Shown here: positions 1-64,000 of the stretch, one piece after another
Numbering within the stretch: the stretch's first letter is position 1
Layout: each line of letters opens with the position of its first letter
Assembly (NCBI GenBank): GCA_937124965.1
Contig: CAKZLB010000016.1
Coordinates: 24,712-88,711, forward strand
Direction of reading: 5' to 3'
DNA from: an uncultured Bacteroidota bacterium
GTDB taxonomy: Bacteria > Bacteroidota > Bacteroidia > NS11-12g > UBA9320
DNA length: 64,000 nucleotides
Notes under the pieces: generated by a model
Databases searched by the model: none
Seen by the model: the letters and a program-made list of their open reading frames with translations, nothing else
What the model was told of the DNA's origin: nothing
Position numbers and translations under genes: made by a program

Positions 1-793
1 GATCAGTAAGGTAAACATGATTGACGCTCAAGAGGAAGTAATTTTGGCACAACGAATCCGGGAAGGCGATCAAGCTGCATTGGAGAAATTAGTTAATGCC
101 AATCTGCGATTTGTGGTATCTGTATCAAAGCAATATCAAAACCAAGGGTTAACCTTGGGTGATTTAATAAACGAAGGAAATCTTGGACTAATCAAAGCGG
201 CAAAACGTTTTGATGAAACTCGTGGTTTCAAGTTTATCTCATACGCTGTTTGGTGGATTCGTCAAAGCATTCTTCAAGCATTAGCTGATCAATCAAGAAT
301 TGTTCGATTACCTCTAAATAAAGTAGGTTCTATCGGTAGAATTTCTGCAACTGCAGCAAAGTTGGAGCAAGAGCATGAGCGCGAGCCAACAGCTGAGGAA
401 ATTGCAAAAGCCCTAGACATTCCGGTAACGGAAGTTGAAAATGCGTTCAAGACTTCAGGAAGACATTTAAGTATTGATGCTCCATTAACAGAAGGGGAGG
501 ACAATACATTACTTGGGGTGTTGGACAACAACGACGAGCCAGATCCAGACAATCCATTGTTAAACGAGTCTCTTCAAAAAGAGATCAACCGTGTAATTTC
601 TACACTTTCTGAAAAAGAAAGAGATGTGTTGAAATACTATTATGGTTTAGATGGTGGACCAGCGCATACGCTGGAAGATATTTCGGAAAAGGTTGGTTTA
701 ACACGAGAGCGTGTTCGTCAGATCAAAGAAAAAGCATTACGAAGATTACGTAAATCTTCAAAAAGCAAAATCCTTAAGTCTTACTTAGGATAA
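1..793 (+). CDS. rpoD: RNA polymerase primary sigma factor (sigma-70/RpoD, short Bacteroidetes type). 5' partial: the reading frame is open from the window edge (codons begin at nt 2).
   Basis: Regions 2.1-2.4 ([48 protein letters not shown]), region 3 and region 4.2 ([27 protein letters not shown]) are read directly from the translation. There is no stop upstream of the ATG at 17 in this frame. Confidence 0.9.
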
Positions 794-810
794 TAAAAAA
801 CTAAATTTTA

Positions 811-846
811 GAAAGGCTCAACTTCGGTTGGGCCTTTCATTTTTTG
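811..846. terminator. Bidirectional intrinsic terminator between the convergent rpoD and dinD genes.
   Basis: Stem aggctcaac (814-822) pairs with gttgggcct (827-835), 9 bp with one G-U, around a UUCG tetraloop. A T-tract (ttcatttttt) follows on the + strand and an A/T-rich tract on the - strand. The dinD stop codon lies inside the T-tract. Confidence 0.6.
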
Positions 847-1679
847 TCCTTTTTTATTTCTTTTAGTATTTTCTTTTCCGTACTTCCAATTCTTCTTTGA
901 ACTTTTTTAACATCTTCCGCAGGTGGCAAACGTTCTGGCTTTACCCCTCTTTTAAGTAAGATGTGTCTTACTTCCTTGTTATTATCAATGTGTTCCTTAG
1001 CTATTGGATTATCTCCTATTAAATCTTTGTCCACCACATTATGACTTGTCAACTCCGTTGCGAAATCTTTAGCTTTTATTAGTAGAGTTGGAAGAAAGTC
1101 CGCCAATGGTCTACCAGTCGGTACACCCAATTTGTTTTTCATAAATTGAGTTGTTTTACCACCAAATAAAGCTTTGTCACCCTCTGAACGAATAGACGCA
1201 AAACTTCTATTGTCTACTCCTCTTTCGTAAATAATACCAGATAATTTCTTTTCTGATTTAGATAGTTTTTCTCGAGCATTAACTCTGTCAATATCCAAGA
1301 ACCGTTTTTCGATTAGTTCTTGCTTTCTTGTTTGAACTGCAAAGTAAGTTTGTGCAAAAGCTATTTCAGGTTTTGTTGAATCCCCATTTTGTGCAATTAA
1401 GTAACAGGCATATCTTGTTAATGCAATATCTTGAATTTCTCTTTGGCCTCCTTTTCCAATTTCTATCATTTTGTTGACTTCAACGAAATGATCCGAAGAA
1501 CTTTCACCTGAATTCTCGCAAGCGCTTACCGCTTTTTGAATAATGTTTGAAAAATTACGCCAATCAGTGTAGCCTAAAATATCTTGTGTTTCTCTTGCAC
1601 TCCAGCATTCAAGTCCGTTAAGGTTGTAACAGGCATCTTGGAATTTTTTAAATAATTCTGCTATTAATTCTTTTTTCAT
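837..1679 (-). CDS. dinD: DNA-damage-inducible protein D (DinD)-like protein.
   Basis: 280 aa. The block WSARETQDILGYTDWRNFSNIIQKAVSACENSGESSSDHF...ALTRYACYLIAQNGDSTKPEIAFAQTYFAVQTRKQE matches what I recall of the enterobacterial DinD family (SARxLGxLLGY..ACENSG..DHF..LSRYACYL..QTYFA). This is from memory and not searched. Confidence 0.6.
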   Translation of the reverse strand: MKKELIAELFKKFQDACYNLNGLECWSARETQDILGYTDWRNFSNIIQKAVSACENSGESSSDHFVEVNKMIEIGKGGQREIQDIALTRYACYLIAQNGDSTKPEIAFAQTYFAVQTRKQELIEKRFLDIDRVNAREKLSKSEKKLSGIIYERGVDNRSFASIRSEGDKALFGGKTTQFMKNKLGVPTGRPLADFLPTLLIKAKDFATELTSHNVVDKDLIGDNPIAKEHIDNNKEVRHILLKRGVKPERLPPAEDVKKVQRRIGSTEKKILKEIKKDKK

Positions 1680-1834
1680 GTGATGAATTTGGTATTTCTT
1701 ATGAGTGTTTAGATTTATTAGACTTCGAAAGGTTTAGAATGACTTACCGAAAGTGCTGGTGTTATGGTTGTCTTATTAATATCATTCACTATTTAATTTC
1801 AGACAGTTCTTGCTGCTATTTGATGAAGGAATCC

Positions 1835-2146
1835 TCAACTCCATTTGTCCATTTTAACTTTTAAGTCACTCGACTCAATCAATAGACCATTTTTGGAATC
1901 TTCTAAAGACTGGTCAATTCGAGTATTAAGCTCTTCAATAGTAAGTGGTTTAGGGGCTTCTCCGTCGGATTTCAATCCTTCTTTTCTTAGAATATTTTCC
2001 AATCGTGTGATTACATCTTCACTTTGAACTTTTAAAAATTCTTTGATAAACTCTAATTTTCTTGTTTGTAAATCCATCGGAGATTTCTTTGTCTCGAAGA
2101 TACAAATAATCCAATTGTGCTCTGTGGACGCTCGGAGGATACTCAC
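1835..2146 (-). CDS. Hypothetical 103-aa protein with no recognisable domain. It lies between dinD and the ectopic rpoD fragment.
   Basis: ORF only. Coding status is uncertain. Confidence 0.3.
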
Positions 2147-2169
2147 TTACATCGTAAAGCATACAAATG

Positions 2170-2281
2170 GTTTTGATGAAACACGTGGTTTCAAGTTTAT
2201 CTCATACGCTGTTTGGTGGATTCGTCAAAGTATTCTTCAAGTATTAGCTGATCAATCAAGAATTGTTCGCTTACCTTTAAA
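2170..2281 (+). repeat. Ectopic copy of a 112-bp internal rpoD segment (sigma regions 2.2-2.4/3.0). It is a direct repeat of 217-328 with 107/112 identical positions.
   Basis: Aligned by eye with a +1953 offset. The mismatches are at 230, 279, 289, 317 and 324. The flanks are unrelated to rpoD. It is embedded in the spurious-looking 95-aa ORF 2043..2330. Confidence 0.85.
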
Positions 2282-2439
2282 CCTGAGTTCGTTTTGGAGT
2301 TATGTGCGATTTCATTACATGCTGTTTTAAGCATTTCATAGTATGTATCCGCTTGATTTTCTGACCAATGTTTTGCAGTGTAATTCCAAATAGTTGTTAA
2401 GTCATTAATGGCTTCTTGCCTCATTATGAGTTTAGCCAT
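2197..2439 (-). CDS. parE: Type II toxin-antitoxin system toxin, ParE/RelE family.
   Basis: 80 aa. The N-terminal pattern is (A)[37 protein letters not shown]. It overlaps the upstream antitoxin ORF by 8 nt. Confidence 0.6.
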
Positions 2440-2683
2440 TTTTTCGTTTTTTTGATTTGAGTTTCACAAGGTGTTCGTCAAAATCAAAATTTTCAACTCT
2501 TGGACTATTTAATCCATCTTGAATAGCATTTTTAAGATTAGTTGCCTTACTTTCTTCATTTTCCAAGAGACGAAGTCCTGCTCTAATTATTTCACTAACA
2601 TTTTTATATCGTCCGGCAGCTATCTGATTTTGCACAAATTAATCAAAATAATCTCCAAGTGATATTGATGTGTTTTTACTCAT
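2432..2683 (-). pseudogene. parD: ParD-family (RHH) antitoxin interrupted by an in-frame TAA (2639-2641) after codon 14. A GTG at 2635 could reinitiate a 67-aa N-terminally truncated product.
   Basis: The minus-strand translation from the ATG at 2683 reads MSKNTSISLGDYFD*FVQNQIAAGRYKNVSEIIRAGLRLLE.... This matches the ParD N-terminus consensus (MxxNTSxSLGxxFDxFIxxQVxxGRYxSASEVxRAGLRLLE) on both sides of the stop. Confidence 0.6.
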
Positions 2684-2783
2684 GATGTAATCTTTTACCA
2701 AATGTGCCAAAAATTGGTAAAATGTTCAAATGAGGTAGTGCGCTTTTACAACTAACCAAGTTATCAAAAGAAGCGAAAAATTA

Positions 2784-4373
2784 TCACTCCTTCTCCCAAT
2801 ACTCACTCATTTGAGCTTCGGCTTGACGTATCCAACTATCGTTTTGGATTAACGAGTCTTGATTTATCCAAGTCACTTTGCTATGTCGGGCGTCGGTCAA
2901 CGTTAGTTCAGGAATACTACCTCCAATATATTCTCCTTTATCGCCGGCTTTGGTTACAATGGTACTCAGCCACATAAACCTAGGTTTGCCATCAACTATG
3001 CGAACGAACGGACGACTTTCAGCTGGATAGTTTTTGCTCCAATCATAGTTCTTTTTGCTTTCAATGATTTTAGCCGTAATTGCACTACTTCCGATATACG
3101 AGTCTTTCGTTTTTCGATGGTCAATGAAGTATACTTTTTCGTCAGTATCGCCTGGAATTAATAAGCTCAAACTCAATCCTTTTTTACTCTCTTCGTACGG
3201 TTCTAATCCAAAAAAGTGGTACAACTTTTCATCATTTTTAACCTTAAAATAGGTCACAAATGGCTGTGGGTTTACATCGTTAGGCAATCTTGGGATCCGA
3301 ATATCGCCTTCGTGATAAAAAGGCATCGGTGCAAAAAAACCATTGGAAAAACGGAAGCTTTCGGCAGTAAAAGCAGCCACTCTTCGTGGAATAATATTTT
3401 GACCCTTTAAAAACGCGAACTCAGAAATTCGAGGAACAGAAACATAATCACCTCTACCTAACAAAACACGTTTCCAATACACGTCTTCGTCCCGTTTTTC
3501 GTGAATTACAAAAACACCATCAAACACAGGTCGAGGAAATAAAATTCCTTTCCAACGTACAATCGGTACTACTTGAACCCAGTGTCCATTATTGTCTTGA
3601 AGATATAATGGCGTTGCTGCTTCGCAATTTAAATATTGACTAATGTTAAATCGCTTCGTCACAGAGGCTTCCGTCTTTTTGCTAAACAACAAAAGCTCTC
3701 CAATATCAAAATTGACATCTTTTCTATATTTTCCGGAAAAGACAGGAGCCGGTAAGTTAGACGGCACATGCAAAATTTCGTACATGTTTTTTTGAAACTG
3801 TTGAAGCTTATAAGACCTCGATGGTCCAACGGCGCAACTAAAATAATACTGTCCGTCGTTGCCTCGAATGAATCTTGGCTCTGTAGCATCTTCGGTTTCA
3901 GAAAGTGCTTCTTGGTTTATTAACGTTCGTACCGAATGGATGGGCTGAATCCGTTCAAAATCTGTTTCGGGAAGCTCAGCCAGCGAAACTTTATTGATGG
4001 TTGAATAGTGAAAATACAAACTCAAATATTTGTAGATTCCTGGACCTGCAAAAAACGAAAACGCCCCAAAGCCTATTAACAAAATGGTAGAGAACACATT
4101 CTTCTTTCCTCCACGTTTCGACCACCCCTTAAAATACCAAACCAGAATTAACAAACATACCACAACAAGAAGGGCATACTTTCGGATGCCTAAAACAGTT
4201 GATTGTAACCCTGCACGATTAATGAATAAAAGTGCAACAATTAACAGAAAAAGTACCGTACTCCAAATGGGTTTGCGTTTGAAATAGGTCTTGAGACTCG
4301 TCCATAACTTGGTTCTGATGTTGTAAACAATCCAGTATAGGCGGTTTGTGATTTCTGGTTTAGGCTCTGTCAT
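2784..4373 (-). CDS. Polytopic membrane protein of unknown family: 3-4 N-terminal TM helices plus a roughly 400-aa C-terminal domain. It is the last gene of the candidate operon.
   Basis: 529 aa. Hydrophobic segments include IWSTVLFLLIVALLFI, YALLVVVCLLILVWYF and VFSTILLIGFGAFSFFAGPGIY. There is a 6-nt gap to the upstream gene. Confidence 0.7.
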   Translation of the reverse strand: MTEPKPEITNRLYWIVYNIRTKLWTSLKTYFKRKPIWSTVLFLLIVALLFINRAGLQSTVLGIRKYALLVVVCLLILVWYFKGWSKRGGKKNVFSTILLIGFGAFSFFAGPGIYKYLSLYFHYSTINKVSLAELPETDFERIQPIHSVRTLINQEALSETEDATEPRFIRGNDGQYYFSCAVGPSRSYKLQQFQKNMYEILHVPSNLPAPVFSGKYRKDVNFDIGELLLFSKKTEASVTKRFNISQYLNCEAATPLYLQDNNGHWVQVVPIVRWKGILFPRPVFDGVFVIHEKRDEDVYWKRVLLGRGDYVSVPRISEFAFLKGQNIIPRRVAAFTAESFRFSNGFFAPMPFYHEGDIRIPRLPNDVNPQPFVTYFKVKNDEKLYHFFGLEPYEESKKGLSLSLLIPGDTDEKVYFIDHRKTKDSYIGSSAITAKIIESKKNYDWSKNYPAESRPFVRIVDGKPRFMWLSTIVTKAGDKGEYIGGSIPELTLTDARHSKVTWINQDSLIQNDSWIRQAEAQMSEYWEKE

Positions 4374-4379
4374 ACTGTA

Positions 4380-4895
4380 TTATTTGTCTAAAAAGTCCTT
4401 AATACCTTTTCTCCAATCTTCGTCTTTATCGTCTTTTTTAGGAGGAGACTTTATCTCATCACGCTCAGGTTTGGGTGTTTCGACGTTTATAGGTTTAACT
4501 TCTTTTATATCCGCTTCAATTGCATCAATTTTTCTGAGCGTTTCATTGGCTTTTTTTAAACCTTTAGGTAGTTTATTGGCTATAAATGGGCCTACATAAA
4601 ACCCTATGATTACAGCAACTAAGGCTATCCCACCTTGAAGAAAAGTTATGAGTGGGTTTAGGTTACCCAACCACCAAGTAATGTACATGAAGACGCCTGT
4701 TATTATAATAGCTGGTACAACACGTTTTGAAAAAGGTTGATTGCGAATAAAGGTGTCATCAATGGATGGATGCAACGGATCCTTGTGACTTAAGTCGTAC
4801 CATCGTTTGTACCAAGCTTGTCCTTTTTTATGATCCCATAAAACGAAAAGGATGCCTAAAACTAAACCGATAATGAGCGAAAGTATTGAGTCCAT
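4380..4895 (-). CDS. Small 2-TM membrane protein with a lysine/aspartate/glutamate-rich C-terminal tail. Unknown family.
   Basis: 171 aa. TM segments are VVPAIIITGVFMYITWWLG and GGIALVAVIIGFYVGPFI. The tail is KPINVETPKPERDEIKSPPKKDDKDEDWRK. There is a 2-nt gap to the upstream gene. Confidence 0.65.
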   Translation of the reverse strand: MDSILSLIIGLVLGILFVLWDHKKGQAWYKRWYDLSHKDPLHPSIDDTFIRNQPFSKRVVPAIIITGVFMYITWWLGNLNPLITFLQGGIALVAVIIGFYVGPFIANKLPKGLKKANETLRKIDAIEADIKEVKPINVETPKPERDEIKSPPKKDDKDEDWRKGIKDFLDK

Positions 4896-4897
4896 AA

Positions 4898-6172
4898 TTA
4901 TTGGATTAAGTGATTGTAAATGTCTTTATGTTTCAAAATTTTATCGATAATCCATTGTTGGGTCTGGTCGTCCCACGATTGGTAATCGGTGTAGAATTTT
5001 GATTTATCAAAAAGGTACGTAATAACAGGGTTTGAATCATTGATATTAGACAACATCTTCCAAAGCACTTTTTTGTCACGTTGATTCAGATGACTCTTTG
5101 GATTGAGCAAGTAAGGAAAAAGGGATTGTGGCAAATCATCCGCGTTAATATTCTTTCCATCTCTTACGTCTCCAATTAATCGTTCAAATTCAAAATAAAC
5201 ATCTGGCAGATGCCCGTCTTGGAGTAATTTGTTTATCAGTCCTTTTTTCTGATTTTTATTTAATGAGATGTAATCATACTTTTTTCCTGAAGCGCTTATT
5301 GCACTCAACAGTACCTGCTCTTGCATCAAGTCAAGCATTGCTGGAAACTGGGCGTAAATGCTCAAATCGTTTGATATTAATCCAGCATTGTACAAGTAAC
5401 TCACCAGACTTGGGTCTTTGATATTATACTCTATATGGCCGTGTTTTGTTTCGCCAGAAACACTGGTTTTATTCCCACCATAAACGAGCAAGGGTTTGTT
5501 ATTTTTAAGTTTTTTAAAGACATATAATCCGTCAAAAGCCACCGTATGAAACGTGTCAATTTCATTAAATGGATGCGTCGGAATGTCGAGTTTCATGTAG
5601 CGTAAGTCACCATGTTTTTTGCATGATTCAATAATCTCTTTTCGCAAATCGTCATTCGACCAGGCATTTGGTTTATCGTAAAATTCGCTGATAAGCTCTC
5701 GTTGTTTTTGCGCTGCAAGCATTATTCGATCAACACTGTAGAAATTTACCTTGATGTAATCAATCATTAATAAATCTTGTGGTGATCTATACGCCGTAAT
5801 TTCTTGGTCCAATTCAAACCACAAACCAGATCGCGTAGTAATATCGGTGATTTGGTCTTTATAATGTTTGAATATTTTCTGATGTATTTGTCGATCGAAA
5901 CTATGATACGGCATGTATATAGCGCTATCTTCTTGTTTCGGAGTGATGATAATTCCGTATGGATTGGCAAGTCCATGCGATAAGTAAAAACGGTCATCTT
6001 GTTCTTCTGCAATCTGCGGGCTCCATCCCCAACCATCAATGTGAAACTGTTTTAATTTGGTAGGAGCGAGGCCAATATCTTCCAAGCACTCGTTGTACCG
6101 CTTTACTAACGATGGCGAGTAAATATCCACCAAATTGTGACCAAAAAGTTCGCTTTCGATAAGTTTAATCAT
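4898..6172 (-). CDS. Hypothetical 424-aa soluble protein with no recognised motif. Operon member.
   Basis: Long uninterrupted ORF. It overlaps the upstream AAA gene by 8 nt, suggesting translational coupling. Confidence 0.65.
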   Translation of the reverse strand: MIKLIESELFGHNLVDIYSPSLVKRYNECLEDIGLAPTKLKQFHIDGWGWSPQIAEEQDDRFYLSHGLANPYGIIITPKQEDSAIYMPYHSFDRQIHQKIFKHYKDQITDITTRSGLWFELDQEITAYRSPQDLLMIDYIKVNFYSVDRIMLAAQKQRELISEFYDKPNAWSNDDLRKEIIESCKKHGDLRYMKLDIPTHPFNEIDTFHTVAFDGLYVFKKLKNNKPLLVYGGNKTSVSGETKHGHIEYNIKDPSLVSYLYNAGLISNDLSIYAQFPAMLDLMQEQVLLSAISASGKKYDYISLNKNQKKGLINKLLQDGHLPDVYFEFERLIGDVRDGKNINADDLPQSLFPYLLNPKSHLNQRDKKVLWKMLSNINDSNPVITYLFDKSKFYTDYQSWDDQTQQWIIDKILKHKDIYNHLIQ

Positions 6173-8126
6173 GAATGTTTCCGTTCATTAATTCTTTATT
6201 CGCTTGTTGTTGAATGTACAAACGTTTTGCCTGTTCCTTAATTTCTCTATTTACACCAGTTTGGTTAATTCGAATACTATTTTCTATATAGTTCAAAGCT
6301 TCATACAGTCGGATATCTCCAAATGAAACCCCTTTCATATTCTGCTTCATTAGGTCTTTCAATATGATGATTTTTTTGTCATACGGTTGCGTGAAAAAAT
6401 CATCTTTGTTGCTCCACCAAACCTCTGGTAGGTCAAAATCTATCAATCGAGCGTCAACTGCTTTTTGAATATTTCGAAGATCTCTCGAAGAAAAGAACGG
6501 ATATTTCTGTAACACCGATTCATAAAACTTACCAAAAAATTGATGCGCATCGACATCTACTTGTTTGGATGTGTTATAAAACATTTCTTCAAGTTCTGGG
6601 ATTTGAAACGAGTATTTTGTTTCAACCAACTCGTTGATGGATGCCGCAGCTTGTTGCGCGTCCATGTATTTGTAGTTTTTAGGATCCTGATTGTCAATGA
6701 ATTTTTTATCTAGTTCCGTATATTTCTTCCACCACAAATAATCTTGATCCATGAAATCAAACTCACTAGAAGCACCTTCCATTGATATCCGCATCTGAAT
6801 TCTAGACAGCACCGCCTTATCAATTTGATCCGGAATATTTGTGAATAGACTGATCAAACGATTACCAAGATTTACTGCGTACGCACCTTCAGTATTCCGA
6901 AGGAAAACGCCTATGAATTCTCTTACACCCGCCGAAACACCTTGTCTGGTTCGTTCTTCTAAATTGTTTTCTGCATCATCAATAGGAGCAAAAACAATTT
7001 TATTAGGATCTTGCATTGGTTTAAACCATTCCATTGCTCGTTCTGCAGTTCCACCTTGAAACGTAGAAACGATGGTTTCTGGCAATGGCCAAAAAAGAAA
7101 TGGATATCCTAAATCGTCGCATCGTTCTTGAATTAACGTCGCAGTTGCAGCAATAAGCATACTTTTTCCAGTACCAGGTTTTCCATCGGCCATGGTTATG
7201 GAAGGTAATCCACCAAGCTCATTGATAGGGTTCATTTTTGCATCAAAATCGTAACACAATAACCTCTCTGCATAACGTTTAAAAAGATGTTTCGCCTGTT
7301 TATTAGCTACAATCGCCTCCATTCGAGTTGGATTGAATTGTGTACCCTTCACGGACACAGAAGAGGGCGATTCAAACCCTTGAATAACATATTGCGTTTT
7401 TTCAAGTTTGTAATGGTTTTGGGTAAAAGCTTCCGAATACTTTAATGCATTTTTTCGGAGAATTACTTCTTCCATTATTCGTTCAAAGTATAATAAGGTC
7501 AGCTTTACAAAGTGCAAGTCTGATACAACAACTCCTGAACGCTCTAAGTACGCCGCATAGTAATACATGCTACATTGAATCGCTTTCGAAGGTCGTGTTA
7601 AACTGACCTCAGGAATTCCTGCGAAGTCAATTTGAATAGACGAAACTTCATCCGAGCGATAATCGGCTAGTGCGTATTGAATAAATGTGGAAGCAGCAAA
7701 AAGTAAGATTGCACTTTGTGTTTGACTTTTATCATGAAACTCTGGGAGTTCAGATTGATGCAAACTGCCATTTTTGTTTTTTTGATGAAGCAATTCTAAA
7801 CCACTTGCGTCGCCATATAGCTTGGCAATGTGTTTTCCGATGCTGTAACCTTTGCGTATTGCATTCATTACTTGATTGCTCGCATTCGATAATATCACAC
7901 GATCGTTGCTAATTCGGACCGCCTCTTTTAATACACTCGATTGATCTTCCTGTTGCAAATCCATTGCTTTTGACACATTGGACAAGAAGTTTAAATTGAT
8001 AGCATTTGCACCCGATTTATTGTCAGGCTTCCAACTAACTTGTTTTAAGTACGTGGTAATTTCTTCTTTATACTGATCTAAGTCGTCTTCTTTTATTTTT
8101 AATAAGGATGATTCTTGTTTTTCCAT
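6165..8126 (-). CDS. Classical-clade AAA ATPase with Vps4/katanin/spastin-like sensor region, carrying a roughly 300-aa N-terminal domain of unknown type.
   Basis: 653 aa. Walker A is GKPGTGKS. A Walker B-like motif is KIVFAPIDDAE. The sensor-1/SRH stretch VNLGNRLISLFTNIPDQIDKAVLSRIQMRISM resembles Vps4 (ATNIPWxLDxAIRRRFEKRIYIPLP). Confidence 0.75.
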   Translation of the reverse strand: MEKQESSLLKIKEDDLDQYKEEITTYLKQVSWKPDNKSGANAINLNFLSNVSKAMDLQQEDQSSVLKEAVRISNDRVILSNASNQVMNAIRKGYSIGKHIAKLYGDASGLELLHQKNKNGSLHQSELPEFHDKSQTQSAILLFAASTFIQYALADYRSDEVSSIQIDFAGIPEVSLTRPSKAIQCSMYYYAAYLERSGVVVSDLHFVKLTLLYFERIMEEVILRKNALKYSEAFTQNHYKLEKTQYVIQGFESPSSVSVKGTQFNPTRMEAIVANKQAKHLFKRYAERLLCYDFDAKMNPINELGGLPSITMADGKPGTGKSMLIAATATLIQERCDDLGYPFLFWPLPETIVSTFQGGTAERAMEWFKPMQDPNKIVFAPIDDAENNLEERTRQGVSAGVREFIGVFLRNTEGAYAVNLGNRLISLFTNIPDQIDKAVLSRIQMRISMEGASSEFDFMDQDYLWWKKYTELDKKFIDNQDPKNYKYMDAQQAAASINELVETKYSFQIPELEEMFYNTSKQVDVDAHQFFGKFYESVLQKYPFFSSRDLRNIQKAVDARLIDFDLPEVWWSNKDDFFTQPYDKKIIILKDLMKQNMKGVSFGDIRLYEALNYIENSIRINQTGVNREIKEQAKRLYIQQQANKELMNGNIHD

Positions 8127-8179
8127 GTTTTACCAATATTGACAACTAAATCGTTTGATTTAATTGTCTTTTTTTCATG

Positions 8180-9280
8180 TTATTTATTGTAAACGTAAAC
8201 AGGTGCAGCAAGTCCCTTTAACGTTTCAGGTTCTGTATCGTTCAGGTATTGTAATACATCATGTGACGTAATCATATACGAATGCATATCCGACACCATT
8301 CGATCCATGCATTCTTTATTCGACTCGTCTACATGAAAGATTTGGCGAAGTTCTCCCTTAGACAAAAACGACTTGCTTCGCTTTTCACCTTTAGAAAAAA
8401 CTACCTCTGTTTTGTACGTGATGATGAAGTCATCGTCCGTAAAATGTTTCCTTAGAAGTAGGGAATATTTATGCTTGTCACGTGAATACTTTCCATATAT
8501 AGGCCCAATCTCTATGCGTTTTAACACCTTGGGCATAATGTTTTCGTATGCATTATCAATATCCGATGCCATCACTTTAAGTGGCGCGGAATTATGCGTA
8601 ATTTTCTTCAACGTTTCAACAAAAGCTGGGTCGTTGTCTACACCAGACAAAGGGTCTTTTGAAACCAGTGGGTTGTCAAAAATCATTATGTAGATATATG
8701 GTTTGTTCGTTACACTGTCGTAAGACGCCCATGAATAAAAGAAAGTTCGTGTTTTATGTTCGTCTGTATGTTGATTAAGCAACTCAATGCTACCCGGGGT
8801 AAATTCAGTAAATAAATTACTCCATTGTAATCGTATGTAGTAGCTCGATTTACTTAATTTATTCAGTAACGAAATCGGGTCAGACTTCTTTCGAACCATA
8901 TGGTCTAAGATGCTTTGTTTTAAAGAATCTTTCGATGGCAATTTCGCTAACTCCGCATCTTTTTTGTCAATATCCGCATCCAGCTTCTTAAATTCCATAA
9001 AGTTTGGGAAGCCACTTTCCGTGACGTCCACAAGCATAGAATTTGTCTCGTCGTATGCATACTTTAATCGTAAAGCTTCTATGGAATTAAGATACTTTTG
9101 AGAAAAGCTCTTCAGTGCTTTTATTTCTTTCGAATCTTCCGATGTGAGACTGTCGAACGAATTCAACAAAATCTCCAGACAGTTTTTTACGTAGTTGAAG
9201 TAATCGGAGTATGCGTTCTCGCCAGCTAGAATACTCCGATCTAACTCTGTAAAATGATTGTTTATATCAATGGTCTTCAC
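8180..9280 (-). CDS. Hypothetical 366-aa protein. Operon member, no recognised domain.
   Basis: Long ORF in the same orientation. There is a 9-nt gap to the upstream gene. Confidence 0.6.
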   Translation of the reverse strand: MKTIDINNHFTELDRSILAGENAYSDYFNYVKNCLEILLNSFDSLTSEDSKEIKALKSFSQKYLNSIEALRLKYAYDETNSMLVDVTESGFPNFMEFKKLDADIDKKDAELAKLPSKDSLKQSILDHMVRKKSDPISLLNKLSKSSYYIRLQWSNLFTEFTPGSIELLNQHTDEHKTRTFFYSWASYDSVTNKPYIYIMIFDNPLVSKDPLSGVDNDPAFVETLKKITHNSAPLKVMASDIDNAYENIMPKVLKRIEIGPIYGKYSRDKHKYSLLLRKHFTDDDFIITYKTEVVFSKGEKRSKSFLSKGELRQIFHVDESNKECMDRMVSDMHSYMITSHDVLQYLNDTEPETLKGLAAPVYVYNK

Positions 9281-9289
9281 GTCGTACGA

Positions 9290-10669
9290 TTAGTCCATCA
9301 AGTTATTGACTGAATCATTGGAAGGTTTGTTTGGTGTGCCATTGTCTTTAGGCGCGTCATCGTTGCCTGTCTTTTCGTGCTTAAACGAGAATGTTTCGCT
9401 TACATCAATTCCAAACTTTTTACCATGCTGTTCCATGATTTTAGCATCTTCTTCCTTGTATTTTGCCGTTGCTTCAGCCATTGCTACCAATACTTGATGC
9501 AATTCGGTCATACGTTTAGGATGTTTTTTAACACGTTCAATTCTATCTTTTTCAGAACCGACGAGCACTTTAGCAGCAATCTCAGTTATTTTTTGATCGG
9601 TTTTAACACCAGCTTCTTCATACATCGAAGCAGCTTCTTGCGCTGTTGCCGACTGAATTAATTGCAATCCAGATTCGTATGTTGCAACTCTTTCTTCTGT
9701 ATCACTCTTCAGCTGACCAATAAGCTGTTTAAGGTTGTTCTTAGTTGTGGTTTGAGCCTCAAGGTGGATAACAATTTGATCAACAAATCGCTCTTTTGAC
9801 TGAAAGATTCCCAATGCAATATTGAACTTACCTTTCAGGTCAGACCTACGTTCTTTTAAGTCGGCAACTTTCTTTTCTTGGGCAGTATACTCAGGGCTAT
9901 TGTTTGGCAACTCGGTAAGTTCGGTTTCGGCTTGCTTAAGTTCGTTTTCCGTTTGTTCAAGATCTGCCTTGCGATCTTCCATAATTGTCGCAGCCTTTTC
10001 TTTCGTTTCGAACGCAAGTTCTTTTCTATTTTTAAGTGAAACTATTTGTGCGTCAACATCGATAATCATGTTTTCTACAATACCCACCATGCCTTGTACC
10101 TGGCTGATGATTCGGTTTAGACTTTCTCCGATATCTGCGTTTTTAAGACGATCTCTATAACGTTTTTGAGCTTCTTCCTCTGCAGCTTTTAATGCAGAAA
10201 TCATTTGCTCAAGTTCTTCTTTACTCTTTTTTACTTTGCTGTTTTTGTAACCAAATAAAATATTCCAAGCATTCGACATACCCTCAGCGTCCATCACTTC
10301 AACTTCTGCTTTTTTACGAGCATTGCTGGCGTTTTCTACCAGTTTTTGTTCGGATGCATTAAGTTCTTGAAGCTTCGAAAACTCTCCTCCACAACTATCA
10401 AGCATTGATCGTAAGTGAAGCATTAGTTCTTGTAAATCCTGTTCCGTGGCTTCGACATCGCCATTTAAGGAGTCGAAATTTGCATTGATGATACCATCAA
10501 CAATTTCTTCTGAAGATCTATTTTCTTCAACCGCTTTTTCAATATCGGCTTCTATTTGGTCAAGTTTGGAGGTGATGTCCTCACCTGTTTTTTTTTCAAG
10601 TTTTGCTTTTAGGGTTTCTACTTTTTTTTGATCACCCAATTGGTCTAGCAAATCAAAGGAGTCTGACAT
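9290..10669 (-). CDS. Acidic coiled-coil protein, 459 aa and almost entirely helical with glutamate/lysine-rich heptads. It may be TelA-like or PspA/ESCRT-III-like. First gene of the operon.
   Basis: Composition and heptad-like runs such as KADLEQTENELKQAETELTEL and LKERRSDLKGKF. There are no TM segments. A divergent promoter region lies upstream. Confidence 0.65.
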   Translation of the reverse strand: MSDSFDLLDQLGDQKKVETLKAKLEKKTGEDITSKLDQIEADIEKAVEENRSSEEIVDGIINANFDSLNGDVEATEQDLQELMLHLRSMLDSCGGEFSKLQELNASEQKLVENASNARKKAEVEVMDAEGMSNAWNILFGYKNSKVKKSKEELEQMISALKAAEEEAQKRYRDRLKNADIGESLNRIISQVQGMVGIVENMIIDVDAQIVSLKNRKELAFETKEKAATIMEDRKADLEQTENELKQAETELTELPNNSPEYTAQEKKVADLKERRSDLKGKFNIALGIFQSKERFVDQIVIHLEAQTTTKNNLKQLIGQLKSDTEERVATYESGLQLIQSATAQEAASMYEEAGVKTDQKITEIAAKVLVGSEKDRIERVKKHPKRMTELHQVLVAMAEATAKYKEEDAKIMEQHGKKFGIDVSETFSFKHEKTGNDDAPKDNGTPNKPSNDSVNNLMD

Positions 10670-10695
10670 ATAATTCGTTTTAAGGTTAAGATGCC

Positions 10696-10703
10696 CAAAT
10701 TTA
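10696..10703 (-). promoter_or_regulatory. Candidate Bacteroidetes -7 promoter element TAAATTTG for the six-gene operon.
   Basis: The minus-strand sequence ...ttattaaaTTTGggcatc... lies about 30 nt upstream of the ATG at 10669 and matches the TAnnTTTG consensus. No clear -33 TTG was found. Confidence 0.3.
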
Positions 10704-10924
10704 ATAATTTAAACCTGACATCGATTATTATTTAAAGTTTAAGCCGACAGGAAAAAGGGATTATCGACTAAAAAATAGGGTAAGATTTGATGGTTGTTCA
10801 GTTTTTGTTGATAGATGATAAACGATTACATGATTGACACAGATATAGTTGACGATATTATTAGTTGTACGCGGTCATGCCGGAAAAGTTACATCGTATT
10901 TCGGGTTAAATATTGTTTCTTTGA

Positions 10925-11860
10925 ATGATGATTTCCGTCGTAATACCAATTTACAATGAAGAAGCCAACATCCTGCCCATGTATAAGCGGATGACTGCGG
11001 TTTTTGATAAGCTCAATTTGGATCGAGAATATGTTTATGTAAACGACGGAAGTGCGGATAAAAGCCAAGAAATTCTTATTGAATTAGCCAACGAGCATCA
11101 AGACGTAAAGTATATCAATTTTAGCAGAAATTTTGGGCATCAAATAGCGGTAAGTGCGGGGTTGGAGTTCTCGTCAGGCGATAAAATAGTAATCATCGAT
11201 GCTGATGGGCAAGATCCGCCAGAAGTAATTGAAGATTTATACCTCAAGAGCATCGAAGGATTTGAGGTGGTCTATGCAAAGCGAGCAGAGCGAAAAGGTG
11301 AGTCTGCCATGAAAAAAGCAACTGCGAAGTGGTTCTACCGAATATTAAACAAAATTATTCACTTCGACATCCCGCTAGATACTGGAGATTTTAGAATCAT
11401 GGATCGTAAGATTGTCAACCAATTGTTGATGATGCCAGAGCGACACAAGTTTCTTCGAGGACAAATATCTTGGATAGGTTTCAACCAAACGTATGTAACG
11501 TACAATCGGGAAGAACGCATGAGTGGTCAGACTGGATACAGTTATTCCAAAATGATTCGCTTTGCATTGGATGGAATTACATCGTTTAGTAATTGGCCGT
11601 TAAAAATTGCAACAATCAGTGGGTTTCTATTTTCGTTTATTGGTTTCTTGTTGATTTTATACACCCTGTATTCTCGGTATGTCATCAAAGATTATCAACC
11701 AGGGTGGGCGTCACAAATGGTAACAATGATTTTTATTGGAGGAATACAATTAATAGGAATTGGTATCATAGGAGAATATATAAGTCGGATGAATGAAAAC
11801 ATTAAGAACCGTCCGTTGTATATAGTTAAAGATTCGAATATTCCTCATGCATCAGATTGA
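10925..11860 (+). CDS. Family-2 glycosyltransferase, polyprenyl-phosphate sugar transferase type (GtrB/ArnC/DPM1-like), with two C-terminal TM helices.
   Basis: VVIPIYNEEANI...YVNDGSADKS...IIDADGQDPP are the DXD and GT-A motifs. The C-terminal TMs are ATISGFLFSFIGFLLILY and VTMIFIGGIQLIGIGIIGEY. Confidence 0.85.
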   Translation: MMISVVIPIYNEEANILPMYKRMTAVFDKLNLDREYVYVNDGSADKSQEILIELANEHQDVKYINFSRNFGHQIAVSAGLEFSSGDKIVIIDADGQDPPEVIEDLYLKSIEGFEVVYAKRAERKGESAMKKATAKWFYRILNKIIHFDIPLDTGDFRIMDRKIVNQLLMMPERHKFLRGQISWIGFNQTYVTYNREERMSGQTGYSYSKMIRFALDGITSFSNWPLKIATISGFLFSFIGFLLILYTLYSRYVIKDYQPGWASQMVTMIFIGGIQLIGIGIIGEYISRMNENIKNRPLYIVKDSNIPHASD

Positions 11861-12422
11861 GCCACATTTTCTTTGGCGACATGTTTATAAAGCGAGTAGC
11901 GACCCAAACAGTCCGTTTTATCGAACGCAGTATAGTCAGTTTGAATACACCAACAAAATCTATAACTACTTGGTCCACCCTCAATGGGATTATTTTGGCA
12001 GTGAAACGTTATTGCTAAAAGTTCTTTTTGTAGACTATGATGAGAAGTATGCAATTATTGAAATGATTGGAGAGTGGAACGACGCAATTCACAATGATAT
12101 TGCAGTCTTGAAACGAGAGGTAATTGACGAAATGCTTGATTTGGGTATTGAAAAGTTCATACTCCTTGGGGAAAATGTCTTGAATTTTCATTCTGGAGAT
12201 GATGCTTATTACCAGGAATGGTGGGAAGATACGCCAGGTGGGTGGATTGCCTTTTTACATTTTCGAGATCACATTATGGATGAAATGGAGGCTGCAGGCA
12301 TTGACTCTTATATCAAGTTGGAGGAAGAAGATGAAACCACTTGGTCTTGGAAAACTAAAAAACCCGAGCAGCTATTCGAAGCAGTCGACCAATTGATGAT
12401 GAAGGAGTTGGGAGGGCAATAG
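11847..12422 (+). CDS. Hypothetical 191-aa acidic protein.
   Basis: ORF overlapping the glycosyltransferase gene end by 14 nt. No motif recognised. Confidence 0.5.
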   Translation: MHQIEPHFLWRHVYKASSDPNSPFYRTQYSQFEYTNKIYNYLVHPQWDYFGSETLLLKVLFVDYDEKYAIIEMIGEWNDAIHNDIAVLKREVIDEMLDLGIEKFILLGENVLNFHSGDDAYYQEWWEDTPGGWIAFLHFRDHIMDEMEAAGIDSYIKLEEEDETTWSWKTKKPEQLFEAVDQLMMKELGGQ

Positions 12423-12427
12423 GTCAG

Positions 12428-12475
12428 TTCCACTTAAAAGGTTTCGATTTATTTCGGAACCCTTCTTTGTTCATT
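12428..12475. terminator. Possible weak bidirectional terminator.
   Basis: ggtttcga / tcggaacc form an 8 bp stem with one G-U around a tttat loop. A T-rich stretch follows. Confidence 0.3.
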
Positions 12476-12574
12476 AATTAACAAGGTGCAAAACCAGCCA
12501 ATCATTGATTTACTTCGTCTTTAAATGCCTTCAATTTATCCAGATCTCCATTTATATCATAAGACTTCGAGTTG

Positions 12575-13000
12575 TTAAAAAGATTTCCAATGGCTCCAAT
12601 CACTGACCCAAGACCAAATCCAAAAAAAAGCCCCAAAACCTGCTGTTGTACCTCTATCGAAACATACTAAAGCGCCAGAATTAGAGCAATCTTCCGGCCC
12701 AAAAAAACCTATAACAGCCCCTGTGGATACTCCTATTAATGCGCCTCTACCGACATTTTGGTTAAAAGAACGTTTCGTTTTGATTCTACCAATAGTGCTT
12801 GCTTGAATATTTATAGTGTCAAACCTATGTAGTAATTGAATGGACGAGTCGGAAATAGAAAGAATTATTCCACTAGCAATCTTATCACCCGAATAATTCA
12901 AATCGTACATGCGTACAAAGAGATTCGTGTCTTTGAGTTTGGTTTGAGCAAATGCATTGGTTATCAACAACAATGCGGTAATAAAAAACAGATTTTTCAT
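12575..13000 (-). CDS. Secreted or lipoprotein with a C-terminal glycine-zipper (2TM-type) domain.
   Basis: The signal peptide MKNLFFITALLLITNAFAQ gives a likely start at 13000 rather than 13054. The C-terminus is GALIGVSTGAVIGFFGP...TTAGFGAFFWIW. Confidence 0.7.
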   Translation of the reverse strand: MKNLFFITALLLITNAFAQTKLKDTNLFVRMYDLNYSGDKIASGIILSISDSSIQLLHRFDTINIQASTIGRIKTKRSFNQNVGRGALIGVSTGAVIGFFGPEDCSNSGALVCFDRGTTAGFGAFFWIWSWVSDWSHWKSF

Positions 13001-13072
13001 AATATTATAGATTAGGACGTGAATTGAGATGTGCGAAATAAAGAGACTAAACAACTAAGCATAATGCAACCC

Positions 13073-13846
13073 TCATTGTTCAATATGGTACTTTATCAGG
13101 TTCCATATTTGCTTCTTTTCTAGAAACTCTTTTCGAACATTGTTACTATCCTTTTCAAGAATTTCTTTACGAATCACACCAATATTTTTTGCACTGTAGA
13201 TTACGGTGCTCTTGTTGTTGAATACCATGTTGTTTTTATCGTGTTTTATAACAACATTTTCAAAAACTAACTGTCCAATCGATAGAGTAGGGTAAACGGT
13301 ATCATTTGCTGTATTAAAAATCGGTGTGCCGCCCTTATATACGTATCCAGTATTCCATGTAGTATCTAGAGTTAGTTCACGCTCTTTATTAAAATACGTA
13401 CTAGGCATTATCATAAAAATGGTAGGTTCAAGAACATAGTATGGTAAGTGGCTAGGTCTTAGATACACAGTATTTTTATGATATGTTTCAGAAAGACGGT
13501 AACAAAACGAGTCAGACATTGTCGAAGCGCAATAAGATGCTAAATAGGGCAAATAAGGGTGGTTTATTGGAGACCACCTGAAACTAAGATTTGGTTTCTG
13601 CTCAGTGCTAGCAACATTTTTAATAACCCAAACACTATCCCTTAAACCAGAAAGCTGTTCCTCATATACCCACCAAGTTCCAGTTTTAAAAGACCCCCAG
13701 TCTTTTAATTCTTGCGAAAACGATTCTTGCCAAGACGAATCTGAAGCCTTCTTAAGGTTCTCGATTTCTTCTCTTTCGCAACCCTCAAATATCAAAAAGA
13801 ATAGAATGATATAAATATACCGACTAATAATAGATGTGACTTTCAT
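13073..13846 (-). CDS. Putative lipoprotein. Unknown function.
   Basis: N-terminal hydrophobic signal followed by a Cys (ILFFLIFEGC). Confidence 0.6.
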   Translation of the reverse strand: MKVTSIISRYIYIILFFLIFEGCEREEIENLKKASDSSWQESFSQELKDWGSFKTGTWWVYEEQLSGLRDSVWVIKNVASTEQKPNLSFRWSPINHPYLPYLASYCASTMSDSFCYRLSETYHKNTVYLRPSHLPYYVLEPTIFMIMPSTYFNKERELTLDTTWNTGYVYKGGTPIFNTANDTVYPTLSIGQLVFENVVIKHDKNNMVFNNKSTVIYSAKNIGVIRKEILEKDSNNVRKEFLEKKQIWNLIKYHIEQ

Positions 13847-14229
13847 AATTTAATTAATTAGGATTTGTTTTGTGGTACCAAAAGTATTGTGTACACAAGT
13901 GCTTTTTGTATCACAAACAGATTGTTTTCGATGTATTTGTAGTTAATTTTGCCTTAAAAAATGGCGGTGAGCCATATTTTTGCAACAATCAATACTGGTT
14001 GCCGAAATTTGGTTTGTGTTTGCATATATCGATTAAGAGGGCTTCATCTTTCATTTGCCTTTTGTATGAATAATTTTAGAATACTGAGCAAGACAAATCT
14101 CTGCATCGGACTTAGGTAATTTTCATCGAGTTATTGTAATTTTTTCGACTCCCGGCAGGCAGCAATAACGAAATGTGCTTTAACAAAGATACAATGAGTT
14201 AATACTACAATGAATAGATATTGGGGGTT

Positions 14230-14488
14230 TTAGTACTTCATAAACTTCACACAGCTTCCGTTTTCTGACCTGAGTATGTATAGTCCGCTTGTCAAATGTG
14301 AAATATCTTGACCAAGGTCAAAGTTGAATTCTTTTTCATCAAACACCATATTGCTGAGTGCGTTATAGATACGAACTAGATCTCTTTTTAGTTAGATGAA
14401 TGACATCAATGGCAGGGTTAGGGTAAATAACTAAATCAGGTTTAGGACTATTTTTAACATATGAATCCTCGATGTAATAAAGTTCCAT
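14230..14488 (-). pseudogene. Orphan, frame-disrupted remnant of a T9SS type-A C-terminal sorting domain.
   Basis: Minus-strand translations give MELYYIEDSYVKNSPKPDLVIYPNPAIDVIHLTKKRSSSYL*. In another frame the sequence reads IYNALSNMVFDEKEFNFDLGQDISHLTSGLYILRSENGSCVKFMKY*. These are typical CTD start (YPNPA.D...) and end (GLYIL...NG...K) motifs. They are separated by stops, and no cargo gene lies upstream. Confidence 0.6.
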
Positions 14489-14528
14489 GCCTTATCGCAT
14501 TACCTCATTAACTCAATGTCTTATTTAA

Positions 14529-15797
14529 TCACTCCGTCGTGTCAATTTTTAACCGAACCGTTTCAATCCGATGATCTTCAGAATGTAAAATGGTGAAAAT
14601 AAATCGACCTAAATCAATAGTTTCTCCTTCGTTTGGAATGCTTTGATGTTCTGAAATAATAAATCCTCCCAACGTCTCATAATCACCATCTGGGATTTGT
14701 AAATTGTACTTTTCGTTTAGAAAATCCACTTCCAATTTTGAGGATAATTCATATTCTAAATCAGAAATCTTTTTATCAATGATGTCTGTCTGATCGTCGT
14801 GCTCGTCTTCGATTTCTCCAAATATTTCTTCAATAATATCTTCCGTAGTTACGATTCCGGATGTGCCTCCAAACTCATCCACAACAACAGCTATACTTTT
14901 TCTATTAACGGTAAAATCATTCAACATTTCATTCGCCAACTTTGATTCATTTGTAATCAATATTGGAATCAAAATGGAACTAATGTTTTTTGGTTCTTTG
15001 AACAAATCAATATGGTGCACGTAACCGATAATATTGTCAATCGTTTCTTTATATACCAGAACCTTGCTATGACCACTTTCCATAAAAAGGGCCAGTAATT
15101 CATCCACAGAACTGTTTAAATCAATAGCAACTAATGCCGTTCGGGGAATCATGCATTCGCGTATTTGAACCGAACCAAAATCTAGAGCATTTTTAAGAAT
15201 ATCGGTATCAACATCACGGTCGTCTTCGTTTTTATGTTTTTGACTTTCAGTGATATAATGGTCTAAATCTAGTCGACTAAAGGTTGGACTTTCCTCCGTA
15301 AACTCTTTCTTCAACACCAAACGTAAGATGCTTTTCGCCAACCAAAGTGTAAATCGAACGATAGGAGAAAGGACTTTTGCGAAGAATTGAAACGGATAAA
15401 TAAGCACGCTCAAGATACCTGTAGGGTTTATCCGAAACATTGCTTTTGGTAAAAACTCAGCAAGAACTAAAACAACTAGCGTTGAGATAAACGTAATCAG
15501 TAACATCTGACTAAAGCCTTCCAAGTGTAAGCCAAAAATGTCGGAGAGGCTCTTGTCGAGCAAAGTCTCCATCGCAATACCATAAATGACGATGGCAATG
15601 TTATTCCCAACGAGAATTGTACTGATAAACTTCGAGGGAGTCTTGATATACTTTGCGCAGATAACAGCCCATTTCACACCTTGAACACTCTTCAATTCAA
15701 TGCGAAGTTTGTTTGCAGATAAAAAGGCAATTTCCAAACCAGAGAAAAATGCCGAAAGTAGGAGGGTCAGAAATATAACCAGTAAGGAAGATTCCAT
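14529..15797 (-). CDS. CNNM/HlyC-CorC family transporter-associated protein (DUF21 TM domain plus CBS pair plus CorC_HlyC).
   Basis: The likely start is MESSLLVIFLTLLLSAFFSGLEIAF (15797), which is a DUF21 N-terminus. CBS-type and C-terminal transporter-associated regions follow. Confidence 0.8.
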   Translation of the reverse strand: MESSLLVIFLTLLLSAFFSGLEIAFLSANKLRIELKSVQGVKWAVICAKYIKTPSKFISTILVGNNIAIVIYGIAMETLLDKSLSDIFGLHLEGFSQMLLITFISTLVVLVLAEFLPKAMFRINPTGILSVLIYPFQFFAKVLSPIVRFTLWLAKSILRLVLKKEFTEESPTFSRLDLDHYITESQKHKNEDDRDVDTDILKNALDFGSVQIRECMIPRTALVAIDLNSSVDELLALFMESGHSKVLVYKETIDNIIGYVHHIDLFKEPKNISSILIPILITNESKLANEMLNDFTVNRKSIAVVVDEFGGTSGIVTTEDIIEEIFGEIEDEHDDQTDIIDKKISDLEYELSSKLEVDFLNEKYNLQIPDGDYETLGGFIISEHQSIPNEGETIDLGRFIFTILHSEDHRIETVRLKIDTTE

Positions 15798-15899
15798 AGT
15801 GCTTAAGCGCACTACAAAAGTATATAAATAATCGGATTGTATGTCTACACTTCTCTTTCGCAGGCAGTTGCAAAGCATTATTTTTGCCCTGTTTTACTC

Positions 15900-17432
15900 A
15901 TGGAAAGAAAAGTTCGCGTTCGTTTTGCGCCTAGTCCAACTGGACCCTTACATATTGGTGGTGTTCGTACTGCCTTGTACAATTACCTTTTTGCTAAAAA
16001 GCATGGTGGAGATTTTATTCTTCGTATTGAAGATACTGACCAAAAACGATTTGTGCCTGGTGCTGAAGATTATATCAACGAATCGTTGGCATGGTTAGGT
16101 ATTTCTCCTGATGAAGGTGTTCGTCAAGGTGGTGAATTTGCTCCATATAGACAAAGTGAGCGAATGTCTATGTACAAGCAATATGCAGATCAATTGGTAA
16201 CTTCTGGATACGCATATTATGCTTTTGATACAACAGAAGACCTTGAGGAAATGCGTGCAAAATTAGAAGCTGCACGTATGCCTGCTAAATACGATGCAAG
16301 CTCGCGAATGAGTATGAAAAACTCTTTGAGCATGAGTGAGGATGAAGTTTCTAAGCGATTGGAGAATGGCGATCCATATGTTATCCGGATTAAACTTCCT
16401 AGAAAAGAGGAAGTTCGGTTTCATGATGAAGTAAGAGGCTGGGTAGTTGTTCATTCTTCACAGATGGACGACAAGGTTTTAATAAAGCAAGATGGTTTGC
16501 CTACCTACCATTTAGCTAACGTGGTGGATGATCACATCATGCAAATTTCACATGTAATTCGTGGTGAAGAGTGGTTGCCATCAGCGCCGTTACACGTTTT
16601 ATTATACAGATATTTAGGTTGGGAAGAAACAATGCCGAAGCTAGCTCATTTGTCTCTACTATTAAAGCCTGATGGCAAAGGCAAACTGAGCAAACGAGAC
16701 GGTGATCGATTAGGGTTTCCTGTTTTTCCTCTTGAATGGAAAGATCCAAAAACACAAGAAATTAGTTCTGGGTATCGCGAAAGTGGATACTTACCTGAGG
16801 CGGTAATCAATATGTTGGCGTTACTTGGTTGGCATCCATCCGATAACCAAGAGATATTTAGCTTAGAAGAATTGGTTCAAGCGTTTAGTCTTGAAAAGGT
16901 TTCAAAGAGTGGTGCTAAGTTTGACGCTGATAAGGCAAAATGGTTTAATAACCGATACTTGCAAGCGATGGACAATTCTGAATTGTCAACGTTAATACGA
17001 CCTCTTTTAGCTGCAAAAGGTTGGGAGGCTGAAGACGAATATCTAACCAATGTGGTAGCCATGGTCAAGGAAAAAGTCAACTTTGCTCCTGAAATCTTGG
17101 AGGTGTCAGAATATTTCTTTGTTGCTCCAACATCGTACGACGAAAAAACGGTAAAAAAGAAATGGAAAGGTGACACACCAGCGATGATTAAAGAATTGGC
17201 TGATGACTTTGATACAATTGCCTTGTTTACGGCGGATGTGGTACAAGAAAGCTTTAGCAAGTTTGTCGAATCAAAAGGTGTCAGCCCAGGCAGTTTGATG
17301 CAACCATTGCGATTGTCCGTGAGTGGAATGGCTGGAGGTCCTCCAATTTTCGAAATGTTGGAATTGTTAGGGAAAGACGTGGTTGTTTCTCGAATGAGGA
17401 CTGCAAACGAATCTATCCCATCTCCAGAATAG
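15900..17432 (+). CDS. gltX: Glutamate--tRNA ligase.
   Basis: The start MERKVRVRFAPSPTGPLHIGG carries the HIGH motif. KLSKRDG is the KMSKS motif. The length is about 510 aa. Confidence 0.9.
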   Translation: MERKVRVRFAPSPTGPLHIGGVRTALYNYLFAKKHGGDFILRIEDTDQKRFVPGAEDYINESLAWLGISPDEGVRQGGEFAPYRQSERMSMYKQYADQLVTSGYAYYAFDTTEDLEEMRAKLEAARMPAKYDASSRMSMKNSLSMSEDEVSKRLENGDPYVIRIKLPRKEEVRFHDEVRGWVVVHSSQMDDKVLIKQDGLPTYHLANVVDDHIMQISHVIRGEEWLPSAPLHVLLYRYLGWEETMPKLAHLSLLLKPDGKGKLSKRDGDRLGFPVFPLEWKDPKTQEISSGYRESGYLPEAVINMLALLGWHPSDNQEIFSLEELVQAFSLEKVSKSGAKFDADKAKWFNNRYLQAMDNSELSTLIRPLLAAKGWEAEDEYLTNVVAMVKEKVNFAPEILEVSEYFFVAPTSYDEKTVKKKWKGDTPAMIKELADDFDTIALFTADVVQESFSKFVESKGVSPGSLMQPLRLSVSGMAGGPPIFEMLELLGKDVVVSRMRTANESIPSPE

Positions 17433-17499
17433 GACATAATCTAAGTCGTGTGAATTTTGAAGGTAACATCAATTGTTAAAGTTGTCGTAGTTTCGTTCT

Positions 17500-17784
17500 A
17501 TGTCTAAGACGTGGTATAAAAATCGTTATTTTATTGTGTTTGCTGTGTTGGCAACATGGTTGGCGTTTTTTGACCAAAATAATTTTGTTTACCAATATCG
17601 ATTGGGAAAGCAAATAAAAGTACTACAAGACGAAAAAGAGTTTTATGAAAAGGAGATTGTTAAACTCAAAGAACAAAAGGAGTTGCTAAGTACTGATGAA
17701 GCCATGCTTGAGCGATTTGCTCGTGAGACCTATCGCATGAAAAAAGAGGATGAGGTTTTGTTTCTGCTGAAGGAAAAACCGTAA
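17500..17784 (+). CDS. Septum formation initiator family protein (FtsB/DivIC-like).
   Basis: 94 aa: an N-terminal TM, then a coiled coil, then the LERFARETYRMKKEDEVLF motif. Confidence 0.6.
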   Translation: MSKTWYKNRYFIVFAVLATWLAFFDQNNFVYQYRLGKQIKVLQDEKEFYEKEIVKLKEQKELLSTDEAMLERFARETYRMKKEDEVLFLLKEKP

Positions 17785-17820
17785 ACGCTAAGCCAGTACG
17801 CCTCGTAAGAATCTTTCTGA

Positions 17821-20097
<2,277 letters not shown>

Positions 20098-20116
20098 TCT
20101 GACATTTTGATAAAAC

Positions 20117-20152
20117 AAAAACGCCGAAGATTATTCTTCGGCGTTTTTGTTT
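20117..20152. terminator. Bidirectional intrinsic terminator.
   Basis: acgccgaag-attatt-cttcggcgt is a perfect 9 bp stem followed by a T-tract. It lies between the convergent icd gene and the 20157..20510 gene. Confidence 0.65.
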
Positions 20153-20156
20153 CTTT

Positions 20157-20510
20157 TTATTTGTGTTCTATACCTGCATCGAGATATCGACCATAACCAA
20201 TGGCTATAAAACCAAGGAGAATCACTATTGCTGGTATTATGGCTGAGCGGAAAAGAATCAACCAAAGTATTGTAATCACAATGCCAAACGAAACCATCAT
20301 CCATCCAATTTCAATCATTTCATCGTGTGGATGTAGTTCATCATGCTCATTCATTACTAAATCTTTTGCAATGTGTTCTGACAGAGATTTAGCAAAACCA
20401 TTTTCCATTAACCCATCAACCATTTCCTCATGAGACGCACCGTTAGCGCGCAATTGCATACCCAGATTGTATGCCTGTTCAACAGTCTCGTTTGGGAAAT
20501 AATCGGTCAT
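20157..20510 (-). CDS. Small membrane protein. Hypothetical.
   Basis: 117 aa with a C-terminal hydrophobic stretch. Confidence 0.5.
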   Translation of the reverse strand: MTDYFPNETVEQAYNLGMQLRANGASHEEMVDGLMENGFAKSLSEHIAKDLVMNEHDELHPHDEMIEIGWMMVSFGIVITILWLILFRSAIIPAIVILLGFIAIGYGRYLDAGIEHK

Positions 20511-20522
20511 TTGACTTCAAAG

Positions 20523-21404
20523 TTAACTAATCCCGCTTACAGCTGCAGCACGATCTACTTTTTTGATCATGCCTTGAAGTGCTCTTCCTGGGCCAACTTC
20601 AGTAAATGACTCAGCACCATCAGCAATCATGTTTTGCACACTTTGCGTCCATTTTACAGGTGCAGTAAGCTGAGCAATTAGATTTGCCTTAATTGTTTCA
20701 GGATTGTCCTCACCAACGGTCGAAACGTTTTGATATACCTTGCAAGATGGTTTGTTAAAGGAAGCATTTGTAATAGCAGCTGCAAGCTCCTCACGTGCTG
20801 GCTCCATTAATGGTGAATGGAATGCTCCTCCAACTGGAAGTGGCAATGCACGCTTGGCACCTTTTTCTAAAAGCTGTTCACAGGCTATTTTTACGCCTTC
20901 GTTACTTCCAGAAATAACCAACTGTCCAGGACAATTGTAATTAGCTGCTACAACAACTTCATCAGCGATATTGGCACAAACTTCTTCAACAACTGAATCA
21001 TCCAAGCCTAAAATTGCTGCCATAGTCGACGGATTTTGCTCACAAGCTTTTTGCATGGCTAGCGCCCGAATACTGACAAGCTTTAAACCATCTTCAAAGC
21101 TTAACACTCCAGCAGAAACCAGCGCAGATATTTCACCTAACGAATGTCCAGCTACCATGTCTGGTGTGAAGTCATCCATAGTTTTGGCCAAGATTACAGA
21201 GTGCAAAAACACCGCTGGCTGGGTAATTTTGGTCTCTTTTAGTTCTTCGTCAGAACCTTCAAACATTACATCGGTAATACGAAAGCCTAAAATTTCATTC
21301 GCTTTTTCAAATAGTGCTTTTGCCTGCTCGTTTGTTTCATAAAGCTCTTTTCCCATACCTGTAAATTGAGCTCCTTGTCCAGGAAATACAAATGCTTTTG
21401 CCAT
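20523..21404 (-). CDS. fabD: Malonyl CoA-ACP transacylase.
   Basis: The motifs FPGQGAQ and GHSLGE are present. 293 aa. Confidence 0.9.
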   Translation of the reverse strand: MAKAFVFPGQGAQFTGMGKELYETNEQAKALFEKANEILGFRITDVMFEGSDEELKETKITQPAVFLHSVILAKTMDDFTPDMVAGHSLGEISALVSAGVLSFEDGLKLVSIRALAMQKACEQNPSTMAAILGLDDSVVEEVCANIADEVVVAANYNCPGQLVISGSNEGVKIACEQLLEKGAKRALPLPVGGAFHSPLMEPAREELAAAITNASFNKPSCKVYQNVSTVGEDNPETIKANLIAQLTAPVKWTQSVQNMIADGAESFTEVGPGRALQGMIKKVDRAAAVSGIS

Positions 21405-21411
21405 TATTATA

Positions 21412-21981
21412 TTATTCTTTTATGTCTGTTGTATTAATAAATTGTCCAACGATACGGTATGATTCGATACCCATTAGTTTGGTTTCGCGATCAACGTAAA
21501 TACTATATCCTACTCCTTTCGTATAACTTATTAACGTTTTTGAGGTAGATATTTTACCGTCATCAAAAATCGTTGCCGAAAATCGTTGAACTGCTCCGTT
21601 TTCGTCTTTTAAAACTTTAAACTGTTTCACCCTTTGGTTGGGATTCGTAGTGTTAAAGACCATTGCCGTTTCGTTAGGTTCGTTTTCATGGTTTGGCTCA
21701 ACATAAGCGAAATCAGTTTTCCATACCGATGGTTTAATATCGATATCTAAAAATGGAAATAGTTCATCACTCCACTTTAAGTTTGTTACGGTATCTGTAT
21801 TTGTCAACGTATCCATTTTAGTCTGCTTAAAAAGCAATGGTTGTTTCGCATCTAATTCGGCAATTTCAGATTCGAAAAATGCATGAATGTCGACAAAAGT
21901 TTGATCATTAGTTGAAAGTGATGACTGCTGAGAGCAACCACTATAAATAGCGACAACGAGTATGAAGATAAACTGTTTCAA
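21412..21981 (-). CDS. Putative lipoprotein.
   Basis: Signal peptide plus Cys (VAIYSGCSQQ). Confidence 0.55.
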   Translation of the reverse strand: MKQFIFILVVAIYSGCSQQSSLSTNDQTFVDIHAFFESEIAELDAKQPLLFKQTKMDTLTNTDTVTNLKWSDELFPFLDIDIKPSVWKTDFAYVEPNHENEPNETAMVFNTTNPNQRVKQFKVLKDENGAVQRFSATIFDDGKISTSKTLISYTKGVGYSIYVDRETKLMGIESYRIVGQFINTTDIKE

Positions 21982-22011
21982 TGGGTCAAAAATACAGTAG
22001 AATATGGACTT

Positions 22012-23505
22012 CTATTCAATTCGCTTTAAACCATTTTTCGAGCGATGTTCGATACTCTTGCGGTATTCACGATTGTTGCTGAACGAAGTAGCCTTTTTGA
22101 AATATGTTTTTGCATTCTCGTGATCGCCTAACTTTTCATAAATCTCTCCAATATATAGAGCAGAGTATGAAGCGTAATAAACTTCTAATTGCTCACCTGT
22201 TTTAATAGATTCTTTATAAAATGCTATGGCCAATGAGTTATAACCGAGTGCGTCATAAATACGGCCTTTTCTATATGCATATTCGGTCTTGGTTAAATCA
22301 TTTGCAAAGTCATTTGCCATTAAAGGACGAATTATTTTTAGTGCTTCACTGTAGTATCCTCCGTCAAACAACAATCTGGTTTTGAGCAGTTCCCTATTCG
22401 GATTTTCAGGATTTATTCCAAACGTATGTGCTTGGTCGTCTTCTTCGAGTTCAGTGTTGCCATTTTGAACCAAAGCCTTTTTATATGAGTTATACTTCTC
22501 AATGTTACCATGTATATACGCATGCCACGCCAACTTCTGGTAACAACTTTTAACATAGCTGCTACCTTTATGATCTTTTAAATATTGAAGAAGTGACTTG
22601 TCAGCGTCTTTGTCGAGGCGCTGAAGTTTAGCTTTGCCTAACATCAGCGACATAAAAGGGATTTTGCCATACTGAGAACCAGTTGGAAGTGCTTGAACTA
22701 CGCTAATGATTTCGTTATTCTTTTTGCATTTATCGGCAAAATTTACACGAGCAAAAGCACTTAATGGATTGGTTGAATAATCAGCTGTAGTTGTTTGTAT
22801 CATATCCCAAGCGGTAACCTTGTCGTTTTTAAGATATAGATGAACAGATGCTAGATAGAACGAAGCCTCTTTTTTTATGAGCAACCATTCCGAACCAGTA
22901 TTCTCAGATTTGATAAAGGATTCAAGTAAACGAATACCCTCATTCATACTTGATTCATAGCCTAAAAATGTTACGAGTTTCTGATAGGTGCTTGGTAAAC
23001 TTCCGAAGCCAGATTTGAGAAGTCCCATTGTTTTTTTGGCAGCATGAAATGATGGATACTCTTCCAATACTTTTGAACCGTATTTATAACAATTTCGGAC
23101 ATCCTTTGCGGCTGAAATGGTATTGCCTTTTTTGCCATTAACCACAGAAGAGTAGAAATATATTTCTTCCAGTAAAAAGTCTCTATAACCGTTTGACGGC
23201 GCGTTTGATTCGAGTTTGTCAATTGCGATGTCTCTGCGATTGTCAAATGAGTCGAAAGCCGCTTGACTTTCGTTTGTTACATAGAGCAACATGCTAGAAA
23301 CGACCTGCAAATAATTCACCACAACATCATCGGGGTGAGCTTTTGCTTCTGTTAGTAAGATACTTTCAGCTTCAGATAATCGTAACTGATAAATTAGTGC
23401 TTGACTTTCAAGTGTTTTTTTTGAAAACGAAATAGAAGAGGCGACTGTAGTCGTATTGCACAATAGTATTGCACAAAGAAAAAGTAACAGCCGAGTTAGT
23501 TTCAT
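22012..23505 (-). CDS. Secreted TPR-like repeat protein.
   Basis: N-terminal signal peptide. The C-terminal helical repeats include YYASYSALYIGEIYEKLGDHENAKTYFKKA. Confidence 0.55.
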   Translation of the reverse strand: MKLTRLLLFLCAILLCNTTTVASSISFSKKTLESQALIYQLRLSEAESILLTEAKAHPDDVVVNYLQVVSSMLLYVTNESQAAFDSFDNRRDIAIDKLESNAPSNGYRDFLLEEIYFYSSVVNGKKGNTISAAKDVRNCYKYGSKVLEEYPSFHAAKKTMGLLKSGFGSLPSTYQKLVTFLGYESSMNEGIRLLESFIKSENTGSEWLLIKKEASFYLASVHLYLKNDKVTAWDMIQTTTADYSTNPLSAFARVNFADKCKKNNEIISVVQALPTGSQYGKIPFMSLMLGKAKLQRLDKDADKSLLQYLKDHKGSSYVKSCYQKLAWHAYIHGNIEKYNSYKKALVQNGNTELEEDDQAHTFGINPENPNRELLKTRLLFDGGYYSEALKIIRPLMANDFANDLTKTEYAYRKGRIYDALGYNSLAIAFYKESIKTGEQLEVYYASYSALYIGEIYEKLGDHENAKTYFKKATSFSNNREYRKSIEHRSKNGLKRIE

Positions 23506-23561
23506 TGGACAAAGATACGTGTTGTCCGAATACAGCTATGTGAAATAAACGTAAAGACTAA

Positions 23562-24341
23562 TTAAGCCTTTTTACGTCTTCTTGATTTTGGCTTTTCTTC
23601 TGGAACTTCTTCAACGATTCCTGCCATTTCTGCATCAACATTGATTCTACCACAATGTTCACAGATAACAATTTTCTTTCGTTGACGAATATCAGACTGA
23701 AGTTGAGGTGGAATTTTTGCAAAACAACCACCACATGAGCCTCTAAGAACTGGAGCAACACCCAAACCGTTAAATACATTTTTACGGATTCTTTCGTATG
23801 CTTTTAATAATTTTTCGTCTGCAGATTTAGCTGCTTTCTCTCGATCCTTATTAATTTTTCCTTCCTCTTTTTCTGTTTCTGCAGAAATTTCCTCAAGCTC
23901 TTTCTTCTTGTTTTCCAAGTCGATTTTTCGCCCTTCTAAATCTTGCTTAACTTCTTCGATTAGCTCTTGTTTTAGCTGAATACTATGTTGGAGTTCTCCG
24001 ATTTTTTTCTCGGCAGCTAACACCTCTAATCCTTGTATTTCAATCTCTTTATTTAAAGCATCAAACTCACGGTTGTTCTTTACCTTGTTTAATTGCTCGT
24101 TGTATCGCTTGCTAAGTTGTTGAGCTTGACTAATTTTTTCTTTGTTACCAACGATGTTCGATTCGAAATCGCTAATTTCTTGTTCAAAGTTGTCTAAGCG
24201 GGTCTGTAAACCAGCTAACTCATCTTCTAAATCAGCAACTTCCATTGGCAATTCGCCACGTACTGCATGTAATTGATCTAATTTCTTATCGATGGTTTGT
24301 AACTTCCAAAGACCTTGAAGTTTTTCTTCTATTGTTGCCAT
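23562..24341 (-). CDS. C4 zinc-ribbon coiled-coil protein (COG1579 family), the usual Nif3 partner.
   Basis: Coiled coil followed by CGGCFAKIPPQ...CEHCGRI. Confidence 0.8.
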   Translation of the reverse strand: MATIEEKLQGLWKLQTIDKKLDQLHAVRGELPMEVADLEDELAGLQTRLDNFEQEISDFESNIVGNKEKISQAQQLSKRYNEQLNKVKNNREFDALNKEIEIQGLEVLAAEKKIGELQHSIQLKQELIEEVKQDLEGRKIDLENKKKELEEISAETEKEEGKINKDREKAAKSADEKLLKAYERIRKNVFNGLGVAPVLRGSCGGCFAKIPPQLQSDIRQRKKIVICEHCGRINVDAEMAGIVEEVPEEKPKSRRRKKA

Positions 24342-24344
24342 AAA

Positions 24345-25445
24345 TTAGTAAAAATAATTTACCGGGTTTGTAACTGTTTTAGTGAAAAGGACTGCAAAAT
24401 TAGGCATTTTTTTCGATAAAAAGTCGACTAATAATTCAATAGTAAATTGCTCACTTTCATAGTGCCCAATGTCACAAATCATCATCCGATCTTCGCTGTC
24501 GAAAAATTCATGATACTTTACGTCGCCAGTCACATAAGCATCTGCTCCAGAGTGCATTGCCTGCTTAATTAAGAAACTGCCAGAGCCTCCACAAACAGCA
24601 ACTTTCTTAATTGAACTATGGTTTGATTGGGTGAAGCGAACCACGGTTGCATTCATGTTCGTTTTTACGTGCTGTAAGAAATCAGATGGCGATAATGCAT
24701 TATTTAACTCACCAATAATACCAGCACCAATTTCTGGAGCTTCGTTTAATAGTGGGTACAAGTCGTATGCAACTTCTTCATAAGGGTGTGCCTCAGTCAT
24801 TGCCTTGATAGCTTTCTGTTGAAGATAGTTTGTTAACACTACTTCTATCTTAACTTCTTTTTCATGATGAGACTCGCCGATTTCACCAACATAAGGTTTG
24901 CTTTCTTGTCCAGCTCGAAATGTGCCAATACCTTCAGAATTGAAACTACATTTATCGTAATCACTTATTTTTCCAGCACCTGAGTTAAATAAAGCTTCTC
25001 GAACATTTTCGGCATGAGAGGTTGGTACAAAAACCACCAATTTTGTAAGAACTTCCTTCTTTTTTGAAAGGATCTGAACATTATTAAGGTGAAGTTTTTC
25101 AGCAATTTTTTGGTTTACACCATTTTGAAGAACATTATCTAGATTGGTATGAATCGCATATATGGCTATATCATTTTTAATAGCTTTAATTATCGTTCTC
25201 TCCACGTAGTTGGAGCCATTGAATCTTTTTAAGCCTTTAAATACAATGGGGTGGTGGGCTACAATTAAATTACAGTTTCGCTCAATTGCCTCATCAACAA
25301 TTGCTTCCGTCGAGTCAAGGGAAACAAGAATCCCATTTATTTCCATTTCAGGGTTTCCAACAAGCAACCCCGAGTTATCATATGATTCCTGCAAGCTTGG
25401 ATGTGCTAATTCAGAAAGGTCATTTAGTATCGAACGTAATTTCAT
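24345..25445 (-). CDS. Nif3-like dinuclear metal centre protein.
   Basis: The likely start is MKLRSILNDL (25445). Diagnostic stretches are SGLLVGN, IVAHHPIVFKGLKR and AIYAIHTNLD. Confidence 0.85.
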   Translation of the reverse strand: MKLRSILNDLSELAHPSLQESYDNSGLLVGNPEMEINGILVSLDSTEAIVDEAIERNCNLIVAHHPIVFKGLKRFNGSNYVERTIIKAIKNDIAIYAIHTNLDNVLQNGVNQKIAEKLHLNNVQILSKKKEVLTKLVVFVPTSHAENVREALFNSGAGKISDYDKCSFNSEGIGTFRAGQESKPYVGEIGESHHEKEVKIEVVLTNYLQQKAIKAMTEAHPYEEVAYDLYPLLNEAPEIGAGIIGELNNALSPSDFLQHVKTNMNATVVRFTQSNHSSIKKVAVCGGSGSFLIKQAMHSGADAYVTGDVKYHEFFDSEDRMMICDIGHYESEQFTIELLVDFLSKKMPNFAVLFTKTVTNPVNYFY

Positions 25446-25520
25446 TTCAGTAAGACATTTGTCAATCGTAAACAAAGCAACAAAACTTTGAGGAATAGAC
25501 AGGCAAAGCTTCGGAATTAA

Positions 25521-26555
25521 TTGCAACTGAATAGCTTAAATTTTGCAACTTTGCCATCGTTGAAAGTACTCAGATACCTTTTGTGGCCATTTTCTATTCT
25601 TTACGGTTTGGTAATGGAGGTGCGAAATATGCTCTTTCGAGTTGGCGTATTGAAATCAGTAAAGTTTGATGTACCCGTTATTGTCGTAGGTAACTTATCG
25701 GTTGGCGGTACAGGTAAAACTCCGATGGTGAAATATCTGATTCAACAATATAGCAACACACATACAATCGGGGTTTTAAGTCGAGGATATGGTCGTTTAA
25801 CTAGAGGCTTTTTAGAGGTTAAGGAAAGTTCATTAGCAAAAAATGTTGGAGACGAACCACTTGAAATAAAAACGCAGTTTCCAGAAATCACAGTAACGGT
25901 TTGCGAAAATAGGGTGTTGGGTATTCCAGAAATGTTATTGATTAATCCTGATATCGACCTAGTAATACTGGATGATGCATTTCAACATCAATATGTCAAA
26001 CCCTCCTTATCCATAGTTTTGACTACATATTCAAACCCATATACTCAAGACTTTGTAGTTCCAATGGGTCGCTTAAGAGAGTTTCGAAAAAACATCAAGC
26101 GTGGGGATATGTTGATTTATACAAAGTCTCCGAACCTTAACGAAGGTTATATCGAAGAACCAATACCAACCTTTCATAGCAAGGTGGAGTATCCTGCATT
26201 AACGCGCGTATTTGGCGGTGAAAGAGAAGTTAATAGGCCAATAATCGTAAGCGGATTAGCCGATAATTCGCAGTTTCAAGAGGCACAACTAAAAAAGTAT
26301 CCAGATGCAATTTGTGCGGGTTTCCCTGATCATAGGACGTATTCTATTTCTGAAGTTAAAAAGGTCATATACGATGCTGATCGATTGGACAACAATATTA
26401 TTACAACTGAAAAGGATTGGGTAAAGTTAAAAACGTTTATACGTGAATTAAAACCCAATGTGACGGTTTGGATTCAGTCAATATCATTGGAGGTTAACGA
26501 CCCAATCAAACTCAAACAATTAATCGATAGAAAGGTCAATGGTGAAACAAGTTAA
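25521..26555 (+). CDS. lpxK: Tetraacyldisaccharide 4'-kinase.
   Basis: VIVVGNLSVGGTGKTPMV is the P-loop characteristic of LpxK. Confidence 0.85.
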   Translation: MQLNSLNFATLPSLKVLRYLLWPFSILYGLVMEVRNMLFRVGVLKSVKFDVPVIVVGNLSVGGTGKTPMVKYLIQQYSNTHTIGVLSRGYGRLTRGFLEVKESSLAKNVGDEPLEIKTQFPEITVTVCENRVLGIPEMLLINPDIDLVILDDAFQHQYVKPSLSIVLTTYSNPYTQDFVVPMGRLREFRKNIKRGDMLIYTKSPNLNEGYIEEPIPTFHSKVEYPALTRVFGGEREVNRPIIVSGLADNSQFQEAQLKKYPDAICAGFPDHRTYSISEVKKVIYDADRLDNNIITTEKDWVKLKTFIRELKPNVTVWIQSISLEVNDPIKLKQLIDRKVNGETS

Positions 26556-27312
26556 GGCGAAGAAATTTTTAGGACAACATTTTCTTAAAGACGAAAGTAT
26601 CGCCCAAAATACAGCCGATATTGTGGATCGTTTTGACGTAAAGGCGTGGTTAGAAATCGGACCTGGTATGGGTGTTCTAACCAAGTATTTAATTGAGAAA
26701 CCAATCGAACTTAAAGCAATAGAACTAGATCGTCAGTCAGTGGCTTTTTTAGAAAAAGAAATGCCCACACTTGAAGTTCATTCTGCCGATTTTTTGAGAG
26801 TAGAAATAAATCACTTGTTTACTTCAGAGTATGGTATCATTGGAAACTTTCCATATAACATTTCGTCACAAATTTTATTTAAAATCTTAGAGAATAAAGA
26901 GCACATTCCTGCCTTTTGTGGGATGTTTCAGTTGGAAGTAGGGCAACGGATTGCCGCTAAGCCTCATAATAAAACGTATGGAATCTTATCTGTTCTGGTT
27001 CAAGCGTTTTATACGGTTACATTAGAGTTTGAAATACCGCCCACCGTATTTAGCCCACCACCTAAAGTTCAGAGTGCGGTTATTTCTGGCAAAAGAATAG
27101 AACAAGACGTAGACTGGAATGTCTCAATGTTCTTTGACGTTGTTAAAACGGCGTTTCAGCAACGAAGAAAAACACTATCCAATGCTTTAAAGAAATTTAA
27201 CATACCAAAGGATTCTATACTCACTAATCAAATGTTTAAATTGCGGGCTGAGAATTTGTCTGTCGATGACTTTAAGGAGTTAACGGAGTGGATTGAAGAG
27301 CACAAGGAGTAG
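26539..27312 (+). CDS. rsmA: 16S rRNA (adenine1518/1519-N6)-dimethyltransferase.
   Basis: KAKKFLGQHFLKDESIA and the Rossmann-fold SAM motifs are present. Confidence 0.9.
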   Translation: MVKQVKAKKFLGQHFLKDESIAQNTADIVDRFDVKAWLEIGPGMGVLTKYLIEKPIELKAIELDRQSVAFLEKEMPTLEVHSADFLRVEINHLFTSEYGIIGNFPYNISSQILFKILENKEHIPAFCGMFQLEVGQRIAAKPHNKTYGILSVLVQAFYTVTLEFEIPPTVFSPPPKVQSAVISGKRIEQDVDWNVSMFFDVVKTAFQQRRKTLSNALKKFNIPKDSILTNQMFKLRAENLSVDDFKELTEWIEEHKE

Positions 27313-27315
27313 TGG

Positions 27316-28668
27316 ATGGAATCGTTTGTAATAGATAAGGAATTTGTTGACGAGTTTATTGAACTTTTAGAACTTAAAAGTGACGAGGAACTTGCGTCTA
27401 TGCTCGAGCGCTTATATCCTGCGGATATCGCTGAAATTTTTGATCATTTAGAATTGGAGCAAGCTGTGTATACGACCAGTTTGTTAGAAAGTGACAAAAA
27501 AGTTGAGGTGTTGGCTGAGTTAGAACCTGAAGTTCGTGTAAAGTTCTTCGATGGTTTTAGTCATGAATACATCGCCACAGAATTTATCCAAAATATGGAT
27601 AGTGATGATGCGGTTGACGTGTTAAGCGTACTTGGTACAACGGAGGCAGAGCAGATAATTTCGCACCTTCCAAATAAAGAAGATTCGCTATATCTAACTA
27701 GACTTTTACGATATCCAGAAGATACAGCTGGAGGTTTAATGGCGGGAGAGTTAATTAAGGTTAACATCAACTGGAACGTAAGCCAATGTACTGAAGAGAT
27801 TCGTAAACAAGCGGAAGAAGTAACACGTGTTTATACGGTTTATGTGGTCGATGATAGTGATATTTTGTTGGGATGGGTCTCGTTAAAAAAGATCATTCTG
27901 GCGAAAGCTTCGACACCAATATCTGAAATTTTTGATAGTAATATCAAATATGCCAATGTGAATGCTGAAGGTGAGGATATCGCTTCGGTTATGCAAAAGT
28001 ATGACCTCATTGCGCTCCCGATTGTCGATTCACTCAATAGGTTATTAGGTCGGGTAACAATTGATGATGTTGTTGATTTAATACGAGAAGAAGCAGATAA
28101 AGATTATCAAATGCTCTCGGGTATTAGTAAGGTTGTTGAACAAAAAGATAAAGTATGGGTTTTATCAAAGGCGAGACTTCCATGGTTAATTATAGGACTC
28201 TTTGGAGGAATTATGAGTTCTGTGGTCATCGGTCAATTTGATGGACAACTTCAAGAGAACGTTCAATTAGCGTTGTTTATGCCTTTAATAATGGCAATGG
28301 CTGGAAACATTGGCGTTCAGTCGAGTTCGATCATTGTACAAGGACTGGCCAACAATACAATTTCCAATGATTCGGTATGGAGTAAATTGGCAAAAGAACT
28401 TACAGTGGCGTTAATCAATGGACTCGTTTGTTCTGCATTGCTTCTTGGCTATGGTCTACTGGTTGGGAAATCAAACGGAATAATGAGTACTGTGAGCGTT
28501 GCTTTGTTTGCAGTGATTCTACTCGCAGCGATAATAGGTACCATCGTTCCATTAATTTTGGACAAGCTCAAGATAGATCCAGCATTAGCCACTGGACCAT
28601 TTATAACGACGAGTAATGACCTACTGGGACTTTTTCTGTATTTTGTGATTGGAAAAATGTTGATGTAG
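27316..28668 (+). CDS. mgtE: Magnesium transporter MgtE.
   Basis: MgtE N-domain, then a CBS pair, then a 5-TM C-terminus. 450 aa. Confidence 0.85.
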   Translation: MESFVIDKEFVDEFIELLELKSDEELASMLERLYPADIAEIFDHLELEQAVYTTSLLESDKKVEVLAELEPEVRVKFFDGFSHEYIATEFIQNMDSDDAVDVLSVLGTTEAEQIISHLPNKEDSLYLTRLLRYPEDTAGGLMAGELIKVNINWNVSQCTEEIRKQAEEVTRVYTVYVVDDSDILLGWVSLKKIILAKASTPISEIFDSNIKYANVNAEGEDIASVMQKYDLIALPIVDSLNRLLGRVTIDDVVDLIREEADKDYQMLSGISKVVEQKDKVWVLSKARLPWLIIGLFGGIMSSVVIGQFDGQLQENVQLALFMPLIMAMAGNIGVQSSSIIVQGLANNTISNDSVWSKLAKELTVALINGLVCSALLLGYGLLVGKSNGIMSTVSVALFAVILLAAIIGTIVPLILDKLKIDPALATGPFITTSNDLLGLFLYFVIGKMLM

Positions 28669-28669
28669 C

Positions 28670-29656
28670 ATGATAGATTTAGATGCTTCATTTGTTGCAA
28701 AAAACATCATAAAAGGGGATAAGAGATCGTTGTCGAAAGCGATAACACTTTGCGAGAGCTCGCTTCCAGATCATCAAAAACTGGCAAGTCAAATTCTAGA
28801 CCAGTGTTTACCACACACAGGCAAGTCCATTCGAATAGCTATAACAGGAGTTCCAGGCGTTGGGAAAAGTACGTTTATTGATGTTTTTGGAAACTATTTA
28901 ATTACACAGCACAACAAACATGTGGCGGTTTTGGCGGTTGATCCAACCAGTCAACAAACACGAGGAAGTATATTGGGGGATAAAACGAGGATGAATTTAC
29001 TCTCCATGAATGAATCAGCGTTCATCCGGCCTTCGCCAAGCGGTGATACACTAGGCGGGGTAGCTGCTCAAACCCGTGAATCAATATTGTTGTGCGAAGC
29101 TTGTGGGTTTGATATTATCTTGGTTGAAACAGTTGGAGTTGGCCAGAGTGAGACGTTGGTGCACGACATGGTTGATTTTTTCTTGTTGTTACTTTTGCCT
29201 GGAGCTGGCGACGAACTTCAAGGCATAAAGCGCGGTATTGTTGAAATGGCAGACATGATTGCAATAAATAAATCTGAAACCAATCCTCGCTTAGCCCAGG
29301 ACGCTTTTAGCTATTATCGAAATGCATTACAACTCATCCATAGCACCAGAAGTAATTGGCAAACGCCTGTTCAAAAAATTGATTCAGTTACCTTAAAAAA
29401 TATTGATACTATCTGGAACAAGATAAGTGAGTTTTATGCAGACCAGAAGAAGAATGGTTGGCTGGATGAGAATCGTAAAAAACAAGCTACTGCCTGGTTT
29501 GAAAAACAGATTGAGGTTGTTTTTTTACGCAGATTAAAGTCAAATGAAAATTTGCAGCAGCAAATAGAAGTATTAAGTGAAAAAGTAAAAAACGATCAAT
29601 TATCACCGAGCTCCGCAGCTTTTCAGCTAGTTGATACTGGAATGAATTTACATTGA
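28670..29656 (+). CDS. meaB: MeaB/ArgK-type G3E GTPase.
   Basis: P-loop ITGVPGVGKST. The motif LVETVGVGQSE is also present. Confidence 0.8.
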   Translation: MIDLDASFVAKNIIKGDKRSLSKAITLCESSLPDHQKLASQILDQCLPHTGKSIRIAITGVPGVGKSTFIDVFGNYLITQHNKHVAVLAVDPTSQQTRGSILGDKTRMNLLSMNESAFIRPSPSGDTLGGVAAQTRESILLCEACGFDIILVETVGVGQSETLVHDMVDFFLLLLLPGAGDELQGIKRGIVEMADMIAINKSETNPRLAQDAFSYYRNALQLIHSTRSNWQTPVQKIDSVTLKNIDTIWNKISEFYADQKKNGWLDENRKKQATAWFEKQIEVVFLRRLKSNENLQQQIEVLSEKVKNDQLSPSSAAFQLVDTGMNLH

Positions 29657-29701
29657 TGTTTCTGCTTCAATAAGTAACGCTTTTAAAACTTTTAGCTCTT
29701 C

Positions 29702-30208
29702 TTATTTTACAACCCACGTGTCGGACCACTTGTCATGCCAACCACGACTTCTATCGCCAAAACAACTGTATGGTTCTAAAGGTACAAGCCTTAATAATGA
29801 TCTCATAATTAATTGTCGAGTCGATGGTTTATTGCCATACTGGTCTATAACAACTGTATTGTTGAGCATTTTCCCTGGGGTTTGTTGCCATTTATTTTCA
29901 AAAAGAAAATAAAACAAAGGATAAATTAGAAATATTATAATACCTGAAATAAACTCTGAAATTTGAAAAAATACGGGGTCTGTGATGGTTTCCAGCGTCA
30001 ATGCAAAAATCAATGATAATAAACTAAACAAAAACATAAAAACGATACTATCAATGAAAAAGTGCCCAAACCTAGCTCCTCCCGAAACAGTTCTGACTTC
30101 GCGAAATCTTGAATATTGCTCTTTTGTTCTAACTCGATTTCCGTTGCGATCTCGGTAAAAGCTTGGTCTAAAACGAGTTTCTTTTAAATCGGTAATTTTT
30201 AATTTCAA
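29702..30208 (-). CDS. RDD-family-like membrane protein.
   Basis: 168 aa with 3 TMs. ...QQTPGKMLNNTVVID resembles an RDD domain. Confidence 0.45.
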   Translation of the reverse strand: MKLKITDLKETRFRPSFYRDRNGNRVRTKEQYSRFREVRTVSGGARFGHFFIDSIVFMFLFSLLSLIFALTLETITDPVFFQISEFISGIIIFLIYPLFYFLFENKWQQTPGKMLNNTVVIDQYGNKPSTRQLIMRSLLRLVPLEPYSCFGDRSRGWHDKWSDTWVVK

Positions 30209-30239
30209 TGGTGGTTTTGGTTAGTGATGTATTAAAAAA

Positions 30240-30914
30240 TCATGTGTTTGGTTGGTCTTTGCCATAAATTAGATTTTGGAACGTAGAAGTGTATTTTTCA
30301 ATTACATCTTTCATCACTAAACTAGTTTTTGACTCCTGCTGCATTGACGTCACAGCTTTATCTGAAATTCCACAAGGAACGATATGATTAAAGTAAGATA
30401 AATCCGTATTAACATTTAGCGCAAAGCCATGCATAGTAATTCCTCGACTTACTTTTATACCAATGGCAGCAATTTTTCTTGGAGGACCTGTTGTAAGCCA
30501 AATTCCAGTCAAGCCTTCTATTCTTTCCGTATAAATTTCAAATGCCTCAAGTGTTTTAATCAGGCTTTCTTCAAGAAGGTCGACATACCGTTTTACCCCA
30601 ATATTAAGGTTGTGTAGATTCAGAATTGGGTAACCAACCAACTGGCCTGGACCATGATAGGTTATATCACCACCGCGTTCAATTTCAAATTTTTCGGCAT
30701 TGATATTTTTTAAAAAGGTGTCGTTAATCAATAGATTCGCATGATCAGCGCTTTTGCCAAATGTATACACGTTGGGATGTTCACATAAGATTAGAGTATC
30801 AGGTATCATCTCAGATTGACGATTTTTGACATACTCCTTTTGTAGGTCCCAAACATCTTTATACGGTTGTAGACCAATCTGTTCTACACGTAATTCTATC
30901 ACTTTATTTTCCAT
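30240..30914 (-). CDS. lipB: Lipoyl(octanoyl) transferase.
   Basis: Core motifs RGGDITYHGPGQLV and KIAAIGIKVSRGITMHGFALNV. Confidence 0.88.
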   Translation of the reverse strand: MENKVIELRVEQIGLQPYKDVWDLQKEYVKNRQSEMIPDTLILCEHPNVYTFGKSADHANLLINDTFLKNINAEKFEIERGGDITYHGPGQLVGYPILNLHNLNIGVKRYVDLLEESLIKTLEAFEIYTERIEGLTGIWLTTGPPRKIAAIGIKVSRGITMHGFALNVNTDLSYFNHIVPCGISDKAVTSMQQESKTSLVMKDVIEKYTSTFQNLIYGKDQPNT

Positions 30915-32491
30915 TTTACCAATACACTTAATCCCATAAAAAAGAAGATGAAAAGTGCTAGTTTACCGATATAGTCTCCAGCTTTAGCATAAAAGGTCGT
31001 GTATTTCAAGGAAGGGATTTTGACAGTAAGTGTCCCTCTTTCCCACCAACCTAGCTGTTTTAACACTTCTCCATTATCATCGATTGCGCACGTTATACCT
31101 GTGTTTGCGCTTCGAACAACGTATCGACGATATTCTATTGCTCTTAAACGCGCATAGTGCATATGTTGTTTGTGGCCTGCAGTGTTTTTCCACCATCCAT
31201 CATTCGTAATTACTGCAATAATATCCGCGCGTTGTTTTACAAACTGACCAACATATTCTCCAAAAATAGATTCGTAGCAAATGAGTGGAGCTACAGAAAT
31301 TGACGAAGACCCGTGTGAGGATTTTTGTCCAACGGAATAGTGAAATGATTTTGCTTGTTGATCAATTCCTAAATTACCGGCAACGCCTCCAAGGTCGAGT
31401 TGCATTAAATCATCGAACTGTTTGAAGAATTGAGGAAAAGGAAGGCTCTCAACTCCGGGAACAAGTTTTGATTTATGATACGTTTCTATATCACCATTAC
31501 CGTCAATTTGAACAGCGGTATTGTAGGAATCGTAGTATTTGTCAACTTGCTCTAGGTATCTAGGGTAAATTGGTAGTTTTTCACCTTCTTTATAAAATCT
31601 ATGGGTTGAAGCACCAACTAATATTCCAACTCCGGGGTTTCGTTTTTGTAGATTTTTGAACTGACGAATGCCATAACTTTGAACTAGTTGGTCCTCGTTC
31701 ATGTTACCAACCAAAGCAGTTTCCGGAAGAATGATAAGTTTGGTTTTTGGTGTTATAGCGGATTCACAAAGTGTAATAAAACTATCGATGTCGGCATACT
31801 TTCTGCTTGGGTCAAATTTCAAATACGGATCGATATTAGGTTGAATTAATACCACTTCATTGTTGTAACATTGGGCTTGCTGCTTTGTGCCTAAGTACAA
31901 TGACCAACAAACTGGGAAAACGATTAAAGATGCAGTCAGAATTTGAGCACTTCTTCGAACAGTTTGAGTTAAGTGAAAAATTAATACGTTGACCGAAAGT
32001 ATCCAGAAGCTTCCACCTAGTGCTCCAGTATACTCATACCATTGAATAATGCTTGGAGTAGTTGCAAAAGCATTTCCTAAGGTAAGCCAAGGGTAAGCGA
32101 GGTCCCATCGGAAGTGAAAGTATTCAAACGATAACCATGATATTACAAACATGAACAAACCCCGACCTTGCCCAACAATGCGTTTTGTGAACCGATAAAC
32201 CAAGAATGGAAGGAGCATTAAGAAGGTATTGGCGAATAGCATAAAAACGGCACCGCCAGGCGACGCATTCCAAACCCACCATGTTGTTATTAGGTTAAAA
32301 ATGAATAACCCTAAATAGGTATAAAGACCGAAAAACGTTCCGCGCCCTTTTTCAGTAAAGTGCTGTTCCAATAATAATAAAGGAACAAACGCAATAAATA
32401 GTAGAAATGGCAACGTGTTTGGTGGCCAAGCGATTGCCGGCAGTAAACCGCCCAAAACAGTCAATGTAATATAAATCAGTCTTTTGTTCAT
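30899..32491 (-). CDS. lnt: Apolipoprotein N-acyltransferase.
   Basis: Multi-TM N-terminus plus a CN-hydrolase domain (LICYESIFGE). The start at 32491 forms an ATGA overlap with the rsmI stop. Confidence 0.85.
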   Translation of the reverse strand: MNKRLIYITLTVLGGLLPAIAWPPNTLPFLLFIAFVPLLLLEQHFTEKGRGTFFGLYTYLGLFIFNLITTWWVWNASPGGAVFMLFANTFLMLLPFLVYRFTKRIVGQGRGLFMFVISWLSFEYFHFRWDLAYPWLTLGNAFATTPSIIQWYEYTGALGGSFWILSVNVLIFHLTQTVRRSAQILTASLIVFPVCWSLYLGTKQQAQCYNNEVVLIQPNIDPYLKFDPSRKYADIDSFITLCESAITPKTKLIILPETALVGNMNEDQLVQSYGIRQFKNLQKRNPGVGILVGASTHRFYKEGEKLPIYPRYLEQVDKYYDSYNTAVQIDGNGDIETYHKSKLVPGVESLPFPQFFKQFDDLMQLDLGGVAGNLGIDQQAKSFHYSVGQKSSHGSSSISVAPLICYESIFGEYVGQFVKQRADIIAVITNDGWWKNTAGHKQHMHYARLRAIEYRRYVVRSANTGITCAIDDNGEVLKQLGWWERGTLTVKIPSLKYTTFYAKAGDYIGKLALFIFFFMGLSVLVKWKIK

Positions 32492-33186
32492 ATTTTTCCT
32501 GCTACACAAATCACTATTTCACCTTTAATCGGCTTACTCAAAAGTTCTTGACGAACCTCATCTACTTTCCCCCGATAATGGGTTTCATGAAGTTTAGATA
32601 TTTCGCGAGAAATACTGATATATCGGTCTCCTAATACTTCTTCAATTTGATCCAACATTTTTAAAATACGATGTGGGCTTTCATAAAAAACGATGGTTCG
32701 TTCTTCATTAATTAAGTTTAGAAGTTTTTTTTGTCGACCTTTTTTATGAGGTAAAAATCCTTCAAACACAAAGCGGTCGCTTGGTAACCCCGATACAACT
32801 ACGGCTGGTATTACTGCTGTGGCGCCCGGTAAACATTCAACGCTGATCGAATTTGCAATTGCCTCACGAATTAATAAGTATCCTGGATCTGATATTCCTG
32901 GAGTCCCAGCATCTGAGCAGTAACATATTGTTTTGTCATCGTTCAATAACCTAATAGCATAGGGAAGTTTTGCATGTTCATTATTTTGATGGAATGACTC
33001 AACGTTTGTAGATATGTCAAAATGGTTTAACAGTTTTTTTGTCTGACGAGTATCTTCTGCTAAAATAAGATCACAGCTTTTTAACGCTTCGATTGCTCGA
33101 AAGGTAATATCGCCCATGTTCCCAATTGGAGTTGGAACCATTATGAGACGTGCTGATTGATTTTCTGTTTCCATGCTCGTTTGCAA
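32488..33186 (-). CDS. rsmI: 16S rRNA (cytidine1402-2'-O)-methyltransferase.
   Basis: LIMVPTPIGNMGDITFRAIEAL...LAEDTR is a tetrapyrrole-methylase fold. The true start may be an internal Met. Confidence 0.85.
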   Translation of the reverse strand: MQTSMETENQSARLIMVPTPIGNMGDITFRAIEALKSCDLILAEDTRQTKKLLNHFDISTNVESFHQNNEHAKLPYAIRLLNDDKTICYCSDAGTPGISDPGYLLIREAIANSISVECLPGATAVIPAVVVSGLPSDRFVFEGFLPHKKGRQKKLLNLINEERTIVFYESPHRILKMLDQIEEVLGDRYISISREISKLHETHYRGKVDEVRQELLSKPIKGEIVICVAGKI

Positions 33187-33211
33187 AGGTAAATTTAGTA
33201 TTCAAAAACGG

Positions 33212-33246
33212 TCAAAAAAAAAAGGCCGCCAAAACGGCGACCTTTC
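33212..33246 (-). terminator. Strong intrinsic terminator for the gene 33266..34141.
   Basis: On the minus strand GGUCGCC-guuuu-GGCGGCC is followed by 10 U. Confidence 0.7.
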
Positions 33247-33265
33247 TTAAAGTTAAAAATCTTTA

Positions 33266-34141
33266 TTATTCAATTGTTATAGGTACGTTAATACCAGTAA
33301 TGATGTCTGTTTTACCTCTTGCTACAAATACTGCAACGTCTAAATCTTCAGCAACAACAGCTCCACCACCTGGAGGAATAGTTGCACCATTATAATCAGC
33401 AGGAACGTCATACGTTACTGTTTCAGTATGCCACATTCCTTTAGCAGTTTTTTCAGAAGGAACTTCGTTACCCCACGGTCCAGTTAATAAGTCACGTAAT
33501 ACGTGCTTATGAACGTAGTCGTTTGTACCACCACTTTGTCTAGCAACCATTCCGCTTTGCAATAAAGCAACATTTACTCTGTTTTCGTTAGCTGACTCAT
33601 CATCAGTATAATATACTTCGTAAGTAACTGTCAATTCCATTTTCGCTTTGTTTAAAACAGCTTTTGCTCCAATATTAACTGGAGAAGGTTCTGCCATAAC
33701 TTCAGCAGCCGTAGAAGCCCAATGATTTCTGCTCATCGCTAAACCGTCTGCTCCATTTTGGCTTTTACCAGGAAATAACTGTCTGTTCATAGTACCAGCT
33801 GGGTAGCCTTTAACACCACTTTGATCGTTCAAAGCTTGTCCATAAGACGAAGTAAAGTTAGCCCATCCAGCAGCTGGATCAGCATAATAACCAACATTAA
33901 CACCAATTACTACAACTCTGTCTGGGTTGTTAACTAACAAGTTAGCTGCGATCGCATGACCATCTGGACAAAATCCGCAACGAACACCTGTAAAATCTTC
34001 TAAAACAGCATTTCTGTTTTGCTCTTCCATTGATGCCATTGTTGGGTTGTTAGATGCTGGATCAGTTGTTGTTTCTCCGTCATCAGTACAGCCAATAAGC
34101 ATAACACTTGCAAGTACACTTAGTAAAAAAATCTTTTTCAT
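33266..34141 (-). CDS. Lipoprotein, possibly Omp28-like. Uncertain.
   Basis: MKKIFLLSVLASVMLIGC is a lipobox. Confidence 0.55.
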   Translation of the reverse strand: MKKIFLLSVLASVMLIGCTDDGETTTDPASNNPTMASMEEQNRNAVLEDFTGVRCGFCPDGHAIAANLLVNNPDRVVVIGVNVGYYADPAAGWANFTSSYGQALNDQSGVKGYPAGTMNRQLFPGKSQNGADGLAMSRNHWASTAAEVMAEPSPVNIGAKAVLNKAKMELTVTYEVYYTDDESANENRVNVALLQSGMVARQSGGTNDYVHKHVLRDLLTGPWGNEVPSEKTAKGMWHTETVTYDVPADYNGATIPPGGGAVVAEDLDVAVFVARGKTDIITGINVPITIE

Positions 34142-34244
34142 ATTCTATGTTATTATAACCTTATTTTTTATAAGATGACGAATTTCATTAAAATTGGTAG
34201 TATAAACAAATAGAAGGTTAAAAATTTATGTGTTTTTCTAACAC

Positions 34245-37091
34245 TTATTTGTCAAATTCTAGCGCAAGAAACTCAGAGGTGTAGCCTTTTTTAGATTTGA
34301 CAATGGATTCTGGTGTTCCCACAACCAAAATCTCACCGCCTCCTTTACCACCTTCCGGACCTAAATCTATAATATGATCCGCAACCTTAATTACATCCAT
34401 ATTGTGTTCAACCACAAGAACAGTATTCCCGAGATCCACAAGATTTTGAAGTACTTCTAATAAAACCCGAATGTCTTCGAAATGCAGACCAGTTGTGGGT
34501 TCGTCTAAAATGTAGAACGTATTACCTGTGCTAATTTTACTTAATTCGCTTGAAAGTTTAACTCGCTGAGCTTCACCTCCAGAAATGGTAGTACTACTTT
34601 GGCCTAATGTGATGTAGCTCAGCCCAACATCTTTCAACGCTTTTATTTTTCGATAAATAGAAGGAATGTTTTCGAAAAACTTAGTGGCTTCTTCAACACT
34701 CATGTCTAGAACATCACTAATAGATTTGCCGCGATAGCGAATTTCTAATGTGTCTCGATTGTAACGTTTCCCCAAGCAGGTTTCACATTCAACTTCAACA
34801 TCTGGTAAAAAGTTCATTTCTATCACTCGTCTACCGCCACCTTTACAGGTTTCACAACGACCACCTTTCACATTAAATGAAAATCTACCAGGTTTATAAC
34901 CTCGAATTTTTGCTTCAGGTAATTCGCTAAATAGGTTTCGTATGTCCGTAAAAAATCCAACATACGTTGATGGATTAGATCGCGGAGAACGACCGATGGG
35001 AGATTGATCAATTTTAATGACCTTGTCAATACTCTTTAATCCTGTAACTTTTCCAAATGGCAATGGTTTTCTGCGAGAGTTATAGATAAACTCAGACAAT
35101 ATTGGATGCAACGTTTCATTAATCAAACTACTTTTTCCGCTTCCAGAAACACCCGTAACACAAATGAATTTACCTAGTGGGAAATCTACGGATACACCTT
35201 TCAAGTTATTACCTTTACAATCCGTCAGACTAATTTTTTTACCGTTGCCTTTTCGCCGTTTTTTTGGTGTAACAATCTCCTTTGTACCAGAAAGGTAATC
35301 AGAGGTTAGTGTATGAGATTCTTTGATATCATTCCATGGTCCAGCAGCGATAATCGACCCGCCAAACTTGCCTGCTTTTGGGCCAATGTCCACCACAAAG
35401 TCACTTTCCAAAATCATGTCCTTGTCGTGTTCAACCACAATTACAGAGTTGCCAACATCACGCAGTTGCTTAAGCGACTCAATCAATCGCATATTGTCGC
35501 GTTGATGCAATCCTATACTTGGTTCATCAAGAATGTATAATACTTCTTCAAGTTGAGAGCCAATTTGAGTAGCTAAACGAATTCGTTGAGCTTCTCCGCC
35601 AGAAAGTGTTCTAGCAGGATTGTTTAAACTCAAATATCCAAGTCCAACATTTGTTAGAAAACCAACTCTGCTCTGAATTTCTTTCAGCAGTTCTGTTGCA
35701 ATAGTTTTTTGTCGATCGTTCAGTTGTGGGTGAAGATTAGTCAACCATTCTTCCAGTTCAGAAATATTCATTTCACCCAAATCACCAATATGTTTTGATG
35801 CAATGAAATAATGTAAGGATTCTTTTTTAAGTCTAAATCCATCACACTCTGAACATTTTCGCATGGTCATAAACTCTTCAGCCCATTGGTATAGGCTGTC
35901 TTGCGATTTTTGCATATAAGAGTTTTGAACCATTGGAATCACTCCTTTAAAGGCGGTTTCATAGGTTTGTTTTCCTCCACCTGAGTAGGTATAGGTTACC
36001 TCAAAAGTTTCTTCGCTTCCGTATAATATTGCATCTAAACTTTCACGGCTTAGTTTCTCAATAGGATCTGCAAGGCTAAACTTGAATTTTTTGGCCATTG
36101 CTCGCAATTGCGTAAATGTCCAGTTTGAGCGATATTGTCCCAGAGGAGCAATACCTCCTTTATTAATACTTAAAGCAGGATTTGGTATTATTAATTTTTC
36201 TTCAATATCTGCAATTGTACCTAGTCCATTACACTTCGAACAGGCGCCATAAGGTGAGTTGAAAGAAAATGTATTTGGCTGTGGTTCGTCGTATGCAAGT
36301 CCAGACTCTGGATCCATCAAGTTGCGACTAAAATGCTGCGTTTCGTCGGTGTTGTAATCGTGCAACATCAAAATTCCGTTACCAGATTTTAACGCTGATT
36401 TGACCGATTCTGATACTCTAAACCTATTGTCACCCTCAACTTCTATTCGGTCGATTACCAACTCGATGTCATGCACCTTATATCGGTCTAGCTGCATTCC
36501 AGCTTCAAGAGAAACAATTTCTCCATCGATTCGCATTTTAGAATACCCTTTTTTGATATATTGCTCAAAGAGATCTCTATAATGTCCTTTTCGTCCTTTG
36601 ACTATTGGAGCGAGCACCGCAACTTTTCTCCCTGAAAATTTATCCAATATCAAATTGATGATTTCATCTTCAGAAAATCGAATCATCGGTTTATTCGTCA
36701 AGTAACTATAAGCTTCACCTGCTCGGGCGTATAACAGTCTTAGGAAATCATAAATTTCAGTGATTGTTCCAACAGTCGAACGTGGGTTTTTACTTACTGT
36801 TTTTTGCTCAATAGCAATAACAGGGCTCAACCCTTCAATTTTGTCAACGTCCGGACGTTTCATGTCGCCAATAAACTGACGTGCATATGCAGAAAACGTG
36901 TCCATATATCGACGCTGACCTTCGGCAAATATGGTGTCAAAAGCTAAAGAGGATTTTCCACTTCCACTCAAACCAGTAAAAACAACAAGTTTTCCTCGTG
37001 GAATTTTTAAGTCAACATTCTTTAGATTATGTTCTCGTGCGCCAATTATTTCAATTGAACCGTGTTCGAATATGTTGTCTTGATTTTTCAA
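34245..37091 (-). CDS. uvrA: Excinuclease ABC subunit A.
   Basis: 948 aa with two ABC ATPase modules (GLSGSGKSSL, GVSGSGKSSL) and zinc-finger Cys clusters. Confidence 0.95.
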   Translation of the reverse strand: MKNQDNIFEHGSIEIIGAREHNLKNVDLKIPRGKLVVFTGLSGSGKSSLAFDTIFAEGQRRYMDTFSAYARQFIGDMKRPDVDKIEGLSPVIAIEQKTVSKNPRSTVGTITEIYDFLRLLYARAGEAYSYLTNKPMIRFSEDEIINLILDKFSGRKVAVLAPIVKGRKGHYRDLFEQYIKKGYSKMRIDGEIVSLEAGMQLDRYKVHDIELVIDRIEVEGDNRFRVSESVKSALKSGNGILMLHDYNTDETQHFSRNLMDPESGLAYDEPQPNTFSFNSPYGACSKCNGLGTIADIEEKLIIPNPALSINKGGIAPLGQYRSNWTFTQLRAMAKKFKFSLADPIEKLSRESLDAILYGSEETFEVTYTYSGGGKQTYETAFKGVIPMVQNSYMQKSQDSLYQWAEEFMTMRKCSECDGFRLKKESLHYFIASKHIGDLGEMNISELEEWLTNLHPQLNDRQKTIATELLKEIQSRVGFLTNVGLGYLSLNNPARTLSGGEAQRIRLATQIGSQLEEVLYILDEPSIGLHQRDNMRLIESLKQLRDVGNSVIVVEHDKDMILESDFVVDIGPKAGKFGGSIIAAGPWNDIKESHTLTSDYLSGTKEIVTPKKRRKGNGKKISLTDCKGNNLKGVSVDFPLGKFICVTGVSGSGKSSLINETLHPILSEFIYNSRRKPLPFGKVTGLKSIDKVIKIDQSPIGRSPRSNPSTYVGFFTDIRNLFSELPEAKIRGYKPGRFSFNVKGGRCETCKGGGRRVIEMNFLPDVEVECETCLGKRYNRDTLEIRYRGKSISDVLDMSVEEATKFFENIPSIYRKIKALKDVGLSYITLGQSSTTISGGEAQRVKLSSELSKISTGNTFYILDEPTTGLHFEDIRVLLEVLQNLVDLGNTVLVVEHNMDVIKVADHIIDLGPEGGKGGGEILVVGTPESIVKSKKGYTSEFLALEFDK

Positions 37092-37170
37092 TTTTAGAGG
37101 GCGGCAAAATTACAGCAAATTATGCCTTTTTAATTGTGTTTGTTAAATTTGATGCTTAACCAAATAAATC

Positions 37171-39732
37171 ATGAAAACAAGTAAACACGTTTTGCTCAGT
37201 TTAGTTCTTTGCTGTGCCCATTTTCTAAGTTTTTCTCAACCATTCACAATCAATGAAACCTTCGATCAAATGAACTTGTTTAGTTCAAAAGATTGGCGAG
37301 GAGATGTGACAAAATTTAGCCATCAAGATGATCAAATGGTTAGCGCGAGTATCATTGTCAACGATCACTTTTATGTATGTCATTCATTAGCAAAATCGGA
37401 TAGTTACGAATTCAGTATTGATGTAAATCTTGCTTTTGCGACGTCTTCTGCCAATTACGTCGATTTATTCTTAAGTGCAAATGATTCAAATATCATCTCG
37501 GCTAACCAGACCTTGATTCTGCGTATTGGAGATACAAGAGACGAAATTAAACTAGTGAGCAGCATAGATGGCGAAGAACAAACACTCATACAAAGTCCTG
37601 AAAAAATCACGCATTCGTTTGATGGAACAATCACAATCAAGTATGCTGAAGATACCTTAGTTGTATGGGTGCACGAACAACCGAATGGAATACTGTGGTC
37701 AGATACAGCCACTGATGTTATTCTGGATTCCGCATTCTTCATCGGGTTGGCGGTAAAACAATCAACCAGTTCATTTCATCAAAAGCACAGGTTTGATAAC
37801 TGGTATGTCGGTCCAGAACGTCGCGATACTAGCGCTCCAATAATTAGCGATTACCATATTCGAAAGGATAGCACAGTTTTGCTTGTTTTTAACGAACCCA
37901 TAGATTCAACCAAGGTTTCCAAAGCAAGTTTTACATTCTTACAGCCACTCATAAAGCCTATCGATGTTAATGTTAATGGAGATTCTGTCTTCGTTTTTTA
38001 CGACTATCATTTCTCTTCTGGAATCTACTCTATGCAGGTTTCCCAAATCGAAGATAGATACGGTAACACATTGTTGGATACGATCATTCAAACATTTTAC
38101 CGTGAAATAAAGCAAGCTTCATACAGAGATGTCATACTTACGGAGATTATGTGTGACCCTTCTCCCAGCGTCAAATTACCCGAATATGAGTATATAGAGA
38201 TAGCAAATCGAAGCAGTTCTTATATTGATTTGTCGGGTTGGAAACTGCATGATGCTACTAAATATTGTGCATTCGGCACGTACATTTTACCTCCCGATTC
38301 GTTTTTAATTATTTGTGATGATAAGGTGGCGCCCTTTTTTAAGACCGATGGTTCTGTAATGGGTGTTTCAAATTTTGTTTCACTCAACAACTCAAGTGAT
38401 AGTTTAACATTGTACAATGCTGAAGGTACGTTGATAGATTTTGTTTTTTATCAAAACGATTGGCATTCTGATGAATGGAAGAAAAACGGAGGATGGAGCT
38501 TGGAAATTCAAAATAGCACAACTACTTGTACGTATGATGGCAATTGGATTTCAAGTGTTTCGAGTACAGGAGGAACTCCGGGTCACAAGAATAGTGTAGC
38601 TAGTAGTTTCAATGACGAGGAAGTACCCCAATTACTAAATATACGAATTGAAGAGACCAATTTGTTACTTGATTTTAACGAATCTATTGAGACATATTCG
38701 CCACAGACTAGTGATTTTGTGAGTGACCTAGAAATAACAACCATAAAGAATGTTGCGACAAATACGATTCAATTAACGTTTGCTGAAACCTTAAGCGTTG
38801 GCCAAGCACATTCTATAAGGATTAAAGGTGTCCATGATTGTACAGGAAATATAATCGATGAACAAACGGTTGTTTTTGGAATTCCTTCAATACCGAAGCA
38901 AGGAGATTTGGTTATCAATGAAGTTATGTTTGAACCATCACTAAATAGTGTCGAGTATGTAGAACTATACAATGCGAGCAAAAGCCTTTTTGATTTAAGT
39001 AACATACATATTGGTGAGCCAATAGACGAATACTCGTGGCAATCGTTGAAAAGAATATCCGAAGGAAACTCATTTATTGAACCTGAGAGTTTTCGAGTGG
39101 TCACAAATAACTGTGATCAGCTATCAAAGAATTATCCAAACATGGATAGAGGAAACTGCATTCAAACACAAAACATTCACCAATTGTCTAATGAGTTTGG
39201 GTCGATCGGTATTGCATTCGATAATGGAACTCCAATAGATATGTTTTTTTACACCTCGGATTTTCATTTTCCACTTCTGACGGAAACAAAGGGGGTGAGT
39301 TTAGAACGAAGAAGTTATGCCGACTCTACCAATTCTTCGTCAAACTGGACCTCAGCTTCAGCAAGCAAAAATTATGGCACTCCAGGCAACTTAAACTCTC
39401 AATTTATCGGTTTACAGACGGACAATGAGTCGCATCTGCGTTATGATCCGATTTCACCAAATGGTGATGGTTTTAACGATGCCTTAGTCATCGAAAACAA
39501 TACCATGGAACCAAACACGGTAGTTGATGTGCAAATTTTCGACGTAGAGGGACGATTGATTGCCTACCCATTTAATAAAAATATCGTAGGTTACAGAAAT
39601 CAGTTTGTATGGGAGGGAATAAATGATGACGGCTCATTAATTCGGGAAGGCATTTACATAGTACTGTTGAAATCATTTACACCGCAAAATGGTGAATTGA
39701 TTTTTAGAGCTCCATTTACCGTGACGAACTAG
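37171..39732 (+). CDS. Secreted lamin-tail-domain (LTD) repeat protein with a T9SS type-B C-terminal domain (the gliding-motility-associated CHU_C domain).
   Basis: Signal peptide. LTD-like segments are DVILTEIMCDPSPS...YEYIEIANRS and DLVINEVMFEPS...EYVELYNAS. The C-terminus is YDPISPNGDGFNDALVIEN. Confidence 0.75.
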   Translation: MKTSKHVLLSLVLCCAHFLSFSQPFTINETFDQMNLFSSKDWRGDVTKFSHQDDQMVSASIIVNDHFYVCHSLAKSDSYEFSIDVNLAFATSSANYVDLFLSANDSNIISANQTLILRIGDTRDEIKLVSSIDGEEQTLIQSPEKITHSFDGTITIKYAEDTLVVWVHEQPNGILWSDTATDVILDSAFFIGLAVKQSTSSFHQKHRFDNWYVGPERRDTSAPIISDYHIRKDSTVLLVFNEPIDSTKVSKASFTFLQPLIKPIDVNVNGDSVFVFYDYHFSSGIYSMQVSQIEDRYGNTLLDTIIQTFYREIKQASYRDVILTEIMCDPSPSVKLPEYEYIEIANRSSSYIDLSGWKLHDATKYCAFGTYILPPDSFLIICDDKVAPFFKTDGSVMGVSNFVSLNNSSDSLTLYNAEGTLIDFVFYQNDWHSDEWKKNGGWSLEIQNSTTTCTYDGNWISSVSSTGGTPGHKNSVASSFNDEEVPQLLNIRIEETNLLLDFNESIETYSPQTSDFVSDLEITTIKNVATNTIQLTFAETLSVGQAHSIRIKGVHDCTGNIIDEQTVVFGIPSIPKQGDLVINEVMFEPSLNSVEYVELYNASKSLFDLSNIHIGEPIDEYSWQSLKRISEGNSFIEPESFRVVTNNCDQLSKNYPNMDRGNCIQTQNIHQLSNEFGSIGIAFDNGTPIDMFFYTSDFHFPLLTETKGVSLERRSYADSTNSSSNWTSASASKNYGTPGNLNSQFIGLQTDNESHLRYDPISPNGDGFNDALVIENNTMEPNTVVDVQIFDVEGRLIAYPFNKNIVGYRNQFVWEGINDDGSLIREGIYIVLLKSFTPQNGELIFRAPFTVTN

Positions 39733-40460
39733 TTTGTGTTTAAGTCAAATACGTTATTCACTGAAACAGGCCGCTCCGTTGTAAACCCTTCACCATGTTC
39801 AACTTCGATAGCGCTACCAAATTCCAGAGCGCGAGCTTCGATGTATTTGAGGAACTTCTCTGAAGCTATAAGGGTTTTCGGTTCATCAGATTCTGGGTCA
39901 AAAAACTGGCTTTTAAATGCTTTTATGGATTCGACTTTTTGATCCCACTCATTAGATATGTCCACCACAAAGTCTGGCTTAATATGGCGAAACTGAATAT
40001 AGTGATAAAGGTTTTTAGCTCTCCATGGTTTCTGGGGAACTCCGTTGTCGGTTGTTTCAATCATTCTTAAACCACTCAAGAAATGAGCTCTTGAAACGAT
40101 GCTTGAACCTCTACCATGATCTGGATGCCTGTCTTCAATGGCATTTGCAAAGATCACTTCAGGTTGATATTTTCTTATCGCATAGATTATCTTTTTTAGA
40201 TTTTCGTCCGATTGGTCGAAGAACCCATCAGGCATTTTTAAGTTTTCACGAGCTGATAATCCTATAATTTTCGAAGATGCTGAAGCTTCTTCGTGTCGAA
40301 TTTCAACGCTGCCTCTTGTACCTAAATCACCTTGGGTTAAATCAACTATTCCAGCTTTAAAGCCTTGTTTTATATGTTTAATTAGAGTGCCAGAACACGC
40401 CAATTCGGCATCATCAGGATGTGCCGCAAATGCTAAGATATCAAGTTTTTGGGAAGTCAT
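39729..40460 (-). CDS. bshB1: PIG-L/LmbE-family N-acetylglucosaminyl deacetylase (BshB1-like).
   Basis: ILAFAAHPDDAELACSGT, followed by HPDH. Confidence 0.8.
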   Translation of the reverse strand: MTSQKLDILAFAAHPDDAELACSGTLIKHIKQGFKAGIVDLTQGDLGTRGSVEIRHEEASASSKIIGLSARENLKMPDGFFDQSDENLKKIIYAIRKYQPEVIFANAIEDRHPDHGRGSSIVSRAHFLSGLRMIETTDNGVPQKPWRAKNLYHYIQFRHIKPDFVVDISNEWDQKVESIKAFKSQFFDPESDEPKTLIASEKFLKYIEARALEFGSAIEVEHGEGFTTERPVSVNNVFDLNTN

Positions 40461-40587
40461 ATGCTGATAAACAATGCTACAAGTATAATGTTATCCTTGA
40501 TTTTGAATCATTTTGTTCAATAGAAGACAAATAAAAAGCGCAATTCGTTCAACGAATTGCGCTTTAGAAAATATCTCGAAGTTCGTG

Positions 40588-41196
40588 TTACTCCATGTTG
40601 TATGCTTTTATAATCATATCAAGTTGATAGTCGACTATCGGGTCGTATTCTTCTTTAAGGCTTGCATTATACATTTTTGCGAATGCGCTCCAGTAAAATG
40701 TTTCAATGCTTCCTCTATAACCCTTTAATAAATCATAGGTCGTTTTACCAGTTTCTCTATGAATAAGCTTTATTAACAAAACTCCTTGAGATCTAGAAAA
40801 CCCTTTAAGTGTTTCAATAAATTCATTTTTAAGAGACTTCTCGGTTTCTTTTATGTACTTTTCTTTTGCTTTTGGATCTGAAATTAAATGAAGGTTATCT
40901 TCCATCATTTGGAGTCTAAAGGCAGCTAGCTTGGCATAAGGCATGACTTTTTTTACATTATATTTTAGCTTTCGATATTCTTCACGTTGTTCTGGAGTGT
41001 TAAAGTCCTTCATTACAAGTTCTTCAAAACGATAGAACATCAGTGTGTCACCACTAGCTGAATCAATCACCACTCGAACGATTTCAATCGAATCTAAATC
41101 TACCTTTTGAGGACTTATTTTTTTTATAGAATCTGCCTGAGAAAAACCATTCAATGCGCAAAATATAAAACCGATGCAAACTGATATTTTCTTCAT
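40588..41196 (-). CDS. Secreted hypothetical protein (possibly DUF4294-like).
   Basis: Signal peptide MKKISVCIGFIFCALNGFSQA. Confidence 0.5.
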   Translation of the reverse strand: MKKISVCIGFIFCALNGFSQADSIKKISPQKVDLDSIEIVRVVIDSASGDTLMFYRFEELVMKDFNTPEQREEYRKLKYNVKKVMPYAKLAAFRLQMMEDNLHLISDPKAKEKYIKETEKSLKNEFIETLKGFSRSQGVLLIKLIHRETGKTTYDLLKGYRGSIETFYWSAFAKMYNASLKEEYDPIVDYQLDMIIKAYNME

Positions 41197-41235
41197 AATA
41201 ATCTTTCTTTAATAGAGTCAAAACCTGTGCCAAGC

Positions 41236-42696
41236 TTACGTCGGGCCGTTTCCTTTTATTTTATGCTTTAAATCGATGAACCACTTCTCAAATCTGCTTA
41301 TTTCTCTAGTTGGACCTATAATCGGATTTTTAACGAAACTAGGGTTGCTAAATAATTGAACGTACACATTTCCTTTTTGATATGTTTTACTCGGCCATTT
41401 GTTTAACTGCGATAATTCCGAAATGGTAAAATCTCCACTAATATTACTGTATAAAACCAACTTGACCGAATCTATCGAAGTGTCGTAAAGGGGAATATAG
41501 TCATTAGAATCACAACACAATTTACTGTCGGTTGATGGGTTGCTCAATGGAGCATAGGTATGAAATGGTTCGTTATCAAAATCCTTTTTAGCTTGTTCAA
41601 GTAACGGAAAAACACTACGATACGAAATGGTTGCATCACCCATAACTTTTCCAGGATAAAACCACCAATGGCCAGACAATAACACAATAAACACAAGAAC
41701 AAGCATCCAGCGTTTAACAGTGTCAAACAATATAACGTTCGATAACAATATCAACGGTAAACATGGCAAAAGATATCGATGCATTGGTCCTGTTTTCGTC
41801 GTAAACGCAATGGCAACTGCATTGAAGAAGAAGATTACAACAAAGAGTATAAAAGGGTGACTTGATACTAATGATGTTCGTTTTCTTACCATCGCCCAAA
41901 TAGGCAAAATAAATAAGGCTATCTGACCATAATCCACAATTCGCCAATCGGCAATTAGAGCATTTACGATAAATCTTTTTATTCCTGGGAAACCTCTATG
42001 ACCAGAGTAATTTGGTGCACTTATATACCATCCAGTTATTGAATGATGGTACAGTATCCAACCTACGAAACAAACAGCTGGTATTACGGCAATTCGTGCA
42101 ATATGAAAACTTTTCTTTTTGAATGAAACGTCTTTTTTCGTTAAAAACCACCACAACCAAATCGGAACTAAGAAGTATAAACCTTGCAAGTGTACTATGA
42201 CAAGTATGGTCGAGAACAGGATTTGAAGCCATGTTTTTTTGACTTCTATTGAATAGACTAAACCAACTACTCCAAGAGTTAACCAAATATGTAAATTGGG
42301 GTTAATTGTTTGTGAAACGAATAGAGGTGTTATAAGCAATAAAATTGCGCCAACCCATGCGTTAGTTCCGGAAGTTTTTGTTTTTGCTAATGTAACAAAA
42401 AGTATTAGAGTCAAGGCCGAAGAAATGAGGTTTACTAAATGACTGACCCAAAGAAACTTGCCGAATATGCTCCAAGCAAATGCGTGAATAAATGGAATTG
42501 TAATTGGGTGACCAGGGTCAACGTTTACAGGAAAATGAATTTCATTGAAACTGGTTTTATAGATATGATTTGAAGCTCTTGAGATTGATGAAATTGCATC
42601 CCCAAAAAAAGGATCATTTGAGGTGAAGATGAAAAGTATAATGAGAAGGACTGATGTTATCGAGCCATATAAAATGTCGCTTCTTTGCATACACAA
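41236..42696 (-). CDS. Polytopic membrane protein, possibly a GT-C-type glycosyltransferase.
   Basis: About 11 predicted TM helices across 486 aa. No firm motif. Confidence 0.5.
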   Translation of the reverse strand: MCMQRSDILYGSITSVLLIILFIFTSNDPFFGDAISSISRASNHIYKTSFNEIHFPVNVDPGHPITIPFIHAFAWSIFGKFLWVSHLVNLISSALTLILFVTLAKTKTSGTNAWVGAILLLITPLFVSQTINPNLHIWLTLGVVGLVYSIEVKKTWLQILFSTILVIVHLQGLYFLVPIWLWWFLTKKDVSFKKKSFHIARIAVIPAVCFVGWILYHHSITGWYISAPNYSGHRGFPGIKRFIVNALIADWRIVDYGQIALFILPIWAMVRKRTSLVSSHPFILFVVIFFFNAVAIAFTTKTGPMHRYLLPCLPLILLSNVILFDTVKRWMLVLVFIVLLSGHWWFYPGKVMGDATISYRSVFPLLEQAKKDFDNEPFHTYAPLSNPSTDSKLCCDSNDYIPLYDTSIDSVKLVLYSNISGDFTISELSQLNKWPSKTYQKGNVYVQLFSNPSFVKNPIIGPTREISRFEKWFIDLKHKIKGNGPT

Positions 42697-42719
42697 AAAT
42701 AGTCTAGAATGTATTTGAT

Positions 42720-43496
42720 TTAAATTTCAATTACACCAGAAAATACATACTCAGCTGGTCCAATTAAATAGATGTCATAAAACTGAGATTCATTTTTCGT
42801 AAAGGAAACTTTAAGTTTTCCTCCCTCTGTTTGGACGTTTGTTGAGTAGCTGCCATTTGCTAAAGCTAACTTTAAACTGTTGGCAAGAGCTGCGGCTGTT
42901 ACACCTGTTCCACAACTTAAAGTTTCATCCTCAACGCCACGTTCGTAAGTACGAATTTTGATTCCATCAGTAACGTCCTCAATGAAATTTACATTTATTC
43001 CCTCGTCATTAAAGCGATCATTGTAACGAATGAATTTAGCTTTTTCAACCACAGACATGCCATTTACGGAGTCAACGAATTGAATGTAATGTGGTGATCC
43101 AGTATTAATGATATAATCAGAATTTGAAAATTCATTTTCTAACACATCGTGCATTTTTAGTTTTACTTCGGAATCAGTTGTCTCTGCATAGTGCTCTCCA
43201 TCCGTTGACAAAAATGTTGTTTTGTTTCCAATAATGCCGAGTTTCTTTGCAAAGGCTACAGCACATCGAGAGCCATTCCCACAAAAACTTTGACTACCAT
43301 CTGAGTTGAAGTAAATCATGTTGAAATCCAGACTTGGGTGTTTTTCTATTACGATCAACCCATCAGCGCCAATCCCGAACTTGCGATCGCACAGCCTATC
43401 AATTGGGAGTTCGCTTGTAGAAAAACGATTTTCCCAATTATTAATCATCACAAAATCGTTACCTGTGCCTTGATATTTTTCGAAAGAAATTTTCAT
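42720..43496 (-). CDS. dapF: Diaminopimelate epimerase.
   Basis: GTGNDFVMINN and the catalytic CGNGSRC are present. Confidence 0.9.
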   Translation of the reverse strand: MKISFEKYQGTGNDFVMINNWENRFSTSELPIDRLCDRKFGIGADGLIVIEKHPSLDFNMIYFNSDGSQSFCGNGSRCAVAFAKKLGIIGNKTTFLSTDGEHYAETTDSEVKLKMHDVLENEFSNSDYIINTGSPHYIQFVDSVNGMSVVEKAKFIRYNDRFNDEGINVNFIEDVTDGIKIRTYERGVEDETLSCGTGVTAAALANSLKLALANGSYSTNVQTEGGKLKVSFTKNESQFYDIYLIGPAEYVFSGVIEI

Positions 43497-43497
43497 T

Positions 43498-44577
43498 TTA
43501 TCGTGTAGATAAAGCCTTTATAACCTCAGCATCCGTGACTTTAGACAATTGATTAAAGCTGTTGTTTGGAATGATTTTATAGTAAACACCATTTTTGGAA
43601 ACGTACGATTGTCCGTTTAACTTGGAAACGGTAATCAGTGTATTTGGTTTAGTGTCAAACAATAGAAGCTTTTGACCATCAAACTTGTAACCCTTAAAGT
43701 TGACAACACTAACCCAAAATTCAACTTTGACACTCCCGTTTACCGATTTGACATATTTGTTCATGTCTTCATCAGAGTAATCTGTATCAAATTGGTCGTC
43801 GGCCTCTTCTTTGTCCGTAGCATCTTTATTCTTTTTTCGCTCAAATAATCTTTTCTTATCTGTTGTGTTTTCTGGGCCTTCTACAGCCTTTGTTGTAGCA
43901 GTCTCATTTACGTTTTGAGCAAACACATATAAAGATATTGATTTCTGCCCAATCATCGAATCACGCTTGGGTACATCAACCTCGTCGGCATTAATCACGT
44001 CCTCGTCTTCTTGCAATTCAGACAAGTCAAGAGTCGGGCTTTCTAATATCGCATCGTTTTCAGGCTCCAATTTCTCAGGTTTTTCGATATTGTCTTCAAC
44101 AACATTGACTAAAGGTTCAGCATCTTTGTCGTCAGGCGGATTCAAGTCATGCGTAAATGAGTCCTGAGAGCTTATTACTGGCTTCTCCTGTTCCTTAGGT
44201 TTAAATTCAGGCTTTTGTTTCTCTGTTTTGGAAGGCTTGTTTTCAGCCAAATTATTAAAGCCATTCGGGAATTGAGATTTAATTAAAACTCCAACAGCAA
44301 TAAAAACCAGAATTGCTGCGGCAATGGATAATGTTCTTTTTTGAAATGGAATTACAAACCCGCGTTTTTTTGGTGCAGAGCTTTTTGTAAGTAAAGCACG
44401 GAGTTCAGCCTCACGACTTACTTCAATACTTTGAATAATTGCTTTTTGAATTTGAACCTGTTTTAAGAAAGAAGCATCGTCTTTCAAGCGGATTTTAAAT
44501 TTATCCAACTCCTGACCAATTAGCTCACCGGAGAGATATTGGTCAATTAATTCATGAATATGTTGTTCGTTACTCAT
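43498..44577 (-). CDS. Anti-sigma factor: an N-terminal cytoplasmic helical domain, a single TM and an acidic periplasmic C-terminal domain.
   Basis: TM segment LSIAAAILVFIAVGVLI. It lies immediately downstream of an ECF sigma gene with a 4-nt gap. Confidence 0.65.
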   Translation of the reverse strand: MSNEQHIHELIDQYLSGELIGQELDKFKIRLKDDASFLKQVQIQKAIIQSIEVSREAELRALLTKSSAPKKRGFVIPFQKRTLSIAAAILVFIAVGVLIKSQFPNGFNNLAENKPSKTEKQKPEFKPKEQEKPVISSQDSFTHDLNPPDDKDAEPLVNVVEDNIEKPEKLEPENDAILESPTLDLSELQEDEDVINADEVDVPKRDSMIGQKSISLYVFAQNVNETATTKAVEGPENTTDKKRLFERKKNKDATDKEEADDQFDTDYSDEDMNKYVKSVNGSVKVEFWVSVVNFKGYKFDGQKLLLFDTKPNTLITVSKLNGQSYVSKNGVYYKIIPNNSFNQLSKVTDAEVIKALSTR

Positions 44578-44581
44578 GGCC

Positions 44582-45151
44582 TTAGTTGAAAAAATCCTCT
44601 TTATTAAATTGACTGGTTACAGATGCCTGTAATCGTTTGAAACACTGGTATTTTTTGGACTTTACGGTGTCAGTGTTCGCAAAACCCATTTTTTCTGCGA
44701 TGATTTTATTCTCCAAACCATCGAAATAGAAATAGCTTAAAAGTTTTTTACAGGTTTCGTCTAACTCGCCAACTAACTTGTGTATAACATGTTGGTCGAG
44801 GTGGTCTGTTGAGATGTCATCAGCCGTAATTTTCTCCTGCAGCGATTCATCTACAACGGTAAATCGCGTTTTTTTCTTTAATTGTTTGAACCATAGATTT
44901 TTTACTATTGCCATGAGGTACGTACTCATTTTAACAGTAAGTGAAAAGTTTGGTTTGTTTACGTTACGCCAGATAGCAATCAAGCTGTCTTGAAGGACGT
45001 CATCCACTTCATCCTCAGTTCCACTGTTTTTAAGTATAAAGCTCTTTACCATAGTGTGATACGATTTTTGCATAATAACTAGTGCTTCCTCGTTTCCTGC
45101 TTTTATTTCCTCAACCAATTGAGAATCAGAAAAACGATTTTTTAGAAGCAT
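44582..45151 (-). CDS. ECF-type sigma-70 family RNA polymerase sigma factor.
   Basis: Sigma region 2 (DDVLQDSLIAIWRN) and region 4 (LDETCKKLLSYFYFDGLENKIIAEKMG). Confidence 0.8.
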   Translation of the reverse strand: MLLKNRFSDSQLVEEIKAGNEEALVIMQKSYHTMVKSFILKNSGTEDEVDDVLQDSLIAIWRNVNKPNFSLTVKMSTYLMAIVKNLWFKQLKKKTRFTVVDESLQEKITADDISTDHLDQHVIHKLVGELDETCKKLLSYFYFDGLENKIIAEKMGFANTDTVKSKKYQCFKRLQASVTSQFNKEDFFN

Positions 45152-45295
45152 TTTATAGAGCGTTAATATTGTTTAATCGAAATTGGTAAATGATTCAGAT
45201 GAATTTTGTCCCTTTAAGCGTTACAAATATCGAAAATTAGAGCACAATTTAATGAGTCATATAAATTTGTGTATGTTGATAACGGAAGAAAGAAT

Positions 45296-46759
45296 ATGAA
45301 AATGAAAAAATTATTAGGATTATTAGCAGTTGCATTCGTAGGCGGAGCAATGGCACTAGGTTTAAACCACGTATTTTTTAGTCAAGAATCAAAACCCCAA
45401 TCATTTGAAGAACAGCAGAAGGTCCACTTTACAAAGCAGTCTCAAGTAACTGACCAGATTGGCGGAAACTTTGTTGGAGTCTCAGAAAAGGCAACGCCAA
45501 CGGTTGTCCACATCAAAACGGAAATCCAACCAACCAATCAAATGGATATGGGTGAATCATTTGACCCATTTGGTTTTTTTAATGACCCACGATTTAGAAA
45601 CAATCAGCCAAGTCAAGGTTCTGGTTCTGGAGTAATTATCATGAACAATGGCTATATCGTAACAAACAATCACGTTATTGATAATGCTAGCAAAATAGAG
45701 GTTATCCTAAACGACAAAAGAAGTTATGATGCAGAGCTTGTTGGAAGAGATCCTGAAACTGACTTAGCATTGCTGAAAATTGAAGAAACAGAATTGCCGT
45801 TTCTTCGCTTTGGCAACTCAGATGATTTGAAAGTAGGAGAGTGGGTGATTGCAGTTGGTAATCCCTTTAATCTAACAAGTACGGTAACCGCTGGAATTGT
45901 AAGTGCAAAAGGTAGAAACATTAACTTATTGAGACAAAATAGTGAGTACGCCATTGAGAATTTTATTCAAACAGACGCGGCCGTTAATCCTGGTAACAGT
46001 GGTGGAGCCTTGGTCAACACTCAAGGAGAACTCATCGGAATTAACACTGCTATCGCAAGTCAAACGGGTTCGTATGCTGGTTACTCGTTTGCTGTTCCAG
46101 TGAATATTGCAAAAAAGGTATTAGATGATTTGCGAAAATATGGTGAAGTAAAACGTGCAATTTTGGGTGTGCGAATACAAGATATTACTGCAGAATTAGC
46201 AGCAGAAAAAGGAATAGAGGATATTGAAGGAGTTTATATTCCTGAAGTCGTAAAAGGTGGAGCTGCGGATAAAGCTGGAATTGAAGCAGATGATATCATT
46301 TTAAAAATCGACGGAGATAAAGTGGATAAATCGTCCGATCTTCAAGAAAAGATTAGTCAATACCATCCTGGAGATGATGTCACTGTATCGCTTCGAAGAG
46401 GTGAAAAACTAATCGAAAAAACGGTAAAACTCTTGAGTAAAGATGGTAAGAAAGAATTTACAACGGAGACAATTCGTGAAGAGAAAAAGGTGTTGGGTGG
46501 AACTTTAGAAAACCTTGGCCATGCGGAAAAGTTAGATTTAAAAATTCGAAATGGTGTTCGTATTCGGGAAATTGGCAAAGGGCCTCTAAAGGATAAAGGT
46601 ATTCCAGAAGGTTTTGTGATTACAATGATTGACAAACAACGTGTTTATACCACCAAAGACGTTGAGAAAATTATTGAGAATAAAAAAGGGTCTGTGTTGA
46701 TTGACGGTGTTTTGCCAAACGGTGACGAAGAATCGTTTGCAATCCGAATTGAGGAGTAA
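45296..46759 (+). CDS. degP: Periplasmic serine endoprotease DegP/HtrA (Do family) with PDZ domains.
   Basis: Signal peptide. The catalytic serine lies in TDAAVNPGNSGGALVN. Confidence 0.88.
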   Translation: MKMKKLLGLLAVAFVGGAMALGLNHVFFSQESKPQSFEEQQKVHFTKQSQVTDQIGGNFVGVSEKATPTVVHIKTEIQPTNQMDMGESFDPFGFFNDPRFRNNQPSQGSGSGVIIMNNGYIVTNNHVIDNASKIEVILNDKRSYDAELVGRDPETDLALLKIEETELPFLRFGNSDDLKVGEWVIAVGNPFNLTSTVTAGIVSAKGRNINLLRQNSEYAIENFIQTDAAVNPGNSGGALVNTQGELIGINTAIASQTGSYAGYSFAVPVNIAKKVLDDLRKYGEVKRAILGVRIQDITAELAAEKGIEDIEGVYIPEVVKGGAADKAGIEADDIILKIDGDKVDKSSDLQEKISQYHPGDDVTVSLRRGEKLIEKTVKLLSKDGKKEFTTETIREEKKVLGGTLENLGHAEKLDLKIRNGVRIREIGKGPLKDKGIPEGFVITMIDKQRVYTTKDVEKIIENKKGSVLIDGVLPNGDEESFAIRIEE

Positions 46760-46781
46760 TTTTATTTCATATACTGTTTTA

Positions 46782-46814
46782 AAAGAGGGTGATTTTGTTA
46801 CCCTCTTTTTTTAT
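46782..46814. terminator. Bidirectional intrinsic terminator.
   Basis: agagggt-gattttgtt-accctct followed by T7. It lies between convergent genes. Confidence 0.6.
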
Positions 46815-46821
46815 TTTAATG

Positions 46822-49800
46822 CTATTGCTTTCTAATTAATAGTTTACTGTAAGTAGAGAATTTGTTGTTTGTGACTTTGATGGTGTAAACACCGTCTGTC
46901 AAACCATCTGTTGAAATTTTTGATTCTATATCGTTCAATAGCTTTTTGAATATTAATTTGCCTTGAATGTCAAAACATTCAGCAAAATGTTTGGTATCAT
47001 TTTGCATTAGTTTGATTATAAAAAAGCTATTTGAGGGGTTGGGGTAAATTGCAGGAATAGTAGACGTTACATCATCTATTGAGGCCTTGCGATATGAATA
47101 ACAATCAGATGTGTCCTTACAATCGTCTTTGAAGAAAATAACGGCATAACTCCCCGATTTTGTTGGGATGTACTGTCGTTTCGTTGCCCCATCTATTGGC
47201 TTAAAATTTTCGTTACAATCTAACCATTGGTACACAACATTTTTATCACCAGCGACAAATATTGAATCCTGAACAAAGACACTAGTGACAATTGGTGCTT
47301 TTTTGATTTGAACCTGAAAAATAGTATCCTCCTTAGTTCCACGTTTAACATATTTAAACTCTCCTGATTTGAAATGAGTTATACCATTAACGATTGTTGA
47401 GTCACAAAAATGGATACTGTCAAAACTGTGTTTGTACGATTTAATTTTTTTCTCAGGAGTGTAAACAGTGTGCGTTGTTACGTTAGTGTAAATGGGCTTG
47501 TTGAAGTCAAAATATATTTCCGCTGAATTATTTAAGACTGTGCCATAAGGGAGATTTCTTACTTGAGATATTGAAAAACGTATAAAGCCATGACTGTTTT
47601 TTTCATCGGTATTACTATCTGGTAGCATAATATCTGTAAACGTCCATTCAGCAATATTGGGCGAAACGATCTTGTAAGTGTAGGGATGGCTGCTCATACC
47701 AGACTTCAAAGAACCTAGGTCAAAGTGTTTTCGAATCGTGTCTCTTATCACCACTTTAAATGCAGTATCGTTTCCTGTATTTTGGAAACGAATAACAAAG
47801 TCAATATCCTGGTTCCGAAATATTTCACCTTTCTCACCAATTCCCGGCGGAAACCCTGTTTTGTCGTTTGGGTCATAGCTTCCTGTAACTTTACCACAAT
47901 ATGAATCCTCCATAGCAGTATTGTTTTGATAGAATGTATTTGTCGATCTCTTTTGTGTTGAATTATTCGCATTACAACCTAAAACCGATGCGGAAGCGTA
48001 TGCTCCTTGCTTTGCGTAAGCGGTTTGTTGTACCAATAGATGGTAGTCCTCTCCTGATGCTGGAAAGCGAAGCGTTGTAATCTCTCCATATGCCAATTTA
48101 ATCGAGTCTGATGCAATTAGATTTCCATCGATAAAAGTATATGCTTTTTTAAAACATTGCATATCGTGACCTTTCAAACCTTTATTCTGTAATTGAAAAA
48201 CTACAGAATCAGATTGGCAGGTACTTTGAACTACAACAATAGAGCTGTCCGACTTATTATAACAGTTAGAAGCATTTTCAAAGTCAATAGAGTCAGAGAT
48301 ATATTCACCTTGGAAATCGACAATTTTTACATCAAAACACAACGGTTCATTCCAGGTTGCTTCGCACGAAATCTTTGATTTAAAGATGATTTTTTTACAA
48401 TATCCAGGATAAATCGAATCAATAGTTAGCTCAATTAAACCAGGTTTTATGATTTTATAGGGATAATTTCCAGAATAAACTTGAATTAACGTATCATAAT
48501 TGAAATGAATAATTGTGCTATCCAATGAACCATTAGCACTAATGTCATTACACACTTCTAAGTAAATAGCTTGATTGCTGAAGCATCTGCGACGAAAAGG
48601 CATGTAGGTGTTTACAGAAGGAATAGCTGTTTGAAATTTACTTTTGAAACCGACTAAAATTTTTGAAGAAATATGTTTGTTTGACTTGATTTCAAAATCT
48701 ACAGAATCTTTAGTTGTTAGTTCCCATAAACCTGGTTTGTCTGCAATCAAGACTTTGTAATCACCATCTTTTAATCCATTTACATGCATTACACCAAATT
48801 CATTTGTTTTACCATAAATGTTACCAGGTAAAATTCTAAAATTACGTCCCGCCAACCCAATTTCATTTTCATCTTGAACGCCGTCTGCGTTATTGTCCTG
48901 AAATGCAGTAATATTCACTCCACTGCTGGAGTAAACGTTAACTCGCCCCTTCTTATAATAGTTGTCTAAGTAGTTGGTATATCTTGGTGCACATACTGCG
49001 AGATGACCATCGGAAGCATCAATCATTTGACTAAAACCTGTAGTGGAGTGGTCAGAAGGTTCCATGATATAGTGCTGGTATTTCCAAACGCCATTAGAAT
49101 CTGAGAATATATGGACTATTCCTCTGTAAGCATTTGATCCTATGTATAGCAATGAATCGTCCAATGCAATAGACTGCCCCATATCCACATAATCATTTTT
49201 TTTGCTATCTTGAAGTACCTGAATGTCGGTATAATATCCCGATTTATTTTTCGGCATAACATACACTAAACCAGCCTGAAAATAGACGCCTGATCCAATT
49301 CGTACGGTCGCGTCTGGTGCGCCAACAACCACATACTTTTCATTTATGTCGACTGTTTTACCAAAATAGAGATTGTATGCTCGATCTTTTGCAACTAGCT
49401 TTTGAATTTGAACCCAGGTGCCATTTGATTTCTCAAAAATGTACGCAGCACCTGCATTATCTACTCTGTTAACGTTGTTTTGATCGGTGCTCTGACTTGG
49501 CGCTCCAATAATAATCCTCCCTTTACACACAGCTACTGCAGCACCAAATTGATCCCCTTTTACAGGTTTATTGGCCGAAACTAAGGCTTTGTATTTCCAT
49601 GAAGAAGTGGAGTCCAGTTCGAAAATCATAACATGACCTGAAGCTATACCTGTGTTGGATTTACCGCTAGAATAACCAACCACAAAAACGGAATCATCTA
49701 CCGCAAGATTTCCTCTTATTCCATTTGGGAAATCGTTGTTGGCATTTATTCGTTGATTTAAACGCCATCGATCAACAGAATCACGTTTGTAAATAACAAT

Positions 49801-50160
49801 GTCTGAACTATCTGCAATGAAATAGTTAATGAAAATATAGTTTGAGGTCATTGTGATATCAGGGATAATAAGATCGCCCAAATAGTCTAATGAAATTTCT
49901 TGGTGGATTTCCCAGTTTCCAGTGGAGGCTTTTTTCCAGATAATCATTGGATCGATTGTTTTGGAACCACATGTCACCATGTAGTCTTCATCGATAGCGA
50001 TGTATTTTGCAATGCTTGTACCGTTGGAATATAGAAGTATACGAGAAATCTCATTAAGATTTTGACCAGATACAAATACAGGTGAGAACATTATGAAACA
50101 CATCGTGAGTAGTCTCAAGGTTGAACATTTGTACATGTATTTGGCTTGATTTTGATTCAT
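46822..50160 (-). CDS. Large secreted T9SS cargo protein (1112 aa) with beta-propeller/FG-GAP-like repeats and a type-A Por C-terminal sorting domain.
   Basis: The C-terminus ...IYPNPSNSFFII...GVYTIKVTNNKFSTYSKLLIRKQ is a type-A T9SS sorting domain. An N-terminal signal is present. Confidence 0.75.
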   Translation of the reverse strand: MNQNQAKYMYKCSTLRLLTMCFIMFSPVFVSGQNLNEISRILLYSNGTSIAKYIAIDEDYMVTCGSKTIDPMIIWKKASTGNWEIHQEISLDYLGDLIIPDITMTSNYIFINYFIADSSDIVIYKRDSVDRWRLNQRINANNDFPNGIRGNLAVDDSVFVVGYSSGKSNTGIASGHVMIFELDSTSSWKYKALVSANKPVKGDQFGAAVAVCKGRIIIGAPSQSTDQNNVNRVDNAGAAYIFEKSNGTWVQIQKLVAKDRAYNLYFGKTVDINEKYVVVGAPDATVRIGSGVYFQAGLVYVMPKNKSGYYTDIQVLQDSKKNDYVDMGQSIALDDSLLYIGSNAYRGIVHIFSDSNGVWKYQHYIMEPSDHSTTGFSQMIDASDGHLAVCAPRYTNYLDNYYKKGRVNVYSSSGVNITAFQDNNADGVQDENEIGLAGRNFRILPGNIYGKTNEFGVMHVNGLKDGDYKVLIADKPGLWELTTKDSVDFEIKSNKHISSKILVGFKSKFQTAIPSVNTYMPFRRRCFSNQAIYLEVCNDISANGSLDSTIIHFNYDTLIQVYSGNYPYKIIKPGLIELTIDSIYPGYCKKIIFKSKISCEATWNEPLCFDVKIVDFQGEYISDSIDFENASNCYNKSDSSIVVVQSTCQSDSVVFQLQNKGLKGHDMQCFKKAYTFIDGNLIASDSIKLAYGEITTLRFPASGEDYHLLVQQTAYAKQGAYASASVLGCNANNSTQKRSTNTFYQNNTAMEDSYCGKVTGSYDPNDKTGFPPGIGEKGEIFRNQDIDFVIRFQNTGNDTAFKVVIRDTIRKHFDLGSLKSGMSSHPYTYKIVSPNIAEWTFTDIMLPDSNTDEKNSHGFIRFSISQVRNLPYGTVLNNSAEIYFDFNKPIYTNVTTHTVYTPEKKIKSYKHSFDSIHFCDSTIVNGITHFKSGEFKYVKRGTKEDTIFQVQIKKAPIVTSVFVQDSIFVAGDKNVVYQWLDCNENFKPIDGATKRQYIPTKSGSYAVIFFKDDCKDTSDCYSYRKASIDDVTSTIPAIYPNPSNSFFIIKLMQNDTKHFAECFDIQGKLIFKKLLNDIESKISTDGLTDGVYTIKVTNNKFSTYSKLLIRKQ

Positions 50161-50254
50161 GGAACGTACTTTCTTTCGAAGCGAATATAGAGATTAGCAA
50201 GTTGATTAAATAACCTTAATAAAAAATCTGTAACCTTGTAACAACAAATTATTT

Positions 50255-51667
50255 ATGGCAAAAATTACGTTCTGTGGAGCCGCTCAAACTGTAACGGGCA
50301 GTAGCCACTTAGTCACATTAGATGATGGCACAAAAATCTTGTTAGATTGTGGTTTATATCAAGGAAGAGAAGATAAATACGAAAATTTTAATCGAGAATG
50401 GAACTTTGATCCAGCTGAGATTGACTACATGATTCTTAGTCATGCACACATTGATCATAGTGGACGAATTCCGAAATTGTCTAAAGACGGCTACAAAGGT
50501 GATATCATCTGCACAAGTGCTACTCGAGATTTAGCATCGATTATGCTTATGGACAGTGCGTATATCCAAGAAAAAGATGTTATTTATATTAATAAGCGAC
50601 GCGAGCGGTTGGGGTTGTTGCCGTTGGATCCATTATACATGATTGAAGATGCTAGAAACTGCATGGATCAATTTATTGGTATTGGTTATAATAGATGGTA
50701 TAAAGTTAATGAACAAGTGTCGGTGCGGTTCAGAGATAGTGGGCACATTTTAGGAAGTGCAAGTGTGACGCTCCGAATACAGAAGGAGCAAGGTCATTAT
50801 AAGTACCTTGGGTTTACAGGTGATATTGGTCGACCTGACCGGCCTATTTTGCGTAATCCAGTTCCTATGGACGATTTGGATTATCTTATTTGTGAATCGA
50901 CATACGGCGGTAAGGAGCACGGAGGCATCCCTGATAATAAGCAAGAGCTTTTGGAGGTAATCCATCACACCTGTGTTGAAAAACGAGGGAAGTTGATTAT
51001 ACCTGCCTTTAGCGTTGGCAGAACTCAAGAAATTGTCTACATGTTAGATCAACTTGAAAACGACAAAAAGTTACCTCATATACCTGTATATGTTGATAGC
51101 CCTTTGGCTGTAAACGCCACAGATATTTTTACAATGCACCCTGAATGTTTTGACGATGCAATTTTGCAATATATGAGTAACGACCCTAACCCATTTGGAT
51201 TTAATGGGTTGAAATACGTGCGAACTGTAGAGCAATCGAAAGCTATAAATGGACTTAAAGGGCCGGCAATAATTATCAGTGCCAGCGGCATGATGTCGGC
51301 AGGTAGAGTAAAACATCACCTAGCAAACAATATTGAAAGTGAAAAAAACACCATTTTGGTTGTCGGATACTGTTCTCCAGGAACGCTTGGAGGAAGAATT
51401 CGGAATGGTGATGAAAAGGTCAGAATTTACGGTACAGAATATTCAGTAAAAGCTGAGGTGAAAGTTTTAGATTCGTTTAGTGCACACGGAGATCAAGGGG
51501 AAATGTTGGATTATTTAGATAATTTGAATCGACATAAGTTGAAAAAAGTATTCTTGGTTCATGGAGATCTTCAACGTCAGGAACTGTTTAAAGAAGCACT
51601 ATTAGAAGACAAATTTCAACAGGTTGAAATACCGCATCTCGGACAAACGTATTCAATAGACATTTAA
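50255..51667 (+). CDS. MBL-fold metallo-hydrolase of the RNA-metabolising beta-CASP type.
   Basis: LSHAHIDHSG is the HxHxDH motif. 470 aa. Confidence 0.8.
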   Translation: MAKITFCGAAQTVTGSSHLVTLDDGTKILLDCGLYQGREDKYENFNREWNFDPAEIDYMILSHAHIDHSGRIPKLSKDGYKGDIICTSATRDLASIMLMDSAYIQEKDVIYINKRRERLGLLPLDPLYMIEDARNCMDQFIGIGYNRWYKVNEQVSVRFRDSGHILGSASVTLRIQKEQGHYKYLGFTGDIGRPDRPILRNPVPMDDLDYLICESTYGGKEHGGIPDNKQELLEVIHHTCVEKRGKLIIPAFSVGRTQEIVYMLDQLENDKKLPHIPVYVDSPLAVNATDIFTMHPECFDDAILQYMSNDPNPFGFNGLKYVRTVEQSKAINGLKGPAIIISASGMMSAGRVKHHLANNIESEKNTILVVGYCSPGTLGGRIRNGDEKVRIYGTEYSVKAEVKVLDSFSAHGDQGEMLDYLDNLNRHKLKKVFLVHGDLQRQELFKEALLEDKFQQVEIPHLGQTYSIDI

Positions 51668-51670
51668 AAC

Positions 51671-52744
51671 ATGTATTATCCAGATGTACATACCCTGAGC
51701 AAAGCGTTAGATGAAATAGATAACGGATTAGTTTTGCTATTGGCAGGGGAAAAGGATTTTGACTTTGAAGTGTTAAAACCTATAATAGCGAGTAAGTCCT
51801 TCGACATTGTAGGGGCGTTTTTCCCAGGTGTAATTTATAATTCTAAAGTATATGATTCTGGATTTGTACTCATTCACTCTTCTGCCTTTAATAATGCGAT
51901 CCTAATGGAATCCGATGTGAAAAATGGATTTAACACATTACCAAAAACGGACTATCGTTCAGCCATAGTTATAACTCAAGGTGTTGATTCAACAGTCCAA
52001 AACTTTTTTGCACAACTTTCTTCGGAAATAGAGTTAGGAGTGCCATTAATCGGCTTTGGTGCTGGTTCAAGCGATTTGTCAAAGGCCCCCTGTATTTTTT
52101 CAAAGGATGGTATTTTTTCTCACAAGGTGGTTTTCATTTCAATGTCGTCTAATTTAACTTTTGGGTTGGGGCATGGCTTTAAGAGAATTCTCGGGCCTTA
52201 CATCGCAACTAGGGTTAATTCCAATGTCATCAAAGAGTTGAACTGGGAAAACGCTTCAAAAATTTATGTCAACAGTGCTATTGAGGAATTAGGTGAATCA
52301 CAAATTGATTTAAAGAAAGATTTTGCATCACATCCATTGGGGGTTTCACGACATGAAAAGGAGGATATTGTTAGGGATATCTTGAGTTTTGGGCCTAAAG
52401 GAGAACTAATGTGTCTAAATCAAGTTCCTGAAAATGCAGCTCTTTATGTTCTTGGGGCAATTGGTAAAGATATGCTTTTGCGTACTGCGGATATTGTAAA
52501 TGATTTGAATGAACAGTGTACGACAAAAAGTATTTGTTTAGAAATCATAGTCCAATGTATTTCTCGTAGATCAATACTAAAAGAAGATGTACAAATGGAG
52601 GTTGATTTGGCAACTACTCTGTGTTCTAACGAAACTCAAAGCATTTCTAATGGAGTTGTGTCAATTGGTGAAATAACTTACTCAGGGTATGGCCAAATCG
52701 AAATACATAACAAAACAATTGTAGTGGGGAAGTTTTATGAATAG
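51671..52744 (+). CDS. Hypothetical signalling-associated protein, possibly a FIST-domain protein.
   Basis: 357 aa. It overlaps the downstream histidine kinase gene start by 8 nt. The FIST call is low-confidence. Confidence 0.45.
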   Translation: MYYPDVHTLSKALDEIDNGLVLLLAGEKDFDFEVLKPIIASKSFDIVGAFFPGVIYNSKVYDSGFVLIHSSAFNNAILMESDVKNGFNTLPKTDYRSAIVITQGVDSTVQNFFAQLSSEIELGVPLIGFGAGSSDLSKAPCIFSKDGIFSHKVVFISMSSNLTFGLGHGFKRILGPYIATRVNSNVIKELNWENASKIYVNSAIEELGESQIDLKKDFASHPLGVSRHEKEDIVRDILSFGPKGELMCLNQVPENAALYVLGAIGKDMLLRTADIVNDLNEQCTTKSICLEIIVQCISRRSILKEDVQMEVDLATTLCSNETQSISNGVVSIGEITYSGYGQIEIHNKTIVVGKFYE

Positions 52745-55076
52745 CAAAAGAGCAAAATTAATTGGAACATTAAGCAACTTGTACGAGCTTTCATTGTCAA
52801 TTGGAAGGAGTTTGAATCTAAACGAAAATTGTCAGTCGTTCTTCCAAAAGCTAACGCAACGTGTTAGTATTGATTTTATTACAATTCTGGAGATAAAAGG
52901 TCGAAATTTCAATCAACTATTTTCACTTCCGCGAAGTTTTATCAACTGCGATAACTGCGTGGATAATATCCACATACAACGATGTAACGAGATTGTTGAG
53001 ATTGATAAGCTGGAGGGGGCTATTTTAGAGAAAGGAAATCATTGGAATTACTTTTATTTCAGGAAAGGTCGATTCATCATATTTTTTATAAAGAATAAGA
53101 GTAGTGCGTTCGAGACTAAATTGTTTAGTAATCAGTTAAGCCCATTGTTCGATTTATTCTGTACTTCTGTAGAAGCTTGTCTATCACATAGTTTGCTTTT
53201 GAATGAGGTAATAAGGAGGCATGATTTAGAGGAAAGGCTTTATAATCGTGAGTCCATGCTTAAATCAGTAGTTAAAAGTCTCAATGATGGAATATTAGTG
53301 ACAGATGGCGATGAAAACGTAATATATTTTAATGAGAGGTTTATAGACATTACTGAATTGTCAAAGCAGGAATTGCACAGAAAAAAAGCAATACCATTAC
53401 TAAATGAATTGATAACTTCAGAAGATTTGTCCATGAATGCAGAAATGACTCTTACGAGATCTATACTGAGGGTAAAAACAGAAGGGGAAAAAATAGTGGA
53501 CATGAAAAAAACGACATTTCGCAATATTGCAAATAAAGTTTCTGGATCTATTTTTAGCTTAACAGATGTTACAGAAAATGTTAAGTTGTTTTCTAAGATA
53601 CAGAAGCAACGCCTCGAATTACAAGATTTGGTTGAGAATATGTACGATGCTGTTTTTATTGTATCTACTGATGGAACTTTGACTAAAGCAAACAAATCTG
53701 GAATAAAACTGATTGAAATAAAACCAGATGAACTTGGGTTAATTAATCTAACAGATTTAATAGTTTCCGAAGACAAAGAAAGGTTTTTTAATTCTTATTT
53801 TAAGAGGTTAAGAACTGAAGGTTTTTATTCACAGTATGAAGGTAGGATAATAACTCGACAAGGTAATTTAAAGCATGTTGAAGTTAACTCAACGGCAATT
53901 TTTAAAAATGGAATTCTTGTTGGGTCAAGAGATATTGTTCGTGAAGTAACTCAAAGGAAAATGGTCGAAATTGAACGAAAATATGAAAAAGAGAAATTAA
54001 GTAAAATTATTGATGGGGCATTAGATGCTGTAGTTTCAATAGATGCACAGGGACGGATTGTTGACTGGAATAATCAGGCGGTGAAAATATTTGGATACAA
54101 AAAAAAGGAGGTTAAGCATAAACCATTAATCAACACGATAATACCAAATAGTTACAAAAAGGCTCATTTGGCAGGTATGGAAAACTTTTTTAAAACTGGA
54201 ACCAGTTCTGTTTTGAACAAACGAGTTGAAATCGATGCACAAAATAAATGGGGTACGGTTTTTCCAATAGAGTTGACAATTATTCCAATAGAGACAGAGA
54301 TAGGCCTACTTTTTAGTTCGTTCATCAGAGACATAAGTGATCGAAAGAGACTTGAAAAAGAACAAATAAAACTAATTAACGAGGCAGAACAATTGAATCA
54401 AGAACTAAGAGATTTTGCTTATCTGGTCTCACATGATTTGAAGGCCCCTTTGAGAGGAATTGGGTCTATAGTAGACTGGATTACAGATGATTATGAAGAA
54501 TTATATGATGAAAAAGGAAAGGAATTATTGCAGTTACTTAAAGACCGGCTAAAACGAATGTATAATTTAATTGATGATATTTTAAATTATTCTCGAATTG
54601 GAAGACTAGAATCAAGTAATGAGATAATTAAACCATATGAAGTTATAACTGACGTTATTGAGACTTTAGAAATTCCCCCCAATTGCCAAATTAATATACA
54701 GCCTAACATGCCTAGAGTGTTTTATGACTATACACGACTGTATCAGGTGTTTCAAAATCTTATTAGTAATGCACTTAAGTTTAATGATAAAGATCGGGCT
54801 ATAATAGATATTCACTGTTTTGAGGTGGATGAGTTTATTCGTTTTGAAGTTAAAGATAATGGAATTGGAATTGCCCCAAAGTATCATGACAAAGTGTTTC
54901 AAATTTTTCAAACATTAGGTGAGCGAAATAGAGAGGACGATACTGGAATTGGTCTTAGTATTGTCAAAAGAATAATCGAATTGGGTGGAGGAACAGTAAC
55001 TTTGACATCAAAGTTAGGTACAGGGTGTACCTTTGCATTTACAATAAAAAAAAATGAATCAAATATTATTAATTGA
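52737..55076 (+). CDS. Multi-PAS sensor histidine kinase.
   Basis: H-box FAYLVSHDLKAPLRGI and HATPase_c motifs (NALKF, DNGIGI, GTGIGL) are present. Several PAS-like blocks precede them. Confidence 0.85.
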   Translation: MNSKRAKLIGTLSNLYELSLSIGRSLNLNENCQSFFQKLTQRVSIDFITILEIKGRNFNQLFSLPRSFINCDNCVDNIHIQRCNEIVEIDKLEGAILEKGNHWNYFYFRKGRFIIFFIKNKSSAFETKLFSNQLSPLFDLFCTSVEACLSHSLLLNEVIRRHDLEERLYNRESMLKSVVKSLNDGILVTDGDENVIYFNERFIDITELSKQELHRKKAIPLLNELITSEDLSMNAEMTLTRSILRVKTEGEKIVDMKKTTFRNIANKVSGSIFSLTDVTENVKLFSKIQKQRLELQDLVENMYDAVFIVSTDGTLTKANKSGIKLIEIKPDELGLINLTDLIVSEDKERFFNSYFKRLRTEGFYSQYEGRIITRQGNLKHVEVNSTAIFKNGILVGSRDIVREVTQRKMVEIERKYEKEKLSKIIDGALDAVVSIDAQGRIVDWNNQAVKIFGYKKKEVKHKPLINTIIPNSYKKAHLAGMENFFKTGTSSVLNKRVEIDAQNKWGTVFPIELTIIPIETEIGLLFSSFIRDISDRKRLEKEQIKLINEAEQLNQELRDFAYLVSHDLKAPLRGIGSIVDWITDDYEELYDEKGKELLQLLKDRLKRMYNLIDDILNYSRIGRLESSNEIIKPYEVITDVIETLEIPPNCQINIQPNMPRVFYDYTRLYQVFQNLISNALKFNDKDRAIIDIHCFEVDEFIRFEVKDNGIGIAPKYHDKVFQIFQTLGERNREDDTGIGLSIVKRIIELGGGTVTLTSKLGTGCTFAFTIKKNESNIIN

Positions 55077-55458
55077 CGATGAGGAAGTTGATTTAATGAC
55101 TTTTAAACGTGCTCACGAAACTTTAAATATTGCGGGTGAAGTTTCAATTGCACACAATGGTGAAGAGGCTCTGATGATGATGGAGAGTTTTGGATTACAG
55201 CCAGAGTTGATTTTCCTGGATATTAATATGCCAAGAATGAATGGGATAGAGTTTATTCAGATATTAAAATCCTATGAGGCCTATCGTGAAATTCCAATTG
55301 TAATACTAACTACCTCAAATCATCAAAGTGATAAGGAAGTTATGCATAGACATGGAATATATGGATACTTTGTTAAACCTTATGCTTTTAAGGATTATTT
55401 ATACATGTTAGACATTGTCTTAAAATATTGGAGTTTGTCTAAAAGGGCATATTCATGA
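55054..55458 (+). CDS. Single-domain response regulator (receiver only).
   Basis: LLIDDEEVD...FLDINMPRMNG...K. Confidence 0.8.
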   Translation: MNQILLIDDEEVDLMTFKRAHETLNIAGEVSIAHNGEEALMMMESFGLQPELIFLDINMPRMNGIEFIQILKSYEAYREIPIVILTTSNHQSDKEVMHRHGIYGYFVKPYAFKDYLYMLDIVLKYWSLSKRAYS

Positions 55459-56078
55459 TAAATGTTCTGTACCTAGAAGATGATAAGATAGATCAAATGA
55501 TCATGCAACGATTTGTTGAATCTCTAAAAGACGTTTCTTTAGAAATTATTACAACACTTCAGAGTACAAGTAAGCTAGATTTAAATAATTATAATCTAAT
55601 AATTTCTGATGCAAATCTGTCAGATGCCAATCCACAGGACATAATTAAATTTTTTCAAGGCATAAATTCCTTTTTTTTAATTAGTGGAGCAAAAATTAAA
55701 AATGTTATTCATATACTCAAGCCGTTGCATTTATCTAGCTTTAAGGTAATGTTGAAGTCCTGTGGGATTAATTTAGACATTAGAATTTCAGGTAGTTTAG
55801 ATGATGATGAGCATCGGAGAGAAATACTAAATTTGGCGATTACCGTACTTCCCAAAAGGATTGACGCAATTATCAATTCTTGGCCATCACAAGTTTTTAT
55901 AGCTCAAAATGTTCACAAGGCAATAAGTTCATTCAGGGTTCTAGGATTGGATACAACCATTTTAGACAGAATTTTGGTGGTTGGTTGCGATCACGATCAG
56001 TTTTTTAAATTGTGTCAGGAATTGAGTGTTTTTGCGACAGTCGCTAATCAAAAAATTATTCGATCCTTAGATCAGTAG
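55455..56078 (+). CDS. Receiver-HPt phosphorelay protein.
   Basis: N-terminal receiver-like VLYLEDDKID...IISDANL. The C-terminal HPt-like region is NVHKAISSFRVLGLDT. ATGA overlap with the upstream gene. Confidence 0.55.
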   Translation: MINVLYLEDDKIDQMIMQRFVESLKDVSLEIITTLQSTSKLDLNNYNLIISDANLSDANPQDIIKFFQGINSFFLISGAKIKNVIHILKPLHLSSFKVMLKSCGINLDIRISGSLDDDEHRREILNLAITVLPKRIDAIINSWPSQVFIAQNVHKAISSFRVLGLDTTILDRILVVGCDHDQFFKLCQELSVFATVANQKIIRSLDQ

Positions 56079-56157
56079 ACCCTTAGATATGTTCACTTCA
56101 CTGTTAGCTAAAGTTGTGAACGAACCTACTGAAACCTTTATTTCACTAATGTATAAA

Positions 56158-56934
56158 TCAAGTGGTGCCTGTTCTAATTTTACTTAGTAATACTTTTTCA
56201 AGAATTAAATCCCATAAGTCGATACGAGCCTCTAATGATCTAATTGCAATTGTATATGCTTCTTTCCATTTGGTAGCATTGTTTCCACACAATTCTTCTA
56301 AAAGATTTAAAGCCATTTGTGAATGTTGGTCACCATCCAACTCTATGTGCCGATTTAAATAATATAAAAATGGTCCAACAGTTTTATTTGAAGATGATAT
56401 ATTAGAAACGATATTTGTGAACAGGTCAGGAATTAAGTTCTCTCTTCCAAAATAAAGAGAACTTGCCAATTTATGAGGTTTCCCCTCTTGCACCAATTTA
56501 AATGTAAATGAAATAAAGTTCGAAAGGCGATGGTTTTTGAAAAGGGTATTAATTGTTTTAAAAATATCGTCACTTGAGCATAATAGATTGATATTGGAAA
56601 TAGCTTTTATCGGTGATAACTTAATGGCTTTCATCGCTTCAATGTAAATGTCAAGGTGACTTGCAGGAAGGCCTTTCATGTTTAGGTCACTTTCTTCACT
56701 CAAAACTATGGCGTTTATTGCCTGGCATGCTTTGGGCATTTTTGACCGTTGCCATGGAATTATTGGAGGCGAGACAATTGTTTGAAGGGATTTGACAATC
56801 GACATATAGTCCCACACAGCGTAAACATGTAAACTCATGAAAGTTTTGATGTCTTCCACACTATCAAGAACTTCGTAAAGCTTGTGTTTTCTTAGACGCT
56901 CTTGTAATGCAGCAATTTTGTCTTGTTCACTCAT
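56158..56934 (-). CDS. Hypothetical protein, possibly with a DUF3050/heme-oxygenase-like fold. The likely start is MSEQDKIAAL.
   Basis: ORF. The family call is only a weak recollection. Confidence 0.5.
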   Translation of the reverse strand: MSEQDKIAALQERLRKHKLYEVLDSVEDIKTFMSLHVYAVWDYMSIVKSLQTIVSPPIIPWQRSKMPKACQAINAIVLSEESDLNMKGLPASHLDIYIEAMKAIKLSPIKAISNINLLCSSDDIFKTINTLFKNHRLSNFISFTFKLVQEGKPHKLASSLYFGRENLIPDLFTNIVSNISSSNKTVGPFLYYLNRHIELDGDQHSQMALNLLEELCGNNATKWKEAYTIAIRSLEARIDLWDLILEKVLLSKIRTGTT

Positions 56935-57301
56935 AAGGTTCGATTTCCGTTTACGATTTTTATTTCTCCGCAAAGGAGCTACAAATTCGCGCAAACTAAT
57001 TTTAGAATCGTTGGTTGGGCGTTGAATCGAGTTGAATTAAAGTTAACATTAGGCAAATTGTACAATTGTAAACAGCGTGTATGTTGCCTTTATTTCTTTT
57101 TTTCTCGTTTCAGTAAAAGAAAATCTCTCGCTCAGGTGTTTTTGGTTTGTAAATCCAGGACAGGCTAAAGCTGATTCTGATAACTGCTGTGAAAAGATTT
57201 GCAAAAGCGTCTTGTCGTTGAAAGGTGCCCAGTTGACTTTTTTTTGACACTAGTCGCAGAATAAAACATGAGATAGTTTCAGCAGATTGCACCTTTGAAC
57301 C

Positions 57302-57799
57302 ATGACAATTATTCCGAAAGTTATAGCTCTAGATTTTGACGGAACTTGCGTAGGTCACCGATTCCCCTCAATTGGGCCTGACGTGGGAGCTGTCCCCGTG
57401 CTCCTCGAGTTGGTCGAGTTTGGGCATAAGCTGATTTTGTCCTCCATTAGATCTCACGACCTTTCACCCAAAACCCGATTTAAACATGGGAGCGCTCTCC
57501 AAGATGCTGTACATTGGTTTTCTTCAAAAGGCATTTCCTTGTATGGTGTCTATCTAGATCCGTATCAACACACATGGACTAGCAGTCCAAAAGTTCATGC
57601 GGATTTAATAATTGATGACAGGGCACTGGGGTGTCCAACTATTTTTGACCCGAACATTTCACACAGAAGATATGTAAATTGGATAGAGGTGCGAAAACTA
57701 CTTGTTAAGAATGAATTTTTACCTGCTGAGAACGAAGATGTGACAAGTTTAACTCACCACTCAAATTCTTCATATCTAAATGAGTTGAATATCGTCTAA
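57302..57799 (+). CDS. HAD-superfamily-like small hydrolase (DxDxT motif), GC-richer than its surroundings.
   Basis: N-terminal VIALDFDGTCV. GC is visibly higher (about 45%) than the neighbouring DNA. Confidence 0.5.
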   Translation: MTIIPKVIALDFDGTCVGHRFPSIGPDVGAVPVLLELVEFGHKLILSSIRSHDLSPKTRFKHGSALQDAVHWFSSKGISLYGVYLDPYQHTWTSSPKVHADLIIDDRALGCPTIFDPNISHRRYVNWIEVRKLLVKNEFLPAENEDVTSLTHHSNSSYLNELNIV

Positions 57800-58130
57800 A
57801 TTTTAATTTGGTAAGTAGTTATTGTCCTAAAATCAGTGTCATTTTTACTGTCACATTTTGGCACCATCTTCATTGTTAATGTCATTTTTAGATGAATGTT
57901 GCCTTTTGGTTTATTAAAGTCCTAACCTCTAATACTTTAACCTAATCAACGTTTTACACCCTTTATTTTAATTAAAAGCTACATAATTAAACCAATGTTG
58001 TGTATGGGGGTCAAACCTTTATTGACTATTCCAACAGAAAAAGTATCACATGAAAGTCTATAATAAACAGTCATTGGAGATAGTGGGTCTACTCAGCAAA
58101 AGACAGCATAAATGAAACGCATTGTAAACA

Positions 58131-58640
58131 AAAAAATATTAAATGCTTCTCGGCTTTAATACACCCAGGAACAAAGTTAGGCTTTAGAATATTTTGGTCA
58201 AACTTAAAGCACTGGTCGTCTTGTATAAGGCTAATTGTTAGTGTTTCTGTCTAGCCATCGATCAATGGTCAAAGCCCTATAAACGATGCGAAGCGCGGGC
58301 GGGCAAAAATAATCGGTGATGTATCTGCCTGGTCGTCAGACTGGCGCTGGAGGGTTTTGGTGGCCAAGGTGAGGAGGAGGGATTGAGCGAACCAAAACGA
58401 AGGGCATTATTATTTTTAAGTTTTTTCCATCAGAGGACGGACACGTCTTGTTTCGTTCTTTTTTAAAAAATAAGAATGAAAATCAGGTTATAGGGCTGGT
58501 AAGCCCTAATGGAAGATTTAAGGTTTCGGATTGATGGTTAGTAACTTGATCATTTGAGATACTAAATCTGAACGTGGTATAACTTGACGGTGAAGCATTA
58601 AATATTCACTTAATTTGATAAACCGCTTGGTTGAAGAATG
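58131..58640. repeat. Copy A of a roughly 500-bp direct repeat (non-coding, GC-rich core, several hairpins).
   Basis: Near-identical to 59196..59700 apart from a 45-bp indel and scattered mismatches. Both copies share the core ...gatgcgaagcgcggg.ggc.aaaaataatcgg.gatgt.tctgcctggtcgtcagactggcgctggagggttttggtggccaaggtgaggaggagggattgagcgaaccaaaacgaagggc... and the hairpin tagggct-ggta-agcccta. Confidence 0.85.
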
Positions 58641-58649
58641 AGAAGTGTG

Positions 58650-58985
58650 TTATCGAATACTAATTTGTCTAATTTGCCTTGCTAAATTAAATATTTTGCT
58701 AACTAAAGTTTCGGTATCATCTAACATTACAATGTGACACTTACTATTTGCGTCTTTAAATGATCTTACAGTTCTGAAGTCTTGTTTCTTTTCGCTCTCA
58801 TATTTAACAAAAAGAATGTCGGGTTTTAAGTGAATGTCATTGATACAGTCTATCTGATTAGAATATGGTACAATATTTTTGAACCCAAATCGGATTAGTG
58901 AGTCTATGACCCTTTTCCTGTAATACTCATCGCTCGACAGAACAAAAACTTTCATTGCCAAGATTGAATTAATTTCTGTTACCAT
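58650..58985 (-). CDS. Atypical receiver-like (pseudo-receiver) small protein between the repeat copies.
   Basis: MKVFVLSSDEYYRKRVIDSL...PDILFVKYES...CHIVMLDDTETL is a CheY-like topology, but a Lys sits at the expected phospho-acceptor Asp position. Confidence 0.35.
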   Translation of the reverse strand: MVTEINSILAMKVFVLSSDEYYRKRVIDSLIRFGFKNIVPYSNQIDCINDIHLKPDILFVKYESEKKQDFRTVRSFKDANSKCHIVMLDDTETLVSKIFNLARQIRQISIR

Positions 58986-59195
58986 TGAATCAAAATACTT
59001 TTAACATAAAATTAGAAATAACTCTTAATAATACTTTCGTTTGTGTGGTGATGATCCGTCTGACCACTGCGAACTTACTGCAGAAACTCAGGTGAGGGAT
59101 TTGAAATAGTTAATTGGTTCTATAAGCAAGGTAAGACGTTTAAATTTTAGGTTAGGTGGTGTTTTTCTTGTCATTTCTAGGTTGAGTTTAATATT

Positions 59196-59700
59196 TTTTT
59201 AAATGCTTCTCGGCTTTAATACACCCAGGAATAAAGTTAGGCTTTAGAATATCTTGGTCAAACTTAAAGTCCATGTCGTCCTGTATTGGGCTAATCATTC
59301 CACCATTTGTCGGACACGTAGTAGCTGTAAAGACCAAATTATTAGTGTTTCTGTCTAGCCATCGATCAATGGTCGAAGCCATAGTATCTAAAACGATGCG
59401 AAGCGCGGGTGGCCAAAAATAATCGGCGATGTGTCTGCCTGGTCGTCAGACTGGCGCTGGAGGGTTTTGGTGGCCAAGGTGAGGAGGAGGGATTGAGCGA
59501 ACCAAAACGAAGGGCATTATTATTTTTATGTTTTTTCCGTCAGAGGACGGACACGTCTTGTTTCGTTCTTTTTTCAAAAAAAGAATGAAAGCCGGGTTAT
59601 AGGGCTGGTAAGCCCTAATGGAAGATTAAAGGTTTCGGATTGATGATTAGTAGCTTGATCATTTGAGATACTACATCTGAAAGTGGTATAACATTACGGT
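59196..59700. repeat. Copy B of the roughly 500-bp direct repeat. It contains an 86-codon minus-strand ORF that is disrupted in copy A.
   Basis: See copy A. The minus-strand ORF translates ...RHIADYFWPPALRIVLDTMASTIDRWLDRNT.... Confidence 0.85.
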
Positions 59701-59910
59701 GAAGCATTTTTTTTTAACTAGCCCTCTGGTCCTAATTTAGGGTATTACTACAGCAGGCACTGAGGGAAACGATATGAAGGATTTTTAACCATGCATATTT
59801 TAGCGTCCGTTAGTTTTGAGCGATTAAATATTTAAATAAAATTAGTTAAGTAGTTTATATATGTTGTTGAATTATTTGATTTGATTGTTCATCTGACTTA
59901 AAACGCAGTT

Positions 59911-59948
59911 AATCGTGTGTATTTTTAACACACGATGATTTTTTTTTT
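59911..59948 (+). terminator. Strong intrinsic terminator with no obvious upstream ORF.
   Basis: atcgtgtgt-atttttaa-cacacgat is a 9 bp stem followed by T10. Confidence 0.6.
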
Positions 59949-60171
59949 GACTTATTTTGAACCTCATTGTTGATGTAAGGGAGATATGGCCTATAATTCC
60001 AATTTACTCATTAAAAATGTGAGATAGAAGATAAGTTAAGAACTCGAATTTTAAGTAAGGGGAGTCATCATAATCATACCTTATCAAGATTTTCTATAAA
60101 GCTGGGAAGCTTAATAGTTTTTTCATTTCAAGTTCCGCAGTTGGGACAATAATAGTTAGTAGTAGTATCCT

Positions 60172-60195
60172 GGGGCTTCTGATGAAGCCCCTTTT
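60172..60195 (+). terminator. Hairpin terminator candidate.
   Basis: ggggcttc-tgat-gaagcccc is an 8 bp stem followed by tttt. Confidence 0.4.
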
Positions 60196-60685
60196 AAGAT
60201 AATTAAAATCTATTGATGGATAAGGTGAACCTCCAAATGTCTAGCATCAACCCTTATGAGTTATTAAATTCCATCAGCTTATCGTTGTACTTTTTTCTGA
60301 TCTGAGACCAGATGTTTCATTCTTTCTGGGATTTAAGCTTACACCACTAGCAAAGAAAATAGATGGTTGTTTAAATTTTATTCGATGAAGATTATTTAAA
60401 TGTAGTTAAGTAGTTTTATTTGGAACTAAAAACGTGTCAAATGGAAGGTGGTTGACATCATGTGGATGGAGGTTTGTAAAAGGCACTTGTTATTTTTGAA
60501 AATCAATGTAATTTGAAAAGGTATCGATTCATTTAATAGGACAGACGGTCAAATTATTCATACTTGATGAACATGAAGTTATTAGCTTTAGTTTTAACAT
60601 TGTGCTAAAGTATCAGCTGCTGGGTTTATTCAAAATTGTCTTTAAAATGTTAAAACTTTTCTTGTCTTTAAAATGTTATTTGTGA

Positions 60686-61381
60686 ATGCTAAAATGTATA
60701 ATCTTAGAAGACGACGAGTTAGCTGCCGCCTCACTGAAAGCCATTATAAACCGGACTACTATATGTAAATGTTTAGGTGTGTTTGATAATGCATTTACTG
60801 CTATTAAAAATACTGATTTTAACTTGATTGATGTCGTGTTCGTGGATATCAACCTTCCTGATATTAATGGTTTGGATTTCATTAAGGCAGTTCCAGTATC
60901 ACTTAATGTAATAATCACGACCTCAGAAAAAAAATTTGCTTACGATGCATTAAACTTGTCTATAACAGAATTTATATTAAAACCCGTTACCATTGCTTCA
61001 GTTACGAAATCTTTAAACGTAATCTATCATCGCTTGTCAAACTCACGAATACTACAACATAATAAAGCTATTTTTATAAAAGTTGATTCAAGATTTATAA
61101 ACATAAAACTAAATAATATTCTTTTTATTGAAGCATTTGGAGATTATATAAAAATTTATCAAAATGATATTTCAAAAGTGGTCTTAGTCAAAATGACATT
61201 GACTGGAATGTTAAAACAGCTGGATGAAAATACGTTTTGTAAAGTCCATCGTTCATATGTCGTCAACCTTGACTTCATACAAACCATCGATGATTCGTCT
61301 TTGGTGATAAACGGAAAACTAATACCTATTAGCAGAAGCAACAGGCAAACGTTGCTCAACAAACTGAACCTACTTAAGTAA
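60686..61381 (+). CDS. LytTR-family two-component response regulator.
   Basis: Receiver (IILEDDE...VFVDINLPDING) plus a C-terminal LytTR DNA-binding domain (...FCKVHRSYVVNLDFI...). Confidence 0.8.
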   Translation: MLKCIILEDDELAAASLKAIINRTTICKCLGVFDNAFTAIKNTDFNLIDVVFVDINLPDINGLDFIKAVPVSLNVIITTSEKKFAYDALNLSITEFILKPVTIASVTKSLNVIYHRLSNSRILQHNKAIFIKVDSRFINIKLNNILFIEAFGDYIKIYQNDISKVVLVKMTLTGMLKQLDENTFCKVHRSYVVNLDFIQTIDDSSLVINGKLIPISRSNRQTLLNKLNLLK

Positions 61382-61918
61382 CTACTTGCTTTTATAAAGT
61401 CGAAACGTTCGGATAAGTATGAAGATGCTTACAATCGTACTTAAGCCAATTATTCCAAACACAGTATGCTGCAGCATCGTTTCCCAGGAGCCTAGTTTAT
61501 CTTGATGTTCTAGCAGTTCTTTTGGAAGATCCGAAAGGGGAGGATATACTGTCCACCCTCCATCACTTGGAGTGTCAATCATCCGACCTAAGAGTGAAAA
61601 TCCAAAATCAAAGATGGCTTTCCCATAAAAAAGGAACGAGCTAAGTAGAGCTAAACTAGCAACGAACGTAATATTCCACGCAGCGCTTTTTAACTTATTA
61701 ATAATCATCGTCACAAATGAGTAGAGGCAAAACAGAACGGAGAACAACCCTATCCAAACAAACCAAACAGAAACATTGATGTACGTGTCATGAAGTTGGA
61801 TTGTGAAGTTCGACAGTATGTCAAAAGACTTTGTTATCCCATAAGTAGCGTAAAAGCTCAGAGACAGCAACAATCCGACGGTTAACAGGACTCTACCAAC
61901 TGAGTTTTTGGTGCTCAT
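61382..61918 (-). CDS. 4-TM membrane protein. Hypothetical.
   Basis: 178 aa with four hydrophobic helices. Confidence 0.5.
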   Translation of the reverse strand: MSTKNSVGRVLLTVGLLLSLSFYATYGITKSFDILSNFTIQLHDTYINVSVWFVWIGLFSVLFCLYSFVTMIINKLKSAAWNITFVASLALLSSFLFYGKAIFDFGFSLLGRMIDTPSDGGWTVYPPLSDLPKELLEHQDKLGSWETMLQHTVFGIIGLSTIVSIFILIRTFRLYKSK

Positions 61919-63468
61919 TACTTTTTATCAATAGCCAAAACCATGGCTACGGCTTTTTTGTCCTGAACATTCACATCAAAATGAATTACGTCATTCGCCT
62001 GATAAGTCACATTTGGTACTAAATATTGATTAAGTACAGCATTTACTTTCTGTGCATACGTGCCAGGAGCAGAGTTAATTGCTTGATTTAAAGCAGCAAC
62101 TTCAATCGGAACTTTACTAACGATGACAACCATTTGATCTGTTGTTCCAACTTCGTCTGCCATTAAAGACTGAGTTCTTGGGAAAAGACGTGTTCCAACA
62201 ATCCCACAATACGGTGAATGCTTTTCTGTATATGGAAAAAGAACATAACTGCTGCCGTCCGTTTCTTCTCCTAACACATATGTATAACATTCGATTGAAT
62301 TGGTTACTTCAATTTTGAAACGAGTTCCTTTCGCTATTGGTGAAATAGTTCTAAAGCTGTTACCATTTGTTTGTTTCAAACGAATGTTTTTCATTGTTTG
62401 GTTGTCAACTAAACCAAAGTCAATAGATAATTTATTCGGATCTTGTTTTATGGCATTGCCCATTGGGTGTAAACCATAAGCCTCTTTCGTAAAGAATTCA
62501 AAGTCAGAATATCGAACCCAACAAAACCCGCGATCTCCCCAATTTGATCCCCAGCTATTCATTATTTGAAACGCTCCTCCTTCGTATGTGTCATCGTAAC
62601 CCATTACGCACATTGCGTGTCCACCGAAACCGCGCATATTTCGATCACTTCGAGATGGTTCCCATAGTTTTCTACCTTGCATGGCGCTCATGAAACTGCC
62701 GCCAACCAACATACCAATTACAACTGGGGCACCTTGTGCAATATTTTGCTTAATCGCAATGAGGTCTGTTCCTCCTTCGTTCTCCCATAGTCGTTCAAAT
62801 CCACGTGTTTTGTACTGAGATGCTAAACTCATTTGACTATTAGTTGGTGTACGTTCACAATCGTACTCGTCGTATTTGAACTCATTGTAAGGCAAAACGC
62901 CTTTTTTATACATCACATCCATAGCTGTATGGATATATGCACCTTGGCAGTTTGGAAGCTTAATTTGGTTATATAGTGATGAGGCACTGAAAGCTACTTG
63001 ATTTCCAGGTTTTCCGGTAGCAATGCTCTGCTGAATAGTCCGTGCCGCATAAGCGCTGCTCCACCCAACACAAGAACCTTGAGATCCTTGGTTTAATCGA
63101 TTTGGACAATATTTTTCAAGACTTACTCGTGAAGGTAATTCGTTTTTATACCCCGCAACTAATGGTTCAAAAATGTCACTTTTATCATACATCTCTTGGC
63201 TCATGTTTAAGCCAGTAGCCAAGCTTGCAGACTCGCTGTCTGGTGAAACCACGATTGGGTTATCTCCTCCACTAAAGATATCCGTAAAAAAGTAGAGGCC
63301 TGCCCCGATGATTAGTAAACCTATTAAAAGCTTCGGTTTCTTTATTAAGAATTTTAGCAAGTGCGGTAAAAAAAGCAAAAGTGCTGGCGGGATACCTCCA
63401 GTTTTACGTCTATTATTATTGTTCTGATTCTTGGGATTTTGTGGATCATCCACCATTCTTATTGGCAT
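61918..63468 (-). CDS. Membrane-anchored papain-like (C1 family) cysteine peptidase.
   Basis: N-terminal TM LLIGLLIIGAGLYFF. Catalytic Cys context QGSQGSCVGWSSAYA. His context GGHAMCVMGYDD. Confidence 0.7.
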   Translation of the reverse strand: MPIRMVDDPQNPKNQNNNNRRKTGGIPPALLLFLPHLLKFLIKKPKLLIGLLIIGAGLYFFTDIFSGGDNPIVVSPDSESASLATGLNMSQEMYDKSDIFEPLVAGYKNELPSRVSLEKYCPNRLNQGSQGSCVGWSSAYAARTIQQSIATGKPGNQVAFSASSLYNQIKLPNCQGAYIHTAMDVMYKKGVLPYNEFKYDEYDCERTPTNSQMSLASQYKTRGFERLWENEGGTDLIAIKQNIAQGAPVVIGMLVGGSFMSAMQGRKLWEPSRSDRNMRGFGGHAMCVMGYDDTYEGGAFQIMNSWGSNWGDRGFCWVRYSDFEFFTKEAYGLHPMGNAIKQDPNKLSIDFGLVDNQTMKNIRLKQTNGNSFRTISPIAKGTRFKIEVTNSIECYTYVLGEETDGSSYVLFPYTEKHSPYCGIVGTRLFPRTQSLMADEVGTTDQMVVIVSKVPIEVAALNQAINSAPGTYAQKVNAVLNQYLVPNVTYQANDVIHFDVNVQDKKAVAMVLAIDKK

Positions 63469-63527
63469 ACTCTCGGAGATTTTTTACGTATGACAAAAAT
63501 ATGAGAAAAATGCAGATTAGATGGACA

Positions 63528-64000
63528 TCACTTCCAAACGTTTACAGAGCCTTTCGCTCGTTTATTATTACCATCACAGCTTTTGTAATCAACCATATAA
63601 ATATAGGTGTCAGCCTCTACAGGTGTTCCTTTATACGTTGCGTCCCATGATTGTGATCCGTCTTCGTTCGAGTCAAATATTTTTTCACCCCAAAGAGTAT
63701 ATACCCTAACTCGATAGTCTGGTTGCGGAATGTAATCGGTAAAAGGGAATAGTTCATTGATTCCATCAACATTTGGACTGAATGCGTTCGGAATAAATAA
63801 CTCATTTGGTAAAGCATTCGGATCAACAGATACGTACACCGTGTCATTTCCGAAACATCCAAATTTATCGTAAACTCTCAAGATGTATTCACCGGAGTCA
63901 CTAACATCAATGGAATGTTTGTCTTGCCCATTACTCCATTCATAAATTTCATATATGTCTGGAACGCTTATATTAGCAAAACTTCTTAAACACAGGGTGG
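63528..64000 (-). CDS. 3' end of a T9SS type-B (CHU_C / gliding-motility C-terminal domain) secreted protein. The 5' part of the gene lies beyond the window edge.
   Basis: C-terminal ...FIPNAFSPNVDGINELF...YIYMVDY...VNVWK. The frame remains open to nt 64000. Confidence 0.7.
   Translation of the reverse strand, partial: TLCLRSFANISVPDIYEIYEWSNGQDKHSIDVSDSGEYILRVYDKFGCFGNDTVYVSVDPNALPNELFIPNAFSPNVDGINELFPFTDYIPQPDYRVRVYTLWGEKIFDSNEDGSQSWDATYKGTPVEADTYIYMVDYKSCDGNNKRAKGSVNVWK

Follow-up and report, generated by a model that had tools for sequence, protein, structure and literature searches.

Among the described systems that resemble the locus analyzed here, SPDIR replaces resident DNA with a short ectopic segment, intragenomic or extragenomic in origin, and leaves an insertion-deletion patch with microhomology junctions, without a recombinase. 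It was reported in Acinetobacter baylyi under selection, with ectopic patches of 3 to ~100 bp and accompanying deletions, and extragenomic donors have been documented (bioRxiv 10.1101/2023.11.22.568220). Replicative template switching of the FoSTeS/MMBIR type, documented mainly in eukaryotes, gives deletion junctions that contain templated insertions (e.g., PMC5120786 and PMC7954356). Islands bounded by attL and attR have direct repeats flanking accessory genes beside a conserved housekeeping gene, and decaying type II toxin-antitoxin (TA) loci contain truncated toxin genes and antitoxins that have lost their toxin. In bacteria, evidence for template switching comes from stress-induced lac amplification in E. 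coli, and tandem duplications with subsequent remodelling by deletion are common.

We analyzed a 64-kb stretch of DNA (the window), in which a piece of the primary sigma factor gene rpoD recurs downstream of the gene itself. We consider this second copy to be an inert scar of illegitimate recombination, whatever the route that produced it (probability of about 0.85 to 0.9). The features of the region are the following.

1..793 (listed ORF 17-793), plus strand: rpoD, primary sigma-70 gene (Pfam Sigma70 r1_2, r2, r3, and r4; NCBIfam RpoD models)
207..318, plus strand: repeat copy 1 (R1), inside rpoD, reaching from the end of region 2.2 through 2.3-2.4 into the start of 3.0
811..838, plus strand: rpoD intrinsic terminator hairpin, adjoining the dinD stop codon
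837..1679, minus strand: dinD, DNA-damage-inducible protein D with a Bro-N domain (NCBIfam NF008573, 2.6e-104; PADLOC PDC-S13, 1.4e-114)
1680..1834, minus strand: residual 155 nt in place of a 105-aa toxin gene, with at most the first codons (MELRI...) recognizable
1835..2077, minus strand: orphan 80-aa antitoxin, start ATG at 2077, with a weak NCBIfam RelB/ParD match
2170..2281, plus strand: repeat copy 2 (R2), an orphan rpoD fragment oriented like rpoD, with a maximal extent of 2164-2282
2282..2295, no strand: gap of ~14 nt from the end of rpoD homology to the end of recognizable parE, which could be filler from the junction or a parE loop that has diverged (by comparison with L011, whose parE is intact)
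2296..2439, minus strand: parE', the 5' half of a ParE toxin gene, with ~48 of 99 codons (Pfam ParE_toxin profile positions 2-44 of 89)
2432..2683, minus strand: parD pseudogene, full length with 83 codons, of which codon 15 (2639-2641) carries the nonsense change CAA>TAA
2784..10669, minus strand: six-gene operon (529 aa, 171 aa, DUF6638, AAA ATPase, 366 aa, 459 aa), context only

The direct repeat is genuine. Copy 1 (207-318) and copy 2 (2170-2281) have the same orientation and an offset of 1963, and they are identical at 107 of 112 positions; a repeat search returned a longer version (201-318 versus 2164-2281, 111/118 identical), and self-BLAST of the pair excluded chance (E = 9e-46). Only two long direct repeats were found in the window, the rpoD pair being one of them. 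The original prediction had described a 112-bp repeat with 107/112 identity, and the repeat, its orientation, and its identity all hold, but copy 1 had been placed at 217-328, which is 10 nt too high: pairing these coordinates literally with 2170-2281 gives 24/112 identity. The 37-residue peptide quoted at the time is the correct translation of 209-319, and copy 2 encodes the same peptide except for one A>V change. Copy 1 covers codons ~93 to 130 of a gene that has 287 codons in relatives, or codons 64 to 101 of the window ORF 17-793, as the window begins ~29 codons inside rpoD. The window RpoD is 100% identical at the amino acid level to one of the relatives' 287-aa RpoD proteins over the aligned part (P0062) and 94% identical to another (P0001). 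As had been claimed, rpoD is intact through copy 1, with sigma-70 regions 1.2, 2, 3, and 4 all held in ORF 17-793, and the rpoD terminator, dinD, and a small ORF lie between the copies; the interval also includes the last 475 nt of rpoD, which had not been weighed earlier. The terminator is probably bidirectional, since its hairpin abuts the dinD stop codon.

Copy 2 is antisense to the minus-strand genes around it. Both of its edges are sharp, with microhomology of at most 4 nt (CAAA) at the left and none at the right. The flanks of the two copies are indeed unrelated, as 30-nt anchored alignments were no better than random on either side (P = 0.14 at the left and 0.59 at the right); blastn and tblastx hinted at homology past the repeat edges, to 2151/2155, but this extension was not significant. 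We then looked for further sigma sequence near copy 2. A tblastn search of positions 801-6000 with a 287-aa RpoD (E ≤ 100) returned only 2151-2282, with E > 1 for the rest, and thus no decayed second sigma gene was found in the flanks. Paralogue decay, the earlier idea of a second rpoD-like copy, also fails on divergence: copy 2 and the resident rpoD share 95% identity, versus ~86% for the closest other species, and its 6 differences over 111 positions from the resident gene are too few for a decayed sigma paralogue, compared with 13 to 26 for the orthologues of other species.

The right edge of the repeat coincides with the truncation of parE at ~codon 48 of 99. Alignment to the intact L011 cassette showed 86% DNA identity for the window parDE, ending near 2296-2302, and measured against this complete parE, resident sequence has been lost. 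The neighboring genes had been named simply as parDE; in fact, only the 5' half of parE remains and parD has an in-frame stop, so that the pair is dead. On the other side of copy 2, the 103-aa ORF listed up to 2146 corresponds to an upstream extension of the 80-aa antitoxin, for which 30 metagenomic homologues align to residues 1-80 (up to 71% amino acid and ~76% DNA identity). Homologous antitoxin loci carry an overlapping 105-aa toxin gene, of which nothing significant was detected between the antitoxin and dinD in the window. Because this neighboring antitoxin has also lost its 105-aa toxin, we view the locus as a zone of repeated deletions. Homologues of dinD with 88 to 89% amino acid identity occur in unrelated contexts, with DNA homology limited to the ORF, and dinD is, judging from these comparisons, a single-gene accessory cassette. 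A truncated parE, a parD that was kept and then hit by a nonsense mutation, and a second antitoxin without its toxin are all reminiscent of decaying type II TA loci, and the parE truncation is comparable to that in a separate genome (L013), where parD followed by a truncated parE constitutes an independent case. The difference is that here part of an essential gene with no relation to the TA locus sits at the truncation junction, a feature unusual for TA decay.

With parE truncated at the right junction, sharp edges, and no recombinase, a scar of illegitimate recombination, which had been among the initial suggestions, is the best reading of copy 2. We propose that a 112-118-bp piece of an rpoD allele was joined non-homologously into the gap between two TA cassettes, in a single event that would also have deleted the 3' half of parE plus whatever lay past parE. 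A nascent or displaced single strand may have copied or annealed to a short stretch of rpoD and then been rejoined downstream. Loss of the toxin would have rendered the event tolerable, and the leftover antitoxin gene parD could afterwards have decayed, acquiring its nonsense codon. A local, replicative route is the most likely, since the donor rpoD is only 1.96 kb away and in the same orientation. The single-step formation of patch and deletion, the local source of the copy, and its lack of function are our inferences; for the one-step local route specifically, we put the odds at about even.

The locus shares with SPDIR an ectopic donor, copy 2 matching rpoD 207-318 located 1963 nt upstream, and the loss of resident DNA. 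It differs in that the patch, at 112-118 bp, is at or just over the upper end of the SPDIR range, that the deletion amounts to at least ~150 bp, and that microhomology is at best 4 nt, on one side; moreover, SPDIR was observed, whereas the event proposed here is deduced from its product. FoSTeS/MMBIR-type template switching resembles the locus in the short copy taken from a site ~2 kb away, the direct orientation, and the sharp-edged break point, but the 5% divergence between donor and copy would require an extra assumption.

In a two-step history, the 1963-bp unit 207..2169 would first have been duplicated in tandem; it comprises the 3' part of rpoD, the terminator, dinD, the toxin remnant, and the antitoxin, and its duplication would have created the left junction at 2169/2170. 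A later illegitimate deletion would then have trimmed the second unit, taking away everything in it from rpoD position 319 on and the downstream DNA as far as the middle of parE. The spacing of exactly one unit, the direct orientation, and a novel left junction in which the end of the unit meets its start are all as in remodelled tandem-duplication junctions, and since both routes predict the same final sequence, nothing in the window contradicts this one. We nevertheless regard it as unlikely, if quite conceivable: two independent illegitimate events are needed where one is enough, neither dinD nor the antitoxin has left a trace of a second copy in the window, and only 112 bp of the presumed 1963-bp second unit would remain, with the intermediate not seen. 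The synonymous bias described below is equally difficult to explain by this route.

Over 209-319, the two copies differ at 6 positions, 5 of them synonymous and 1 non-synonymous (pS of 0.20 and pN of 0.012). These differences comprise one T/A, three C/T, one A/C, and one T/C mismatch, and the states found in copy 2 at rpoD positions include 220A, 268T, 307C, 314T, and 319C. A copy of the present rpoD left to drift is expected to accumulate mostly changes of the non-synonymous type and to show a longer branch. We found that the distances to outgroup rpoD genes are practically the same for copy 2 and copy 1 (13 versus 14 for L001 and 17 versus 18 for L002), and the observed pattern has a P of ~0.03 to 0.06, in a hand calculation from site counts, under a model with R1 constrained and R2 neutral. 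Copy 2 has C>T at three of the differing positions, a type of change shared with the parD nonsense mutation and fitting AT-biased decay. Polarization of the six differences with the outgroups was attempted, and the synonymous sites are too homoplastic for confident assignment. Equal outgroup distances together with the synonymous bias therefore point to a later replacement of the resident rpoD allele, to a donor from a close relative, or to chance with small numbers, and they hint that copy 2 may preserve a different rpoD allele.

These same data (5 synonymous changes versus 1 non-synonymous, pS ~0.20, R1 and R2 equidistant from the outgroups) would suit a foreign donor, i.e., an rpoD fragment of a closely related strain or species patched in ectopically, and SPDIR accepts extragenomic donors (bioRxiv 10.1101/2023.11.22.568220). 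We judge such an origin improbable. Landing less than 2 kb from its own homologue and in the matching orientation would be a striking coincidence, and replacement of the resident rpoD allele by homologous recombination after a local event yields an equal pattern. Furthermore, no allele with the copy-2 variants was found among GTDB species representatives (53-mer), viral contigs, or JGI metagenomes (30-mer). The GTDB scan with a conserved 53-mer retrieved only OX044357.1, from a species whose rpoD is identical in protein and 81% identical in DNA, and the scans of JGI metagenomes with a lineage-specific 30-mer and of viral contigs each gave 0 matches.

Since the window comes from a metagenome-assembled contig of an uncultured Bacteroidia bacterium, we considered a chimeric join or a misplaced cluster of rpoD reads from a strain variant. 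An artefact of this kind is very improbable. A mis-join in the assembly graph requires shared junction k-mers, and the flanks share at most ~4 nt with rpoD; non-rpoD sequence is present on either side of the fragment; and the truncated parE and nonsense-mutated parD are coherent with a real deletion. With 5-6 differences from the resident rpoD, the fragment is not a duplicated read of that locus.

Direct repeats around dinD and the antitoxin superficially look like attL and attR, as if the 112 bp were the att core of an island integrated in or next to rpoD. The original prediction had rejected both a Campbell-type split and an att duplication at the 3' end because rpoD is continuous through its own copy, and we concur. 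Site-specific integration has next to no chance of being correct: no integrase or recombinase was found in or near the interval (Pfam, ORFs up to 22 kb), no rpoD 3' end follows copy 2, and what the repeats bracket is the 3' 475 nt of rpoD with its terminator, essential host DNA and not element DNA. Unlike attL/attR pairs, the repeats are internal to the gene and not 3'-terminal, and they are 95% and not 100% identical. The sequence was absent from the viral and mobile contigs searched, a plasmid search with 1680-2760 matched the fragment to ordinary rpoD genes only, and no integrase-bearing element of another genome was found with the 112-bp core at its ends. Other mobile elements were considered as well. 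Searches of the ORFs up to 22 kb turned up neither an integrase nor a transposase nor a reverse transcriptase. A diversity-generating retroelement with TR/VR repeats was rejected, as the mismatches are not confined to adenines and the neighboring ORFs contain no RT domain, and so was an IS or MITE, as copy 2 has no recombinase and is not flanked by terminal inverted repeats.

The proposal that the repeats could mediate homologous excision of the 1.95-kb interval did not survive inspection of the product. Recombination between the copies would delete the rpoD codons after ...RLPLN (regions 3-4) and leave a truncated sigma factor. Because regions 3-4 would be removed, the copies are not a harmless excision device, and a deletion between them would presumably be lethal.

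We also evaluated whether copy 2 might be functional, either as a putative antisense RNA to rpoD or as a predicted mimic of sigma region 2.2-2.4 that would bind RNA polymerase. In the first variant, read-through from the degenerate parDE promoter through parE' would give ~112 nt with 95% complementarity to the rpoD mRNA; in the second, a 95-aa plus-strand ORF (2043-2330) would compete for the beta-prime clamp of RNA polymerase. If true, the host would thereby have gained, through a recombination accident, its own modulator of the primary sigma factor. The rpoD frame is kept in copy 2, with one conservative A>V and a pN/pS of ~0.06, ORF 2043-2330 spans the fragment in frame, and the fragment lies antisense within a string of minus-strand genes; the sole positive hint, however, is the strongly synonymous-biased divergence (5:1), and the kept frame is accounted for just as well if copy 2 arose recently from a functional allele. 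No relative was found to carry the fragment. On the minus strand of positions 1-3000 there was no -7 promoter motif of the Bacteroidota type, sigma-70-type promoter matches occurred only at chance level, an Rfam search of the whole window gave no match, and ORF 2043-2330 has a TTG start and no ATG. We hold a function of either kind to be extremely improbable.

Annotation of the fragment as a sigma pseudogene, att site, or island border should be avoided. The locus raises no new biological question; it would provide a clean natural case of a deletion junction patched with part of an essential gene that lies 2 kb away, of some use in catalogues of template-switch or SPDIR-type events from wild genomes, and its synonymous-biased divergence could date or source the event given population data.

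Finally, we examined the surroundings, as copy 2 had been taken to mark the boundary of an acquired segment, with a novel operon named just beyond it. The rpoD neighborhoods of eight relatives are all unlike the window and unlike one another. In the CorC-anchored relatives (L049-L058), which are syntenic, the sequence compared ends inside the DUF6638 gene, 3 kb short of the copy 2 region. At least the part of the operon from 5651 to 10669 has a syntenic counterpart in a distant relative, with 74% DNA identity, and the operon is therefore conserved backbone and not a fresh island or newly acquired cargo. Copy 2 does not delimit it but lies inside an accessory islet of ~2 kb, between two TA remnants.

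Only two long direct repeats emerged from comparison of the 64-kb window with itself. One of them pairs a segment inside rpoD (positions 207 to 318, termed R1) with an orphan copy downstream (2170 to 2281, termed R2), at an offset of 1963 nt and with 107/112 identity; the repeat finder stretches the pair to 201-318 and 2164-2281 (111/118). Similarity by chance is excluded by the E value of 9e-46 in the 64-kb self-comparison. We thus confirmed the duplicated rpoD segment of the original prediction with a 10-nt correction: its downstream copy was correctly placed, but the upstream copy, given as 217-328, was ten bases too high (literal pairing yields 24/112). The flanks are indeed unrelated between the copies, as homology ends at the edges of R2, where anchored alignments of the 30-nt flanks did not outscore random ones (P = 0.14 and 0.59). 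Graph mis-assembly is an unlikely source of R2, with at most ~4 nt common to rpoD at either junction, non-rpoD sequence on both sides, and differences between R2 and the resident copy. The genes from the rpoD terminator to 10.7 kb are all on the minus strand, and the features of the region are as follows.

17-793, rpoD ORF with sigma-70 regions 1.2, 2, 3, and 4; R1 lies inside and the gene is uninterrupted
811-838, rpoD terminator
837-1679, minus strand, dinD (NCBIfam DinD, 2.6e-104; PADLOC candidate PDC-S13, 1.4e-114)
1835-2077, minus strand, antitoxin of 80 aa, with 30 metagenomic homologues matching residues 1-80
2170-2281, R2, between the antitoxin and parE'
directly right of R2, minus strand, parE' (5' half), covering positions 2-44 of 89 of the Pfam ParE profile
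2432-2683, minus strand, parD, full length, with CAA>TAA at codon 15
2784-10669, minus strand, six-gene operon: 529-aa and 171-aa membrane-like proteins, DUF6638 (424 aa), AAA ATPase (653 aa), 366 aa, and 459 aa

We then asked what R2 could be. A remnant of a second sigma gene, also raised by the original prediction, was rejected: within 801-6000, the full RpoD query matched only 2151-2282, and R2 differs from the resident rpoD at 6/111 positions, versus 13 to 26 for orthologues of other species. An attachment-site duplication had already been discounted, and we agree, since the repeat is internal to rpoD, the bracketed interval takes in the rpoD terminator and the final 475 nt of the gene, and no recombinase gene (nor any transposase or reverse transcriptase) was found among ORFs up to 22 kb. 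The R1/R2 mismatches are not adenine-specific, which disqualifies a template/variable pair of a diversity-generating retroelement. No viral contig contained the R2 sequence, and its plasmid matches were ordinary rpoD genes.

The surroundings of R2 are more informative. Homologues of dinD with 88 to 89% protein identity occur in unrelated places, beside HigBA or IS110, and because DNA similarity to them is limited to the ORF, dinD appears to be a single-gene accessory cassette. More broadly, DinD (PDC-S13 being a PADLOC phage-defence candidate) is very widespread across Bacteroidota at 75 to 89% identity in unrelated contexts, often neighboring toxin-antitoxin (TA) modules or IS elements. A 103-aa ORF had been proposed between the copies; a small ORF does exist there, but the real gene is the 80-aa antitoxin. 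In 10 of 11 loci inspected, a 105-aa toxin comes after this antitoxin and overlaps it, the toxin itself being degraded in the eleventh; in the window, no significant toxin remnant was found in the residual 155 nt. On the other side of R2, parD-parE' has 86% DNA identity to an intact cassette in another genome, whose ParE has 99 residues. Homology to that parE ends at ~2296-2302, around codon 48, leaving ~14 nt (2282-2295) assignable to neither rpoD nor parE. Because a cut parE, a nonsense parD, and a toxin-less antitoxin flank it, R2 occupies the precise junction of a deletion between two degraded TA cassettes. Toxin truncation with retention of the antitoxin recurs, as shown by a locus in GCA_054016075.1 (L013, 430-520), where parD is followed by a parE cut independently after ~22 codons and adjoining a different TA pair.

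The proposal that R2 is a scar of illegitimate recombination therefore stands, R2 lying at a deletion junction with random flanks and with neither a recombinase nor further sigma sequence. The simplest account would be one illegitimate event, in which a deletion took parE's 3' half along with all that separated it from the upstream region of the antitoxin, and a short piece of rpoD, lying 1.96 kb away in the same orientation, was copied or annealed into the junction. Such an event matches descriptions of short-patch double illegitimate recombination, reported to leave ectopic patches of 3 to about 100 bp accompanied by deletions (bioRxiv 10.1101/2023.11.22.568220), although R2, at 112-118 bp, is at or slightly beyond the upper end of that range; it also matches the description of template-switch junctions. 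The proximity and shared orientation of the donor rpoD argue for a local origin. Two steps are equally consistent: the unit 207..2169 would have been duplicated in tandem, and a deletion would then have trimmed the second unit to its first 112 bp and run on into parE; the final sequence is the same, so that sequence cannot separate the routes. By either route, toxin loss would make the outcome tolerable, and the parD nonsense codon would be the expected aftermath. R2 is an ordinary, if tidy, instance of an already known type of genomic scar.

Read in frame with rpoD (codons 209-319), R1 and R2 differ at six positions, by five synonymous changes and one A>V (pS 0.20, pN 0.012). This synonymous bias has P of ~0.002-0.007 if all changes are neutral and ~0.03-0.06 when, more fairly, R1 is taken as constrained and R2 as drifting (hand calculation from site counts). 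Given this bias and since R2 is no farther than R1 from outgroup rpoD genes, it looks as if most of the divergence arose between two functional rpoD alleles. We rank first a later replacement of the resident rpoD by a slightly divergent allele through homologous recombination, and second a patch derived from DNA of a close relative. Selection on R2 comes third: beyond the synonymous-biased divergence, a functional reading has no support, as R2 has no Bacteroidota-type promoter motif, sigma-70-type matches at chance level, no Rfam family, and a spanning ORF with a TTG start only. Chance, with six sites, ranks fourth.

The repeat had also been seen as a device for excising the 1.95-kb interval. 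An R1 x R2 exchange would not remove dinD neatly; its predicted product is an rpoD deleted after ...RLPLN, encoding a sigma factor without regions 3 and 4. Such a primary sigma factor should be lethal, presuming no second group-1 sigma elsewhere in the genome. Selection therefore protects the repeat from collapse, and R2 can persist as an inert scar.

Nor does R2 delimit an acquired segment. Through a CorC-like gene we found a relative (22 contigs, L049-L058) that is collinear with window positions 14531-25418 and 5651-12416 at ~74% DNA identity. The shared order takes in a glycosyltransferase, the genes for the 457-aa and 366-aa proteins, the AAA ATPase, and the first part of DUF6638; these loci reach to 3 kb short of the islet at 837-2783. 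The six-gene operon, described as novel, has almost no family matches and no PADLOC match, and because it is syntenic in this relative from 5651 onward, it is conserved backbone in the lineage and did not arrive recently. At most, the ~2-kb islet is variable, and R2 falls in its interior rather than on its edge. Pattern scans of GTDB, JGI metagenomes, and viral contigs revealed no closer relative. A second variable spot lies within the otherwise collinear region: window 12575-13846 has two small ORFs (159 and 257 aa) without family match, where L049 (11377-14304) has, between CorC and the glycosyltransferase, a Por_Secre_tail protein of 975 aa.

The window starts ~29 codons into rpoD; its RpoD matches that of the closest relative found without any difference and has the same C terminus as the relatives' 287-aa RpoD. 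An identical protein is encoded by L001 (ENA ERZ10646634 contig_15799, 10001-10864) despite 19% DNA divergence. That rpoD is called as 259 aa owing to a 1-nt insertion near its 3' end, probably a sequencing or assembly error, because the same species in OX044357.1 (99.8% identical) has an intact 287-aa gene. A 52-nt stretch (window 255-306, GGTGGATTCGTCAAAGCATTCTTCAAGCATTAGCTGATCAATCAAGAATTGT) is 100% conserved with this species, versus 81% for the whole gene, its synonymous sites being unusually still. In an ENA contig from another organism, a 375-aa RpoD (P0005) has an in-frame internal tandem duplication of ~88 residues in regions 2-3, the segment YQNQGLSLPDLINEG...RRPSPEE being present twice; this duplication is either genuine or a product of assembly. 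The other long direct repeat of the window falls within a stretch (57.8-60.7 kb) with no ORF of at least 120 aa and no Rfam match; its copies, at 58139-58599 and 59199-59708, are ~460-510 nt long, 84% identical, and ~1.06 kb apart.

Follow-up and report, generated by a model that had tools for sequence, protein, structure and literature searches.

The window analysed here was a 64,000-nt stretch of DNA from an uncultured Bacteroidota bacterium. It contained a tightly packed operon on the minus strand, with intergenic gaps of -8 to +53 nt, whose genes are likely to be translationally coupled; all features given below lie on this strand. From its first gene onward, the operon encoded CC459, an all-helical protein of 459 aa (9290..10669); g366, a conserved soluble protein of 366 aa (8180..9280); AAA653, an AAA ATPase of 653 aa (6165..8126); a DUF6638 protein of 424 aa (4898..6172); TM171, a small protein with three transmembrane (TM) segments (4380..4895); and TM529, with three N-terminal TM segments and a predicted periplasmic domain of about 410 aa (2784..4373). 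The TM segments were located by hydropathy scan. The start of the DUF6638 gene overlapped the AAA stop by 8 nt. A promoter -7 box (TAAATTTG, 10696..10703) that matched TAnnTTTG, the Bacteroidetes -7 promoter consensus, was found 27 nt before the start codon of CC459. The upstream box was identical in loci L001, L004 and L005, had one mismatch in L008, and was looser in L011 and L016.

The AAA653 ORF started with ATG. Residues 315–448 matched Pfam AAA (PF00004) with an E value of 4.7e-9 and 37.2 bits (gathering cutoff 21.2), and the same domain was matched in all 52 family members. The AF2 model was confident (pLDDT 83) and showed a classical AAA fold. That the ORF arose by chance is ruled out by matches of AAA653 to more than 1,700 database proteins and by synteny of the whole operon in 18 genomes. 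The sequence-only reading had placed a classical-type AAA ATPase here, and translation and Pfam analysis recovered it with every motif that had been quoted. Neither a TM anchor nor a protease domain was found by Pfam and hydropathy analyses.

Motif conservation was counted over 87 full-length cluster representatives, and motif equivalences were taken from alignments to Rpt4 and E. coli FtsH. The AAA large (alpha/beta) subdomain covered aa 263–452 (6771..7340), as supported by hhalign against FtsH and by the PDB profile. The Walker A motif was GKPGTGKS (aa 315–322; 7161..7184), with K321 in 87/87. In pore loop 1 (S-T-F-Q-G-G, aa 354–359; 7050..7067), F356 aligned with the pore Phe in the MFVG motif of FtsH and with the KYIG motif of Rpt4; position 356 was Y, F or W in 74 of the 87, while Q357 and G358 were found in 85 and 86, respectively. 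Sensor 1 and a shortened second region of homology were located at aa 429–449 (TNIPDQIDKAVLSRIQMRISM; 6780..6842), where N430 (sensor 1) and R442 were invariant (87/87). The alignment showed a two-residue gap relative to 'LLRPGR' of Rpt4, and the FtsH alignment was consistent with this. Position 440 was R in 20/87, and position 441 was S, Q or N in all 87 relatives and never R (S441-R442 in AAA653 itself). The Walker A, Walker B, sensor-1 Asn and pore loop ([YF]-Q-G) of classical AAA proteins were thus all present, while the two arginine fingers were not both found, R442 being the sole invariant arginine there. In the lid, the motif S-S-R-D-L-R-N (aa 546–552; 6471..6491) had R548 in 87/87 and N552 in 86/87. 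In the model a helix begins at aa 547, and from its position R548 is a putative sensor-2-like arginine. The model also showed a lid insertion, mostly coil, at aa 473–509 and long C-terminal helices at aa 582–647.

The Walker B region (VFAPIDDAE, aa 378–386; 6969..6995) had been called unusual, and it was: D383-D384 stood where DE was expected, aligned with the DE of Rpt4 and FtsH by both HMMER and hhalign. D383 was conserved in 86/87, and position 384 was D in 82 and E in five. A catalytically dead Walker B had been named beforehand as an argument against the earlier reading; what was found was a family-wide DD, with DE variants among the members. Aspartate can act as a general base. The DD of AAA653 is a conservative variant and not a dead site, and hydrolysis may be slower with Asp at the position of the catalytic Glu.

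The N-terminal domain of AAA653 was bounded by the AF2 model and the family alignment at aa 1–262 (7341..8126); an orphan N-terminus of about 300 aa had been proposed, and this held with the tighter boundary. In the model it consisted of a small alpha/beta unit (aa 8–73), a helical bundle (aa 81–227), and a beta-hairpin (aa 238–249). In the alignment and the model, the AAA module began at a conserved 'FNxxxxxxIVxNxxAKH' helix. The N-domain profile had 171 matches (clusters at 50% identity) among 1.84 billion representatives. All full-length matches were of 617–692 aa and had the architecture of AAA653, so that the domain is confined to this family. Profile search of PDB sequences returned nothing meaningful (one designed coiled coil, E 0.0095), and this region was free of any Pfam domain in 52/52 members. 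The suggested MIT-like module was not recovered: Pfam gave no MIT match at E up to 10 in the 52 members, and the N-domain profile matched no MIT chain in the PDB.

A long coiled-coil protein had been predicted as the first gene of the operon, and in the AF2 model CC459, for which homologues were found, was an elongated helical protein. CC459 had a conserved FDLLDQL motif at its N-terminus and a disordered C-terminal tail rich in Asp, Asn, Ser and Pro, ending in a conserved terminal peptide, V(D/N)xL(M/L)D. It had no hydrophobic segment and matched nothing in Pfam at E up to 1. Foldseek analysis placed ClyA-type toxins, BAR/F-BAR domains and axonemal proteins in the top 50, none of them significant (best E 0.03; TM-scores 0.09–0.42). 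Some of these weak neighbours, the ClyA-type toxins and BAR/F-BAR domains, are membrane-active helical bundles, and they were counted for remodelling.

In alignment A3, g366 showed the motifs ESGFPN, SWxxYDxxTNxP and PKxLKR..GP; it had no PDB or Pfam match. The DUF6638 protein matched PF20343 with an E value of 2.2e-36 (126 bits; cutoff 27). Both proteins have polar residues that are invariant, and either could be an enzyme that plays no part in remodelling. TM171 had a long, low-complexity, predicted cytoplasmic tail (topology from the positive-inside rule) that ended in DWRKGVxDFLDK, conserved in 12 Bacteroidota loci. CC459 and TM171 thus both carried conserved terminal peptides on low-complexity linkers. 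TM529 had no PDB or Pfam match and was present in Bacteroidota and in loci L017, L018 and L030.

Comparison of loci showed a conserved module with the order coiled-coil protein, 366-aa protein, AAA and DUF6638. AAA653 was always encoded with CC459 and a soluble g366 of 330–400 aa, and almost always with DUF6638. CC459 synteny was kept in all examined loci that retained sequence upstream of the AAA gene, the g366 gene directly preceded the AAA gene in every examined locus retaining that sequence, and the DUF6638 gene followed the AAA gene in nearly all loci. This core was found in Bacteroidota, a Candidatus Buchananbacteria MAG, contigs of 49% and 68% GC, Vibrio parahaemolyticus, V. vulnificus, Sinorhizobium meliloti, and a phage-like contig. 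Its presence in the Vibrio species and S. meliloti makes the module genetically testable straight away.

In most lineages, relatives of AAA653 were encoded with membrane proteins. The accessory genes of the variants encoded TM proteins (TM171/TM529, DUF2333, small multi-TM proteins, and DUF1523), which differed by lineage: TM171 and TM529 in the window, DUF2333 in Sinorhizobium and the phage-like contig, and DUF1523 with a dynamin-superfamily GTPase in one lineage. In L029, the GTPase gene was inserted between the AAA and DUF6638 genes, and the closest solved relatives of its product were EHD2/EHD4 and a Campylobacter dynamin-like protein. The Vibrio core module had no adjacent TM gene, and the 68%-GC locus consisted of three genes, with neither DUF6638 nor an adjacent TM gene. 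Either the module can therefore do without its membrane partners, or their genes lie elsewhere. Pfam, NCBIfam and PDB searches found no relatives outside the module for three of the partners; the exceptions were DUF6638 and DUF2333, both uncharacterised Pfam families. In a full-text search, DUF6638 was mentioned in no paper and DUF2333 in a single, unrelated one.

The AAA core scored alike with Cdc48, PAN/Rpt4, TRIP13, FtsH and CdvC/Vps4, and so it could not be assigned to one of these clades. NCBIfam analysis gave CdvC as the best model in the Bacteroidota-type branch only (21/52 members), with about 25 bits against a cutoff of 650 bits and a best E value of 1.4e-6. In the other branch, CDC48, PAN, IteA, FtsH and SpoVK outscored CdvC, and the best models for the Vibrio, Sinorhizobium and phage-like members were CDC48 and PAN. 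A diverse AAA-core profile (A7) searched against the PDB was led by Cdc48/VAT/AFG2 (Cdc48, 5e-15), TRIP13 (6e-11) and Rpt4 (1.5e-9), and its top 60 matches contained no Vps4. In other PDB searches, Msp1, FIGNL1, Vps4 and spastin were among the matches. In Foldseek, Cdc48, Msp1, FIGNL1, Rpt4, FtsHi and TRIP13 were intermixed at equal E values, and hhalign of the large subdomain with E. coli FtsH gave a probability of 97% (E 3.7e-11). Vps4_C (PF09336) and AAA_lid_3 had no match in any of the 52 members. The specific Vps4/meiotic affinity proposed in the sequence-only reading was therefore not supported. The second region of homology lacked the two 'PG' residues of FtsH/Rpt, as in Vps4/katanin; however, CdvC was best in one branch only, position 441 was never Arg, and the PDB ranking favoured Cdc48, TRIP13 and Rpt4. 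The known bacterial classical AAA unfoldases are essentially FtsH, the proteasome-related ATPases ARC/Mpa and Cpa, and a few defence ATPases. The AAA653 family is a separate conserved family, a deep-branching classical AAA with a private N-terminal domain and a constant set of uncharacterised partners.

We tentatively favour, at somewhat below even confidence, a role of AAA653 as the ATP-driven motor of a module that remodels proteins, is associated with the membrane, and has not been described before. In the mechanism that we infer, AAA653 would assemble into a ring, its private N-domain would dock on the operon partners, and its pore would thread a flexible terminus. The substrate is a guess; the best candidate would be the C-terminal tail of CC459, which is disordered, or the cytoplasmic tail of TM171, which has a similar tip. 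Threading would take apart or recycle a scaffold of CC459 on the inner side of the cytoplasmic membrane, and the TM partners would anchor the machine and link it to the periplasm. By this mechanism, AAA653 would act like Vps4 on ESCRT-III or like Cdc48/Msp1 on membrane clients, while belonging to neither group. In favour of this reading we count the conserved active site and pore, the family-specific N-domain, the syntenic core, the accessory TM genes, the GTPase of L029, the terminal peptides on low-complexity linkers of CC459 and TM171, and the tight packing of the genes; against it, the Asp at the catalytic Glu position, the single conserved arginine finger, the loci with no adjacent TM gene, the non-significant fold matches of CC459, and the possible enzymatic roles of g366 and DUF6638. 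The repeated recruitment of membrane proteins by the module, and once of a dynamin-superfamily GTPase, suggests a process at the membrane or envelope that is still unexplored.

The same threading activity could instead serve membrane-protein extraction or quality control of the Msp1/Cdc48/FtsH type, with AAA653 pulling the cytoplasmic tails of TM171 or DUF2333 and with CC459, g366 and DUF6638 as adaptors and not substrates. Motors of this type were among the closest folds, the long low-complexity tail of TM171 with its conserved end would suit pore engagement, and membrane proteins were recurrent partners. We nevertheless consider this unlikely. The ATPase has neither TM anchor nor protease domain, and the membrane partners vary by lineage while CC459 and g366 are constant, which suggests that the core clients are the soluble partners.

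The phage-borne copy and the patchy spread of the family over distant phyla (only about 171 clusters at 50% identity) are consistent with an anti-phage or conflict module, in which CC459 would be a membrane-damaging, ClyA-like effector checked or activated by AAA653, and the phage copy a counter-measure or a means of superinfection exclusion. The best fold neighbours of CC459 were indeed alpha-pore-forming toxins, and the ATPase was weakly similar to the anti-phage ATPases IetA/IteA (PADLOC E 0.0078; NCBIfam IteA E 2e-8 for the L022 copy). The operon of S. meliloti Ak57 contained an IS element and a gene with an endonuclease domain, and is therefore probably dispensable there. However, none of the six proteins had a significant match to a PADLOC system model; the best matches in PADLOC-DB v2 were that of the ATPase to IetA and that of DUF6638 to PDC-S32 (E 9e-4), and the other proteins matched nothing. 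CC459 had no hydrophobic segment. The neighbours were housekeeping genes: sigma-70, GT2 glycosyltransferase, CorC, GltX and IDH in the window, tdk, a cho ABC transporter and fhs in S. meliloti, and mfd in Vibrio. The operon and its flanks were vertically conserved in related Bacteroidia (CC459 identity 74–89%), which would be unusual for defence genes. A defence role is accordingly of low probability.

A true bacterial Vps4/ESCRT-III system would place AAA653 in the Vps4/meiotic clade with a MIT-like N-domain, and would make CC459 a divergent ESCRT-III/PspA polymer whose tail is a MIM. The short second region of homology without 'PG', the CdvC model, which matched more members of the Bacteroidota-type branch (21/52) than any other NCBIfam model did, the Msp1, FIGNL1, Vps4 and spastin chains among the PDB matches, and the disordered CC459 tail with its conserved terminal peptide all fit such a system. 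Alignment of CC459 with E. coli PspA by hhalign gave a score of 28.8, above 25 block-shuffled controls (at most 24.0) and the reversed PspA (14.4), and the match included 'GKFNIALGIFQSKERFVDQ' against 'GKLDEAMARFESFERRIDQ'. The probability of this match was only 10%, however, and the hairpin tip of CC459 fell on an uninterrupted stretch of PspA, which we take to be mid-helix in the PspA fold. CC459 is also twice the size of ESCRT-III. CC459 profiles gave only generic coiled-coil matches in the PDB; up to an E value of 10 these included no chain of PspA, Vipp1 or ESCRT-III, and the Foldseek top 50 contained none either. The ESCRT-III-type polymer that had been suggested as the partner of the ATPase was thus not recovered by profile or fold, and the weak hint to PspA is what is left of it. 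On the ATPase side, CdvC was outscored by CDC48, PAN, IteA and FtsH in the other half of the family, Vps4 was missing from the top 60 matches of the AAA-core profile, Arg was never found at position 441, and MIT, Vps4_C and AAA_lid_3 were matched in none of the 52 members. Such a system is very unlikely.

It is also highly improbable that AAA653 is a nucleotide-binding scaffold with little or no hydrolysis, a switch and not a motor: Asp replaces the catalytic Glu in 82/87 and the first Arg-finger position is never Arg, leaving a single finger, but Asp is able to serve as the general base, five members keep DE at the equivalent position, and the pore aromatic (74/87), sensor-1 Asn, R442, R548 and N552 are conserved down to members 23–27% identical to AAA653, which is hard to explain without catalysis and threading.

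The preferred reading, a remodelling motor, can be extended to a bolder one, which we regard as doubtful: the module would be a third, independent prokaryotic membrane-remodelling machine, also phage-borne, beside PspA/Vipp1-ESCRT-III and the bacterial dynamins. A polymerising CC459 would be assembled at the membrane via g366, DUF6638 and the TM partners and recycled by AAA653, and the module would be analogous in function to ESCRT-III/Vps4 or a homologue that has diverged extremely far from it.

Compared with known systems, AAA653 resembled Vps4/CdvC in its single classical AAA module behind an N-domain, its short second region of homology without 'PG', its aromatic pore loop 1, and the adjoining gene, whose product is a long helical protein that ends in a flexible tail. 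It differed in having no detected MIT domain, Vps4_C helix or beta-domain, in its Ser/Gln/Asn at the first Arg-finger position, DD Walker B and sensor-2-like lid Arg, and in a partner, CC459, that is not recognisably ESCRT-III. Cdc48/p97/VAT, AFG2 and PAN/Rpt gave the best AAA-core profile matches and top Foldseek matches and share the ring-translocase motif set. However, AAA653 has one AAA domain where Cdc48 has two, and its second region of homology is two residues shorter than in Cdc48/PAN/Rpt. The N-domain of Cdc48 is all-beta and the N-region of PAN is coiled-coil-plus-OB, while the modelled N-domain of AAA653 is mainly helical with a small alpha/beta unit. No proteasome genes were found in the operon or its immediate flanks. 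The pore Phe, Walker motifs and sensor 1 aligned one to one with E. coli FtsH, whereas AAA653 has no TM anchor or M41 protease domain, DD for DE, and one Arg of 'RPGR'. TRIP13/Pch2 and Msp1/ATAD1 are, like AAA653, single-ring remodellers with one AAA domain; TRIP13 was the best single-domain PDB profile match (45 bits) and Msp1 was among the best Foldseek matches (18% identity). Their N-domains are unrelated to that of AAA653, and no HORMA-type or tail-anchored client is evident here. Like PspA/Vipp1/ESCRT-III, CC459 is soluble, consists of long helices, and shares its operon with genes for an ATPase and membrane proteins, but it is twice as long and its helix lengths differ.

Ravi et al. (2024; PMC11237479) described PspA-associated and archaeal-derived bacterial AAA+ systems, which combine a bona fide PspA/Snf7 with a two-AAA-domain protein, or a Vps4-like ATPase with MIT and a TPR-6TM protein. 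None was described with DUF6638, DUF2333 or the AAA653 N-domain; the present module shares with them a bacterial operon of a helical protein, a classical AAA+ ATPase and TM proteins. If CC459 is a true polymer recycled by AAA653, bacteria would have in this module a system that follows the logic of ESCRT-III/Vps4.

The gene examined encoded a 653-aa AAA ATPase (AAA653; 6165–8126, minus strand) and was the third of six tightly packed genes, all on the minus strand. It was preceded by the genes for CC459, a 459-aa protein (9290–10669), and g366, a 366-aa protein (8180–9280). It was followed by the gene for a 424-aa DUF6638 protein (4898–6172), whose start overlapped the AAA653 stop by 8 nt, and by those for the membrane proteins TM171 (4380–4895) and TM529 (2784–4373). 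The box TAAATTTG (10696–10703, minus strand) preceded the CC459 ATG by 27 nt and fitted the Bacteroidetes -7 promoter consensus TAnnTTTG; a sigma-70-type promoter scan gave background level only. Among loci in other genomes, the box was identical in L001, L004 and L005, differed by one base in L008, and was more degenerate in L011 and L016. The operon was flanked by housekeeping genes (sigma-70, GT2 glycosyltransferase, CorC, GltX, and monomeric IDH), and the closest relatives of the sequence pointed to a Bacteroidia genome. Just downstream, a Bro-N domain protein adjoined a full-length sigma-70 family gene (837–1679, minus strand, and 17–793, plus strand); Bro-N domain proteins are often associated with phage or mobile elements.

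Searches with tblastn and profiles established the synteny of a four-gene core (CC459, g366, AAA, and DUF6638) in 16 Bacteroidota MAGs. For L016, the complete Bacteroidota locus furthest removed, identity was 74% for CC459, 65% for AAA and 47% for DUF6638. The core was also syntenic in a Candidatus Buchananbacteria MAG, a Cellulophaga-labelled MAG, 49% GC contigs and further metagenomic lineages, and, among cultured bacteria, in Vibrio parahaemolyticus, V. vulnificus and Sinorhizobium meliloti. When the ATPase alone was considered, full-length homologues were present in Shinella and Rhizobium leguminosarum. These comparisons showed that the ATPase is obligately linked in the genome to CC459 and two uncharacterised soluble proteins, g366 and DUF6638; one locus, L019 (68% GC), contained the CC459, g366 and AAA genes only.

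The genes downstream of the core differed between lineages. TM171 and TM529 followed it in Bacteroidota, L017, L018 and L030; S. meliloti, L022 and L033 had a DUF2333 protein with an N-terminal TM segment; L023, L032 and L033 had small proteins with several TM segments; and Vibrio had the bare four-gene core. In L029 (GCA_027484465.1, JAIXSX010000013.1, 9897–12084), three genes stood between AAA and DUF6638, encoding a 70-aa 2-TM protein, a DUF1523 protein, and a dynamin-superfamily GTPase whose closest solved relatives were EHD4/EHD2 (E 1.5e-9) and the C. jejuni dynamin-like protein (E 3e-6). Linkage of the module to membrane proteins was thus shown to recur, whereas a dynamin-superfamily GTPase joined it in a single case. 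In the Vibrio-type loci (L025, V. parahaemolyticus BM8A; L031), mfd came directly after the core and DUF3592 membrane proteins flanked it, an arrangement seen again in an unrelated metagenomic contig. In S. meliloti Ak57 (L026, 11094–12839), an endonuclease-domain gene and an ISRm16 transposase split the operon between AAA and DUF6638. This record is labelled pSymB (3.72 Mb), and the plasmid label looks wrong because chromosomal genes (tdk, choVWX, fhs, and a ShmR-like haem receptor) are aboard.

Hydropathy scanning of TM171 showed three TM segments, and the positive-inside rule predicts a cytoplasmic tail; the tail was low in complexity, with a strongly conserved end (DWRKGVxDFLDK). TM529 carried three TM segments at its N-terminal end, and its large domain (about 410 aa) is predicted to be periplasmic. 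Profile searches (PDB and Pfam included) detected no relatives of g366, DUF6638 or TM529 with known structure or function; these three showed no homology to one another, and hhalign among the operon proteins was negative. Tests of TM529 as a diverged DUF2333, by hhalign and Pfam, were negative. That the module is a machine extracting proteins from the membrane fits its recurrent membrane companions and is nevertheless unlikely, the constant partners of the ATPase being CC459 and g366.

The module was also found at 5955–11979 of a Logan contig (L022, SRR10367862), where it encoded proteins of 347 aa (CC-like), 324 aa (g366-like), 630 aa (AAA), 354 aa (DUF6638) and 342 aa (DUF2333). The contig looks like a phage fragment because it carries many small co-directional ORFs and because seven of the ten other ORFs tested matched PHROG families (E 1e-19 to 1e-50), including QueE-like radical SAM, Thg1, DprA-like and phosphatase families. 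No full-length family member was found in IMG/VR or INPHARED, so that L022 is so far the single viral case. The operon proteins gave no significant match to PHROGs or PADLOC, and a Foldseek search of the BFVD viral structures with the ATPase model returned generic AAA matches and nothing else. A defence or conflict module, for which the phage-like contig would speak, is improbable beside the negative PADLOC search and the housekeeping flanks.

The first gene of the operon had been read from sequence as long and coiled-coil, and a long helical protein was borne out by the model: CC459 was predicted to be all-helical (pLDDT 75), with very long helices (e.g., aa 180–253 and aa 259–382) and its last 35 residues disordered. 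Hydropathy scanning detected no hydrophobic segment. Foldseek against the PDB gave no significant neighbour; the best matches (E 0.03–0.3) were ClyA-type alpha-pore-forming toxins, BAR/F-BAR domains and axonemal coiled coils, and no ESCRT-III, PspA or Vipp1 chain was among them. Narrow and diverse CC459 family profiles matched only generic coiled coils in the PDB. Alignment of CC459 with E. coli PspA by hhalign gave a probability of 10% and a score of 28.8, against a maximum of 24.0 for 25 heptad-block shuffles and 14.4 for reversed PspA. It paired the most conserved CC459 stretch, GKFNIALGIFQSKERFVDQ, with the PspA segment GKLDEAMARFESFERRIDQ (window 9800–10050, CC459 aa 209–308). This match is a lead that falls short of evidence for homology. 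A PspA family profile from a plasmid collection was dropped because its matches lay too close to E. coli PspA (453 of 460 at least 60% identical, 446 of those above 90%).

The N-terminal motif of CC459 was widely conserved (FDLLDQL here, the related form [FL]D..LL.QL in distant members), and its tail in Bacteroidota was of low complexity, rich in Asp, Asn, Ser and Pro, and ended in V(D/N)xL(M/L)D. Both peptides (9290–9325 and 10640–10669) and the TM171 C-terminus (4380–4420) were similar short acidic-hydrophobic peptides ending low-complexity linkers. In L017, the C-termini of the CC459 and TM171 counterparts both carried IDK[FV]. The peptides at these termini may act as docking motifs that one shared receptor recognises.

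The sequence-only reading had likened the sensor region of AAA653 to that of the Vps4/meiotic clade. The short SRH common to that clade was indeed present; a specific affinity was not found, and the surrogate rankings conflicted. Within the Bacteroidota-type branch, CdvC was the NCBIfam model matched by the largest number of members (21/52; best E 1.4e-6, 25–27 bits), with CDC48 behind. Vibrio, Sinorhizobium, L022 and others formed a divergent branch, in which the top-scoring models were CDC48, PAN, IteA, FtsH and SpoVK, and CdvC was marginal. An AAA-core profile built from 14 diverse family members and run against the PDB was led by Cdc48, VAT, AFG2 and NVL at about 5e-15 (scores summed over two domains), followed by TRIP13 (6e-11, 45 bits) and Rpt4 (1.5e-9, 41 bits); no Vps4 entry was among the best 60. 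Searches of 52 members found no MIT, Vps4_C or AAA_lid_3 match. The NCBIfam, PDB and Foldseek rankings disagreed with one another, and the most fitting description of the AAA653 family is that of a deep branch of its own within classical AAA proteins, with no nearest clade singled out. A true Vps4/ESCRT-III homologue, suggested by the CdvC matches and the PspA lead, is very unlikely given these domain searches.

AAA653 matched Pfam AAA (PF00004) at aa 315–448 (E 4.7e-9), and its AlphaFold2 model, with 52 homologues as input, was confident (mean pLDDT 83). Foldseek against the PDB returned classical AAA proteins only (Cdc48, Msp1, FIGNL1, Rpt4, FtsHi, AFG3L2, TRIP13, and Drg1; E 1e-7 to 2e-6, 12–18% identity). 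The motifs quoted earlier were all present exactly: GKPGTGKS at aa 315–322, VFAPIDDAE at aa 378–386, and TNIPDQIDKAVLSRIQMRISM at aa 429–449. Equivalences were taken from an HMMER alignment with Rpt4 and an hhalign alignment with E. coli FtsH, the latter at a probability of 97% and E 3.7e-11. D383-D384 aligned with the Walker B D-E, F356 with the pore-loop Phe of FtsH, and N430 with sensor 1; 'AVLSRIQ' was two residues shorter than 'ALLRPGRFD', and the first and second arginine-finger positions were S441 and R442.

Residues were counted, in AAA653 numbering, over 87 full-length family representatives including Vibrio, Sinorhizobium and phage-like members. K321, N430, R442 and R548 were invariant (87/87); D383, G358 and N552 were conserved in 86 and Q357 in 85, R548 and N552 lying within 'SSRDLRN' at the start of a lid helix. 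Position 356 was Y in 37, F in 36, L in nine, M in four and W in one; position 441 was S in 71, Q in 14, N in two and never R; and position 440 was R in 20. Position 384 was D in 82 and E in five; therefore, the Walker B, previously called unusual, has a conservative family-wide Asp-for-Glu change, with the canonical form kept by some members. By these counts, all residues required to bind the nucleotide, sense hydrolysis and thread the substrate are under strong purifying selection. Their conservation across the family suggests an active ring translocase; a non-hydrolysing switch, to which the Walker B change might point, is highly improbable.

The N-domain (aa 1–262) was modelled as a small alpha/beta unit (aa 8–73, interrupted by a disordered loop), a long-helix bundle (aa 81–227) and a beta-hairpin (aa 238–249). 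Its profile matched only 171 proteins among 1.84 billion cluster representatives, and the full-length matches were all of 617–692 aa with the domain N-terminal to the same ATPase; against PDB sequences it found nothing meaningful. The orphan N-terminus proposed from sequence was thereby upheld, and by these sequence-profile searches the domain is a true orphan confined to this one family.

Full-text literature search found no paper mentioning DUF6638, and the sole paper mentioning DUF2333 was unrelated to the module. Systematic PSP/ESCRT surveys described other bacterial AAA+ associations, this module not among them. In S. meliloti, the operon should span SMc02729 to about SMc02734. Judged by locus-tag order and annotation, SMc02729 is the DUF2333 gene and SMc02730 the DUF6638 gene; both were unchanged in arrays of a phosphatidylcholine-deficient mutant (PMC8343143 supplement). 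A ChvI-bound DNA fragment lies inside SMc02733 of S. meliloti 1021 (PMC3687685), probably a g366-like or CC-like gene by tag order only. The module surrounding the ATPase is undescribed, and the ATPase itself is a variant within a known AAA kind.

AAA653 is a conserved and apparently catalytically competent AAA translocase. Its N-domain would recruit the ATPase ring to proteins of the operon located on the inner side of the cytoplasmic membrane. A flexible terminus, for which the CC459 tail is the best candidate and the TM171 tail the alternative, would be engaged in the pore, and this engagement would remodel or recycle a CC459-based assembly. The mechanism as a whole is tentative, at somewhat less than an even chance. 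The module is testable in Vibrio and Sinorhizobium, and the finding would gain greatly in interest should CC459 turn out to polymerise on membranes and the ATPase to recycle the polymer. The proposed logic is that by which Vps4 acts on ESCRT-III, or Cdc48 and Msp1 act on their clients at membranes; membership of AAA653 in those families is unsupported.

Follow-up and report, generated by a model that had tools for sequence, protein, structure and literature searches.

Organization of the locus

Two direct repeats, 58139-58600 and 59199-59710, were aligned (repeat search and MAFFT) in a stretch of 2.9 kb lying within a 64-kb window, the window being the whole length of DNA analyzed, with a GC content of 0.370. 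The similarity between the copies begins and ends at terminal inverted repeats, which delimit a MITE-like element of 458 bp in copy A (58142..58599) and of 507 bp in copy B (59202..59708); here and below, features given without a strand are not assigned to either one. Within the element boundaries, 427 of the 457 aligned bases were identical (93.4%), so the near-identical direct repeats reported in the preliminary description of the locus were borne out. The single 45-bp indel of that description is present as well, but its size is 44 bp, and it is accompanied by indels of 6 bp and 1 bp, which brings the number of indels between the copies to three; copy B has the 44 bp and the 6 bp missing from copy A. 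The copies have the same (direct) orientation and are 1060-1110 bp apart, and blastn revealed no third copy in the window, two being the total there. The differences between copies A and B are not adenine-specific, and template and variable repeats of a diversity-generating retroelement were rejected on this basis.

The GC content, calculated over 100 nt at a time, was 0.53-0.55 at 58250-58399 in copy A and 0.51-0.60 at 59350-59499 in copy B, which agrees with the GC-rich core described earlier against a background of approximately 37% (51-60% versus 37% for the window). The core is also the least diverged part between the two copies and contains a stretch of 95 nt without any difference between them (P of about 0.02 under uniform divergence).

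The interval surrounding the copies contains few ORFs, as had been described, but it is not gene-free, since an ORF of 111 aa is located between the copies on the minus strand (58650-58985); a Pfam search with this ORF gave no match. Two intrinsic terminators had been noted in this interval, and both were found: the first was recovered by the terminator scan at 59912-59946, and the second (60173-60195), which missed the T-run rule of the scan, is visible in the sequence as GGGGCTTC-TGAT-GAAGCCCC followed by TTTT. The minus-strand ORF noted earlier in copy B likewise exists, with its frame broken in copy A; it measures 64 aa from the ATG and 85 codons from an in-frame TGA. If the reading on the minus strand of copy B starts at an ATG further upstream, it comprises 109 codons with this one in-frame TGA. 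The conceptual protein had no match in Pfam or NCBIfam, and a word-indexed search of 5.8 billion proteins gave no homologue sharing words with it. An exhaustive HMMER search with the 85 codons against 1.84 billion representative proteins gave three weak matches; the two that were read in sequence are internally repetitive proteins, and their scores add up from short segments resembling chance matches.

Terminal inverted repeats and target-site duplications

Both copies end in a 12-nt imperfect terminal inverted repeat, AATGCTTC[T/A]C[G/C]G. A pattern search with this 12-mer gave only four matches in the 64 kb, and these are the four element ends in inverted orientation: AATGCTTCTCGG at 58142..58153 (plus strand) and AATGCTTCACCG on the minus strand at 58588..58599 in copy A, and 59202..59213 (plus strand) and 59697..59708 (minus strand) in copy B. 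Past the 12 nt, the inverted repeats continue with weaker similarity up to about 26 nt. An 8-bp direct repeat lies immediately outside the ends of each copy. In copy A, the left duplication AAATATTA (58134..58141) and the right duplication AAATATTC (58600..58607) match at seven of eight positions, while in copy B, TTTTTTTA is found on the left (59194..59201) and on the right (59709..59716) with a match of 8/8. The terminal inverted repeats and the 8-bp flanking direct repeats had been overlooked by the earlier reader.

The duplications are A/T-rich and differ in sequence between copy A and copy B. According to the null frequencies estimated over all positions of the window, a match of at least 7/8 occurs at about 6e-4 and a match of 8/8 at about 4e-5; it is very unlikely that both flank matches arose by chance at boundaries fixed by the inverted repeats. 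Because each copy has a duplication of its own, two insertion events are indicated, rather than a segmental duplication. The preliminary description had proposed a pair of structured ncRNA genes and had named additional genomic copies bounded by terminal inverted repeats and target-site duplications as evidence that would speak against them; such ends were found in both copies, related copies are dispersed through other genomes, and the two repeats are most likely not a pair of RNA genes.

Hairpins and features inside the element

The part of the element conserved in related loci spans 58280..58520 in copy A (nhmmer, alignment A2) and 59392..59625 in copy B (blastn, nhmmer, alignment A2), on the minus strand in both cases, the orientation being relative to the related loci. 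Outside this part, the window element has a further 190 bp and 83 bp, for which the other loci contain no equivalent.

The GC-rich core hairpin (59415..59527 in copy B) is built on two stems. Its outer stem is formed by AAAAATAAT (59415-59423) pairing with ATTATTTTT (59519-59527), and its inner stem by GTTTTGG (59464-59470) and CCAAAAC (59502-59508), which correspond to 58354-58360 and 58392-58398 in copy A. Also within the hairpin is the in-frame TGA mentioned above, carried by an insert of about 21-28 nt that is specific to the window. The core hairpin is followed by an optional GC hairpin, CCGTC-AGAG-GACGG, with a T-rich run (59537..59580 on the plus strand; about 58427-58470 in copy A), which is terminator-like and was matched by the terminator scan at 58434-58449 in copy A and at 59544-59559 in copy B; this module is present in some family copies and absent in others. 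The A/T-rich hairpin TTTCGTTCTTTTTT-C-AAAAAAAGAATGAAA (59561..59590), identified using the arm HMM and showing compensatory C-G to U-A changes, is the inverted-arm motif of the repeat family found in MAGs (see below). A REP-like hairpin, TAGGGCT-GGTA-AGCCCTA, is located at 59600..59617 in copy B and at 58491-58508 in copy A; its stem shows compensatory changes across the family and is absent elsewhere in the window. This hairpin and the GTTTTGG/CCAAAAC pair had both been pointed out earlier, and they were found in both copies. With the arm HMM, just one arm was detected per window copy, without a second one in inverted orientation, and each copy has one hairpin.

A dispersed repeat family in marine Bacteroidia

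The conceptual peptide of copy B, which served purely as a degenerate DNA probe, was used in a scan of one genome per species and identified 12 loci in three MAGs of uncultured Bacteroidia, at least eight of them on one chromosome of 3.07 Mb. A DNA pattern composed of the most conserved blocks added 21 loci on metagenome contigs, many of which duplicate MAG loci or organisms, and gave zero matches in viral contigs. At least 20 intergenic copies, from the three marine Bacteroidia MAGs and the metagenome contigs, share 70-73% identity with the core of copy B. A phage or plasmid origin was rejected, with no match in viral contigs, phages, or plasmids.

The family unit in the MAGs is 340-520 bp in size and is bounded by two inverted arms, as determined using the arm HMM. 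The arm consists of the REP-like hairpin TAGGGC-nnnn-GCCCTA, in many cases with CGTCG or CTTCG in front of it, the A/T-rich hairpin TTTCATTCTTTTT...AAAAAGAACGAAA, and, optionally, a GC hairpin with a T-rich run after it. The interior is built of modules, one being the GC-rich core found in the window and another a second long A/U-closed hairpin; in some copies, quite different cargo was found between the same arms, for example, at 13924-14292 and 17593-17977 of locus L008 and at 3968-4329 of locus L007. Arrays of additional REP-like hairpins lie beside many of the MAG copies, and one MAG contig (L006) has tandem copies with a period of 426 bp. All family copies in the MAGs are intergenic and occur in every orientation relative to neighboring genes. 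Among the ORFs of MAG elements that were read, no small hydrophobic one was found, and a type I toxin-antitoxin system was rejected.

No target-site duplication was found around the MAG elements at any offset, and the inverted-repeat motif of the window element is absent from all 33 related loci. An autonomous element with these inverted repeats was found neither in the window nor in the 33 related loci, nor in plasmid or phage collections; the gene flanking the window element has its nearest homologue in the protein database at just 54% identity. Judged by its sequence organization, the MAG family resembles REP, BIME, and REPIN elements rather than a classical MITE.

It should be noted that the best protein shared by the window genome and the MAGs is 43% identical, compared with an identity of 70-73% for the non-coding core, which fits a module that either moves horizontally or is strongly constrained. 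In two of the MAGs, an element is positioned identically, immediately behind the stop codon of one and the same gene, with flanking genes only 70% identical. Together with the 95-nt run free of differences between copies A and B and with several sequence blocks that are invariant across all 24 family sequences, this shared position argues for some constraint on the core.

Base pairing and search for an RNA

The structured ncRNAs proposed earlier found no counterpart in Rfam 15: there was no match at the gathering threshold in the whole window or at the E-value threshold, and only chance-level matches were obtained at E up to 10 in the interval 57800-60700. The same search of the related loci gave tRNAs only, none of them on the element. 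By eye, no promoter of the Bacteroidetes type (TAnnTTTG) was found upstream of the core on the plus strand.

In the alignment of 24 distinct sequences, the share of paired cells in the hairpins was 98.1%; it was 96.0% for shuffles and 48-63% for slid partners. Compensatory change was found at five pairs, with almost all of the signal in the REP-like and arm hairpins. The core stems AAAAATAAT/ATTATTTTT and GTTTTGG/CCAAAAC did not vary in the 24 sequences and are therefore uninformative on pairing, providing no evidence of covariation. The covariation named in the preliminary description as a check on the hairpins was recovered in the outer hairpins but not in the two invariant core stems. In the other module of the MAG units, the second long hairpin, a compensatory change of the closing stem from CCAAAAATGC/GCATATTTTTGG to ACAGAAATGC/GCATATTTCTGT was recognized by eye. 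Non-Watson-Crick pairs (G-U versus A-C) gave a mixed picture with no consistent strand bias. The z-scores of the folds relative to shuffles were -2.5 on the plus strand and -3.1 on the minus strand; such similarity of the two strands is expected of DNA palindromes.

Origin of the two copies

According to the structure of the ends and the interior, it was concluded, with a probability of about 0.78, that copies A and B are two separate insertions of one non-autonomous chimeric MITE that shares an interior module with a REP-bounded family of marine Bacteroidia. The element has inverted repeats at both ends, an 8-bp duplication specific to each copy, a small size, and no transposase gene. Its interior is chimeric in that about 230 bp belong to the conserved, hairpin-dense, GC-rich module of the dispersed family. 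The alternative of a mobile element mentioned in the preliminary description has become the better reading, although the copies are complete small elements and not a degenerate end.

A transposase encoded elsewhere in the genome would bind the inverted repeats and cut the target with an 8-bp stagger, and the GC-rich core would be carried along as a passenger or accessory module. The empty sites predicted from such insertions are GTTGAGTTTAATATTTTTTTAACTAGCCCTCTGG for copy B and GTAAACAAAAAAATATT[A/C]ACTTAATTTGATAAACC for copy A. The stacked hairpins, including the plus-strand hairpin with its T-run, may constitute a candidate terminator or an RNA-stabilizing block for neighboring genes; a portable terminator role of the core is plausible because the terminator-like hairpin and the T-run are present in both copies, and an RNA-stabilizing role is plausible as well. 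The sequence is explicable without an independent RNA gene. Against insertion of a chimeric MITE stand the limitation to two copies in 64 kb, the failure to find an autonomous element with the same inverted repeats in the sequences searched, the element at the same position in two MAGs, and a core that appears better conserved than expected of a passive passenger. In this connection, the GC-rich hairpin module of about 100 nt might be a functional unit captured by two mechanistically different types of repeat, namely, one bounded by REP hairpins without target duplication (in the MAGs) and a transposon (in the window) that ends in inverted repeats and duplicates 8 bp of its target; this is an unlikely, though not negligible, extension, in which the captured module might serve as a portable terminator or as an insulator, or else act as an RNA in the propagation of the element itself.

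A rival reading takes the core to be a functional small or cis-acting RNA, transcribed from the plus strand and ending at the hairpin with its U-run at about 58470 and 59580, with the two copies being paralogous RNA genes carried on a mobile element. The terminator-like hairpin with its T-run on the plus strand of both copies is consistent with such an RNA, as are folding energies below those of shuffles on both strands, the retention of the hairpins over 24 sequences, in which 98% of the cells pair and five pairs change in a compensatory way, blocks invariant across distant genomes, and the low divergence of the core between copies A and B. However, neither an Rfam match nor an upstream promoter of the type described was found, the compensatory changes are confined to the outer REP-like and arm hairpins with the core stems invariant, the G-U versus A-C asymmetry is mixed, the z-scores are similar on both strands, and the family copies occur in every orientation relative to their neighbors. 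A functional RNA of this kind was accordingly considered rather improbable. A self-standing small RNA gene has a low probability, the whole of its positive support being conservation and the terminator-like site.

Local duplication of a segment of about 1.1 kb in tandem, with the inverted and flanking repeats arising by coincidence, could account for the direct orientation and the spacing of the copies and has a parallel in the 426-bp tandem copies of L006. Nevertheless, copy B is not followed by a repeat of the 590 bp that separate the copies, the similarity stops exactly at the inverted repeats, and the chance of obtaining both of the distinct, internally matched 8-bp flanks is roughly 1e-7, without correction for the choice of boundary, which makes such a duplication highly improbable. 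The copies could also be remnants of a decayed minus-strand protein gene, in one variant a gene for a selenoprotein read through the in-frame TGA, and the ORF of copy B with its three possible extents (64 aa, 85 codons after the TGA, and 109 codons from the upstream ATG) is what suggests it. The protein searches gave no more than three weak matches, two of them chance-like on reading; the TGA lies inside the insert missing from all 22 related copies, most of the differences between copies A and B within the ORF are non-synonymous, and the reading frame is broken by the 44-bp indel. With no real homologue and with family indels that are not multiples of three, the pseudogene suggested earlier was rejected, and a decayed gene in any variant appears improbable in the extreme. 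A selenoprotein with a SECIS element after the TGA was rejected separately, the TGA insert being specific to the window and absent from every relative.

Implications for annotation

In the annotation of the locus, two insertions of a small transposon replace the candidate pair of ncRNA genes, and the two insertions account for an ORF-poor and hairpin-dense stretch of 2.9 kb. The modular intergenic repeat family of marine Bacteroidia, with inverted arms tipped with REP-like hairpins, interchangeable interiors, and a core also located inside an unrelated mobile element of a distant genome, was not found described in the literature searched. If the core proves functional, for example, as a portable terminator or in transposition, this would be of moderate interest; at present, the element belongs to an ordinary class of features.

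Comparison with known systems

Bacterial MITEs include the Correia/NEMIS elements of Neisseria and the RUP elements of Streptococcus pneumoniae. MITEs have also been described in Porphyromonas gingivalis (PMC5771137) and Cardinium (PMC9769881). The window element is similar to MITEs in its small size, non-coding character, inverted repeats, copy-specific target duplication, A/T-rich intergenic site, hairpin-rich interior, and terminator-like features. Unlike MITEs, it has no known parent insertion sequence and only two copies in 64 kb, and its interior shares a module with a different, REP-bounded repeat family of Bacteroidia.

Families of paralogous sRNAs in Bacteroidota, such as FopS (Rfam RF04319), are likewise multi-copy and intergenic and have a hairpin with a U-run at one end, whereas no promoter was found for the element and its copies bear transposon ends. 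The sole Rfam signal (23.5 bits versus a gathering threshold of 56) was located at the dnaA terminator of L004, outside the element.

REP, BIME, and REPIN elements and RAYT transposases have been described (PMC3116915, PMC2817692), and CGTC-tagged REPs with stems of 8-9 bp and no dedicated transposase are known in Bacteroidetes, including G. forsetii (PMC3733652). The MAG relatives are similar to REP, BIME, and REPIN elements in their short GC-rich inverted end hairpins, often after CGTCG or CTTCG, in their extragenic arrays, in the lack of target duplication, and in the compensatory changes of their stems. The stems are 6-7 bp here compared with 8-9 bp in the CGTC family, so the resemblance to CGTC-tagged REPs is a lead, and membership is not claimed. 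REPINs are about 100 bp in size, whereas the MAG elements are 340-520 bp and have conserved interior modules. The paired inverted hairpins characteristic of REPINs were found in the MAG relatives, 340-520 bp apart, but not in the window, where each copy has a single hairpin and is delimited instead by inverted-repeat ends with an 8-bp duplication.

Modular Structure of the Repeat Family

Two elements of locus L008 (13924–14292 and 17593–17977) and an element of locus L007 (3968–4329), both from the set of related loci carrying the family, had the inverted arms and the right-hand module of the other family members but a completely different left-hand interior. Judging by these sequences, the cargo of the repeat family is therefore interchangeable. 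Elements at a common position were found in two MAGs (L003, 9888–10294, and L012, 7063–7506), in both of which the element directly followed the stop codon of a shared 282-aa gene. The flanking genes of these two loci were ~70% identical, and the right-hand variants of their elements differed, which suggests that the element either was retained for a long time and underwent gene conversion or inserted repeatedly at this site.

REP-like hairpins with a spacing of 30–55 nt formed arrays, with a maximum of six hairpins per array, at L005 (9622–9889), L001 (10245–10440), and L004 (9780–9890 and 10255–10400). In these arrays, the orientation of the hairpins was uniform on each side of the element and opposite between the sides, and many of the hairpins were preceded by CGTCG or CTTCG. 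At L006 (4606–5147), the element was present in direct tandem copies with a period of 426 bp, which continued past the contig end. The contigs of L010 and L024, which were 96–97% identical, had a difference of ~850 bp (10337–11189 and 5670–5723, respectively) beginning within the element's right arm; compared with L010, L024 was devoid of this arm, of the REP hairpin, and of the greater part of a 316-aa gene. This difference may represent a deletion whose start adjoins the element.

Window Copies and Adjacent Sequences

The sequence TTCCACCATTTGTCGGACACGT (59298–59319), located within the 44 bp missing from copy A, was 77% similar to the optional hairpin-ACACGT module at 59535–59556 in copy B. 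Based on this similarity, the left portion of the element, which is specific to the window copies, may represent a second, decayed unit arranged in direct orientation.

Downstream of copy B, a 970-bp stretch was free of ORFs and contained two terminator-like hairpins on the plus strand (59912–59946 and 60173–60195). A sigma-70-like promoter match (59970–59997) and the second of these hairpins would bracket a putative transcript of ~190 nt. The 25-nt motif TTAAATAAAATTAGTTAAGTAGTTT occurred twice after copy B (59832–59856 and 60392–60416, identity = 84%).

Between copies A and B, the minus strand carried a 111-aa ORF (58650–58985; no match in Pfam), the product of which, beginning with MKVFVLSSDE and assessed by eye, resembles the receiver domain of response regulators. 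The usual acidic residues of this domain were absent on visual inspection. Real response regulators were located on either side of the region (55054–55458 and 60686–61381), the latter containing a LytTR domain.
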